Shown here: piece after piece, positions 1 to 43,597 of the stretch
Numbering within the stretch: position 1 is the first letter of the stretch
Layout of the letters: the number at the start of each line of letters is the position of its first letter
From: Lachnospiraceae bacterium
GTDB taxonomy: Bacteria; Bacillota; Clostridia; Lachnospirales; Lachnospiraceae
Direction of reading: 5' to 3'
Length of the DNA: 43,597 nucleotides
Assembly (NCBI GenBank): GCA_045657025.1
Contig: JAZOSF010000175.1
Location: 1 to 43,597, forward strand
The notes under the pieces: generated by a model
The model's database searches: none
The model's input: the letters and a program-made list of their open reading frames with translations, nothing else
What the model was told of the DNA's origin: nothing
Made by a program: the position numbers and the translations under genes

Positions 1-179
1 GGCTCTTTCATGCCGACAATACCTTCTAACTTGCAAAACGGCTGTAAAAGCTTTGCTACTGCTTTTTCTTTTTCGGCTAATTGCTTGTCATACGGCATTC
101 CAATCCAATCGCATCCTCCGCATTTGTGTGCCACCGGACAAATACATTTATTTTTTTCCTTTTGCTTCGCTTTTGGCAT
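1..179 (-). CDS. RumA/TrmA-family RNA (uracil-5)-methyltransferase, N-terminal 59 codons only (3' part lies beyond the left window edge)
   Basis: Not in the ORF track because it is too short. Hand translation of the minus strand from the ATG at 179 gives MPKAKQKEKNKCICPVAHKCGGCDWIGMPYDKQLAEKEKAVAKLLQPFCKLEGIVGMKE, open to position 1. The C-x5-C-x2-C followed by Y..QL..K resembles the N-terminal Fe-S cysteine motif of RumA/RlmCD-type methyltransferases. The start overlaps the 3' end of the upstream transporter gene by 32 nt. Confidence 0.55.
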   Translation of the reverse strand, partial: MPKAKQKEKNKCICPVAHKCGGCDWIGMPYDKQLAEKEKAVAKLLQPFCKLEGIVGMKE

Positions 180-1323
180 CTGCATTTGATGCAAGCTTTG
201 CTTTTTTTGTGTTTCGCTCATTTACGTCCTCTCTAAGTAGTGTGTATAACGTAGAAGTAATCGGAATGAAAATCAGCATACCAACTACGCCAAATAAACT
301 ACCACCCACACTGACTGCTACTAACAGCCAAATTGCCGGAAGTCCCACAGAATTTCCAACTACTTTTGGATATATCAAATTGCCCTCTAATTGCTGGATT
401 ACCAAAAACATCACCACAAACCAGATGGCAAGAATCGGATTTACTACCAAAATTAAGAATGCGCCTACCGCACAACCGATAAATGCACCCACAATAGGTA
501 CCAGTGCAGTCACTGCAATTAATGTACCGATTAATAATGCATAAGGGAATCGGAATATGGTCATTGCAATTACAAACAACGTTCCCAAAATTACTGCTTC
601 CAAACACTGGCTGGAAATAAAGTTGGAGAAGTTCTTGTGTAAAAGTTTCAAAACACGCTCAATTCTGGAATGCAATTTCTTTGGCAAATATGCCTGCATT
701 ACGCTTTGCATCTGCCCTGCTAAGATGTCTTTTTGCATCAAGAGATAAACAGAAAATACAAGGGAAATAATGGTATCAAATACCACACCAAAAATACTTC
801 CTGCCACGGAAACGGTAGAAATAACCACATTACCAATTCCATTGCCTAATGTATTGGCAATCTTGGAAAGAATGCTGTTCCAATCCCAAGCAGAAACATC
901 CAAGCCTGCAATATATTCCTGAATCTGTGGATTATTGTCAGATACCTCCTGCAACACTTTTACGGCTTCCTTCAAAAATGCAGGTATTTTTACTGCAAGT
1001 TCACTAATCGTCTCGCCCAGCTGCGGAATAATCAACATATATACTGCCCAGAATACCAGTGCTATTCCCAATACGGAAAGCAAAAAGCTGATAATTCTTT
1101 TCCACTTTGTCAGCTTGCCTTGCTTTGCAAATAGTTTTGTTTCCATTGCACGCATAGGAATATTAACAACAAATGCTACTGCCGCACCGATAATAAACGG
1201 ACGGAAAATACGAATGATTACTCCCAGCGCCAAAAACACTTTATCCAAATGTAACACTGCAAGCACTAAACATGCTGCAAAAATCATAAGCCCCCTCAAA
1301 GCTTTGATTGTTTCTTTGTTCAT
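148..1323 (-). CDS. AI-2E family transporter (PerM/YhhT-like, UPF0118) membrane protein
   Basis: 391-aa ORF with an ATG start and multiple hydrophobic segments. The conserved C-terminal signature QQLEGNLIYPKVVGNSVGLP is typical of the AI-2E/UPF0118 family. Confidence 0.88.
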   Translation of the reverse strand: MNKETIKALRGLMIFAACLVLAVLHLDKVFLALGVIIRIFRPFIIGAAVAFVVNIPMRAMETKLFAKQGKLTKWKRIISFLLSVLGIALVFWAVYMLIIPQLGETISELAVKIPAFLKEAVKVLQEVSDNNPQIQEYIAGLDVSAWDWNSILSKIANTLGNGIGNVVISTVSVAGSIFGVVFDTIISLVFSVYLLMQKDILAGQMQSVMQAYLPKKLHSRIERVLKLLHKNFSNFISSQCLEAVILGTLFVIAMTIFRFPYALLIGTLIAVTALVPIVGAFIGCAVGAFLILVVNPILAIWFVVMFLVIQQLEGNLIYPKVVGNSVGLPAIWLLVAVSVGGSLFGVVGMLIFIPITSTLYTLLREDVNERNTKKAKLASNADAKSEAKGKK

Positions 1324-1341
1324 TACATTAACCTCTATATA

Positions 1342-2379
1342 CTATACTACAGTTTTTAAAGCTTCAATTAAGGCATCTACATTTTCTTCCTTCGTTGCCC
1401 AAGATGTACAAATTCGCATTACGCAGTGATTTTCATCTACTCGCTCAAAGAAGCACATGGAAAACTCTTTGGAAAGAGCTTCAATCTGTCTGTCCTCTAA
1501 GATCACAAAAATCTGATTTGTAGTATTTACACTTGCAAATGGAATTTCCAATTCCTTGATGGTGTTGCGAATCTTGTCTGCAAGCTTAATGGTATGTCTG
1601 CCCACTTCTTCATAGAGACCATTTTCAAAAAGTCCGATAAACTGAAGTCCCAAAAGTCTTCCTTTTGCAAACATGCCGCCCTTCTGCTTTATAATGTAGC
1701 GGAAGTCCTTCTTTAAATCCGGATGATTTATTACTACTGCTTCGCCCATAAGTGCACCACACTTGGTACCTCCGATATAAAAAACATCACAAAGCTTTGC
1801 AATAGTAGGTAAATCCAAGTCGTTGTCATTCGCTGCAAGAGCATATGCCAGTCTTGCTCCGTCTAAGTATAAGTATAACCCCAATTCACGGCAAGTTTCA
1901 CTTAGTGCAGTAAGTTCTGCTTTGGTATAAGTAGTGCCTGTCTCTGTTGGATGAGAAATATAAACCATTCCCGGCTGTACTGTATGCTCAAAAGACGGAT
2001 CAGCTCTATGTGTATTTACATAAGTGTAAACCTGCTCTGCGGTAATTTTGCCATCCTGTGAAGGAAGTGACAAAACTTTGTGTCCGTAGCTTTCAATAGC
2101 TCCTGTTTCATGTACATTAATATGTCCGGTACTTGCACAAAGTACGCCCTGGTGTGGACGAAGTGCTGCACTGATAACAGTCATATTGGCCTGAGTGCCA
2201 CCCACCAAAAACTGCACAAGTGCATTCGGTGTCTGACAAGCCTCCTTAATCAATTCACGTGCCCTATCGCAATATGCATCCTCCCCATATCCGCTGGTCT
2301 GCACCATGTTGGTCTCCTGCATCAACTCTAAAATATGTGGATGGGCTCCTTCCAAATAATCGCATTCAAAATAAATCAT
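1342..2379 (-). CDS. Threonine aldolase family / beta-eliminating lyase, PLP-dependent
   Basis: 345 aa. The N-terminus DYLEGAHPHIL and the GGTK(C)G PLP-lysine region match the low-specificity L-threonine aldolase family (fold type I). Confidence 0.75.
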   Translation of the reverse strand: MIYFECDYLEGAHPHILELMQETNMVQTSGYGEDAYCDRARELIKEACQTPNALVQFLVGGTQANMTVISAALRPHQGVLCASTGHINVHETGAIESYGHKVLSLPSQDGKITAEQVYTYVNTHRADPSFEHTVQPGMVYISHPTETGTTYTKAELTALSETCRELGLYLYLDGARLAYALAANDNDLDLPTIAKLCDVFYIGGTKCGALMGEAVVINHPDLKKDFRYIIKQKGGMFAKGRLLGLQFIGLFENGLYEEVGRHTIKLADKIRNTIKELEIPFASVNTTNQIFVILEDRQIEALSKEFSMCFFERVDENHCVMRICTSWATKEENVDALIEALKTVV

Positions 2380-2398
2380 CTTTTTGTCCTCTCAAAAC

Positions 2399-3847
2399 TT
2401 ATGCTCTGTCTCTTAATACTGCGGTTAAAAATTCCCAAGTTCTCTTCGTAGAAGAAATGCTTAACCTCTCCTCTGTCGTATGAATGGAGTTCATATTTGG
2501 CCCGAATGAGATACAATCTAAATCCGGCTGTTTGCCAAGGAATAATCCACATTCTAAGCCTGCATGAATTGCTTGAATTTCCGGTTTTACACCATACATT
2601 TCTTCATAAACCCGAACCATTTTGTCGCGAAGTGGACTGTCTACTTTAAATGCCCAGCCCGGATATTCTCCGCTAACTTCAAAGCTTGCTCCCACCATCT
2701 TAAAAAGAATTTCTAATTTTTCAAGGAGAGCCGCTTTGACACTTTCTACAGAACTTCTCACGGAATACTGAACGGTAACTGCCTTGTCGTCACATTCTAT
2801 TACACCAAGATTTAAACTGGTTTCAACCAATCCTACCACATCCTGACTCATAGCCTGAACACCTACCGGAGCCGCTACTAATAAGTTCATTATATTTGCT
2901 GTGCTTGTATTATCGTAAACTGCATACGCATCTTCTGCTTCTTCTGTAATTTCTACATAAATGCCGGCGTCTCTTGTTGCGTATTCTGCTTTTAATGCTT
3001 CTTCTGTGGCTTTAACATTTGCTACAAACTTTGCCGCATCCTCTGCCGCCAGTACCACTTCTGCAAAAGCCTCTCGCGGAATTGCATTTTCTACTGTTCC
3101 ACCATAGAATGCTGAAATCTTAAAATCTACTGTCTTAGACGCATGATACAAGGTACGTGCAAGCAAATAAAGGGAATTGCCGCGCTCTCTATGAATATCT
3201 GCACCGCTGTGACCACCCTGTAAGCCTTTTACAGCCACGCAAAGCTTCTTGCCGTTTACAGATGCCATATCAACCGCAATGGCGCCTTTTACGCGTGCAC
3301 CGCCCGCACAGCTAGTCAAAAAAATGCCTTCCTCTTCGGAATCGATATTTAAAAATCTGCGGCCTCTAATATCACTGATATCAATTGCCTTTGCGCCAAA
3401 AAGTCCGGTTTCCTCGTCCACCGTAATAATAAGTTCTACTTCCGGATGCTCCAAATCCGTAGCATCCATTACTGCCAAGCCATACGCAACCGCAATACCG
3501 TCATCACCGCCAAGGCTAGTATTGATTGCATAAATGTAATCTCCTTCTGTAGCCAAATCAAGGCCTTCTGTCAACATATCCTTATCAGAATCCGGTGTCT
3601 TTACTGCAACCATATCCATATGCCCCTGAATAATAACACCCGGGACCTCTTCGTATCCCGGTGTCGCAGGCTTACGCATTACCACATTACCGATTTCATC
3701 ACATCTTGCCCAGATGCCTCTATCTGCTGCAAATTTCATCAGGTAATCTGTCATCCATGCTGTGTTGCCGCTACCATGCGGAATACCACATATTTCTTCA
3801 AAATATTTAAATACGCCCTTCGGCTCTAAATGTCCCAAAACGCTCAT
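2399..3847 (-). CDS. pepD: Aminoacyl-histidine (Xaa-His) dipeptidase, peptidase M20C
   Basis: 482 aa. N-terminus LEPKGVFKYFEEICGIPHGSGN, plus the metal-ligand blocks HMDMV and VDEETG characteristic of PepD. Confidence 0.9.
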   Translation of the reverse strand: MSVLGHLEPKGVFKYFEEICGIPHGSGNTAWMTDYLMKFAADRGIWARCDEIGNVVMRKPATPGYEEVPGVIIQGHMDMVAVKTPDSDKDMLTEGLDLATEGDYIYAINTSLGGDDGIAVAYGLAVMDATDLEHPEVELIITVDEETGLFGAKAIDISDIRGRRFLNIDSEEEGIFLTSCAGGARVKGAIAVDMASVNGKKLCVAVKGLQGGHSGADIHRERGNSLYLLARTLYHASKTVDFKISAFYGGTVENAIPREAFAEVVLAAEDAAKFVANVKATEEALKAEYATRDAGIYVEITEEAEDAYAVYDNTSTANIMNLLVAAPVGVQAMSQDVVGLVETSLNLGVIECDDKAVTVQYSVRSSVESVKAALLEKLEILFKMVGASFEVSGEYPGWAFKVDSPLRDKMVRVYEEMYGVKPEIQAIHAGLECGLFLGKQPDLDCISFGPNMNSIHTTEERLSISSTKRTWEFLTAVLRDRA

Positions 3848-3938
3848 AGATTTAACTCCTAAAAAAATATAATTATACTATTTTAGTATATATTTTTACC
3901 ACAAAAAGGTCAATATTATAGCCCTACATCTTTGGCAC

Positions 3939-5201
3939 TTATTTTTTTAACATGATGTCTAAAATGACATCATTTGTTTTGTCCATACCCTCTTTACTTA
4001 AGGTTCCCACTTCACGAATTGTGTTTTCAATACCCTTTTTGATAATGCCTTCTCCGTGTACAAACTCCTGTCCCAACATAGCCATTTTGAATCCCAAAAG
4101 TCCTGCCTCTACTGACATTGCAATTTTAGCTGCACAAGATGGTTTTGCACCGTCGCAAATGGTTCCGGAAAGGATAGCAAGTCCGTTTACAATGGTATGT
4201 TCGATGATGGACTTATTCGCCCCATATAAATACGCAATTCCGGCTGCCGCGCCACAACCCGCGCAAACTGCTCCGCAATATGCAGACAGATACCCTATGG
4301 ACTTTTTAATTCGAATAGAAACCAAGTTTGCAAGCACCATTGCACGAATTAGTGTTTCAGAATCCCTTCCCAGTTCCTTTGCATATTCTACAATCGGCAA
4401 AGTAATCGTCAAGCCTTGATTCCCACTTCCGGAATTAATAACCGCTGGCATTTCACAACCGCTCATTCTTGCATCGGAACCCGCTGCCGCAGCAGCAACT
4501 GCTCTCAATTTCACATCCGGATTCGCCACCCCATGCAAAAGAATTTTGCCGATTTGAGCTCCCCAGTCTCCATCCATTCCTTCTTTGGAAAGTGCCGTAT
4601 TGCATAAAATCTGTTGTTCAATGGTTGCCCGTACGTCTTCCAAAGAACATGTATTAGCATATTCAAATATTTCATCTATTTTCAAATTGACAGCATCCCC
4701 ATTTTCTAAAGACACGTCATCCTTGTGTTCAAATAAAACCTTGTCATCCAACTGTTTTAAGATAACATTGATATGATGCTCCGTGATTCTCACCTGTGAT
4801 ACATGTAATTCACTGTACATCTTAATCCAAATATCAAAGACATAGCAAGAAGGGGATAATTCCACCTGAATAGAGCATTTTTCCATAAAATTGCGTGCTA
4901 ATTCACCAGTATTTTCCGGTGCAGATGCCAAAACTTCCAGCTTTGCATTTGCGTCGCCTACCACAACACCGGCAGCAATCGCTGATTCAATGCCCTTTAG
5001 TCCATTTGTTCCCGGAACAACAACACTTTTTGCATTTTTTACAATACTGGAACTCACGTATGCCTCTATTTTATATGGCATTTCACTCAAGACATCTTTT
5101 GCAACAGCTGCTGCATATGCCAGTGAAATCGGTTCGGTACATCCGGTTGCAGGAATCAATTGTTTTTTTAATACTTCTGTATATAAATCATAATTAATCA
5201 C
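3939..5201 (-). CDS. UPF0597 / L-cysteine desulfidase-like protein (serine dehydratase alpha-chain-like fold)
   Basis: The ORF track starts at a TTG at 5225. I prefer the GTG at 5201, which is preceded by GAGGAG with a 7-nt spacer. The N-terminus VINYDLYTEVLKKQLIPATGCTEPISLAYAAA is typical of YhaM/UPF0597 proteins. Confidence 0.8.
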   Translation of the reverse strand: MINYDLYTEVLKKQLIPATGCTEPISLAYAAAVAKDVLSEMPYKIEAYVSSSIVKNAKSVVVPGTNGLKGIESAIAAGVVVGDANAKLEVLASAPENTGELARNFMEKCSIQVELSPSCYVFDIWIKMYSELHVSQVRITEHHINVILKQLDDKVLFEHKDDVSLENGDAVNLKIDEIFEYANTCSLEDVRATIEQQILCNTALSKEGMDGDWGAQIGKILLHGVANPDVKLRAVAAAAAGSDARMSGCEMPAVINSGSGNQGLTITLPIVEYAKELGRDSETLIRAMVLANLVSIRIKKSIGYLSAYCGAVCAGCGAAAGIAYLYGANKSIIEHTIVNGLAILSGTICDGAKPSCAAKIAMSVEAGLLGFKMAMLGQEFVHGEGIIKKGIENTIREVGTLSKEGMDKTNDVILDIMLKK

Positions 5202-5269
5202 TTGTATTCTCCTCTTGCTTCTCAACCTTTATATTCAAGTATATCAAAAAATCGGATAAATTTATATAA

Positions 5270-5306
5270 TGCAAAAACCCCAGGAAATCAAGGATTCTCT
5301 GGGGTT
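5270..5306 (-). terminator. Rho-independent terminator after rplT
   Basis: Minus strand reads AACCCCAG-15 nt-CTGGGGTT followed by TTTGC, 10 nt after the rplT stop. Confidence 0.75.
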
Positions 5307-5316
5307 AAAATTCTTA

Positions 5317-5673
5317 TTAAGCTAATTTAGACTTTGCGATTTCAGCTAATGCAGCAAAACCAGCAGCATCATTAACTGCCATTTCAGCTAACATCTTTCT
5401 GTTCATATCGATTTCAGCTAACTTTAAGCCGTACATAAACTTGCTGTAAGATAAACCGTTTAATCTAGCAGCAGCGTTGATACGAGCGATCCATAACTGT
5501 CTGAACTGACGCTTTCTTTCCTTACGGCCAGCATAAGAGCTTGTTAATGCTCTCATAACAGACTGCTTTGCAATTCTATACTGTTTGCTTCTAGCGCCTC
5601 TGTAGCCCTTTGCAAGCTTTAATACTCTATTGTGTTTCTTCTTTGCGTTTAAGCCGCCTTTAATTCTTGCCAT
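5317..5673 (-). CDS. rplT: 50S ribosomal protein L20
   Basis: 118 aa. [29 protein letters not shown] is canonical L20. Confidence 0.98.
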
Positions 5674-5695
5674 TTCTTTACTCCTCCTCTACCGA

Positions 5696-5893
5696 TTATA
5701 AGTATGGTAAAATCTTCTTCATATTCTTAACATTAGTTGCATCTGTGATTGCAGGCTTTCTAAGATTACGTTTTCTCTTAGTAGATTTCTTAGTTAAGAT
5801 ATGGCTCTTGTAAGCTTTAGCTCTTTTTAATTTACCTGTTCCTGTTACTTTAAAACGTTTTGCAGCTGCTCTGCTTGTTTTCATTTTTGGCAT
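5696..5893 (-). CDS. rpmI: 50S ribosomal protein L35
   Basis: 65 aa. [24 protein letters not shown] is canonical L35. Confidence 0.98.
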
Positions 5894-5929
5894 GTCGAGT
5901 TCCTCCTAAAATCTTTTTCGTATTAGCAC

Positions 5930-6445
5930 TTATTTCTTAGACTTTGGTGCTAAAAACATAGTCATGCTTCTGCCTTCCACTTTCGGTGCTTTCTCAATGT
6001 TGGCAACTTCTGCTAAACTTGCAGCAAAATCATCTAAGATATGCTTGCTGTTGTTCATATGAGCCATTTCACGGCCGCGGAAACGAAGTGTTACCTTAAC
6101 CTTATCGCCCTTTGTAATGAACTTATTGGCAGCATTGATCTTCGTGTTTAAGTCATTAGTATCGATGTTTGGAGATAAACGAATTTCCTTAACTTCGATT
6201 ACCTTCTGCTTTTTCTTAGCTTCTTTTTCCTTGCGGATTTGTTCATAGCGATATTTGCCGTAATCCACAATCTTGCATACAGGTGGCTTCGCGTTCGGTG
6301 CAATCTTAACCAAATCCAGGCCGGCTTCTTCTGCAAGCTTAAGTGCATCGCGTGAAGACATAATACCTAACTGTTCGCCTTCTGTACCGATGAGACGGAT
6401 TTCTTTGTCTCTGATTTGTTCGTTGATCATTAATTCGTTACTAAT
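5930..6445 (-). CDS. infC: Translation initiation factor IF-3, predicted ATT start codon
   Basis: Conserved IF-3 sequence (INEQIRDKEIRLIG..., KPPVCKIVDYGKYRYE). The ATG at 6499 in the ORF track lies inside a terminator hairpin and has no SD. An in-frame ATT at 6445 sits 7 nt downstream of GGAGGG (6453-6458). An AUU start is the conserved autoregulatory feature of infC. Confidence 0.9.
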   Translation of the reverse strand: MSNELMINEQIRDKEIRLIGTEGEQLGIMSSRDALKLAEEAGLDLVKIAPNAKPPVCKIVDYGKYRYEQIRKEKEAKKKQKVIEVKEIRLSPNIDTNDLNTKINAANKFITKGDKVKVTLRFRGREMAHMNNSKHILDDFAASLAEVANIEKAPKVEGRSMTMFLAPKSKK

Positions 6446-6465
6446 GGTTTTGCCCTCCAAATAAG

Positions 6466-6640
6466 AAAAACTAAAAAAGTGGATAGTCAGACTATCCACT
6501 TAGTAACTCACGATACCTCACAAAATAACTGTGATCGTTAAGAACTATTTGACGCCTGCCAGCACATTAAAGCCGCAGGGTGAGAGTGGATACTCTGCTT
6601 GATTGTTCTTCGTGTGAAACTTCTGCTCACACACTCAAAT
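6466..6640 (-). promoter_or_regulatory. Ribosomal protein L20 leader (transcription-attenuation leader of infC-rpmI-rplT) with intrinsic terminator at 6466-6500
   Basis: About 175 nt of structured untranslated leader lies between a sigma-A-like promoter and infC. It ends in the hairpin AGTGGATAGTC-T-GACTATCCACT followed by TTTTTTAGTTTTT, immediately upstream of the infC SD. Position and architecture match the Firmicutes L20 leader. The covariance model was not run. Confidence 0.6.
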
Positions 6641-6669
6641 AATTTATCACAGTATTCTCTCGTTGTCAA
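6641..6669 (-). promoter_or_regulatory. Sigma-A-type promoter of the infC operon
   Basis: Minus strand has TTGACA (6669-6664), a 17-nt spacer, then TAAATT (6646-6641). Confidence 0.55.
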
Positions 6670-6687
6670 TAGCATAAATAAATATTT

Positions 6688-9126
6688 TTATTTTTTTTGC
6701 GTCACAATATCATTATCAAACATATAATTATATTGCATAATACGATAATCAATTAGCTCATCATTATTACCACTCCAAGAACACCAATTTCCTGCATCGT
6801 CTTTATACCCATTCACAGTAATTATTGGATGTTTTTCCATGTAATAATTCAAAAAATCAAAAAATGGATTTAATGGTACGCCCGCAGTTTTTGCTAAAAA
6901 TGCACCCAAATAATTCAAGCTAATATCATAATCCTGCTTTTCTTCAATATCATAATTTGTCCATATAATAAATGGCACTATATATGGATTTAATATTTTA
7001 TCTATTTCGCCTAGGCCTTCCGTTTGCTTGTATAAATTTTCCTTAAAAGTTTCATCCGAAAAACTCGGTTGATGATCTCCATACATACATATCATAACTT
7101 TTTCATCGATATTGGAAAAATAATTTATTAGATACTCAAATGCCTCATCAGACTTCTTTATAGCAGATAAATAAACGTCTGCCTCAGGACATGCTACGTT
7201 TACTGATGTAACAGTTCTCTCAATGTCGCTATTCACATATCCACCATGATTTTGCATCGTCAAATCAAACAGAAACATTTTTTCTCCTGCTTCCAGATTT
7301 TCAAACACTTCTTCGACCATATAATAAGTATCTATATCAGAAATACCATTGTGTATATGTGTACATTCCTCGTCAAAATCTTCTTTCCAGTAGGAATAAT
7401 CGAAGCCCAATTTTTTATAAACACTGTCTCTATTCCAATTTTTGCTAGATTCCGGATGTATTGAATAGGTAGTATAACCAGTGTCGTTCAATAACGAAAT
7501 CAGTGAATTTCTTTCTTTATACATACCCTGCTGATAGCCATAATAAGAAGTTGGAAGTAACCCCAAAGAAACGCCAGTAAACACTTCAAACTCCGAATTA
7601 GCCGTTCCACCACCTAAAACAGACGCACGTGCAATTCCTCTAATAGTATTTTCTTTCAATCCGTAAAAAAATCCCATGTTTTCTTGACTGATCTCTAAAT
7701 CTCCCAAAAGACGCAAATCCGAGAAACTTTCATTCATAATCATTATTATATGAGGGAGATCCTCTACCTCTTCCTGAGTATACGAAACATTTTCCATCTC
7801 TTCTATTATTTCTCTTACCCGCTCTTCAGAATATCCTTCCGGCTCATATACTCTGGAAGCCTGAATATCAATACAAGAAGAAACAATATAACCATTAAAA
7901 TGATATATCATTTGCTGATCAAATCCTGAAAATTTGACAAATCCTTTATTTACCAAAAAATCTGTCCACAGTAAATTATAAAACATTCCAATGCACAACA
8001 CTATGCCGGCAATGAATGACAATATAAAACCAACTACCTTTAAAACGCGTTTTTCTTTAATATATTTCACTAAGGAAAATGTATTGCCACACTGCCATCC
8101 ATAAACGATAAACACAATTATTAAGCACCATATCATGGTAAGATGCGTATTTGGAGTGAAATCATATTCCCCCACAACCTCTGCAGCGGTTCCTATTGCC
8201 ATAAAATCATTAAACTTTAATGGAACACCTCTATACATTAGGACAAAATAATTCACAGTATAAAGAATTCCCAAAAAAGTATTTGTCAGCACAATACTCC
8301 ACCTAAAAGAACATGTACACAACAACACTATCACTTCCAGCATCAACATAATGCCACAGTTCCATAACAAGGCATTAGGAAGTAAAAAGTTAGTATCGAT
8401 TGTCAATAACTCTAATCTTCGGCCCAAAATCCACGGCGCAGCTATCATAAGAAACAGGCCGGCAATGATTTTTACAAACTTTTTATCCGGCAATCCAATC
8501 CCTATTCCAAACATCGTAAGCATTGCTAATATCAAAACCTTAAACGCTGCAGATGATTCTATAACATCCTTATATGTATATGCTATTAGAAGTTGCTTGT
8601 CTTGTAATTGCTCAACATTATCTCTCTTTATCCAAAAGCTCTGGTTTTCCTTTAATTGCTCTTCATTTGTGCAGTATCCGAGTGTAACCATATTGCCTGA
8701 ACTATCAGGGGTACATCCCACATTGATTATATATGTATGTTTTTTTTCCAAGGTAAGATTTACAGGAATAGAATAATATTTTTCAAATTCCAATTCCGCA
8801 TATGTTAATTTTTTTTCAAAAATCACCACATCATCTTCTGATATAATTTTAATTTCAATCAGGCCATCACATATTAGTTCATCTGCCCGATTGACAAAAA
8901 ACAAATCTATACTTTCTAAATTTTGATGTATAGCTTTTACATACTGATAATACTCTGTAGGTGCTTCAGACATAGCAAATTCACCCATTCCTAAGCCCTT
9001 CAGATAGAAATACTTTTCTTCTTTCAAAAAACCTACTGGCCAAATACTTATGGCTAGCTGCAACATTGCCAAAATAACACCTATCATCCACCTGATTTTT
9101 CTATTTATAAAGTATTTTTTAATCAT
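6688..9126 (-). CDS. LTA synthase family (sulfatase / alkaline-phosphatase superfamily) polytopic membrane protein with an extra N-terminal domain
   Basis: 812 aa. The C-terminal domain carries MNESFSDL ... GGGTANSEFEVFTG ... YGDHQP, which are LtaS/phosphoglycerol-transferase metal and nucleophile motifs. The central region is hydrophobic. The N-terminal ~190 residues after one TM segment have no motif I recognise. Confidence 0.8.
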   Translation of the reverse strand: MIKKYFINRKIRWMIGVILAMLQLAISIWPVGFLKEEKYFYLKGLGMGEFAMSEAPTEYYQYVKAIHQNLESIDLFFVNRADELICDGLIEIKIISEDDVVIFEKKLTYAELEFEKYYSIPVNLTLEKKHTYIINVGCTPDSSGNMVTLGYCTNEEQLKENQSFWIKRDNVEQLQDKQLLIAYTYKDVIESSAAFKVLILAMLTMFGIGIGLPDKKFVKIIAGLFLMIAAPWILGRRLELLTIDTNFLLPNALLWNCGIMLMLEVIVLLCTCSFRWSIVLTNTFLGILYTVNYFVLMYRGVPLKFNDFMAIGTAAEVVGEYDFTPNTHLTMIWCLIIVFIVYGWQCGNTFSLVKYIKEKRVLKVVGFILSFIAGIVLCIGMFYNLLWTDFLVNKGFVKFSGFDQQMIYHFNGYIVSSCIDIQASRVYEPEGYSEERVREIIEEMENVSYTQEEVEDLPHIIMIMNESFSDLRLLGDLEISQENMGFFYGLKENTIRGIARASVLGGGTANSEFEVFTGVSLGLLPTSYYGYQQGMYKERNSLISLLNDTGYTTYSIHPESSKNWNRDSVYKKLGFDYSYWKEDFDEECTHIHNGISDIDTYYMVEEVFENLEAGEKMFLFDLTMQNHGGYVNSDIERTVTSVNVACPEADVYLSAIKKSDEAFEYLINYFSNIDEKVMICMYGDHQPSFSDETFKENLYKQTEGLGEIDKILNPYIVPFIIWTNYDIEEKQDYDISLNYLGAFLAKTAGVPLNPFFDFLNYYMEKHPIITVNGYKDDAGNWCSWSGNNDELIDYRIMQYNYMFDNDIVTQKK

Positions 9127-9142
9127 ATATAACCTCTATAAA

Positions 9143-9183
9143 ATTCTAAAAATCCAGAGTTCTCTAATTATAGAAAACTCTGG
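9143..9183 (-). terminator. Rho-independent terminator after the DUF1540 gene
   Basis: Minus strand reads CCAGAGTT-14 nt-AACTCTGG followed by ATTTTTAGAATTTT. Confidence 0.7.
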
Positions 9184-9192
9184 ATAAGGCCC

Positions 9193-9507
9193 TTATGCTT
9201 CCGTAAAAGTAGCACAAATAGTACCTTCACTACTGTTTGCACCGTTTCCGCGAATGTCTACATGCTCTGCCACACAACGCATGCTGTGATTGTATTTGCA
9301 GTTTTCTGCTTCACAATCAATGCTGATTGTTTTGTATGGTTTGCCGGCGCTGTTGGAAAAGCTGTCAGTCTTTCTATCCACAAAGCTTTCACAACAAGTG
9401 TCATCTTCACGTTTCGCCTCGCGACCACCTACAAAAATATCACCTTTACAGCAATACTCTTCTTTGTTATATACGCAGTTTTTTACACTGCATCCTAATT
9501 CTGCCAT
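9193..9507 (-). CDS. DUF1540 domain-containing Cys-rich small protein
   Basis: 104 aa with two copies of the C..NC.YN....C pattern (CSVKNCVYNKEEYCC and CEAENCKYNHSMRC). Strong SD GGAGG. Confidence 0.75.
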   Translation of the reverse strand: MAELGCSVKNCVYNKEEYCCKGDIFVGGREAKREDDTCCESFVDRKTDSFSNSAGKPYKTISIDCEAENCKYNHSMRCVAEHVDIRGNGANSSEGTICATFTEA

Positions 9508-9520
9508 GTTACATACCTCC

Positions 9521-9538
9521 TTTGACTATATAGTCAAA
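9521..9538. promoter_or_regulatory. Perfect 18-bp palindrome TTTGACTATATAGTCAAA abutting the DUF1540 SD (candidate operator or 5'-UTR hairpin)
   Basis: Read directly. The palindrome ends 1 nt from the SD GGAGG (9516-9520 on the plus strand). Confidence 0.4.
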
Positions 9539-9573
9539 CTTAGTATGCAACACACTATAAAAATTATTCAAAC

Positions 9574-11526
9574 TTATGCTTCAACGGTTACTTCACGACG
9601 TTCTTTTGTGCGAATTTCTTTGCAAATCATATCGATGAAAGCATCCAAAGTCATCTGACCTTCATCTCCTGCAAAACGGCTTCTTACAGAAACAAGTCCC
9701 TGTTCTTCTTCCTGCTGTCCTACAACAAGCATGTAAGGAACTCTTGCTTTTCTTGTTTCACGAATCTTGAAGCCAATTTTTTCGGAACGATTATCTGTAG
9801 TTGCAAGAATACCATTGTCCTTTAATGCTGCTTCTACCTTTGTAGCATAATCTGCATATTTTTCGGAAATAGGCAATACTCTTACCTGTTCCGGACACAA
9901 CCATGTTGGGAATTTGCCTTCGTACTTCTCGATTAACCATGCAAGTGTTCTCTCATAGCAACCCATGGAAGTTCTGTGGATAATATAAGGGCGAACCTTT
10001 TCACCATTCTGGTCAATGTAGTACATATCAAACTGCTCTGCCAAAACTGCATCCCACTGAATGGTAATCATGGTATCTTCTTTGCCATATACGTTCTTTG
10101 CCTGGATATCAACCTTAGGTCCGTAGAAAGCTGCTTCCCCTTCTTCTTCAAAAAATGGAATTTCCAACTCTGTAAGAACCTGACGGATATGTCCCTGTGT
10201 TTCTTCCCAAACTTCTTCGGAACCAACGTACTTTTCTTTGTTGTTTGGATCCCATTTGGAAAGACGATATCTAACGTCCTCACCTACGCCTAATGTATCC
10301 AAGCAATATTTAGCAAGTGCAAGACAGCCCTTGAACTCTTCTACCATCTGATCCGGACGAACAATCAAGTGGCCTTCTGAAATGGTAAACTGGCGAACAC
10401 GTGTTAAACCATGCATTTCACCGGAATCCTCGTTACGGAACAAGGTAGAGGTTTCACCGTAACGGATTGGTAAATCTCTGTAAGATTTCTGGCTTGCTTT
10501 ATAAACATAATACTGGAACGGACATGTCATTGGACGAAGTGCAAATACTTCTTTGTCTTTGTCTTCATCACCTAATACAAACATACCCTCTTTGTAGTGA
10601 TCCCAGTGGCCGGAAATCTTATACAAATCACTCTTTGCCATAAGAGGTGTCTTGGTACGAACATAACCGCGTTTTTCTTCTTCATCTTCGATCCATCTTT
10701 GCATGGTCTGAATCATTTTTGCGCCCTTTGGCATAAGAAGCGGCAATCCCTGACCGATAACATCAACGGTGGTAAATAATTCCATTTCACGACCTAATTT
10801 ATTATGGTCACGTAATTTGATATTTTCTAAATATTCTAAGTATTCTGCAAGTTCTTCTTTTTTGTTAAATGCAGTACCGTAAATACGCTGTAACATAGCA
10901 TTTTCAGATTTACCACGCCAGTAAGCGCCTGAAGAAGAAATAAGCTTAAATGCTTTGATGTTCTTGGTACTCATAAGGTGTGGACCTGCACAAAGGTCAA
11001 CAAAATCACCTTGGCGATAGAAGCTGATAATTGCGTCTTCCGGAAGATCGCGAATAAGCTCAACCTTGTAAGGTTCACCCTTTTCTTCCATAAACTTCAT
11101 AGCCTCTTCTCTAGGCATGGTGAACTTCTCTAACGCAGCACCTTCTTTGATGATTTTCTTCATCTCAGCTTCTAATTTATCCAAATCTTCTCTGGAAAAT
11201 GGCTCGTGCTCAAAGTCATAGTAAAAGCCGGTATCAATGCTTGGTCCGATTGCAAGCTTTGCTTCCGGAAACACTCTTTTTACTGCTTCTGCAAGTACAT
11301 GAGAACATGTATGTCTGATAGTAGAAAGACCTTCCTTATCGTTTGCTGTCAGAATATTCAAGGAAGCATCTTCTTCTACTACAGTTCTTAAATCTACTAC
11401 TTCGCCGTTTAACTCGCCTGCGCAAGCCACTCTGGCCAAGCCTTCACTAATGTCCTGTGCGATTTCTAAAATGCTCATCGCCTGGCCGTACTCTTTTACA
11501 CTGCCATCCTTTAATGTGATTTTCAT
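9574..11526 (-). CDS. thrS: Threonine--tRNA ligase
   Basis: 650 aa with an N-terminal TGS domain (MKITLKDGSVKEY), class II motifs and the Zn site (CPFQY). Confidence 0.98.
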   Translation of the reverse strand: MKITLKDGSVKEYGQAMSILEIAQDISEGLARVACAGELNGEVVDLRTVVEEDASLNILTANDKEGLSTIRHTCSHVLAEAVKRVFPEAKLAIGPSIDTGFYYDFEHEPFSREDLDKLEAEMKKIIKEGAALEKFTMPREEAMKFMEEKGEPYKVELIRDLPEDAIISFYRQGDFVDLCAGPHLMSTKNIKAFKLISSSGAYWRGKSENAMLQRIYGTAFNKKEELAEYLEYLENIKLRDHNKLGREMELFTTVDVIGQGLPLLMPKGAKMIQTMQRWIEDEEEKRGYVRTKTPLMAKSDLYKISGHWDHYKEGMFVLGDEDKDKEVFALRPMTCPFQYYVYKASQKSYRDLPIRYGETSTLFRNEDSGEMHGLTRVRQFTISEGHLIVRPDQMVEEFKGCLALAKYCLDTLGVGEDVRYRLSKWDPNNKEKYVGSEEVWEETQGHIRQVLTELEIPFFEEEGEAAFYGPKVDIQAKNVYGKEDTMITIQWDAVLAEQFDMYYIDQNGEKVRPYIIHRTSMGCYERTLAWLIEKYEGKFPTWLCPEQVRVLPISEKYADYATKVEAALKDNGILATTDNRSEKIGFKIRETRKARVPYMLVVGQQEEEQGLVSVRSRFAGDEGQMTLDAFIDMICKEIRTKERREVTVEA

Positions 11527-11569
11527 TTGATTTCCTCCTAATATGAATAATTCTACTTTTCAGGGGATT

Positions 11570-11825
11570 TTATAAAAATATAAAATCCCCTGCATATATT
11601 GCAATACATACAACATATGCAAGGGACGTAAAATACGCGGTTCCACCCTTGTTGTCTGAGTATAACTCAAACCACTTCATTCTCCTTAACGCGGAAAGAC
11701 GGACTGTATTAAAGTCACTCCGAGGTGGTCTTCACTATGTTCCTTCTAAACTGCTCACAGCAAATGCAGTTCTCTCTGTAAGAATCAAACAAAGGTACTA
11801 TCCTCATCAACGTTTTCAATATATA
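11570..11825 (-). promoter_or_regulatory. T-box riboswitch leader (Thr, specifier ACC) with terminator at 11570-11626
   Basis: Minus strand shows the T-box motif AAGGGTGGAACCGCG (core 11648-11636), stem I elements (AGAGAG, CUGUGAGCAG) and a specifier-loop context GAAG-ACC-A (ACC at 11729-11727). The terminator is UCCCUUGCAUAU-17 nt-AUAUGCAGGGGA followed by UUUUAUAUUUUU. Confidence 0.85.
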
Positions 11826-11829
11826 AACC

Positions 11830-11858
11830 AATATACTACGTTTGAAAAAAATTGTAAA
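11830..11858 (-). promoter_or_regulatory. Sigma-A-type promoter of thrS
   Basis: Minus strand has TTTACA (11858-11853), a 17-nt spacer, then TATATT (11835-11830). Confidence 0.6.
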
Positions 11859-11877
11859 GCATTTTATTACATCAACG

Positions 11878-13539
11878 TTACTCTAACAGGTAAATATAAT
11901 AAAACGGATCATGTCTTACTAACGTGTATGTTTCAAGGTTTGGATTGATATCTACTAATTTCTTTACTACTTCTTCCGGTGCATCCATATATACCACCAG
12001 CTTATCTGCCGACTGAATGGTAGGTTCATCAAAAGTGTCTACCATTATATGGTCATAATCCGTATAAAAAACATTATGGAATGGCCAAATTTGATTTGCT
12101 ATATACCATGTCCTATGCATATTATCACGATCGCATAAAAGCACTAACGGATATTCTTTGTATTCCTCTGCAAAAGCCACTTTCTCTTCTTCGCCTTCAT
12201 ACAAGAACAAAATTTTATCGTCTATATGTCCTTTTACGTATGGAAGGACAATCAACATGCATAATACAATTCCTGCAACAACTTTAAGCTTATAGCAAGA
12301 CTTTGTTGCATATTTTGTAGCGATTGATTCCGCAGTATTCAACACAAAACATCCCATCATTGGTATCATTAAGGCTAATACCGGGAAGAAAAATCTACAT
12401 CCTGCGCCATATACATACAGTGAAATCTTCATTAAAACCAGGCAAGAAACCACGCAACATACCAGACCCATTCCGTACCAGTACCACTCCAGTTTTTCTT
12501 TCTCACCTGTTGTTTTCCAGGATTTTATTGCCAGTATCACAAAAGCAATCACTGTGATTACAAGCCCCACAAAAATCCATGCCAACATATTTCCTGCTGC
12601 AAATTCATTTAACATGCCGCTAAAAAATCGAATACGTCCGACAAAACCGGTCAGATTTAATTCATTTAGAACGCCTTCTCCTCTGTATCCGGCGAAAATA
12701 TGTGACAAACTTGCAGGATACGTACGCACAGCCAATAAAATGCCGACCAACATGCAAACACCATATATTACCATACGCATAATATTTTTTCTTTTTGCCA
12801 CTACATATACACACATTCCGGCTGTCAATAATCCCGGAAGCAATAAACTAAAGTAATGTGTAAGGAATGATAAATAACAAATTATCGTGCCACAAGCTGT
12901 CCATATTGCAAACTTCTTGCCGGAGCTTTGCAAATTCTTCGCAGCCATCAAAAGCACACATGCATAAAGCACATTCCACATTGCGGACATGCCATACATT
13001 CTTGCAAACAATACGTTACTAATTGTGGATGGCGCAATTGCGTAAAGTGCAGTTGCTATTAATGCATACTTCTCTTTATTTTTACCCTCTGTCAAATGAT
13101 AAAAGAAGAACGTAACACCTAATAATGTAACCAAGGAGAATGCTGCATTTAATGAAATGGCAAACCATTTGAAAAATCTTCCCGGCATTAAACTCATAAC
13201 AATGTTTAAACACAAGTAATAAAGTGGGGGATGCACATCCTCAATTTGATATTGTATTACCGCATCAAACTGAAACTCCTCGCCCGGATTTACCATAAAC
13301 TGGTCTTGAACTTCCGGTCCTGTTCTCCAATCATAATATCCAATTGGCAAGATTTGTGCATAGCCGCCACTTGTCCAATAAGAATAGTATTCATCCTCAT
13401 GAAAGCCTTCTTTTCTCATGCCATAAAAAAGTATCAGCCCTATATGTATTATTACAATAAAAACAAATACTAACATGGATATTTTCTTTTTGTTTTTCAT
13501 TTGTTTATTCCCAATCATCCTGTTTCCCAAGTCCTTCAT
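11878..13539 (-). CDS. GT-C fold glycosyltransferase (family 39/83, ArnT/PMT-like) polytopic membrane protein
   Basis: 553 aa and highly hydrophobic. The first loop carries HEDEYYSYW ... HPPLYY, the DE..Y / HPPL signature of ArnT/PMT-type lipid-linked sugar transferases. It ends in a soluble C-terminal domain. Confidence 0.7.
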   Translation of the reverse strand: MKDLGNRMIGNKQMKNKKKISMLVFVFIVIIHIGLILFYGMRKEGFHEDEYYSYWTSGGYAQILPIGYYDWRTGPEVQDQFMVNPGEEFQFDAVIQYQIEDVHPPLYYLCLNIVMSLMPGRFFKWFAISLNAAFSLVTLLGVTFFFYHLTEGKNKEKYALIATALYAIAPSTISNVLFARMYGMSAMWNVLYACVLLMAAKNLQSSGKKFAIWTACGTIICYLSFLTHYFSLLLPGLLTAGMCVYVVAKRKNIMRMVIYGVCMLVGILLAVRTYPASLSHIFAGYRGEGVLNELNLTGFVGRIRFFSGMLNEFAAGNMLAWIFVGLVITVIAFVILAIKSWKTTGEKEKLEWYWYGMGLVCCVVSCLVLMKISLYVYGAGCRFFFPVLALMIPMMGCFVLNTAESIATKYATKSCYKLKVVAGIVLCMLIVLPYVKGHIDDKILFLYEGEEEKVAFAEEYKEYPLVLLCDRDNMHRTWYIANQIWPFHNVFYTDYDHIMVDTFDEPTIQSADKLVVYMDAPEEVVKKLVDINPNLETYTLVRHDPFYYIYLLE

Positions 13540-14168
13540 GAATTATTCTCTAAATAGCATATGCTTAATACGTAGTTTTCAAACAGCTGTCTGCTCTCTA
13601 TCTTGTATCCCGGAATACTACCATTGTGTTTTTTGTACTCCTGACAACCATGTGCATAGCCATCGCCTGTGCATTTTACAAAAGCTTCCACTCGGCTAAA
13701 CTCTTTGTATCCTCCGGGAAATCTCTTTACTTCCCGTTCTTCTTGGATGTCTACGCCAACCTCTTGGTTTGCCGTGATCAATACAACATATTGCCCTGAA
13801 TGAGACAGGTTAAAAAACCAATGTTTTTTGAATGCAAACTCCTTTTCCATTGCACGTTTGTTCCAGAATGGCTTGCCGTGCTCACCTTCCCCATATTCAA
13901 TGGGAATCGGAAATGTCCGTTTGCTACTTTGCATATAGTGTATCAGTTCTTTGCATGATAATGCACAAAAATCGTCCTCTTCAAACTCTGTTTCACAAAA
14001 ACCGATTTGTAACAAAAGACCAGCTGCAATTGCTCGCAGTCGGTCTTTTTCTTTACAATACTTATTAGCAATCTTTTTACGTTTGTCATCTATGAGAGTC
14101 ATTGCTTCATCAGAAATGCTCTTATCTTCCAAATCTTGAATATTCAGAAGATACATTTTATATGTCAT
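13536..14168 (-). CDS. Divergent Sfp-type 4'-phosphopantetheinyl transferase superfamily protein
   Basis: Motifs RAIAAGLLL, GKPFW..., FFNLSHSGQYVV, VGVDIQE and FSRVEAFVK match the order of PPTase motifs. Preferred start is the ATG at 14168 (GGAGG with a 5-nt spacer), not 14219, which would overlap aspS. The stop overlaps the next gene's start (ATGA). Confidence 0.65.
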   Translation of the reverse strand: MTYKMYLLNIQDLEDKSISDEAMTLIDDKRKKIANKYCKEKDRLRAIAAGLLLQIGFCETEFEEDDFCALSCKELIHYMQSSKRTFPIPIEYGEGEHGKPFWNKRAMEKEFAFKKHWFFNLSHSGQYVVLITANQEVGVDIQEEREVKRFPGGYKEFSRVEAFVKCTGDGYAHGCQEYKKHNGSIPGYKIESRQLFENYVLSICYLENNS

Positions 14169-14184
14169 ATATGCCTCCGTCAGA

Positions 14185-15984
14185 CTATTCTGCTGTCTTT
14201 TCTTGTAATGCCAATGCAATCTGAAGTTCTTCTAATTGCTTATCGTCTACTACGTCCGGTGCATTTGTCATCAAGCAGCTTGCATCCTTTACCTTCGGGA
14301 ATGCAATAACTTCTCTGATAGATTCTGCCTTAACCAAAAGCATAACAAGTCTGTCTAAACCATAAGCAAGACCTGCATGTGGTGGCACACCATACTTGAA
14401 TGCATTTAACAAGAAACCAAATCTGTCATATGCAGCTTCCTTAGTAAAGCCTAAAACTTCAAACATCTTCTCCTGAACATCTGTCTGGAAAATACGAACA
14501 CTACCGCCGCCAAGCTCTGTACCATTTAATACGATATCATATGCTTTTGCACGAACCTTGCCCGGATCAGTATCCAATAATGGAAGGTCTTCATCCATAG
14601 GCATTGTAAACGGATGGTGCATTGCAACGAAACGTTCGTCGTCTTCACTCCACTCAAGCAATGGGAATTCTGTTACCCACAAGAAATTAAATTTATTCTC
14701 ATCAATGAGACCCATCTGACGACCTAATTCTAAACGTAAGCCGCCCAAAACATTCCATACTACGCTATTCTTGTCTGCTGCAAAGAGCAACAAGTCACCC
14801 GGTTCACCCTGCATAGCAGAAACTAAGTTGTTTAATTCTTCCTCTGTCATAAACTTTGCAAAAGAAGACTTATAGCTTCCGTCAGGCATTACACAAAGAT
14901 ATGCAAGTCCCTTTGCACCATAACCTTTTGCAAACTCTACTAAAGCATCGATTTTCTTTCTTGGCATTTCAGCCTGTCCCTTAGCATTGATACCGCGAAC
15001 ACTGCCACCGTTTGCCAATGCAGATGTAAATACACCAAATCCGCAGTTTGCAACTACTTCTGAAACGTCCTGTAATTCCATGCCGAAACGAGTATCCGGT
15101 TTATCGGAACCGAAGCGATTCATAGCATCTGTCCAAGTCATTCTTGGAATAGGAAGCTGGACATCTAAACCAATTGCTTCTTTACAAACATACTGAATCA
15201 ATCTTTCATTTACGGAAATAACATCTTCTACATCCACAAAAGATAATTCCATATCCACCTGTGTAAATTCAGGCTGTCTGTCTGCACGTAAGTCCTCATC
15301 ACGGAAGCAACGTGCAATCTGGAAATATCTGTCGTATCCTGAACACATTAATAACTGCTTAAACAACTGAGGAGACTGTGGCAAAGCATAGAAAGTACCC
15401 GGATGAACACGGCTTGGTACTAAATAATCTCTAGCACCTTCCGGTGTGGATTTCTGCAAAATTGGGGTTTCAATTTCAAGGAAACCTTCTTTTACAAGGA
15501 AGCTTCTGATATTTGCAGTAATCTTACTTCTCAAAATAATGTTCTGCTGTAAATCCGGTCTTCTCAAATCCAAATAACGATATTTTAAACGTAATTCTTC
15601 CTTGGTCTTAGAATCTGCTTCAATTGGGAAAGGAGGGGTCTCTGCTTCAGATAACACGCGAACTTCCTTTGCCACGATTTCGATATCACCGGTAGCAAGG
15701 TTTTCGTTAGCTGCGCCGGCACGCTTATTCACAGTACCTACTACTGCTACTACGAACTCACTACGAAGTTTCTCAGCCTTTGCAAATGCTTCACTACCAC
15801 ATTCGCTTTCTTCAAAAATAATTTGTAAAATACCGGAACGGTCACGTAAGTCTACAAAGATGATGCCGCCCTTGTTTCTCTGTTTTTGAACCCAGCCCAT
15901 TACTGTAACAGTCTGGCCTACTAATACATTAGATACTTCACCACATCTGTGGGAACGCTTTAAACCTTTCATGGATTCTGCCAT
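14185..15984 (-). CDS. aspS: Aspartate--tRNA ligase
   Basis: 599 aa with an OB-fold N-terminus, [18 protein letters not shown] motif 2 and GLDRLVML motif 3. Confidence 0.97.
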
Positions 15985-16011
15985 GCTTTTGTCCTCTTTT
16001 CTATCGTTTGA

Positions 16012-17274
16012 TTAGTTCTTTAAAGAATCTTTGTAGAACTCTACAAAGTCTTGATAACCTTCCTTCATAAGGTTGTCTTTTTGGAACTTTTTATTCTTAT
16101 TCATGCGGGCAACCAATACCTGTGTGCCGTCTTTACGAGCCTCCTGAGCCTTTGCAATAATTTCACAAAGCTTATCGCCGGATACACCTTTTTCAATAAG
16201 ATATGCCACTTTACCGGGTGCGTTCGGAACCGTAAAGCCTCTCTCCATCAAAAGAAGGATAATACGCTCAAAACCAATACTGAAACCACAAGCAGGAACG
16301 TCATTGCCTGTGAACTTGCCAACCATCTTGTCGTAACGGCCGCCGCCACCGCAGCTTCCGCCAAATTCCGGCATTGCTATTTCGAAAATAGTTCCTGTAT
16401 AGTAGCTCATACCACGTACTAAAGTCGGATCAAATACGATTTCAAAAGTATCTTCCTTGGTAGCCTGTACGCTGTCAATAATTTCCATGAAAGAAGACAT
16501 AACGTCTTCCGGAAGATAAGCTGCAAGAACCTCTGCAAGGTATGCAGGACCATTGTCAGCGCTTTCTACTGCGGTAAATAAGTCCATGTACTTTTGGCAA
16601 ACTTCTTCGCTGTAACCCATTTCCACAAGTTCAGCCTTTACACCATCAATACCAATCTTGTCCATCTTGTCTAATACGATGAACACGCTGTCATAAGATT
16701 CCTCAGGAAATCCTGCATACGCAGCCATAGCCTTTAAAATCTGACGATCGTTGATGCGAATTTGGAAATTCTTAAACTCTAACTTGCTAAGAGTTGTTGT
16801 GGTAGCCAAAATCAGTTCAATTTCAGCCAAATTGCTTGGCTCACCCAAGATATCTATGTCACACTGCATAAACTGGCGATATCTGCCTCTCTGAGGTCTG
16901 TCTGCGCGCCATACGTTGCCCATTTGAAGTGCCTTAAAAGGACTGGGAAGATTGTTGGCATTATTGCTGTAAAAACGTACAAGCGGTACAGTCAAGTCGT
17001 AGCGAAGTCCGCCATCTACCAAATCCGCTTCCGTTTGTGCAGTTTCTAAGTTTAACTTCTCGCCTCTTTTTAAAATTTTGAAAATCAGTTTTTCGTTCTC
17101 GCCACCCTGTTTGTTGGAAAGGTTAGAGATATTTTCCACGCATGGTGTTTCAATCGGTGTGAAACCGAATTTGCCATAGGTTTCTTTAATTACACCTATT
17201 ACATAATCTCTTACCACCATTTCCTGTGGCAGTATATCTTTCATACCGGTAACCGGCTTTTTACTAAGTGCCAT
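16012..17274 (-). CDS. hisS: Histidine--tRNA ligase
   Basis: Conserved GMKDILP, RYDLTVP and the class II motifs. Preferred start is the ATG at 17274 (GAGG SD), rather than the GTG at 17286. Confidence 0.96.
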   Translation of the reverse strand: MALSKKPVTGMKDILPQEMVVRDYVIGVIKETYGKFGFTPIETPCVENISNLSNKQGGENEKLIFKILKRGEKLNLETAQTEADLVDGGLRYDLTVPLVRFYSNNANNLPSPFKALQMGNVWRADRPQRGRYRQFMQCDIDILGEPSNLAEIELILATTTTLSKLEFKNFQIRINDRQILKAMAAYAGFPEESYDSVFIVLDKMDKIGIDGVKAELVEMGYSEEVCQKYMDLFTAVESADNGPAYLAEVLAAYLPEDVMSSFMEIIDSVQATKEDTFEIVFDPTLVRGMSYYTGTIFEIAMPEFGGSCGGGGRYDKMVGKFTGNDVPACGFSIGFERIILLLMERGFTVPNAPGKVAYLIEKGVSGDKLCEIIAKAQEARKDGTQVLVARMNKNKKFQKDNLMKEGYQDFVEFYKDSLKN

Positions 17275-17342
17275 AGTTTGCCTCACTTTTGTTTTGTTAT
17301 CAATTCATTTTATCGCAAGCTTATCGGTTACGCAAGATTTTT

Positions 17343-18815
17343 CTACATATCTGCTTCTAATAATTTGCGTTTGCGTTCTATCATTTCTTCGATTTGGTCA
17401 ATATAGAGTTCTACGTCTTTGACATTGTCACACCGTTCGATACGACCGTCCTTACATACCCTCTTGGTAATACTTCCGGCTCCCAACGCCACAATGGTCT
17501 GCAGTTCTTCCATAATGAGAACATTGTAGATACCATATTTGCCTTCGCGGGCATATCCCACATTCTCAAAATTTCCGGACATATTTTTTTGACGATACAA
17601 ATAATAAGGTTGCATATTTAAGGCCTTGGCGCCTTCCATAGCAATTGACATGGTTTCGTCTGTATTATTTATGCAGGAAATATCATGACTCTGAATCCAC
17701 TGTGCCAACTTACTTGCACGCTTAATTGCCAAGGAATGAACCGTCAAACTGTCCGGATTTAATTTCTTCACTTCCTCGATGGTATGTGTTACCTCTGCCA
17801 CATCCTCCCCCGGAAGTCCCAAAATCAAGTCCATGTTAATATTGGAAAATCCAATTTCACGAGCCATATTATATGCTTCCATTACCTGCTCAACTGTATG
17901 TCTACGTCCGATAGCATCCAAAGTAAACTGGTTCATAGTCTGTGGATTTACACTAATACGGTCTACGCCATGCTTGTATAACACTTCCAGCTTCTCACGG
18001 GTTATGGAGTCTGCCCGGCCCGCCTCTACGGTAAATTCCTGCACGGTATTAAAATCAAAACGCTCTTTCAATGCGCTAATCAATCGGTCTAACTGATCTG
18101 CCTCCAAGGTTGTAGGTGTGCCACCGCCTATATAAACGGTGTCTAAAACCTTGTCCTTATACACTTCCCGCACATAATCCATTTCCCGAATCAAGCAGTC
18201 AATGTATTTCTCTACTCTTTTCTTATGTACAACAATCGGATATGATGTGAAAGAACAGTACAAGCAAGTAGTAGGACAAAACGGTATTCCTATATATAAA
18301 CTGTAGCCATCCTCATAATGCAAGGTGCTTAACAGCCTACGCTCCCTTTCTGCTATATCAATACTAAGAAGCGCTTTTTCGGTACTCACAAAATGCTTTT
18401 CCTGATAATATTTTAATATTTCTTCCGGATTCTTTCCTTCCAAAAGCTGTGACATGGCAATCTTTGTTGGTCTGATGCCGGTCATATTTCCCCAAGGAAG
18501 TTCTTTCCCGGTATGTGCACAAAGGCTCTTATACAAAAAGCCTTTGAAAGCATCTTTGAAGCATGGAGTGAAAGCTTCCAAAGCTTCCTCTGCCCAGTTC
18601 CACCGGAATTCATTTTCTTCCAGTTTCAGTTTGACACAGGTATCCAAAAACAGAATACTTCCCTGCAAAATATCCTCTTCCTGCAAGAAATCGTCTGCCT
18701 TAGCAGAATCTGTATCCGGAGTAATAACCTTAATGTTTCTTTCCGGATAAAAAGCTTTAACTATAGAATGTATGTCGTATTCATAAATTGTCTTATTTAA
18801 AGTAATTACAAACAT
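17343..18815 (-). CDS. HemZ/HemN-like radical SAM protein (coproporphyrinogen dehydrogenase family)
   Basis: CPTTCLYCSF radical-SAM cluster motif and HemZ-like length. Preferred start is the ATG at 18815 (MFVITLNK), because the 18863 start would overlap the upstream gene by 34 nt. Confidence 0.8.
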   Translation of the reverse strand: MFVITLNKTIYEYDIHSIVKAFYPERNIKVITPDTDSAKADDFLQEEDILQGSILFLDTCVKLKLEENEFRWNWAEEALEAFTPCFKDAFKGFLYKSLCAHTGKELPWGNMTGIRPTKIAMSQLLEGKNPEEILKYYQEKHFVSTEKALLSIDIAERERRLLSTLHYEDGYSLYIGIPFCPTTCLYCSFTSYPIVVHKKRVEKYIDCLIREMDYVREVYKDKVLDTVYIGGGTPTTLEADQLDRLISALKERFDFNTVQEFTVEAGRADSITREKLEVLYKHGVDRISVNPQTMNQFTLDAIGRRHTVEQVMEAYNMAREIGFSNINMDLILGLPGEDVAEVTHTIEEVKKLNPDSLTVHSLAIKRASKLAQWIQSHDISCINNTDETMSIAMEGAKALNMQPYYLYRQKNMSGNFENVGYAREGKYGIYNVLIMEELQTIVALGAGSITKRVCKDGRIERCDNVKDVELYIDQIEEMIERKRKLLEADM

Positions 18816-18829
18816 AATAGTCTCTTTCT

Positions 18830-19480
18830 TTATATTACAAAAGGATTGTTTTCTTTTTCCCATCCAATTGTGGTGGAGCCACCATGCCCCGGATAAACTC
18901 GTGTATTCTCCGGCAAGACAAATAATTTGTTTTTGATGCTGCGAGACAAAATGGCCATAGAACCGGTTGGAAAATCCGTGCGTCCTACACTGCCTTCAAA
19001 CAAGGTGTCCCCGCTAATAAGGAACGCACCATCTTCAAAGTAATAAGAGCATCCTCCTTCTGTATGTCCCGGTGTGGAAATCACCTGAAAACTCACGTCA
19101 GCAATGGTACAAATCTCACCGTCCCTAAGCAATACATCCGGTGTCACTCTGCAAGGAGTGCCAAACATCACAGATAAATTCAAATGCATATCCTGCAACA
19201 AATTAGCTTCTTGCTCACCTACATAAAGCTTTGCACCTGATAATTTACAAAGCTCACTTGCACCAACAATATGGTCCACATGTCCATGTGTCAAAAGTAC
19301 ACCTGCTACTTGAAACCCATTTTGTTTCATAGTGTCATATATGTGCTTTCCACTTACTGCAGGATCCACCAAAATCACCGGGCATAAGCCGTTTTCATTT
19401 TTTGTGCCTTCTCTATAAACAAAGTAACTGTTTGTCTGAAAGCTCCCTAATACCATGCGACCAATTTTCAAGTTGCTCAT
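18830..19480 (-). CDS. MBL-fold metallo-hydrolase (glyoxalase II-like)
   Basis: 216 aa with the THGHVDH metal motif. The start overlaps the relA stop (TAATG). Confidence 0.85.
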   Translation of the reverse strand: MSNLKIGRMVLGSFQTNSYFVYREGTKNENGLCPVILVDPAVSGKHIYDTMKQNGFQVAGVLLTHGHVDHIVGASELCKLSGAKLYVGEQEANLLQDMHLNLSVMFGTPCRVTPDVLLRDGEICTIADVSFQVISTPGHTEGGCSYYFEDGAFLISGDTLFEGSVGRTDFPTGSMAILSRSIKNKLFVLPENTRVYPGHGGSTTIGWEKENNPFVI

Positions 19481-21786
19481 TAGCCTGTCGTCCTTTCAAT
19501 ATCAATGATACTGTCAATTGTTTGCAACTTATCAATAATATGATTTAATTCCTCACGGGAAGCAATTTCAAAAGTAGCCTGCAAGGTCGCAATACTATCC
19601 TTTGAAAGTCTACTGTTCAGAGATAAGATATCGATATTTTTCTCTGTAAGGACCTTGGAAATGTCCGCAAGGAGACCATTTCTGTTATTTGCATAAATAG
19701 TAATATCTGCAAAATACTTGCCGCTTCCATTGCCCATATCTTCCCAGTCAGCATCCATCAACCGACCTCTTTCGATTTCCGGAAGTGACATAATATTGGC
19801 ACAATCGGTACGATGAATAGAAATACCACGTCCTCTGGTAATGAAACCAACAATTTCATCGCCCGGTACAGGGGAACAACACTTGGAAAAACGTACTGCC
19901 ATATCATGGATACCTTTTACGGTAATACCATTCTTGGCTTTCATCTTCAATGCCTGACTTGCTGCATTTTCCTCAATAGCCGCCAAAATCTGCTCATTGG
20001 TAAGCTCTTTTTTGTTATCTCTGTCATAAAGTTCTTGCATACGGTTGACGATCTGTCCTTCTTTCAAACCGCCATGTCCTATAGCTGCCAAAACGCTGTC
20101 CCAATCGTGGAAACCATATTTTTTCATAATGGCTTCCTTGTAATTTTGCTGCATTATTTGAGAAATATTGATAGACTTTGTCTTACAATATGTTTCCAGT
20201 AATTCCTTACCTTTTAATATATTATCTTCTTTGAATTCGTTTTTAAACCACTGATTGATTTTGTTTTTTGCCTGGGTAGACTTTGCAACTTTTAACCAGT
20301 CACGGCTAGGCCCTTTGGAATTCTGGCTGGTTAAAATTTCAATACAGTCGCCATTTGTAATTTCATAATCAATATTAACTAATTTACCATTAACTCTGGC
20401 ACCGATCATGCGATTACCTACCGCTGAATGAATGCTGTATGCAAAGTCAATGGTTGTAGAACCTGCCGGCAATGTCTTTACATCGCCGTTTGGGGTAAAG
20501 CAATAAACAGACTCGGAAAACAAATCCAAACCACTCTTAATCATGTTAAGGAATTCTTTGTTGTCCGCACTATCCTGCTGCCACTCCAAAATCTGACGAA
20601 GCCAAGTCATTTTTTCTTCATCACCCATATCGCTCTTTTTGCCATCGGAGGCCTCTTTATATTTCCAATGGGCAGCGATACCGTATTCTGCCGCCTTGTG
20701 CATCTCTTCCGTACGAATTTGAATTTCAAACGGCTGGCCATTAGAACCAATTAATGTTGTATGCAAAGACTGATACATATTCGGCTTAGGCATAGCGATA
20801 TAATCCTTGAAACGCCCCGGAATCGGTTTGTACATCTCATGGATAATACCAAGGGCTGCATAGCAGTCCTTTACGTTTTCTACAATAATACGAACGGCAA
20901 ACAAGTCATAAATCTGGTCAATAGACTTGTTCTGGTTTTTCATTTTCTTGTAAATACTAAAGAAATGCTTAATACGTCCGTCAATTTTAGCTTTAATGTC
21001 TGCAGAATGAATGTGTGAAGACACTTCATCTACGATGGACTCAATATATTTTTCACGAACACTTTTACGAATAGCAATTTTATCCACTAAATCATAATAA
21101 ATATCCGGCTCTAAATATTTTAAACTCAAGTCATCCAGTTCGACTTTAATACGGGCAATGCCAAGTCTTTCTGCGATTGGCGCATAGATTTCCAATGTTT
21201 CTCGTGAAATACGTTGCTGCTTCTCCGGAGGCATATGCTTTAAGGTACGCATATTGTGTAATCTATCCGCAAGTTTAATCAAAATAACACGAATATCCTT
21301 TGCCATGGCAAGAAACATCTTACGAAGATTTTCTGCCTGCATCTCAAGGCGCATGTTATCCCCATCACTAAACTGTGGTAACTTTTCTAACTTAGTAACA
21401 CCATCTACTAAATTTGCAACATCCTGGCCAAACTCATTCACCAAATCATCGTAGGACATGACGGTATCTTCCACTACGTCGTGAAGCAAACCTGCAACAA
21501 TAGTTTCTTTATCAAGTTCCAGATCCGCCAAAATTATTGCAACATAAAGAGGGTGTATAATGTAAGGTTCCCCTGACTTACGCACCTGTTCTTTATGAGC
21601 CTCGAAAGCTACACGATATGCCTTTTCAATAAGACTGATATCATCGCTAGGATGATATTTCAGTACTCTTTCGATTAAATCCTTATATAATTCGTCCGGT
21701 GTCAAGAATTCTTTCAACCTCTCGATTCTACCATCATCAAAAATAGTGGTATTTGATACACTGCCCACAGCTATTCTCTCCTCCAT
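19480..21786 (-). CDS. relA: Bifunctional (p)ppGpp synthetase/hydrolase RelA/SpoT (Rel)
   Basis: 768 aa with an HD hydrolase domain (HPLYVAIILADL..., HDVVEDT), a synthetase domain, and TGS and ACT domains. Confidence 0.97.
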   Translation of the reverse strand: MEERIAVGSVSNTTIFDDGRIERLKEFLTPDELYKDLIERVLKYHPSDDISLIEKAYRVAFEAHKEQVRKSGEPYIIHPLYVAIILADLELDKETIVAGLLHDVVEDTVMSYDDLVNEFGQDVANLVDGVTKLEKLPQFSDGDNMRLEMQAENLRKMFLAMAKDIRVILIKLADRLHNMRTLKHMPPEKQQRISRETLEIYAPIAERLGIARIKVELDDLSLKYLEPDIYYDLVDKIAIRKSVREKYIESIVDEVSSHIHSADIKAKIDGRIKHFFSIYKKMKNQNKSIDQIYDLFAVRIIVENVKDCYAALGIIHEMYKPIPGRFKDYIAMPKPNMYQSLHTTLIGSNGQPFEIQIRTEEMHKAAEYGIAAHWKYKEASDGKKSDMGDEEKMTWLRQILEWQQDSADNKEFLNMIKSGLDLFSESVYCFTPNGDVKTLPAGSTTIDFAYSIHSAVGNRMIGARVNGKLVNIDYEITNGDCIEILTSQNSKGPSRDWLKVAKSTQAKNKINQWFKNEFKEDNILKGKELLETYCKTKSINISQIMQQNYKEAIMKKYGFHDWDSVLAAIGHGGLKEGQIVNRMQELYDRDNKKELTNEQILAAIEENAASQALKMKAKNGITVKGIHDMAVRFSKCCSPVPGDEIVGFITRGRGISIHRTDCANIMSLPEIERGRLMDADWEDMGNGSGKYFADITIYANNRNGLLADISKVLTEKNIDILSLNSRLSKDSIATLQATFEIASREELNHIIDKLQTIDSIIDIERTTG

Positions 21787-21834
21787 CCTACAAATTATTA
21801 GAATGTTTTGTCCTTAGATATCTATTCACAAGTA

Positions 21835-22359
21835 CTATTTGCCCTCATAAGTAATGGCTGCATCAATACGATACTTTGCCAATCTTTCTCGGCCTTTCAA
21901 ACCGGCAAGTTCAATCAAAACAACTACACCTGCCACTTCACCGCCAAGTGCTTCCACTAACTTAATCATTGCCTCGTTTGTACCGCCTGTTGCCATCAAA
22001 TCGTCTACCAATAAAATCTTCTGCCCCGGCTTAATGGCATCCTTATGAATTTCAATAGTTGCCTTGCCGTATTCCAACTCATATTCCTGAGAAATTGTCT
22101 CACATGGAAGCTTGCCGGCTTTGCGAATAATAACCAATGGCTTATGATTATTGTATGCAAGTGGCGCGCCAAAAATAAATCCTCTGGATTCTGCACCAAC
22201 TACTACATCATAATCCAAATCTTTAATCAAATCCTGCATCGTATCAATTGCAAGCTTAAAACCGTCTGCATCCTGAATTACGCTGGTAACATCTCTAAAA
22301 ATAATGCCTTCTTCCGGGAAATCCGGAATACTTCTAATGTAAGAATCTAAATCTCTCAT
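21835..22359 (-). CDS. apt: Adenine phosphoribosyltransferase
   Basis: 174 aa. DFPEEGIIFRDVT and the VLLVDDLMATGGT PRPP motif. Confidence 0.96.
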   Translation of the reverse strand: MRDLDSYIRSIPDFPEEGIIFRDVTSVIQDADGFKLAIDTMQDLIKDLDYDVVVGAESRGFIFGAPLAYNNHKPLVIIRKAGKLPCETISQEYELEYGKATIEIHKDAIKPGQKILLVDDLMATGGTNEAMIKLVEALGGEVAGVVVLIELAGLKGRERLAKYRIDAAITYEGK

Positions 22360-22436
22360 AGGTATTCTCCTAACATTTTATAATAATTATATTGTATACT
22401 ATTTTTTATCTTTTTGTCAAAACCTTCTCCCAGATA

Positions 22437-23828
22437 CTACTGGTCACGTGCGACTATGTTATTTAGCCAAATTCCTTTTTTAACTAAAATAAAACCAATT
22501 AGACATTTTAACAAGTCTGCCAGCTGACATGCTATGTACAACATCACAATATCAAGTCCTGTAAATCTACTGAGTACATATGCTACAGGGACATTGGCAC
22601 ACCACAAATAAACACTGTCAAACAAGAACGTAATAAAGGTTTTGCCACCGCTTCGAAGTGTAAAGTATGACCCGTGGGTAAAAGCATTCATCGGCATAGC
22701 TACTGCTGCCACCCTCATAAAAGACGTCGCAAGTATTTTCACCTCGGAAGAAGTATTGTATAAGCTTGGGAACAGCGGTGCAAACAAAATAAGCGCACCA
22801 CCCAACACCACACAACTCATTACGGAAAAAGCAAGCAACTTTGTATCAGTCTCTTTCGCCTCTTCCATTTTACCTGCACCTAATAACTGGCCTATAATAA
22901 TTGCTATAGAACTTCCCATAGCCAAGAATACAATATTAAACAAATTGGTTATGGTGCTTGAAATATTCATTGCAGCCACAGCATCCAGACCTCTTACAGA
23001 ATAGCACTGCATAAGCATAGCCATACCTGCCGCCCACATCACCTCGTTAATCATCAAAGGAAGACCTCTGATAATAACTTTCTTTGTTAAATCCAAAGGA
23101 ACCTTAGAGCTGGCAAAGGTGCCTTTCATATACGGTACTTTTTCTATGTGCTTATGAGTCCATACAATAACAATAGCTGCTTGAATATAACGTGATATAC
23201 AGGTTGCAAGGGCTGCACCTATAACGCCCAGCTTCGGAAATCCAAGGTATCCGAAAATCAATATAAAATTCAGTACTCCATTTGCCAAAACAGCTATTAT
23301 GCCGGCTTTCATCGGAACAACCGTTTCGCCGCATTCACGCAAGGTACTGGTATATGCTTGCTCCACACCAAAAGGCAAAAGTCCAAACAGCATAACAAGT
23401 AAATATTGCTTGCCGTACATAAGTGCCGCTTCTAAGGACTGACCGCCACCTTCATCATGCAAATACAATCTTATCAGTTCTTCACCCCAGAAGAACAAAA
23501 TCGCCATGCCGAGCAACGTCAAAAGCACACAGGCATACATCTTGAATCGGAAAATATCTCTTACACCTTTGTAGTCCTTGCACCCAAAGAACTGTGTTCC
23601 AAAAATTCCCGCGCCGGATATTGCTCCGAAAATACTTAAATTATAAATCAATAAAAGCTGATTAACGATGGCCACACCAGACATCTGCTCCGTGCCTACG
23701 CGACCAACCATAATATTATCTAATAGGCCGACAAAGTTTGTGATGCCGTTCTGGATAACAATTGGTACTGCCACCAGAAGAACCATTTTATAAAAAGCTT
23801 TATCACCTATAAACTTTCTCATAAACAT
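22437..23828 (-). CDS. MATE family efflux transporter
   Basis: 463 aa and 12-TM-like. The N-terminus PIVIQNGITNFVGLLDNIMVGRVG is typical of MATE/NorM. Confidence 0.9.
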   Translation of the reverse strand: MFMRKFIGDKAFYKMVLLVAVPIVIQNGITNFVGLLDNIMVGRVGTEQMSGVAIVNQLLLIYNLSIFGAISGAGIFGTQFFGCKDYKGVRDIFRFKMYACVLLTLLGMAILFFWGEELIRLYLHDEGGGQSLEAALMYGKQYLLVMLFGLLPFGVEQAYTSTLRECGETVVPMKAGIIAVLANGVLNFILIFGYLGFPKLGVIGAALATCISRYIQAAIVIVWTHKHIEKVPYMKGTFASSKVPLDLTKKVIIRGLPLMINEVMWAAGMAMLMQCYSVRGLDAVAAMNISSTITNLFNIVFLAMGSSIAIIIGQLLGAGKMEEAKETDTKLLAFSVMSCVVLGGALILFAPLFPSLYNTSSEVKILATSFMRVAAVAMPMNAFTHGSYFTLRSGGKTFITFLFDSVYLWCANVPVAYVLSRFTGLDIVMLYIACQLADLLKCLIGFILVKKGIWLNNIVARDQ

Positions 23829-23862
23829 CGTTTTTTAACACCTTCTCTGTATTAAAAGAAGT

Positions 23863-23886
23863 GAAAAAGCCCTACTATGGGCTCTT
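23863..23886 (-). terminator. Possible weak intrinsic terminator after the DegV gene
   Basis: Minus strand reads AGCCC-ATAGTA-GGGCT followed by TTTTTCAC. The stem is only 5 bp. Confidence 0.4.
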
Positions 23887-23919
23887 TCAACTAAAACTAT
23901 ATCCATATGGGTTTAAATG

Positions 23920-24771
23920 TTATCCTGCTATAAACAATACACCTAATGTGCCCGGGCCACAGTGGCTGGAAATTACACTGCCTGCACGTGAAACAAGGAT
24001 TTCCTCAAAGACATTCAATTGTTTCAAATAATCATATACCTGGTCAATGATTTCCTGATCGCAACCGGAATGTGTGATGAAAACACGATCCGGCTTTGCT
24101 TTCAAAAGCTCTTCTTCCATATCCTTTACATATTCCAAAACTACCTTGGACATCTTGCCACGATACTTCTTGCCGGCATCCATCTTGCCGCCTTCAACAG
24201 CAATTCTAGGATGAAGCTTTAACATACCACCTGCCATAGCTGCTACGCCACTACATCTGCCACCGCGATGCAAATAAGTAAGTGTATCAACAACAAAACT
24301 GCTTCGTACCAGTGGTCGAATTTTCATAATGTAATCAACAATTTCTCTTGCACTCTTACCTTCCCGCGCCATAATTGCAGCTTCTACAACCATGAGTCCT
24401 ATGCCGGTAGATAAATTCTGTGAATTAATACAATATACTCTGTCTTCTGCTTCTAAAGCATCCACTGCAATGTTCATTACAGAAAATGTGGATGACATAC
24501 TTTCAGAAATTGTAAAGCACACTACTTCATCTTCTTCGTTTTCTAAAAAAGGACTAAGTGCATTCATTGCTTCTTCCGGTGAAACCGCAGAAGTCTTTGG
24601 TGTAGATTCATTGGCATCTGCCCACTGATAGATTTCATCTACAGTAATATCCATACCATCTTTATAATCTTCTTCACCCAAAATAATATGCAGAGGTATA
24701 ATCGCAATATTATATTTCTCAATTATTTCCTTTGGCAAATCACAAGTACTGTCTGATAATATTTTTACCAT
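23920..24771 (-). CDS. DegV family fatty-acid-binding protein (FakB-like)
   Basis: 283 aa. MVKILSDSTCDLP and DegV-family conservation throughout. Confidence 0.92.
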   Translation of the reverse strand: MVKILSDSTCDLPKEIIEKYNIAIIPLHIILGEEDYKDGMDITVDEIYQWADANESTPKTSAVSPEEAMNALSPFLENEEDEVVCFTISESMSSTFSVMNIAVDALEAEDRVYCINSQNLSTGIGLMVVEAAIMAREGKSAREIVDYIMKIRPLVRSSFVVDTLTYLHRGGRCSGVAAMAGGMLKLHPRIAVEGGKMDAGKKYRGKMSKVVLEYVKDMEEELLKAKPDRVFITHSGCDQEIIDQVYDYLKQLNVFEEILVSRAGSVISSHCGPGTLGVLFIAG

Positions 24772-24883
24772 AATTCAATCTTCCTCATTAAATTTATTTG
24801 TCTAGATAGTTGTACAACGATATAGTTACTCTTATACAACTTTACCATTAAATCGTTTTTCGGTCAATGAAAACCTAATAAAT

Positions 24884-24920
24884 CAATAAAAAAACATCCA
24901 CCTTTTTAGATGGATGTTTG
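24884..24920 (-). terminator. Rho-independent terminator closing the BMC-DeoR-ParA transcription unit
   Basis: Minus strand reads AAACATCCA-10 nt-TGGATGTTT followed by TTTTTATTG, 8 nt after the stop of the Lys-rich ORF. It is the first convincing terminator downstream of the promoter at 39434-39462. Confidence 0.75.
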
Positions 24921-24927
24921 CTTTTTA

Positions 24928-25248
24928 TTATAATAAATGGATAGGTAATTCTTCTGTAAGACGACAAGCCTGATTTACTGTGCTTGGTTTCTTTACTTCT
25001 ACAACTGGTGTTTCCTTTTTCACAGGCTGAACTTTATTAGCAGATGCCTTCTTTACCGGCGCTTTCTTGGTCGGTGTTGCCTTCGCAGGTGCCTTCTTGG
25101 CTGACGCTGCCTTTGCAGGTGCTTTCTTTGTTGTAGTCTTTTCTGAAACTTTTTCTGCAACAACTTTTTCTGTTACTTCTTTTTTGGTAGTTGCTGCTTC
25201 TGTGCTTAACTTTGATGCTCTTTTAATACTTCCTGCTCCTACTGCCAT
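24928..25248 (-). CDS. Lys/Ala-rich low-complexity basic protein (histone H1-like composition); candidate ParA partner protein
   Basis: 106 aa, 22 Lys by my count, no aromatic residues. Contains three tandem KKAP(A/V)K decapeptides. The ATG start overlaps the ParA stop by 10 nt, with AAGGAG 11 nt upstream. Coding status is supported mainly by the coupling and the SD. Confidence 0.6.
   Translation of the reverse strand: MAVGAGSIKRASKLSTEAATTKKEVTEKVVAEKVSEKTTTKKAPAKAASAKKAPAKATPTKKAPVKKASANKVQPVKKETPVVEVKKPSTVNQACRLTEELPIHLL
25039..25128 (-). repeat. Three tandem ~30-nt coding repeats (KKAPAKAASA / KKAPAKATPT / KKAPVKKASA)
   Basis: Read from the translation of 24928..25248. The corresponding DNA is imperfectly repeated. 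Confidence 0.7.
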
Positions 25249-26030
25249 ATGCTATCAATCTCCTTTGCAAGTTCCATATACTCTCCGGCGCTTCTTGCTT
25301 TTGCTTTGTGTACTAGGACTGGTTTACTATTGTCCTGAGCCCACTCCACTTCGCTGTCTACGCGGATAACATTTGTAAATACATGTACATTATCAGCAGA
25401 ACGTAAAGTTTCACATGTCTGCTTATAATAATTTTTGCGGGAATCCACTTTGGTAATAGCTATACCTAAAAGTTCCAACTTCTCGTTTATGTGACGAACA
25501 GCTTCCAAGAACTCAAACATATTAGCCACACCGAACAATCCCCACGGACTTGCCTCAACAGGCATAATCACATAATCCGCTGCACAAAGAATATTCATAA
25601 CCCAGCCACCTAATGTAGGCGGTGCATCAATCAAAATATAATCATATTCTTTGGAGTCTTTGATGTTCTTTAAGCAATTTTTTAAGATAAACTCTCGCTG
25701 CCATTTTGTGAAAAGTTCATATTCCATCCCACTCATAAGCATAGAGGAGGGAATTAAATCCAAGTTCTCATAAGGTGTAGAAATAATATACTCCTTTAAG
25801 TCCTCCTGCTTTTTAATAGCATAGTAAAGATTTCGTTCACTGGATGCTAACTCTAATACCTGGTCTTCTGAGAAGAAAGACAAAGATAAGTTTAACTGCA
25901 TATCTCCATCTATCAGAAGTACTTTTCTTCCCATAGTTGCCAAAGAATAACCTATATTAGCACAAGTAGTAGTTTTACCACTGCCACCTTTATTGTTTGC
26001 AAATGCAATGATTTTAGTTTTCTTCTCCAT
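25239..26030 (-). CDS. ParA/MinD-family (deviant Walker A) ATPase
   Basis: MEKKTKIIAFANNKGGSGKTTT carries the KGGxGK[ST] deviant Walker A with the signature Lys. LLIDGDMQ and ILIDAPP are the Walker A' and B blocks. Preferred start is the ATG at 26030, which overlaps the DeoR stop by 17 nt. The 26075 start would add 15 atypical residues. Confidence 0.88.
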   Translation of the reverse strand: MEKKTKIIAFANNKGGSGKTTTCANIGYSLATMGRKVLLIDGDMQLNLSLSFFSEDQVLELASSERNLYYAIKKQEDLKEYIISTPYENLDLIPSSMLMSGMEYELFTKWQREFILKNCLKNIKDSKEYDYILIDAPPTLGGWVMNILCAADYVIMPVEASPWGLFGVANMFEFLEAVRHINEKLELLGIAITKVDSRKNYYKQTCETLRSADNVHVFTNVIRVDSEVEWAQDNSKPVLVHKAKARSAGEYMELAKEIDSIWQ

Positions 26031-26790
26031 ACAGACACTCAATCCCTTTATCTTTGAAGTATTCCATCCATGCATCGGACGGACGCTTGTCAGTTACTAT
26101 CAAGTCAATATCTCTTATTTCACAAATTTGTGAGAATGCTATTTTGTCAAATTTGGTATGGTCAACTACTAATATGCGCTTGGCAGCAGAACGAAGCATG
26201 CTACTTTTAACCTGTGAAAACATGTCATTAGTATCTGTAATGCCCTTTTCCATATCAATTCCTTTACAAGACATTATCACTTTGTCTGCATTAAAGGTAC
26301 CGATACTCTCTATTGCCTTAGGACCTACCAGTGCCAGATAATTTTCCCATATGGAACCACCTGTGGAAATCACATTCCATCCTGGTACATCTACCACTTC
26401 CAACAATACTTCAATAGAATTTGTTACGATAGAGAGTCGGTTTTTGTTTTTGTCTTTTAAAGCATTTACAATAGCTACCGTAGTAGTACTCGGATCCATA
26501 ATGAGATGATCGCCATCTGAAATCAATCCGGAAACTATTTCAGCGATGATGCGCTTTCCTCGCATATTTTTCTTTTTGCGGACACTGAACGGCATATCCG
26601 TATTTTCACTTTCTACAAGAACTGCTCCTCCATATGTCTTGTTCGCCAAACCCATCTTTTCTAATTTGTCTAAATCTCTCCTGATGGTTTCCTCAGACAC
26701 ATCAAACTGCTCGCTCAGCTCACCTACTACTACTCGCTTTTCGTCTTGAAGCTTTTCCAGTATCAGATTTCTTCTTTCTACTGCTAACAT
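26014..26790 (-). CDS. DeoR/GlpR-family transcriptional regulator (FucR-like sugar-phosphate sensor type)
   Basis: N-terminal HTH (RRNLILEKLQDEKRVVVGELSEQFDVSEETIRRDLDKLE) plus a DeoR C-terminal sensor domain. Preferred start is the ATG at 26790 (AAGGAG with a 6-nt spacer). The track start at 26829 is a TTG. Confidence 0.9.
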   Translation of the reverse strand: MLAVERRNLILEKLQDEKRVVVGELSEQFDVSEETIRRDLDKLEKMGLANKTYGGAVLVESENTDMPFSVRKKKNMRGKRIIAEIVSGLISDGDHLIMDPSTTTVAIVNALKDKNKNRLSIVTNSIEVLLEVVDVPGWNVISTGGSIWENYLALVGPKAIESIGTFNADKVIMSCKGIDMEKGITDTNDMFSQVKSSMLRSAAKRILVVDHTKFDKIAFSQICEIRDIDLIVTDKRPSDAWMEYFKDKGIECLYGEEN

Positions 26791-26810
26791 AACCGGCTCC
26801 TTAATTATAA

Positions 26811-27359
26811 CTATAAAATCGACTTGCAAAGTTGTGCATCAGGACGTGCAATAACGGAGCAATCCAAAAACATACCTCTCTCGCCTACGCTTGCCTTTGC
26901 CTTTTGGATAGCAGCTTCACAAGAAGCCACCTCTCCGGTAATAAGCATATAGGATTTACCACACATACCTTTTGCAATACGAAGCTCGATAAGCTTAACA
27001 ATTGCTGTCTTGGCTGCAATATCTGCTGCCACAATAATAGATGCCGCATCATAGGTCTCTAATATACCTAATGCTTTAATTTCTTCAATATGGCTACTAC
27101 CATAAATAGCCGGGAAAATAGATTCATCCGGATTGCCCAATACAAAGCTACCGATTAATTCCTCCGGTCTGGTTTTCTCTGCACAATCTACTGCTGCTTT
27201 TACAGCACTTAATTCACCTGCAATCAAAGCAATATACTTGCCCGGACATACAGTCTGTGCTTCTAGCAATTCTACCTCAGAGGTCTTAACCATCTGATCT
27301 GCCGCAGTAATACCCGCAGAAACTGTCTTAAATTCAATCATTCCGATTGCTCTAGCCAT
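26811..27359 (-). CDS. pduT: Tandem-domain BMC shell protein (BMC-T, PduT-like)
   Basis: 182 aa with two BMC domains and the conserved pore cysteine context TVCPGKY seen in Fe-S-binding PduT. Confidence 0.85.
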   Translation of the reverse strand: MARAIGMIEFKTVSAGITAADQMVKTSEVELLEAQTVCPGKYIALIAGELSAVKAAVDCAEKTRPEELIGSFVLGNPDESIFPAIYGSSHIEEIKALGILETYDAASIIVAADIAAKTAIVKLIELRIAKGMCGKSYMLITGEVASCEAAIQKAKASVGERGMFLDCSVIARPDAQLCKSIL

Positions 27360-27375
27360 GTTCTTTTTTTATCCT

Positions 27376-28695
27376 CTACTTAATAATAATATAATCCTTG
27401 GTTACTTCTTTTACCACGCCGCTCATAGATGCATGAATATTTACGGATAAACCATCTGCTGCTTTGCCAACAACATCTCCGATTTTTACAGTATCTCCCA
27501 CTTTAACAACAGCTGTGGTTGGTGCACCGATATGCTGGCTCAACAAGATTTTAACTTGCTTTGTTTCTCTGGATGAATCATCCAATTTTGCCGGCTTATC
27601 ATATGTGCCCAGTCCTAATCTTGCAAGCAGTCTGCCTTCCCATGCTCTGCGGTATTCTCTGGATGCCTTTACAGGGGCAGCCTCTACAACAGGAGGTTTG
27701 ATACCTGCCTTACGAAGGCCGTTTTTGTACTCATTAATCATAGTACGTGGTGACAAACCTTGTGGGCAGCTAAACAATTCGCACAAACCACAGGCACTAC
27801 AGAACATCGTATCCAAAAACGGATCTAAATCGTGAAAATCCTGGTTTGCTGCTGCCCGCATAAATAAATGCGGCTGTATTGGATAACCCAATGCAAATCT
27901 CGGACATAAATCTGTACAGGTCTGGCACTGGCAACAGCTGGATGCTGCTCTTGCCACTGCTGTTTTAAATCGATTTGTCTTGCGATATACTAGTGTATGT
28001 TCTTTAGGTAATACAATAATTGCATTTGTAGTCTTTGTTACAGGCTGATAGTCTTTGCCAAAGTTACCCATCATAGGTCCGCCCAATAAATAAACCGGAT
28101 TGTCGGTAGTTACTTCGCCTGCCATCTTTACAACGTCACGTATTCTTGTACCGATTGGAACGCGAACCGTAATTGGATTAGTCACTTCGCCTACCACAGA
28201 TACATACTTCTCTGTTACCGGCTTGCCCTCCCATACGGCCTGATACACATTGTATACGGTCTCTACGTTAAATACGGCTACTCCGCTTTCGATAGGCAAT
28301 CCTCCCGGACGCACTACTCTGCCGGTTGCTTCATAAATGAGAACAACTTCATCTCCCATTGGATATGCTCCCGGCAATTTATGTATACGCATCATTGGGA
28401 ACTCGCCGATATATTCTTCCAGTGCCTCAATGGTGCTTTCATATTCTTCTTTAATTCCGATAATCGCTTCTTTTGCTTGTACAGTTTCCGCAATTAAAGC
28501 AAACGCTTTTAATATCTCATGTGCGTGAACTTTTAATAACTGTCTGTGTAATTTTAAAAGAGGTTCACATTCTGCACAGTTCATGAGAATGGTATCCGCC
28601 TTGTCTGAAAGCTTCCCATAGGTAGGAAAGCCTGCTCCTCCGGCGCCTACGATACCATTCTCCCTTAAGATCTTACTTAAGCTGGCAATATCCAT
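27376..28695 (-). CDS. pduS: PduS-like / RnfC-like flavin and 4Fe-4S oxidoreductase
   Basis: 439 aa. GAGGAGFPT nucleotide motif, SLBB region, and two ferredoxin-type Cys clusters (CCQCQTCTDLCP and CSACGLCELFSCP). Confidence 0.88.
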   Translation of the reverse strand: MDIASLSKILRENGIVGAGGAGFPTYGKLSDKADTILMNCAECEPLLKLHRQLLKVHAHEILKAFALIAETVQAKEAIIGIKEEYESTIEALEEYIGEFPMMRIHKLPGAYPMGDEVVLIYEATGRVVRPGGLPIESGVAVFNVETVYNVYQAVWEGKPVTEKYVSVVGEVTNPITVRVPIGTRIRDVVKMAGEVTTDNPVYLLGGPMMGNFGKDYQPVTKTTNAIIVLPKEHTLVYRKTNRFKTAVARAASSCCQCQTCTDLCPRFALGYPIQPHLFMRAAANQDFHDLDPFLDTMFCSACGLCELFSCPQGLSPRTMINEYKNGLRKAGIKPPVVEAAPVKASREYRRAWEGRLLARLGLGTYDKPAKLDDSSRETKQVKILLSQHIGAPTTAVVKVGDTVKIGDVVGKAADGLSVNIHASMSGVVKEVTKDYIIIK

Positions 28696-28701
28696 AGTTT
28701 G

Positions 28702-28968
28702 TTACCCCAATTTTCCGATATCATCAATAATACCAACGATAGCAGCATCAATAGGAGAATCTGCAAGGCCACAACCAATTCTGGCTGCACTTCCCTGTGC
28801 TACTAATACATACTCACCGATACCGGCTCCAATGTTATCAATAGCAACTATCTGCTTGTGTTCTCCATCCATTGTCTTTATTGGTTCAATTACCATGAAC
28901 TTATTACCAACCAGGTTGTCCTGTTTGCGTGTGGAAACGATACTTCCCATTACTTTTCCAATAATCAT
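28702..28968 (-). CDS. BMC vertex pentamer (BMC-P, EutN/CcmL/PduN family)
   Basis: MIIGKVMGSIVSTRK... is a typical EutN N-terminus. The track start at 28995 is a TTG with no SD, so I prefer the ATG at 28968. Confidence 0.88.
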   Translation of the reverse strand: MIIGKVMGSIVSTRKQDNLVGNKFMVIEPIKTMDGEHKQIVAIDNIGAGIGEYVLVAQGSAARIGCGLADSPIDAAIVGIIDDIGKLG

Positions 28969-29008
28969 TTTCTTACTCGTTTCTGACTGCGTCAAATTCT
29001 ATAAATTT

Positions 29009-29653
29009 CTATTTAATAACTACCACTTTATCGCCCTGCTTGATTTCACTTGCATTGGCTTCATCTGTATCAATGTGCATTTCCAATGTAAAGGATTTGT
29101 CTACACGGATTTTAACATTGTTAAATGTGGTGCCGCGCTCATTTTCTACTCTTACGCTTACATAATCACCATCGTTTACTCCGCATGCTGCGGCATCTGC
29201 CGGTGACATGTGAATATGTCTGGCTGCTACAATACAGCCTTCTTTACAATAAACAGCTCCCTTAGGGCCAACAATAGCAATCGGTGCAGAGTCTTTAATA
29301 TCTCCGGATTCACGGATTGGAACATTGATACCTAATTTTCTGGCGTCTGTGCTGCTGATTTCTACCTGTGTACTCTTACGGGCAGGTCCTAAAACTCTTA
29401 CATTTTCAATTGCACGAAGTTTCAAACCTACGATTGTACAGCATTCGTTAGATGCAAATTGTCCGCCCATCAGTTCCTTTTTCTTGGTAAGCTGATATCC
29501 CGGACCAAACAATGCCTCCACATGCTCCTGTGACAAATGAATATGTCTGTTGCTGACACCGACAGGAACCATGAAACCATTGCTTTTTTCTTTTTCCTGC
29601 TGTATACAGGAAATCACCAATTTGGTTAAGGCTTCCAATTCATTTCTTTCCAC
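29009..29653 (-). CDS. pduL: Phosphate propanoyltransferase PduL with N-terminal encapsulation-peptide-like helix
   Basis: 214 aa, GTG start with an AGGTGA SD. Duplicated PduL motifs (VGVSNRHIHLS and ARHIHMS). N-terminal ELEALTKLVISCIQ. Confidence 0.92.
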   Translation of the reverse strand: MERNELEALTKLVISCIQQEKEKSNGFMVPVGVSNRHIHLSQEHVEALFGPGYQLTKKKELMGGQFASNECCTIVGLKLRAIENVRVLGPARKSTQVEISSTDARKLGINVPIRESGDIKDSAPIAIVGPKGAVYCKEGCIVAARHIHMSPADAAACGVNDGDYVSVRVENERGTTFNNVKIRVDKSFTLEMHIDTDEANASEIKQGDKVVVIK

Positions 29654-29687
29654 TTAGTTCACCTGTTACCCTTCTAAACTTGATAAC

Positions 29688-29736
29688 CAGCTGCAAAAGT
29701 ACAGCTGACCGGGAGCGCCGCAAATGACACTCCCGG
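29688..29736 (-). other. Two adjacent stem-loops in the shell-gene/pduL intergenic region
   Basis: Minus strand reads CCGGGAG-14 nt-CTCCCGG (29736-29709), then CAGCTG-8 nt-CAGCTG (29707-29688). No U-run follows. Confidence 0.5.
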
Positions 29737-29765
29737 CAACATATTTATATGTATATCACCTATAC

Positions 29766-30044
29766 TTATTTGATAGCAGGAAGAATGCCTTCTACATCTG
29801 TGTGTGGACGTGGAATTACGTGCTGAGCAACTAACTCACCAAGTCTTTCTGCGTTCATAGCACCAGCTTCTACTGCAGACTTAACAGCGCCTACATCACC
29901 GCGTACCATAACTGTTACTAAACCGGAACCGATTTTCTCTGTACCTACTAAAGTAACGTTTGCTGCCTTACACATTGTATCAGCTGCCTCAATAGCTGCT
30001 GTAAGACCTCTTGTTTCTACCATTCCTAATGCTTCCTGTGCCAT
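29766..30044 (-). CDS. BMC-H hexameric shell protein (PduA/EutM-like)
   Basis: 92 aa. [50 protein letters not shown] is canonical Pfam00936 sequence. Confidence 0.95.
29881..29957 (-). repeat. 77-nt block near-identical (1 mismatch) to 30586..30662 in the paralogous shell gene
   Basis: Direct comparison of the two stretches shows 56 identical nt, one C/T difference, then 20 identical nt. Confidence 0.9.
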
Positions 30045-30135
30045 AGTTTTATCCTCCTTACTTATGTGCCAGTTTTGTTGTTAATTTGTGCTGTTTTACA
30101 GCTAATATTATACTGTATTATTACAGTTATTTCTA

Positions 30136-30459
30136 CTATTTTTTTGTTCCGTTTCCGGATTGTTTCTTTTGGATGCGCTTAGCACTTTTTGCTACCAGCT
30201 TGCGTGTCTCTTCTTCCGGAGATGCAATAACACCGGATGCTGCCAAAATATGATTATTTGCTTTGCAAATATTTGCAGCAGCTTCTACTGCAGCTTTTAC
30301 GTCAGATACCATACCTTCCACGATAATGGTAACCAAACGGCCACCCATCTTACGTTCCCAGGTAACAAGTCTAACATCTGCCGCCTTACACATTGCATCT
30401 AAAGAATCCATTGCAGCAACCACACCGGAAACTTCAATTAATCCGTATGAGCTACCCAT
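30136..30459 (-). CDS. BMC-H shell protein with basic pore loop and Lys-rich C-terminal tail
   Basis: 107 aa. BMC domain (GLIEVSGVVAAMDSLDAMCKAADVRLV), pore region WERKMGGRL in place of EKIGSGL, and the tail KLVAKSAKRIQKKQSGNGTKK. Confidence 0.88.
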   Translation of the reverse strand: MGSSYGLIEVSGVVAAMDSLDAMCKAADVRLVTWERKMGGRLVTIIVEGMVSDVKAAVEAAANICKANNHILAASGVIASPEEETRKLVAKSAKRIQKKQSGNGTKK

Positions 30460-30464
30460 TCTTC

Positions 30465-30749
30465 TTATGCCTCAGGGAATCCCGGAAGAATCTTTTCTAC
30501 ATCTGCATGTGGGCGTGGGATTACGTGCTGAGCAACTAATTCACCAAGACGACTTGCTGCTGCCGCGCCGGATTCTACTGCTGCCTTAACAGCGCCTACA
30601 TCACCGCGTACCATAACTGTTACTAAACCGGAACCGATTTTTTCTGTACCTACTAAAGTAACCTCAGCAGATTTTGTCATTGCATCTGCAGCGTCAATTG
30701 CTGCGGTAAGTCCTCTTGTTTCTACCATTCCTAATGCTTCTTTTGCCAT
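30465..30749 (-). CDS. BMC-H hexameric shell protein (PduA/EutM-like), paralog of 29766..30044
   Basis: 94 aa with canonical BMC-H sequence. Shares long identical DNA blocks with 29766..30044. Confidence 0.95.
30586..30662 (-). repeat. 77-nt block near-identical to 29881..29957
   Basis: See the paired repeat feature at 29881..29957. Confidence 0.9.
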
Positions 30750-30798
30750 GTTTAATAGCCTCTCTTTCTTATAACTCTAAATAATATAATTTACTTTT

Positions 30799-31116
30799 TT
30801 AATTTGTGTCAAAGCCACAAATATTTAACATTTTTAATGTATCACTGGTTGGTCTTGGAATTATATGACTCTGTACGACTCCTGTTGTTCGCTTCGCCAT
30901 CTCAATTCCGGCTTCTACCGCTGCGGTTACGTCTTCTACGCTGCCGCGGAACTTTATTGTTACCAAAAGCGGTACCTTCAAGGTTTCTGCGTTTGCAGGC
31001 TTGTTTTTATCGAAAGGTTCCAATGTTACATTGGCTGCCTTACATCCCGCATCTGCTGCCATGAATGCACAAACAACACCATAAACCTCCAGGATCCCTA
31101 CTGCTCTTTCATCCAT
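30799..31116 (-). CDS. Divergent BMC-domain shell protein with an expanded Lys-rich pore loop
   Basis: 105 aa. BMC core ([28 protein letters not shown] ... FRGSVEDVTAAVEAG ... HIIPRP). The canonical GSG pore turn is replaced by EPFDKNKPANAETLKVP. Confidence 0.8.
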   Translation of the reverse strand: MDERAVGILEVYGVVCAFMAADAGCKAANVTLEPFDKNKPANAETLKVPLLVTIKFRGSVEDVTAAVEAGIEMAKRTTGVVQSHIIPRPTSDTLKMLNICGFDTN

Positions 31117-31149
31117 ATTAACTTACCTCTCACAATTACAGGATTAAAA

Positions 31150-32367
31150 TTAATCCATGTAAACTGCAACCTTAAGGCCGGTCATTGCAAGATTCTTCTT
31201 GTATGCATCATCAATCTTGCTTAATGGATATCTGTCTGTAATCAGTTCGCTCATTGGAAGACCAATTGCTTTTGCGCTCTTTAAGAATTCAAAAGTAGTT
31301 GCATAGTCACGAAGTGTGTACACCCAGCTTCCTACTGTTGTGATTTCTTTTGCACAAATATCAAAGTGTGGGTTGATAGTTGCATCACCGCCGTTGATGA
31401 AGAAACCAAGCTCACATAAACCGCCACCCTTACGGATAAACTTGTAAATGTTTGCGTGACCTACAGGAGAACCTGTACACTGGAATGCAAAGTCAGCGAG
31501 GTGTCCGTCGAACTTGTCGTAAACGCCTTTTGCCATTTCTTCAGCGCCATTGTAATCTTTGAAGTTTACAGTATCGCTTGCGCCAAGTCTCTTTGCAAAT
31601 TCCAAACGGCCTGCATTACCGTCAACAGCAATAATGTTGCCAATACCCATGGTGTGTAAAATAGCAATACAAATCAAACCGATAGGTCCACAACCCTGTA
31701 CTACAACACGGCTGTTAAATCTTAATATACCGGTTGTCTTTGCACGCTCTACCGCATGAATTAATACAGCACATGGCTCGATTAAAATACGGGAATCCAA
31801 ATCCAAATCACTTACGTTAAAGAATGTGGAACCCTTGCGGCTAATTAAAATATAGTCTGCAAACCATCCGTTAAGATGAATATCATCATCCGGAACCAGA
31901 CCGTATACATCAGCGCCATCACCAACGTTTTGCTTATTTAAGTCAAACATAGTAATGTCAGGATCATCCTTGAAAATCATACAGGTAACAATCTTGTCAC
32001 CAACTTTCACTTCTTTACCTGCGCTGTCTTTTTTAACATTCTTACCCATCTTTACGATTTCGCCGGTACCTTCATGTCCCAAAGCTACAGGAATGAGTCC
32101 AAATGGGTCGCGCTTGTATTCGTGTGCATCTGTACCACAGATACCACAACCTTCTACTTTTACAAGAATATCATCATCGCCAACTTCCGGCATTGGATAT
32201 TCTTTGATTTCAACAGTCTCAAGAGCTGTAAGCATGGCAACATGTGCTGTCTTTGGAATCTCTCGACTGCCTTTGGAAGCTACTACGTTTGCTGCAGGAG
32301 CAGAACTGTTTAACTGGCTTAATACCTGTTTAACAATAGCTTCAACCTGAGAACTATTCATCTCCAT
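31150..32367 (-). CDS. Zn-dependent (MDR family) alcohol dehydrogenase with N-terminal encapsulation peptide
   Basis: GCGICGTDAHEY, GHEGTGEIV and GCGPIG are the MDR Zn and NAD motifs. Preferred start is the ATG at 32367 (GGGAGG SD), giving the N-terminus MEMNSSQVEAIVKQVLSQL plus an Ala/Ser linker. The track start at 32445 overlaps the upstream gene. Confidence 0.9.
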   Translation of the reverse strand: MEMNSSQVEAIVKQVLSQLNSSAPAANVVASKGSREIPKTAHVAMLTALETVEIKEYPMPEVGDDDILVKVEGCGICGTDAHEYKRDPFGLIPVALGHEGTGEIVKMGKNVKKDSAGKEVKVGDKIVTCMIFKDDPDITMFDLNKQNVGDGADVYGLVPDDDIHLNGWFADYILISRKGSTFFNVSDLDLDSRILIEPCAVLIHAVERAKTTGILRFNSRVVVQGCGPIGLICIAILHTMGIGNIIAVDGNAGRLEFAKRLGASDTVNFKDYNGAEEMAKGVYDKFDGHLADFAFQCTGSPVGHANIYKFIRKGGGLCELGFFINGGDATINPHFDICAKEITTVGSWVYTLRDYATTFEFLKSAKAIGLPMSELITDRYPLSKIDDAYKKNLAMTGLKVAVYMD

Positions 32368-32383
32368 TATTTTTTCCTCCCGT

Positions 32384-33769
32384 CTATCTGATACATAAGC
32401 TGTCTGACATGGTACAGCGTCTGCTCTTTGTAAATGTAGATGCACTGGTCAAACCTTCACCGGTACGACTTGCGATTGTAAAGGTTGGGAAACCTTCGCC
32501 TCCGAAACCGAGTGCTGCATATGATGGACCGTTCTTTACTAAAATCGCAGTATCCATTGCTCTGGCATATTCTGTGATTCTATCCACATTCTTGGAATGA
32601 ATGTGTGCGGAATGGCGATTACCATGCTCTAACCAAACAGCTGCTTCTACTGCTTCTTTGAAGTCTTTAGCTCTTACAATACCAAGAATTGGCATCATAA
32701 GCTCTTCTGCAATGAGCGGATGTTCCTTTGCTCCTTCGAAAATAATACAACGAATATTGTCCGGTACATCAACGCCTACCATACTAAGCAATACTTTTGC
32801 ACTTCGGCCTACACACTTACGATTCAAAGCACCTTTTTCATTGAAAACGGTCTTTACTAATTTGTCTTGAACTTCTTTGCTTGCTAAATAGCAACCCTGC
32901 TCTTCTATCATGTAATTCATCAGCTGGTCGCAAATTGCATCAACTGCAATTACTTCCTTTTCTGCGATACATGGAAGATTATTGTCAAAGGTACATCCGT
33001 TTATGATGTCCTCTGCTGCTTTTCTTACATCTGCAGTTTCATCTACTAATGCGGGTGGATTACCTGCACCTGCTCCGATACCGCGCTTACCGCTAGATAA
33101 TACGGCTGTTACTACGCCAGGACCGCCGGTAGCTACAAGTAATGGAATATCTTTGTGCTTCATCATTACTGCACTGGAATCCAAGGTTGGTTTTTCTACC
33201 GTACATGCGATGTTATCTGGTCCGCCTTCTTCTAAAGAAGCTTCGTTAATCAGATTTACTGCAAAAATGGATGTTTTTACTGCCTGTGGATGCGGACTGA
33301 ATACTACAGTATTACCGCCTGCAAGCATACCCATTGTGTTACAGAGAACGGTTTCACTCGGATTGGTACATGGTGTAATAGCACCGATTACTCCGAAAGG
33401 ACCTCTCTCTACCAGGGTGAGTCCCCTGTCACCGGACCAAGCTGTTGTAGTAATATCTTCTGTGCCAGGTGTTTTTTCTGCCACCAAAAGGTGCTTCAAA
33501 ATCTTGTCACCAACATTACCCATGCCGGTTTCATTTACGCCCATACGGGCAAATGTTTCTGCATTTTCTTTAATTTTGATACGTATTTTGGAAATAATTT
33601 TTTCACGCTGATCCATAGACATCATACGTACCACTTTTTGTGCTTCTTTTGCCTTTTCTATTGCGGTATTCATATCAGCAAATACGCCGTGCATTCCGGA
33701 AACACCTTCCTGAAGCTGCATCTTTGCCATTACTTCGCCGACAATACTTTTGATCTGGCTCTCTGTCAT
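32384..33769 (-). CDS. pduP: CoA-acylating aldehyde dehydrogenase (PduP/EutE family) with N-terminal encapsulation peptide
   Basis: About 461 aa with the catalytic-Cys region NNLPCIAEKE. N-terminus MTESQIKSIVGEVMAKM. The ATG at 33769 overlaps the upstream stop (ATGA). The track start at 33775 is a TTG. Confidence 0.9.
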   Translation of the reverse strand: MTESQIKSIVGEVMAKMQLQEGVSGMHGVFADMNTAIEKAKEAQKVVRMMSMDQREKIISKIRIKIKENAETFARMGVNETGMGNVGDKILKHLLVAEKTPGTEDITTTAWSGDRGLTLVERGPFGVIGAITPCTNPSETVLCNTMGMLAGGNTVVFSPHPQAVKTSIFAVNLINEASLEEGGPDNIACTVEKPTLDSSAVMMKHKDIPLLVATGGPGVVTAVLSSGKRGIGAGAGNPPALVDETADVRKAAEDIINGCTFDNNLPCIAEKEVIAVDAICDQLMNYMIEEQGCYLASKEVQDKLVKTVFNEKGALNRKCVGRSAKVLLSMVGVDVPDNIRCIIFEGAKEHPLIAEELMMPILGIVRAKDFKEAVEAAVWLEHGNRHSAHIHSKNVDRITEYARAMDTAILVKNGPSYAALGFGGEGFPTFTIASRTGEGLTSASTFTKSRRCTMSDSLCIR

Positions 33770-34245
33770 TTCCAAGCTATCACTTCCTTTAATAAATTTT
33801 TACCGTAAGCGCCCAAGTAGGTATCCTGCTCCGCAGTTCCACCACTGACGCCTATTGCACCAATTAAAACATCATCTACATACAGAGGCTCGCCTCCGCC
33901 GAAGATTACGATTTGTCCCTGGTTTGTATGCTGGATACCATACAGGGAACCACCCGGTGCCGCAAGCTCGGCAAGCGTTGCGGTTGACATTTGAAAAGCT
34001 ACGGAAGTATAGGTCTTATTAACTGCAATATCGTAGCTACCGATATATGCCCCATCCATACAATGTACGGCAATAGGTCTGCCTCCGGCATCAGCTACTG
34101 CTACAACAGCCTTTACACCTATACGAGCTGCTTCTGCCTCTACCCTCTCCATCAACTCTTTTGCAATTTTTAAGTTCATGGAAGGAGTTGCCTTCACCTG
34201 TTTTAACACTTCACGGACAATGCTTTCCATGTTATTTCTTTCCAT
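33766..34245 (-). CDS. GlcG/HbpS-like (DUF336, PduO C-terminal-domain-like) protein with EP-like N-terminus
   Basis: VAVADAGGRPIAV ... AVNKTYTSVAF ... GGGEPL ... IGAIGVSGGT are DUF336 blocks. Preferred start is the ATG at 34245 (AAGGTGA SD), giving the N-terminus MERNNMESIVREVLKQV. Confidence 0.85.
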   Translation of the reverse strand: MERNNMESIVREVLKQVKATPSMNLKIAKELMERVEAEAARIGVKAVVAVADAGGRPIAVHCMDGAYIGSYDIAVNKTYTSVAFQMSTATLAELAAPGGSLYGIQHTNQGQIVIFGGGEPLYVDDVLIGAIGVSGGTAEQDTYLGAYGKNLLKEVIAWK

Positions 34246-34278
34246 AGGAATCACCTTGCCTTTCCTGAAACAGGATAT

Positions 34279-35124
34279 TTATTTCATGTTTGCGATTACA
34301 TTCTTTACGATTTCAGCAACCATCTTTTCGTCTACTTTGCCTTCGTTGCCACAATCACAGCCGAAGTTGTATTCGTAACCAGGGAACTTGCTGTAATCAG
34401 CACCACCGCCGCAACTGCCACAGTTATGGCAATTTTCTTTGCCCTTGTTCAAGCATACATTTGCAGGATGTTTGCCCGGCATACCGAACTTACGACGAAT
34501 TTCATAAAGCTTCTTGATGTTTTCTTTGTCAAATTCCTTAGGACCGCCAAGCATTTTGGACTTGTAAAGAAGTTCTGCATAGAACTCTAAGCTTTCCATC
34601 TTGTGGTATGCTGCTAATAAATCTGTACTCCAGCTTAATGCACCGTGGTTTTCAAGTAACACTGCATCAAAGTATGGAAGGTACTTCTCTAAATTATCAG
34701 GAATTTCCATGGTAGAAGGCGTACCGTACTCTGCGATAGGTACGCAACCTAAAGAAATAACTGCTTCCGGCATAATAGGCTGTGTTAAAGGAATACCTGC
34801 AATTGCAAATGCTGTTGCAAAGGTTGGATGTGCATGTACTACAGCACCTACATCAGGACGCTTCTCGTATACACGCATATGCATCTTAATTTCAGAAGAT
34901 GGCTTAAAGCCTTTGTTTGCCTGAATAACATTACCTTTTGCATCAACTTTGCAGATATATTCCGGTGTCATAAAACCTTTGGATACACCTGTTGGGGTGC
35001 AAAGGAATTCATTGTCATTCAACTTTACGGAAATATTTCCATCGTTTGCTGCAACCATGTTACGATTGTAAATTCTTCTGCCAATTTCACAAATTTGTTT
35101 TTTGATTTCCATTTCGTTAATCAT
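34279..35124 (-). CDS. Class II (FucA-like) L-fuculose/rhamnulose-1-phosphate aldolase with a Cys-rich C-terminal extension and C-terminal encapsulation peptide
   Basis: Core residues 1-215 show FucA-like motifs (NDGNISV, TPTGV, VVHAHP, ENHGAL). A 63-residue tail follows: HPANVCLNKGKENCHNCGSCGGG...GCDCGNEGKVDEKMVAEIVKNVIANMK. Confidence 0.9.
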   Translation of the reverse strand: MINEMEIKKQICEIGRRIYNRNMVAANDGNISVKLNDNEFLCTPTGVSKGFMTPEYICKVDAKGNVIQANKGFKPSSEIKMHMRVYEKRPDVGAVVHAHPTFATAFAIAGIPLTQPIMPEAVISLGCVPIAEYGTPSTMEIPDNLEKYLPYFDAVLLENHGALSWSTDLLAAYHKMESLEFYAELLYKSKMLGGPKEFDKENIKKLYEIRRKFGMPGKHPANVCLNKGKENCHNCGSCGGGADYSKFPGYEYNFGCDCGNEGKVDEKMVAEIVKNVIANMK

Positions 35125-35193
35125 GGATAATTCCTCCTAATATTTGTTTGATCATATATGAAAATGATTGCTTTTAATTGCTTTCATTATCTG

Positions 35194-35640
35194 TTAATTT
35201 TGTGTTGGCTCATCTTCTGCCAACAAATAGTCCAGAATTTCCTGAACCCCTTCTCCCTTAAGAGAATTTACATGAAAAATTTTGCTTACTCCGGCATTTT
35301 CCAGCCACCTGTCCGCCAACGGGACATTTGCATCCGGCAAATCGATTTTTGTTACAATACCGATGCACTCTCTATTGGCCTGTGCCGCAACTCCTCCCGG
35401 AAACAGTGAGTATGGTTCGTTAGCCGCACACAGGATACCTACCACGTCCGCTTCGTATGTATATAATGCCAACGCTTTACTAAATCGACGACTCTGTGCA
35501 TATTCGCCCGGAGTATCAATAACACTGTCATAATAATGAACGTCCTGGGTCTTGTAGTAATGAATCTCTTCACCTCTAAGTGCCTGTGTCAAGGTTGTTT
35601 TTCCTGCTTCACTGCGTCCTATAAGTATTAACTTTTTCAT
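35194..35640 (-). CDS. pduV: EutP/PduV-family small GTPase
   Basis: 148 aa. P-loop GRSEAGKTTL and DTPGEY, with EutP/PduV length and context. The start overlaps the upstream stop (ATGA). Confidence 0.9.
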   Translation of the reverse strand: MKKLILIGRSEAGKTTLTQALRGEEIHYYKTQDVHYYDSVIDTPGEYAQSRRFSKALALYTYEADVVGILCAANEPYSLFPGGVAAQANRECIGIVTKIDLPDANVPLADRWLENAGVSKIFHVNSLKGEGVQEILDYLLAEDEPTQN

Positions 35641-36011
35641 GTCTTGGTAATTGGGCAGACTGTATAGCCAAGCTTTTCACCGCAATACTCGCGAACCGCT
35701 TCCATAGAGGCCTGCACCTCACTTACGGTGCCTGTAACAATAAGAGAACCACTAAAACGGTCAACAAAGCCCAATGTAACACCACTTGCTTTTAATGCAA
35801 CATCTGCCATAATAATAGCTGTTTCGGAAGGTGTAACCGTTGTAACACCGATTGCCGCCTTCTGATAATCAATCTTCGGATCTAAACCCAATTTTTTATA
35901 GAGAATCGGTTCCGGACTTGCAATAATATGTGCAAGTGTAATCTGACAACCAGGAACGTATTCCTGTATGATTCTCTCACGATCTTCTTTTAATACCCTC
36001 GATAAATCCAT
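35637..36011 (-). CDS. pduU: Circularly permuted BMC shell protein (PduU/EutS family)
   Basis: 124 aa. RIIQEYVPGCQITLAHIIASP is the characteristic PduU/EutS N-terminus. Confidence 0.9.
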   Translation of the reverse strand: MDLSRVLKEDRERIIQEYVPGCQITLAHIIASPEPILYKKLGLDPKIDYQKAAIGVTTVTPSETAIIMADVALKASGVTLGFVDRFSGSLIVTGTVSEVQASMEAVREYCGEKLGYTVCPITKT

Positions 36012-36041
36012 ATTTCCTCCTCATGCCTACGTCTCTGTGTC

Positions 36042-36836
36042 TTAGCCGCCTATCTGGCAGGTCAGCCTAGATACCTGTTCCACAACTTTTTTGAGCATTT
36101 CCATATGCTCCGGTTCCGGCGGAAGTACATCCTTCATCAGGTATTCTCTGCCGAGTCCGTCATATTTGTCCTGTCCCAATCTGTGGTAAGGCAATAAGTG
36201 AATTTTGCCCACACCGGGCAGCTTGTCTGCAAACTGGGCAATCCCCTTTATTTCCTCCGGTGTATCGTTAAATCCCGGAATAACCGGAACTCTTATTACT
36301 AATTTTGTTTTGCCGGAAGCAGCAATCTTACGAGCATTTTCCAACATCAGCTCATTGCTTTTTCCAGTAAATTCTTTGTGCTTGATAGGATTCGTATGCT
36401 TAATATCCATCAAATACGTATCCAGATAAGGTAAGATATCCTCTATCACTTCATAAGGTGCACATCCCATGCTCTCCATCGCTGTGGTAACCCCCACGGC
36501 TTTGGCTGCCATAAGAAGAGCTTTGGCAAACTTAGGCTGACACAAGCTTTCGCCTCCGGAAAGAGTAATGCCACCACCGCTTCTGCGGTAATAATCACGG
36601 TCCTTTTCGACCACCTGCATAACCTCTTCTACCGTAACATCCTTGCCAATCACCTTTGGCTTACCTTCTACGAGCATGGTCTGAATGTCATATTCCTGTG
36701 ATTCCGGATTACAACACCAGCGACATCTGAGCACGCATCCTTTTAAAAATACGATGGTGCGTATACCGTCTCCGTCATGAATGGAATAGCGTTGAATATC
36801 GAAGATACGACCCTTTGTCTTTAAAATATCTTCCAA
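36042..36836 (-). CDS. Glycyl-radical enzyme activating protein (radical SAM)
   Basis: 264 aa. IFDIQRYSIHDGDGIRT and the CVLRCRWCCNPE cluster motif. TTG start 7 nt after a perfect AAGGAGG. Confidence 0.93.
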   Translation of the reverse strand: MEDILKTKGRIFDIQRYSIHDGDGIRTIVFLKGCVLRCRWCCNPESQEYDIQTMLVEGKPKVIGKDVTVEEVMQVVEKDRDYYRRSGGGITLSGGESLCQPKFAKALLMAAKAVGVTTAMESMGCAPYEVIEDILPYLDTYLMDIKHTNPIKHKEFTGKSNELMLENARKIAASGKTKLVIRVPVIPGFNDTPEEIKGIAQFADKLPGVGKIHLLPYHRLGQDKYDGLGREYLMKDVLPPEPEHMEMLKKVVEQVSRLTCQIGG

Positions 36837-36850
36837 ACCGCTACCTCCTT

Positions 36851-39376
36851 TTAGAAACCTTGCTCGGTTCTTCGAATGATATCATCCTGCAAGCTCTTGG
36901 ATAAGGTGGTAAACAATGCACTGTAACCTGCTACACGCACTACTAAGTGCTTGTAGTTTTCTGGATGTTTCTGTGCATCTAACAAAGTATCTCTAGATAC
37001 TACATTAAACTGTACATGGCTTCCTTTTCTGTCAAAATAGCTGCGAATCATGTTTACAAAATTATCCAGTCCCTTTTCGCCGCTAAGTGCTGAAGGATGG
37101 AACTTCTGATTGTACAGTGTACCATTGGAAGCAATGCCATGATCCAACTTAGATACAGAGTTTGCTGCAGCTGTTGGTCCGTTAACATCTTTTCCTGCGG
37201 AAGGGGAAACACCATCTGCTACAGGCATTCCTGCTAATCTGCCATCCGGTGTGGCTCCTGTCTGAGCTCCTAAAGGAACATTTGCTGATACCGGATACAA
37301 TCCTGCATGGAACATACCGCCACGTGGATTTCTATACTGAAGCAATGGTTTTGTATATGTATAAGCAGCCTCTCTTGCTAAAAGGTCTACCTCTTCCTCG
37401 TCGTTTCCGAACTTGTCCACTTCCTCAATCATAGAAAGTAACTGCTCAAACTTCTTTTTATCTTCGACTGTTACTGCTTCGCGGATAATATTCTGTGTAA
37501 TCTTGGAAACTGCATCGGATGTAGGCTGCACGCCTTGCTCCGATAATTTTCTTGCGACCTGACCTGCCACCTGTGCAACTACAAGAGGACTTACTTCCTG
37601 TCCGTAGTTAAACATCAATGCCTGCTTGTAATCTGCCATAGATACTTTCTTCTCTTCGAAAACAAGTTTCTTAATAGCAAACAAGGAATCCGCAACATTG
37701 GCAATACCAAATCCCTGAGGACCGGTAAAGTTATAAACGCTACCGCCCTGTTCACAAGTCTTGCCTCTCTTTATACAGTCATCCACCATACTTGCCAGGA
37801 ATGGAAGCGGCATACGTTCTGCATGGGCCTGGTCAACCGCATTGTCTGCATTAACCATAAGCTGGATGAAGTAATCCATCTGAACTTTGTATGCATCCAT
37901 GAATTCTTCAAAAGTCTGCATACTTTCTACAGCCGGTGTCTTAGGACCAATCTGCTCTCCGCAATCCATACCGCTACTAAATACTAACTCTAACGGACGG
38001 CACATATTGTAGAATGCTGCGTCATGCCAGCCATTGGTCTTGCCGGAAACCTGCGGTTCCACACAACCGATAATATTGTAATTCCGCGCATCTTCTAAAG
38101 TAATGCCTCTGCTCATAAGAGCCGGAATAATAACTTCGTCGTTATAATATGCCGGAAGTCCGATACCGGTTCTTGTAAGTTCCGCCGCACGAATCAAAAG
38201 GTCATACGGAGAACCGTTCCAAACTCGGATGGATAAAGAAGGCTGTGGTAAAAATACATGGAAGGAAGCCTCTATACACATGAAAGACAAATCATTGGTT
38301 ACATCCTTGCCCTCTGCATTCTGACCGCCTACGATCAAGTTCTGGAAAACACCATAACCAGCAAAGCCCTTAGCACTTTCTGCATCTCTACATTTACTTA
38401 AATCATTAAATTTAACCCAAATACAATCAATGAATTCCTGAGCTTTTTCTCTGGTGATTCTGCCGGCATCCATATCCGCCTTGTAATAAGGATACATATA
38501 CTGGTCAAAACGACCCGGTGAAATAGAATGTCCGTTGGACTCTATCTGAATCAGTTGCTGTACAAACCAGAAACTCTGGCATGCTTCATAGAAGCTTGTA
38601 GCACCCTTTGCCGGTACCTTGCGACAATTTGCAGCGATCTGAAGCAACTCACCTTTGCGGGTAGCTTCTCTGCACTCTGCAGCCATTTTTTCTGCCAAAT
38701 CTGCATAGCGGTTTGCATAAAGGATTGCTGCCTGGCAACTTATAATTACTGCTTCCAAAAAATGACTTCTTGTTGCATAATCAGCATCGCCCAAATTGCA
38801 CTTCCTCAATTCAGCCTGCGCCTCTGCTATAATACCTTCATAACCGATAGCAAGCACTTTTTCATACTTTACGGTAATATGTCCTACACCATTGTAGAAG
38901 TAATTGCCTACTGTAAAAATATTGTGTGCCATAGCAGTTAACGTTTCCGGTGCCATATAAGAAGTTGCTAACTCACTGGTAGTTTTACCTTCCCAATATC
39001 TGTAAGCTTCTTTCAACTCCTTCTTCACCTGTTCAGAGATATAGAACGGATCTGCTTCTCTGGTGTTCAAAGTATCAAATTCTGCTTCCAACCAATCAAA
39101 AGAAAACTCAGGGAATGTCTGGCTTCCTCTTGGAGCTACTGTAGAACTACCTACAATTAGCTCATCTGGTCGTATAATAATAGGAATATTTTTTAATACA
39201 TGAGCAAAAGCTTTCGCTCTTCTTATAATCAAAGGTTCCTGTTCGGTCTGCTTGTAGCTTTCCGTCATTAAAACAGCTCTTGCAGATTCGATTTCAGGTG
39301 TCTTTTCATACAAATGCTCCACTAATTTCTTTATTCTTCCTGACACGGGAATTCTGGAACTATTATACTTTTTCAT
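36851..39376 (-). CDS. Glycyl radical enzyme, probable B12-independent 1,2-propanediol dehydratase
   Basis: About 841 aa with the glycyl radical motif VVRVAGYSALF near the C-terminus and the catalytic Cys loop IIGCVEP. Substrate is assigned from context (aldolase, PduP, PduL, rha genes). Start is the ATG at 39376 (AGAGG SD). Confidence 0.85.
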   Translation of the reverse strand: MKKYNSSRIPVSGRIKKLVEHLYEKTPEIESARAVLMTESYKQTEQEPLIIRRAKAFAHVLKNIPIIIRPDELIVGSSTVAPRGSQTFPEFSFDWLEAEFDTLNTREADPFYISEQVKKELKEAYRYWEGKTTSELATSYMAPETLTAMAHNIFTVGNYFYNGVGHITVKYEKVLAIGYEGIIAEAQAELRKCNLGDADYATRSHFLEAVIISCQAAILYANRYADLAEKMAAECREATRKGELLQIAANCRKVPAKGATSFYEACQSFWFVQQLIQIESNGHSISPGRFDQYMYPYYKADMDAGRITREKAQEFIDCIWVKFNDLSKCRDAESAKGFAGYGVFQNLIVGGQNAEGKDVTNDLSFMCIEASFHVFLPQPSLSIRVWNGSPYDLLIRAAELTRTGIGLPAYYNDEVIIPALMSRGITLEDARNYNIIGCVEPQVSGKTNGWHDAAFYNMCRPLELVFSSGMDCGEQIGPKTPAVESMQTFEEFMDAYKVQMDYFIQLMVNADNAVDQAHAERMPLPFLASMVDDCIKRGKTCEQGGSVYNFTGPQGFGIANVADSLFAIKKLVFEEKKVSMADYKQALMFNYGQEVSPLVVAQVAGQVARKLSEQGVQPTSDAVSKITQNIIREAVTVEDKKKFEQLLSMIEEVDKFGNDEEEVDLLAREAAYTYTKPLLQYRNPRGGMFHAGLYPVSANVPLGAQTGATPDGRLAGMPVADGVSPSAGKDVNGPTAAANSVSKLDHGIASNGTLYNQKFHPSALSGEKGLDNFVNMIRSYFDRKGSHVQFNVVSRDTLLDAQKHPENYKHLVVRVAGYSALFTTLSKSLQDDIIRRTEQGF

Positions 39377-39433
39377 AACCAAAACCTCTATCTAAATATT
39401 AAAAAAACAACAATAATCCACACTTATATATAC

Positions 39434-39462
39434 ATAATACGACCGATTGTGTGGTTTGTCAA
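39434..39462 (-). promoter_or_regulatory. Near-consensus sigma-A promoter of the BMC operon
   Basis: Minus strand has TTGACA (39462-39457), a 17-nt spacer, then TATTAT (39439-39434), about 55 nt upstream of the GRE start. Confidence 0.65.
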
Positions 39463-39484
39463 TATGGTTTTGTGTGGTTTTTTG

Positions 39485-39523
39485 CCAAAAACAAACCGCT
39501 ACACTTAAAAAGTGTAACGGTTT
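39485..39523 (-). terminator. Rho-independent terminator after rhaA
   Basis: Minus strand reads AAACCGTTACACT-TTTTA-AGTGTAGCGGTTT (one mismatch) followed by GTTTTTGG. Confidence 0.8.
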
Positions 39524-39539
39524 GGATGACGTTTAAATT

Positions 39540-40787
39540 CTATCTTACAAGAAGTACTTCCTGCTCATATTTTGTAATTTCTTTAAACCATTCTGCACCC
39601 GCTTCAACGCCACACTGAGCACAATATTCTGCCCACACATCACCAAATGGCAAAGTTTTAATTTCTTCCTGCATTACCATAAGTTCGGTCATGCTGTTCT
39701 TGTTCTGAAGTTCTGCCAATAATGCATTTGGAGTACAAAGTGCACTAAGAAGTGCCTTCTGCCAACTGCGGAAACCAACTACCCATGCAGAAACACGATT
39801 GATGCTTGCATCAAAATAGTCAAGAGCCATATATACTCTGTCAAGGCCTTCGCAACGAACGATTTCTTTTGCCATTTCCTTAGTTTCGTCGTCAAACAAT
39901 ACTACATGGTCAGAGTCCCAACGAATTGGTCTGGTAATATGTAATGCGATTTCCGGGAAGAATGCCAACAATGCAGGAATCTTGTCAGAAACCACTTCCG
40001 TTGGATGATAGTGACCATTGTCCATAAGTGGAAGGCATCCGTCGTGCATAGCTGCGAAACTTAATGAAAATTCTGCACTACCAACAGTATAAGCTTCTAC
40101 ACCAATACCGAAAACTTTACTTTCTACGCAAGGTTTTACCAAATTCTTATCATATGGTTCAGCCAAAATAGCCTCGATAGACTCTTTGTAACGAACTCTA
40201 GGTCCCATTCTGTCAGCAGGAATATCCTTGTAACCGTCGCCGGTCCAAATATTCATTACACATGGTATACCGGTTTCTTTTGCAAAATATTCAGAAATAC
40301 GGATACATGCCTTACCATGCTCGATCCAGAATTTTCTGGTTTCTTCATCCGGGCTGGAAAGTGTTAAGCCGTCTTTTACTTTGTCATGAGAGAAAAATGT
40401 CGGGTTAAAATCAATACCCATATTTCTCTCTTTTGCAAATGCTACCCATTTTGCAAAATGCTTTGGCTCTAATTTATCACGATCAGCATATTCTCCGTCT
40501 TCAAAAATTGCATAGCAAGCATGAAGATTTAATTTCTTTTTACCAGGCATAAGACTTAAAGCCTTGTCCATATCCTGCATCAACTGCTCTGGAGTTCTTG
40601 CCTTGCCAGGATAATTTCCGGTAGTCTGAATACCACCTGTAAGAGGACCATCATGGTCAAATCCTGTAACATCATCTCCTTGCCAGCAATGAAGAGATAC
40701 CGGAATATCTTTTAATTTTGCAATAGCTGCATCGGTGTCCACACCAAGTTTAGCATAAATTTTTTTTGCTTCTTCGTAACGTGTCAT
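39540..40787 (-). CDS. rhaA: L-rhamnose isomerase
   Basis: 415 aa. IPVSLHCWQGDDVTGFD closely parallels the E. coli RhaA N-terminal region. Confidence 0.95.
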   Translation of the reverse strand: MTRYEEAKKIYAKLGVDTDAAIAKLKDIPVSLHCWQGDDVTGFDHDGPLTGGIQTTGNYPGKARTPEQLMQDMDKALSLMPGKKKLNLHACYAIFEDGEYADRDKLEPKHFAKWVAFAKERNMGIDFNPTFFSHDKVKDGLTLSSPDEETRKFWIEHGKACIRISEYFAKETGIPCVMNIWTGDGYKDIPADRMGPRVRYKESIEAILAEPYDKNLVKPCVESKVFGIGVEAYTVGSAEFSLSFAAMHDGCLPLMDNGHYHPTEVVSDKIPALLAFFPEIALHITRPIRWDSDHVVLFDDETKEMAKEIVRCEGLDRVYMALDYFDASINRVSAWVVGFRSWQKALLSALCTPNALLAELQNKNSMTELMVMQEEIKTLPFGDVWAEYCAQCGVEAGAEWFKEITKYEQEVLLVR

Positions 40788-40827
40788 GTCTTTCTCCTTC
40801 TTTATATACGTTATTTATTAATTCATA

Positions 40828-42237
40828 TTAATTAATAGGTTCAAAAGTTTTTACTGCAAATGATTTAAAAATACCCTTGCGAGCATCTTCTAAATCCTTG
40901 TACTCGTCTGCCTTTAACATCTGTGCAACCAAGTTACCGATAGCCGTAGCTTCTGTAGGTCCTGCATAAACAGTCTTTCTTGTACTGTTTGCAGTTAACT
41001 GGCTAAGATAATCTGCATTGGCACCGCCGCCTACAATATTAATAGCCTCGTAATGTTTGCCGGTAATACTTTCAATCTCCTTGATGGTCTGACCATAACT
41101 GTCAGCAAGACTTTGATATACTACCGTTGACACCTCTCCCACTGTCTGTGGAACAGCCTGTCCGGTCTTAGCACAATATGCTTTGATTGCTTCAATCATG
41201 TTTTCCGGAGCAAAGAAACTGTTGTCATTTACATCTACTCTGGATGGGAAAACCTTTACTTCTTCTGCTAATTCACAAAGCTCTGCAAAAGAATACTTGT
41301 CATCATACTCATGGCGCACGGACTGGATCATCCAAAGTCCCATGATATTTTTCAAAAAACGATAGCGATACTCGTAGCCACCTTCATTGGTAAGATTTGC
41401 TCTGCGGCTCTCCTCCGTACAAATAGCCTCTGTATTTTCCACGCCCATAAGGGACCATGTTCCAGAGCTGATGTATACACTCTCCTTGCCCATACTAGGA
41501 ACTGCCATAACTGCAGATGCGGTATCATGACTTGCCACCTGTATAACGTCTAAGTCAAATCCAATTTCTTCAACCAGTTCTTTCTTCAATCCGCCAACGA
41601 GAGTTCCTGCGGTTGTGAGAGGAAGAAACATGCTGGTTTTTATGCCAAGCATATTTAATAAATCATAATCCCATTCTTTCGTATCAGGATTAACTAACTG
41701 ACCGGTAGTAGCTTCTGTGTACTCACTCTTTGCTACCCCTGTCAATAAATAATTTAAATAATCCGGAACCATCAAAAGCATCTCTGCTTGTTCCATAAGC
41801 TCAGGTTCCTGTGTTTTTACAGCCATCAACTGATAGATGGTATTGAACATCTGCTTTTGAATACCTGTGCGCGCATATAATTCCTCAGGAGAAATAATGC
41901 CACTGACTACATCATCCATGCTCTCCGTGCGATTATCTCTATAAGCATATGTATTGCCTAAAGCTTTTCCATCCTTATCTAACAGAACATAATCCACGCC
42001 CCAAGTGTCAATGCCCATGCTTACCGGAATTTTCCCAATCTCCTTGCATTTTTTCAAACCATCAACAATATCCGAAAAAAGTTTCTCATAATCCCAGCAA
42101 AGATGATTGTTCTTTTTGATCATGCCATTGGAAAAACGATGGATTTCCTCCATGCGAATAATACCATCTTCTACCCAGGAAAGCATATGTCTGCCGCTGG
42201 ATGCGCCAATGTCTACTGCCAAATAATAATTTCTCAT
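40828..42237 (-). CDS. rhaB: Rhamnulokinase (FGGY family)
   Basis: 469 aa. YLAVDIGASSGRHML is the RhaB-type N-terminal ATPase motif, and the gene is adjacent to rhaA. Confidence 0.92.
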   Translation of the reverse strand: MRNYYLAVDIGASSGRHMLSWVEDGIIRMEEIHRFSNGMIKKNNHLCWDYEKLFSDIVDGLKKCKEIGKIPVSMGIDTWGVDYVLLDKDGKALGNTYAYRDNRTESMDDVVSGIISPEELYARTGIQKQMFNTIYQLMAVKTQEPELMEQAEMLLMVPDYLNYLLTGVAKSEYTEATTGQLVNPDTKEWDYDLLNMLGIKTSMFLPLTTAGTLVGGLKKELVEEIGFDLDVIQVASHDTASAVMAVPSMGKESVYISSGTWSLMGVENTEAICTEESRRANLTNEGGYEYRYRFLKNIMGLWMIQSVRHEYDDKYSFAELCELAEEVKVFPSRVDVNDNSFFAPENMIEAIKAYCAKTGQAVPQTVGEVSTVVYQSLADSYGQTIKEIESITGKHYEAINIVGGGANADYLSQLTANSTRKTVYAGPTEATAIGNLVAQMLKADEYKDLEDARKGIFKSFAVKTFEPIN

Positions 42238-42294
42238 AATTTTGCTTCAAACTCCTTTCCTAATCATCTTTACTAATATACTAACTTATAATTC

Positions 42295-42335
42295 CCAAAA
42301 AGAAAAGGACACTTTTTGTTCAAAAAAGTGTCCTT
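42295..42335 (-). terminator. Rho-independent terminator after the AraC-family gene
   Basis: Minus strand reads AAGGACACTTTTT-TGAAC-AAAAAGTGTCCTT followed by TTCTTTTTGGG. The hairpin starts at the stop codon. Confidence 0.8.
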
Positions 42336-43302
42336 ATTTGCCATTACTTTCTCTATACTTTTTAGGTGTTACACCAAAATATTTTTGAAAAATTTTGTGA
42401 AAATAACTTTGATTATCATAACCAACCGCAATTCCCACTTCCAACACCGACATAGCTGTGTTTTCCAAAAGATATGCAGCTTGATTTAATCGCTTTGTTT
42501 GCACCAAATCCGTATAATTCTTACCAATTCTTTTTTTAATTTCTTTGGAAAGCCAATACGCATCATAATGTAACAGCTTTGCCAACTCCGTCAATTCGCC
42601 ATCTCTATAATGTTCTTCCACATATCCCAATACATCAATTATCAGCTTTTGCTCTTGATTCGCCTCGGTTGCTTCCATACGGTCCATATGGTTTATCAAT
42701 TGCAAAAATAACAATCCCATAGTAATCTGATTCATACTGCGCTTGTTAGGCTGTTTATTCCAAATAGACCATATTAAGTTCTCTATCAAGTTTTGAATCG
42801 GCAGGATATCTGCAATCTTAAAATGCATATAACCCACCGTATCGTTTTTGCCGGTGAGGCAATCTATCACAAATTCCTTTAACAAATTCTGTTCTTTTCC
42901 AATAAGCTGCAACCCATAAGCAAAAAACTCAGGTAAAATAATAAAATTAACTGCAATATCATTTTCTCCCGCCGGAAAAATTTCCTGTGTTACACTTTGG
43001 TTCAAAAAAAGAAGTTCTCCTTCTTTCAACAAGATCTCTGTATCTTTTATAATATGTCTGGTACTTCCGGAACACATATAAATCACTTCAATATAATTAT
43101 GTGTATGTTTTGGAAAGTGTACAAATCTTGTATGTGGTCGCACTTGAATAAGCTTTCCCTTCTCCAAAAGCTTTGCCGCGTCTACCATATTAGAATTATG
43201 TGACATGTAAAGTGCCTTTTGAATGTCTTTACCGCCGGAAAGATAATATCGTTCTTCTTCTGTTACCTTTTTCAATTCTTGATATAATGCTTCTGTTATC
43301 AA
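42334..43302 (-). CDS. AraC-family transcriptional regulator (cupin sensor plus HTH; RhaR/RhaS-like by context)
   Basis: Cupin motif HTHNYIEVIYMCSG and C-terminal AraC HTH (YFHKIFQKYFGVTPKKYR). The track ORF (to 43452) runs through a tRNA gene. The realistic start is the TTG at 43302 (GGAG with an 8-nt spacer), or alternatively the ATG at 43332, which has no SD. Confidence 0.85.
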   Translation of the reverse strand: MITEALYQELKKVTEEERYYLSGGKDIQKALYMSHNSNMVDAAKLLEKGKLIQVRPHTRFVHFPKHTHNYIEVIYMCSGSTRHIIKDTEILLKEGELLFLNQSVTQEIFPAGENDIAVNFIILPEFFAYGLQLIGKEQNLLKEFVIDCLTGKNDTVGYMHFKIADILPIQNLIENLIWSIWNKQPNKRSMNQITMGLLFLQLINHMDRMEATEANQEQKLIIDVLGYVEEHYRDGELTELAKLLHYDAYWLSKEIKKRIGKNYTDLVQTKRLNQAAYLLENTAMSVLEVGIAVGYDNQSYFHKIFQKYFGVTPKKYRESNGK

Positions 43303-43371
43303 TGTTTTTCTCCAAAAGTAAAAAAGCCCCATTTCTAGGACTTCTCGGGTTGGGCTGTTCAAATGAACAAG

Positions 43372-43443
43372 CAGCGTATAGGGGAATCGAACCCCTGTTT
43401 TCGCCGTGAGAGGGCGACGTCTTGACCGCTTGACCAATACGCC
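43372..43443 (-). tRNA. tRNA-Glu (anticodon CUC), no encoded CCA
   Basis: Hand-folded cloverleaf of 72 nt: GGCGTAT/ATACGCT acceptor stem (G1-U71 wobble), GTC/GAC D stem, TCGCC/GGCGA anticodon stem with loop CT-CTC-AC, and AGGGG/CCCCT T stem with TTCGATT loop. The D-loop AGCGGTCAA is typical of tRNA-Glu. Confidence 0.85.
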
Positions 43444-43540
43444 ATAACTCAATAAAACTTATACCTTCAAAACCGAACACTGAAATCTTCATCCGTTATC
43501 TACCTTCGATAACATTCTCTCTCTTTCCAACTTAGGTTAA

Positions 43541-43597
43541 GCCCTCGACCGATTAGTGACTGTCAGCTGAACATATTACTATGCTTACACCTCAGCC
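43541..43597 (-). rRNA. rrl: 23S rRNA, 3'-terminal ~55 nt (remainder lies beyond the right window edge)
   Basis: Minus strand reads GGCTGAGGTGTAAGCATAGTAATATGTTCAGCTGACAGTCACTAATCGGTCGAGGGCTTAACCT. It aligns by eye with the E. coli 23S 3' end GGCCGGGTGTGTAAGCGCAGCGATGCGTTGAGCTAACCGGTACTAATGAACCGTGAGGCTTAACCTT. Confidence 0.85.

Follow-up and report, generated by a model that had tools for sequence, protein, structure and literature searches.

A ParA-type ATPase and a small disordered protein as a candidate positioning pair for a rhamnose/fucose microcompartment in Lachnospiraceae

Genes behind the last shell gene

The stretch of DNA analyzed here, referred to as the window, comprises 43,597 nucleotides from a Lachnospiraceae bacterium and carries on its minus strand a rhamnose/fucose glycyl-radical (GRM5-type) microcompartment cluster. 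The last shell gene of this cluster encodes a PduT-like tandem BMC protein and is followed in order by genes for a DeoR-family regulator, a 263-aa ParA-family ATPase and a 106-aa Lys/Ala-rich protein, here called the adaptor. The features on which the analysis draws are as follows.

24882..24919, minus strand: intrinsic-terminator-like hairpin with a T tract, directly 3' of the adaptor gene
24928..25248 (stop codon included), minus strand: 106-aa disordered adaptor candidate (ORF call, family alignment)
24931..24966, minus strand: adaptor C-terminal motif CRLTEELPIHLL, a predicted element proposed to dock on the cargo (shell)
25039..25128, minus strand: three KKAP(A/V)K decapeptide repeats (adaptor residues 41-70), within the variable linker
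25210..25248, minus strand: adaptor N-terminal peptide MAVGAGSIKRASK, a predicted element proposed to bind and stimulate ParA
25239..26030, minus strand: ParA-family ATPase, 263 aa (Pfam AAA_31, CbiA), with the adaptor gene always next
25431..25448, minus strand: VDSRKN segment of ParA, with Arg198 aligned to Soj structures by HMMER
25968..25991, minus strand: deviant Walker A motif KGGSGKTT of ParA (residues 14-21), with signature Lys14 and P-loop Lys19
26014..26790, minus strand: DeoR-family regulator (Pfam HTH_DeoR and DeoRC), whose stop codon is overlapped by the start of ParA
26811-27359, minus strand: PduT-like tandem BMC protein, the last shell gene before DeoR
26811..39382, minus strand: microcompartment operon, the presumed cargo (Pfam scans)
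35194-35640, minus strand: PduV/EutP GTPase, within the microcompartment operon (Pfam scan)

The first part of the operon encodes a glycyl radical enzyme, its activase, a BMC protein, PduV, a class II aldolase and an HbpS-like protein, and it continues with an aldehyde dehydrogenase, an alcohol dehydrogenase, four BMC-H proteins, PduL, EutN and the PduS-like and PduT-like proteins. The PduT and DeoR genes are spaced by 20 nt, the ATG of ParA overlaps the DeoR stop by 17 nt (ATGGAGAAGAAAACTAA), and the ATG of the small ORF overlaps the ParA stop by 10 nt (ATGGCAGTAG), so that the gene order and junctions described in the first-pass annotation were recovered in every detail. The ParA start at 26030 was backed by 263-aa homologues aligned at 100% coverage. 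The same annotation had placed a terminator behind the small ORF, and a hairpin of 12 pairs, 4 of them G-C, is indeed found there (24919-24892), followed by TTTTTATT / TTTTTATTGAT; of the terminator-like sites on the minus strand from a promoter-like site at 39462-39434 to the cluster's end, it is the best. Since genes for RhaA, an FGGY kinase and an AraC regulator lie upstream of the cluster and housekeeping genes downstream, the locus appears to be chromosomal.

The pair had also been described as standing at the end of the BMC operon. Its position after PduT and DeoR fits this description, but whether the pair shares a transcript with the shell genes is uncertain. In Clostridium phytofermentans, a characterised relative, deoR was induced ~2-fold on fucose/rhamnose and the BMC genes 15- to 87-fold, and deoR was judged to be a separate transcript (PMC3557285). 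Given how weakly deoR is induced in that organism, the pair may not be co-induced with the shell. Overlapping deoR as it does, the pair may be expressed together with this gene, the induced operon contributing read-through.

Conserved features of the ATPase and the adaptor

The ATPase matched Pfam AAA_31 (E = 6e-56) and CbiA (3.5e-21), in agreement with the original call of a ParA-family protein with a deviant Walker A motif. With its preceding Asn, this motif reads NKGGSGKTT and occupies residues 13-21; a Walker A' motif (DGDMQ, residues 41-45) and a Walker B motif (YDYILIDAPP, residues 129-138) complete the combination, including the signature Lys, by which members of the ParA/MinD superfamily are recognized. 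Among 36 BMC-linked homologues, NNKGGSGKTT is invariant, the Walker A' and Walker B motifs are nearly so, and 87 of the 263 alignment columns do not vary. Arg198 is likewise invariant in the 36 and aligns, by HMMER, with the Arg of the DGR segment of Thermus thermophilus Soj; its counterpart in Bacillus subtilis Soj is Arg189, the residue for non-specific DNA binding. Judging from these alignments, the catalytic motifs and the Soj-type DNA-binding Arg of ParA are intact and invariant. Alignment to the Soj structures spans residues 3-258 of the 263, so the protein has no C-terminal extension; a MinD-type C-terminal membrane-targeting helix was not found on it, and the NCBIfam MinD models scored far under their cut-offs. 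The best solved relatives were Soj-type proteins (8ray, 2.5e-33; T. thermophilus Soj, 2e-27), with an identity to Soj of ~35%, and the McdA-like structure 6noo, the sole McdA-like sequence compared, gave 3e-14. These scores place the ATPase nearer to Soj-type ParA than to 6noo, the one solved McdA-like protein. A role in anti-phage defence was also considered and set aside, with PADLOC giving a P-loop-level match only.

ParA proteins linked to an adaptor form a dedicated clade; they are mutually 60-85% identical and at most 43% identical to the closest ParAs of the plasmid collection. The nearest ParAs outside it come from a Clostridium estertheticum plasmid and from a 2.6-Mb Acetoanaerobium noterae record. 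The ORFs that follow these two genes (95 aa and 322 aa, respectively) are not members of the adaptor family; read by eye, their sequences suggest partition-type partners.

The small protein contains 22 Lys and 18 Ala residues and no Phe, Trp or Tyr, exactly as first counted; its net charge is +15, its pI 10.2 and its mass 11 kDa. Disorder-promoting residues make up 66% of it, and the AlphaFold2 model, which contained a single 7-residue helix at 93-99, had a mean pLDDT of 57.5 and a pTM of 0.14. The protein is accordingly predicted to be intrinsically disordered, the property for which a structural check had been proposed. Lys/Ala repeats had been pointed out in the first-pass annotation and an H1-like protein named there as an alternative. 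Three repeats do occupy residues 41-70 (Tandem Repeats Finder: 30-nt period, 2.2 copies, 25064-25128), but they are absent from most homologues; neither the repeats nor the H1-like character are conserved, only the two termini.

At the N-terminus, V3, G4, S7, I8 and R10 are invariant across 36 unique sequences, 34 of which have K or R at position 9; the basic N-terminal peptide remarked on in the first-pass annotation is thus conserved across this set. The core [LM]P[IV][HYF]L[LM] stands at the extreme C-terminus of 35 of the 36 sequences. At position -3 within it, 21 sequences have H, 12 have Y and 2 have F; in the wider family, 80 members have H there and 57 have Y. The window adaptor ends in TEELPIHLL, with His104 at position -3 and Glu at -8 and -7, positions that hold E and E/D, respectively, in 28 of 36 sequences each. 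Codons for adaptor residues G6, S7, I8 and R10 vary synonymously, the invariant Pro (-5) and Leu (-2) are each encoded by four different codons, and pN/pS at the termini of the small ORF was 0.24. This turnover of codons beneath invariant residues shows that the termini are conserved as protein, and the small ORF is under protein-level purifying selection.

The adaptor family is compact, comprising 141 clusters at 50% identity. Its marks are two invariant ends, MxVGxGSIKRA at the N-terminus and [LM]P[IV][HY]L[LM] at the C-terminus, joined by a disordered linker that is hypervariable; in a looser form, the two motifs read MxVGxGS[IM]xRA and [LM]P[IV][HY][LF][LFM]. Its members range from 63 to 248 aa in length and from -2 to +18 in net charge, with pI values down to 5.7. 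Sequence similarity to annotated families of Pfam and NCBIfam was not detected above cut-offs, and a search of the plasmid collection with the adaptor returned no match. We rejected the idea that the C-terminus is an encapsulation peptide, since it bears no resemblance to the typical amphipathic peptides on the operon's own cargo enzymes and includes a Pro.

Distribution of the pair and its possible function

A species-level genome scan for the two conserved peptides of the adaptor returned 21 Lachnospiraceae loci, all with the order PduL-EutN-PduS-PduT-DeoR-ParA-adaptor and with downstream genes that varied between loci. Two ParA-centred look-ups gave the identical PduT-DeoR-ParA-adaptor context, and in a DeoR-centred metagenome scan ParA followed DeoR at 13 loci, with the adaptor present in all 12 that had sufficient DNA. 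In the window's clade, the pair came after PduT and DeoR at 36/36 loci examined, with DeoR between PduT and ParA in all 36; at each of these loci, a ParA gene in or beside the BMC operon is therefore followed directly by its partner gene. The small protein was always preceded by a gene of the dedicated ParA clade. The survey for a ParA gene and a small ORF beside shell genes, as suggested in the first-pass annotation, thus turned up a dedicated pair that is always syntenic with PduT-DeoR in the window's clade. All of the computational checks suggested there spoke for a dedicated ParA/adaptor pair with a tie to the BMC locus.

More distant members of the family are arranged differently. In one arrangement, the pair stands directly after PduV and ends a differently ordered GRM operon with no sugar-transport genes around it. 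On Roseburia faecis-type contigs, the pair ends a fucose transport/kinase operon ~1.2 kb upstream of the BMC operon. In two further arrangements, no shell genes were found within 10 kb of the pair: one reads alcohol dehydrogenase, aldo-keto reductase, ParA, adaptor, and the other acetyltransferase, ParA, adaptor, Fe-alcohol dehydrogenase. These two distant arrangements qualify the proposed tie of the pair to BMC loci. On 61 GRM5-type contigs, no ParA was found downstream of DeoR within at most 6 kb, counted on the downstream side only, and the pair is thus not obligatory after DeoR. To describe these contigs as being without ParA would be too strong, as R. faecis-type loci bear the pair upstream. 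PduV was found in loci with or without the ParA pair after DeoR. One adaptor-family protein, named an R. faecis hypothetical protein in one source, is recorded in 19,672 blocks of an assembly index.

We regard the pair as a well-supported candidate for an McdAB-like nucleoid ratchet. Our preferred reading, to which we assign a probability of roughly 0.6, is that the two proteins form a two-component positioning system for the rhamnose/fucose microcompartment that works in the manner of McdAB but has an independent ancestry. ParA, whose motifs are seen in the sequence, would bind ATP via its deviant Walker A motif (Lys14, Lys19) and dimerize, and the ATP-bound dimer would coat the nucleoid by non-specific DNA binding; we infer this coating from the alignment of Arg198 with the DNA-binding Arg of Soj and from the lack of a membrane-targeting extension at the C-terminus. 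Like Spo0J/ParB, MinE and McdB, to which we draw the analogy, the adaptor would use its peptide MAVGAGSIKRASK (K9/R10) to contact the ParA dimer and bring about ATP hydrolysis and release from DNA. The putative docking end of the adaptor (...EELPIHLL-COOH) could hold it to the shell exterior or to a shell-associated protein such as PduV, and the basic, disordered linker of variable length might, more speculatively, provide reach and multivalency. Many adaptors on one compartment would deplete ParA locally, and the compartment would climb the ParA gradient; compartments would thereby repel each other, spread over the nucleoid and reach both daughter cells without polar clumping.

Salmonella Pdu compartments need neither ParA nor MinD (PMC12866334), so metabolosomes can be distributed otherwise. 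Further observations count against an McdAB-like reading: the window adaptor has His at the place taken by a required Trp in McdB and by Tyr or Phe in McdB-like proteins, and the ATPase has no specific relation to 6noo. The two arrangements with no shell genes within 10 kb, the 61 contigs with no ParA downstream of DeoR and the weak induction of deoR in C. phytofermentans also weigh against it.

The pair might instead act on the microcompartment in another way than as a nucleoid ratchet, with the adaptor sitting on the shell as a spacer, condensate former or chaperone that prevents aggregation or aids assembly, and ParA regulating its loading, or compartment number or turnover. This would give the same genomic association with BMC loci as a positioning system, it suits the long, charged and disordered linker, and McdB proteins, which form condensates, have been considered as anti-aggregation factors (PMC8359340). 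We nevertheless consider it unlikely: ParA keeps all DNA-binding Soj-type features, including Arg198, and the charge of the linker is unconserved (-2 to +18), which argues against a function residing in linker chemistry.

Shell proximity could also reflect shared regulation only, the pair positioning or regulating another part of the fucose/rhamnose regulon, for example a transporter or enzyme cluster, or DeoR itself. The overlap with deoR, the R. faecis-type loci in which the pair closes a fucose transport/kinase operon and not the shell operon, and the two arrangements beside alcohol dehydrogenase or aldo-keto reductase genes that have no shell genes within 10 kb would all fit. However, one pair directly follows PduV in a GRM operon without nearby sugar-transport genes, the pair of the window's clade always comes after the last shell gene and DeoR, and ParA/MinD cargos are typically large assemblies, of which the compartment is the obvious one here; we judge this explanation distinctly unlikely.

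Two other possibilities had been raised in the first-pass annotation, and neither fared well. A histone H1-like, nucleoid-associated role for the small protein, alongside an orphan ParA, draws on the pI of 10.2 and KKAPAK repeats of the window copy and on matches, weak and compositional in nature, with Pfam HC2 (E = 7e-4) and two NCBIfam families (H1-like and Rv3852), but these matches lie far under the curated cut-offs (HC2, 20.2 versus 40 bits; H1-like, 23.6 versus 80; the third, 28 versus 100). Moreover, the repeats and the high Lys content are unconserved, some homologues have net charges of +1 to -2 and pI values down to 5.7, and what is conserved, two short terminal peptides, would be needless for such a protein, which makes this reading very unlikely. 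Exceedingly unlikely, and largely refuted by the conservation seen in the alignments, is a decaying plasmid or chromosome partition remnant without present function: the closest outside relatives of the ATPase are indeed ParAs of the plasmid collection, and a parS-like site with 2 mismatches lies at 21196-21211, 3.7 kb from the pair, but such a site was reached in 4/100 shuffles and fits chance, the pair has been kept over deep divergence (ParA identity 60-94%) with catalytic motifs intact and an adaptor that is under purifying selection, and we found no ParB-type HTH/RHH partner, no adaptor match on plasmids and no iteron- or centromere-like repeats beside the pair.

Relation to known systems

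The McdAB-like idea for GRM and PDU loci is already in print as a bioinformatic observation (2021, 2024). Putative McdAB-like genes near PDU, GRM and EUT loci are pointed out in section 2.9 and Fig. 8f of MacCready et al. 2021 (PMC8359340), and such genes near loci of this kind appear again in Fig. 4 of Basalla et al. 2024 (PMC11321042); because these places already note it, the novelty is lower than the first-pass annotation assumed. Its statement that no ParA-based system was known to have been demonstrated experimentally for a glycyl-radical metabolosome agrees with the literature to 2026, in which we found no experimental report of a metabolosome ParA system. So far, the presence of McdAB-like genes in the neighbourhood of metabolosome loci has been noted in passing only, and PduV is the only factor proposed to date for the spacing and inheritance of catabolic microcompartments. 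We see an even chance that the dedicated ParA clade and the previously undefined adaptor family constitute the first system to use the nucleoid for positioning a catabolic metabolosome and passing it on, one that arose independently of McdAB, operates alongside PduV, is very common in human-gut Roseburia and other Lachnospiraceae, and uses its His/Tyr C-terminal motif as a new shell-docking tag.

The locus offers a candidate pair that is cleanly defined, strongly conserved and furnished with two short peptides open to mutation, N-terminal (R10) and C-terminal (His104), which makes a direct test straightforward. Given the 19,672 index blocks that hold a family protein, the pair concerns abundant gut fermenters of fucose and rhamnose that make propionate and propanol. 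If the positioning reading is true, the His/Tyr C-terminal motif could target proteins to the metabolosome exterior; if that motif docks on shells, it would provide a compact tag for decorating engineered metabolosomes and a means of heritable spacing.

The PduV/EutP GTPase, whose presence in the locus had been pointed out and was confirmed by Pfam, is a proposed agent of Pdu compartment movement (Parsons et al. 2010, as cited in PMC8262871). It resembles the ParA pair in this proposed positioning role, is encoded in the microcompartment operon and in one arrangement lies directly upstream of the pair, but it differs from ParA in nucleotide and is unrelated to it in fold.

The ParABS system of Soj and Spo0J supplies the closest solved relatives of the ATPase, with the deviant Walker A motif and the DNA-binding Arg in common. 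The adaptor N-terminus, MAVGAGSIKR, also resembles the N-terminal ParA-stimulating peptide of ParB proteins; B. subtilis Spo0J begins MAKGLGKGINAL. Unlike ParABS, the pair has a partner without a ParB/HTH domain and lacks parS, and it is located within a sugar-catabolic cluster. For the HTH/RHH partner that accompanies a centromere in ParABS, Pfam and NCBIfam scans of the adaptor returned no such domain, and no fold was predicted.

The McdB-like proteins of PDU and GRM loci are described as having Tyr or Phe among their final 4-5 positions and acidic residues close by (PMC11321042, PMC8359340). Compared by these described features only, they share with the present pair the concept and the type of locus. 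The Tyr/Phe feature fits many members of the present family (...PIYLL; ...MPIYFF in R. faecis), since position -3 is Y or F in them, and is replaced by His in the window copy. The published notes, in the sections and figures cited above, give no family definition, distribution or description of an ATPase clade.

In architecture, the pair resembles McdA/McdB, the maintenance-of-carboxysome-distribution system of alpha- and beta-carboxysomes (Halothiobacillus neapolitanus, Synechococcus elongatus), where a ParA gene is likewise followed immediately by one for a small disordered protein of biased composition, in or beside a BMC locus. The alpha-McdB of H. neapolitanus, as described in PMC8359340, is monomeric, ~10 kDa and ~95% disordered, much like the 11-kDa adaptor of the window. 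McdB and the adaptor each have a basic peptide at the N-terminus and, at the C-terminus, a short conserved motif in which a ring-bearing residue is preceded at a few positions' distance by acidic ones. The McdB of H. neapolitanus requires its first 20 residues and Lys7 for interaction with McdA (PMC12139897), and the adaptor N-terminal peptide may be the analogue of this region. The window adaptor thus shows the disorder, low complexity and biased composition of McdB-type proteins and acidic Glu residues near its C-terminus, without a C-terminal aromatic of either kind, be it the Trp of McdB or the Tyr/Phe of McdB-like proteins: in place of the invariant C-terminal Trp of carboxysome McdB, it has [LM]P[IV][HY]L[LM] with His104. 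Neither protein is detectably homologous to its McdAB counterpart, with 6noo alone standing for McdA, and the cargo would be a catabolic glycyl-radical metabolosome of an anaerobic Firmicute. As the ATPase is nearer to Soj and the adaptor has no detectable family similarity, "McdAB-like" denotes a probable way of working and not a line of descent.

The microcompartment locus and its terminal gene pair

Pfam scans placed a rhamnose/fucose glycyl-radical microcompartment (GRM) cluster on the minus strand of the window, with the ParA-type ATPase and the small Lys/Ala-rich protein, here called the adaptor, at its end.

Features of the locus, 5' to 3' on the minus strand
Ahead of the cluster, minus strand: genes for an AraC-type regulator, FGGY kinase and RhaA
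39524-39492, minus strand: terminator-like hairpin after RhaA
39462-39434, minus strand: promoter-like site preceding the glycyl radical enzyme gene
First cluster genes, minus strand: glycyl radical enzyme, activase, BMC protein, PduV
Enzyme genes after PduV, minus strand: class II aldolase, HbpS-like protein, aldehyde dehydrogenase, alcohol dehydrogenase
Last cluster genes, minus strand: four BMC-H, PduL, EutN, PduS-like, PduT-like tandem BMC (26811-27359)
26014-26790, minus strand: DeoR
25239-26030, minus strand: ParA, 263 aa
24928-25248, minus strand: adaptor, 106 aa
Immediately 3' of the adaptor ORF: 12-pair hairpin with a T tract

A gap of 20 nt separates the PduT-like gene from deoR; the reading frames of DeoR and ParA then overlap by 17 nt and those of ParA and the adaptor by 10 nt, each ATG lying upstream of the preceding stop. 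Our recount of the adaptor agreed with the 22 Lys, 18 Ala and zero aromatic residues reported in the first-pass annotation, and its three decapeptide repeats and the Walker A sequence of the ATPase were present as described. The remainder of the window carries housekeeping genes (L20, IF3, three tRNA synthetases, and RelA), indicating that the locus is chromosomal. In Clostridium phytofermentans, the characterized GRM5 (rhamnose/fucose-type) organism, the described locus ends at the DeoR gene, which was induced ~2-fold compared with 15- to 87-fold for the BMC genes and was judged to be a separate transcript (PMC3557285). Considering that the ParA and adaptor genes overlap deoR, they may be expressed at the level of the regulator, with or without read-through.

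Several other features of the window were recorded. A promoter-like site at 26838-26810 is a consensus match only. Another, within the operon just 5' of the second BMC-H gene (30783-30812; TTGACA, 18 nt, TATATT; 11/12 matches), may be an internal promoter for shell genes, judging by its match to the consensus only. A T-box leader (11619-11819; 124 bits) lies upstream of the threonyl-tRNA synthetase gene, and a 553-aa minus-strand ORF at 11878-13539 had no Pfam match at E <= 1e-5. The AraC-family ORF 42334-43452, called mechanically, shares its 5' end with a minus-strand tRNA gene (43372-43443), so the true start of this ORF must be further downstream.

Conservation of the adaptor and the ATPase

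A search of 5.8 billion proteins returned 38 relatives of the adaptor, none of which is named or has a Pfam domain. Their alignment revealed an invariant N-terminus, MAVGAGSIKRASK, and an invariant C-terminus, C[HR]LTE[ED][LM]P[IV][HY]LL, with a central stretch of freely variable length and sequence between them. Residue statistics were taken from the 36 unique adaptor sequences in genomic loci, among which the whole proteins span 63-248 aa, net charge lies between -2 and +18, and the KKAPAK repeats of the window are not kept. V3, G4, S7, I8, and R10 are invariant in this set; the last six residues read [LM]P[IV][HYF]L[LM] in 35 of 36, and position -3, counted from the C-terminus, carries H in 21 sequences, Y in 12, and F in 2. 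Invariant residues are encoded by several synonymous codons (four each for Pro -5 and Leu -2), and pN/pS at the termini is 0.24, which indicates that selection acts on the protein. On this sequence evidence, the small ORF is a real gene whose conserved parts are its two termini. Disorder, raised as a question in the first-pass annotation, was predicted by AlphaFold2 run with the family alignment (pLDDT 57.5, pTM 0.14), the sole helix being short (residues 93-99). The family grew to 141 members when a profile was run against 1.84 billion cluster representatives; its N-terminal consensus is then M-x-[VI]-G-x-x-S-[IML]-x-R and its C-terminal consensus [LM]P-x-[HY]-[LFY]-[LFMY]. As far as sequence comparison can detect, the adaptor has no similarity to any annotated family.

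The window ParA matched generic ParA models only, with no NCBIfam equivalog above its cut-off. Adaptor-linked ParAs share 60-85% mutual identity, at most 43% identity with the nearest ParAs of the plasmid collection, and ~35% with Soj, a chromosomal ParA-type ATPase. The best solved relatives are Soj-type ParAs, with the solved McdA-like protein scoring much lower. Among 36 BMC-linked ParA homologues, 87 columns are invariant, including the segments NNKGGSGKTT, DGDMQ, PVEASPWGL, and EWAQD, as well as Arg198 of VDSRKN. In alignment, this arginine falls on the Arg in the DGR segment of Thermus thermophilus Soj and on B. subtilis Soj Arg189, a residue required for non-specific DNA binding. Alignment to Soj structures revealed no C-terminal extension in the window ParA able to act as a membrane anchor. 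By these comparisons, the ATPase belongs to a separate ParA clade by descent.

The closest ParAs outside this clade (41-43% identity) are found in Acetoanaerobium noterae (L105:3986-5693), with the same unusual Walker A NNKGGSGKT, and on a Clostridium estertheticum plasmid (L104:2498-3542), with NQKGGCGKST. They are followed by ORFs of 322 and 95 aa, respectively; the former looks ParB-like, and both are, on reading their sequences, putative partition-type partners. This suggests that the BMC-linked ParA descends from a partition ATPase of a Firmicute and that its original partner was exchanged for another.

Distribution of the pair

A scan of one genome per species with the two conserved adaptor peptides yielded 21 loci, all in Lachnospiraceae metagenome-assembled genomes. 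The order PduL-EutN-PduS-PduT-DeoR-ParA-adaptor was present in 21/21, bearing out the co-occurrence with shell genes that the first-pass annotation had proposed to survey; downstream genes vary. Two look-ups from ParA homologues gave the same gene context. In a DeoR-centred metagenome scan of 80 GRM5-type loci, ParA followed DeoR in 13, with the adaptor in 12/12 of those with enough DNA; no ParA was present in the DNA examined downstream of DeoR in 61, and 6 contigs were too short to score. ParA is not among the conserved GRM5 accessory genes of the Axen 2014 taxonomy (PMC4207490).

Individual loci showed variation. One adaptor (L034) has the variant terminus ...KLPVHLM; another (L033:6217-6408) is a 63-aa ORF with an unrelated basic C-terminus, which may reflect frameshift or decay, and an in-frame stop lies inside a DeoR reading frame (L006:4201-4968). 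The last two anomalies could stem from misassembly or mark pseudogenes.

A tree built from PduS, PduT, and DeoR by neighbour joining placed the loci that carry ParA in two adjacent clades with three nested exceptions, and a large, mainly human-gut clade had no ParA after DeoR. The exceptions are L029 (2357-6000), where an oppositely oriented AraC-type gene and fucose isomerase follow DeoR, L045, and L046; ParA is absent after DeoR in all three, indicating that the module was lost or moved several times. A missing ParA after DeoR does not mean that the pair is missing from the locus. In Roseburia faecis-type contigs, reached by a third homologue search with a distant family member as query, the pair comes last in a fucose operon (FucI, ABC transporter, FucU, FGGY kinase, ParA, adaptor) ~1.2 kb upstream of the BMC operon, and 19,672 blocks of the assembly index list this adaptor. 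Two such BMC operons (L106:9220-20372 and L108:9220-20258) read BMC-PduV-aldolase-HbpS-AldDH-ADH-BMCx4-PduL-EutN-PduS-PduT, with no glycyl radical enzyme or activase in the 10 kb upstream or in the operon as far as PduT. From their gene content, these may be aldolase-type fucose compartments without diol dehydratase, and they still have the pair, closing the neighbouring fucose operon.

Another family member lies immediately 3' of PduV, ending a GRM operon of different gene order. Two further arrangements have no shell genes within 10 kb: in one, alcohol dehydrogenase and aldo-keto reductase genes precede the pair and fucose transport genes are close by, and in the other it lies ahead of an Fe-alcohol dehydrogenase. 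The pair may serve another cargo of the fucose/rhamnose regulon. In every case examined, the adaptor is preceded by ParA; the motifs, their conservation, this gene pairing, and the linkage to the BMC locus are direct observations.

A proposed positioning role and its relation to known systems

Judged from sequence, the anatomy of the pair is that of a ParA/MinD positioning pair. If it spaces microcompartments as McdAB spaces carboxysomes, the ATPase would probably use the nucleoid as its matrix, while in the adaptor contact with the ATPase would fall to the short basic peptide at the N-terminus, reach to the flexible linker, and contact with the cargo to the short C-terminal peptide. We infer that ParA would bind DNA in an ATP-dependent manner and be stimulated by the peptide, that the adaptor would dock to the shell, and that the system would behave as a ratchet. 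In ParB, MinE, and McdB, a short basic N-terminal peptide addresses the ATPase partner, and the N-terminal role is proposed by analogy. [quoted passage not shown] McdB is targeted to carboxysomes by a motif at its C-terminus, in which an invariant Trp has acidic residues nearby (PMC11321042), and the proposed cargo role is modeled on this; the adaptor has His or Tyr at -3, with Glu-Glu ahead of the motif.

Amphipathic encapsulation-peptide-like segments of the operon's cargo proteins (within 29009-35124)
Aldolase, C-terminus: DEKMVAEIVKNVIANMK
Alcohol dehydrogenase, N-terminus: SSQVEAIVKQVLSQL
Aldehyde dehydrogenase, N-terminus: TESQIKSIVGEVMAKMQ
PduL, N-terminus: ELEALTKLVISCIQQ
HbpS-like protein, N-terminus: MESIVREVLKQV

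The adaptor motif is unlike these five peptides, so an external docking site would suit it better than internal packaging. One BMC-H protein (30136-30459) has a long basic C-terminal tail, RKLVAKSAKRIQKKQSGNGTKK, absent from the other three; the tail may be exposed on the surface and bear on how the acidic EELPIHLL motif would dock. Alternatively, the pair may act at the shell to prevent aggregation or aid assembly, with no nucleoid ratchet involved.

That the pair is a partition remnant is contradicted by its conservation, the lack of a DNA-binding partner and of a centromere, and the chromosomal context. A palindromic parS-like sequence at 21196-21211, TGTTTCTCGTGAAATA, differs from TGTTNCACGTGAAACA by 2 mismatches and falls within the relA/spoT gene at a distance of 3.7 kb from the gene for ParA; since 4/100 shuffles matched equally well, chance probably explains it. 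Matches of the small protein to H1-like proteins were below thresholds, and this identity is not supported by conservation.

The concept of McdAB-like genes at metabolosome loci is not new. Axen et al. (2014) remarked on ParA in BMC loci (PMC4207490), MacCready et al. (2021) reported sequences resembling McdA/McdB within or close to the loci of four BMC types other than carboxysomes (PMC8359340), and reviews have restated the idea. In literature up to 2026, we found no experimental test of a ParA system for any metabolosome, in line with the first-pass annotation's statement for glycyl-radical metabolosomes; a 2026 study reported that neither ParA, MinD, nor heterologous McdAB makes a difference to the Pdu compartments of Salmonella (PMC12866334). 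The present analysis contributes exact definitions of the adaptor family and of the ParA clade that goes with it, several genomic arrangements, the family's abundance in Roseburia of the gut, and the alternation of His and Tyr within the C-terminal motif; the pair is a good entry point for experiments. The functionally closest system is McdAB; the McdB-like proteins of PDU and GRM loci described by Basalla et al. (2024) have Tyr or Phe in the C-terminal motif (PMC11321042), and this adaptor family has His or Tyr at -3.
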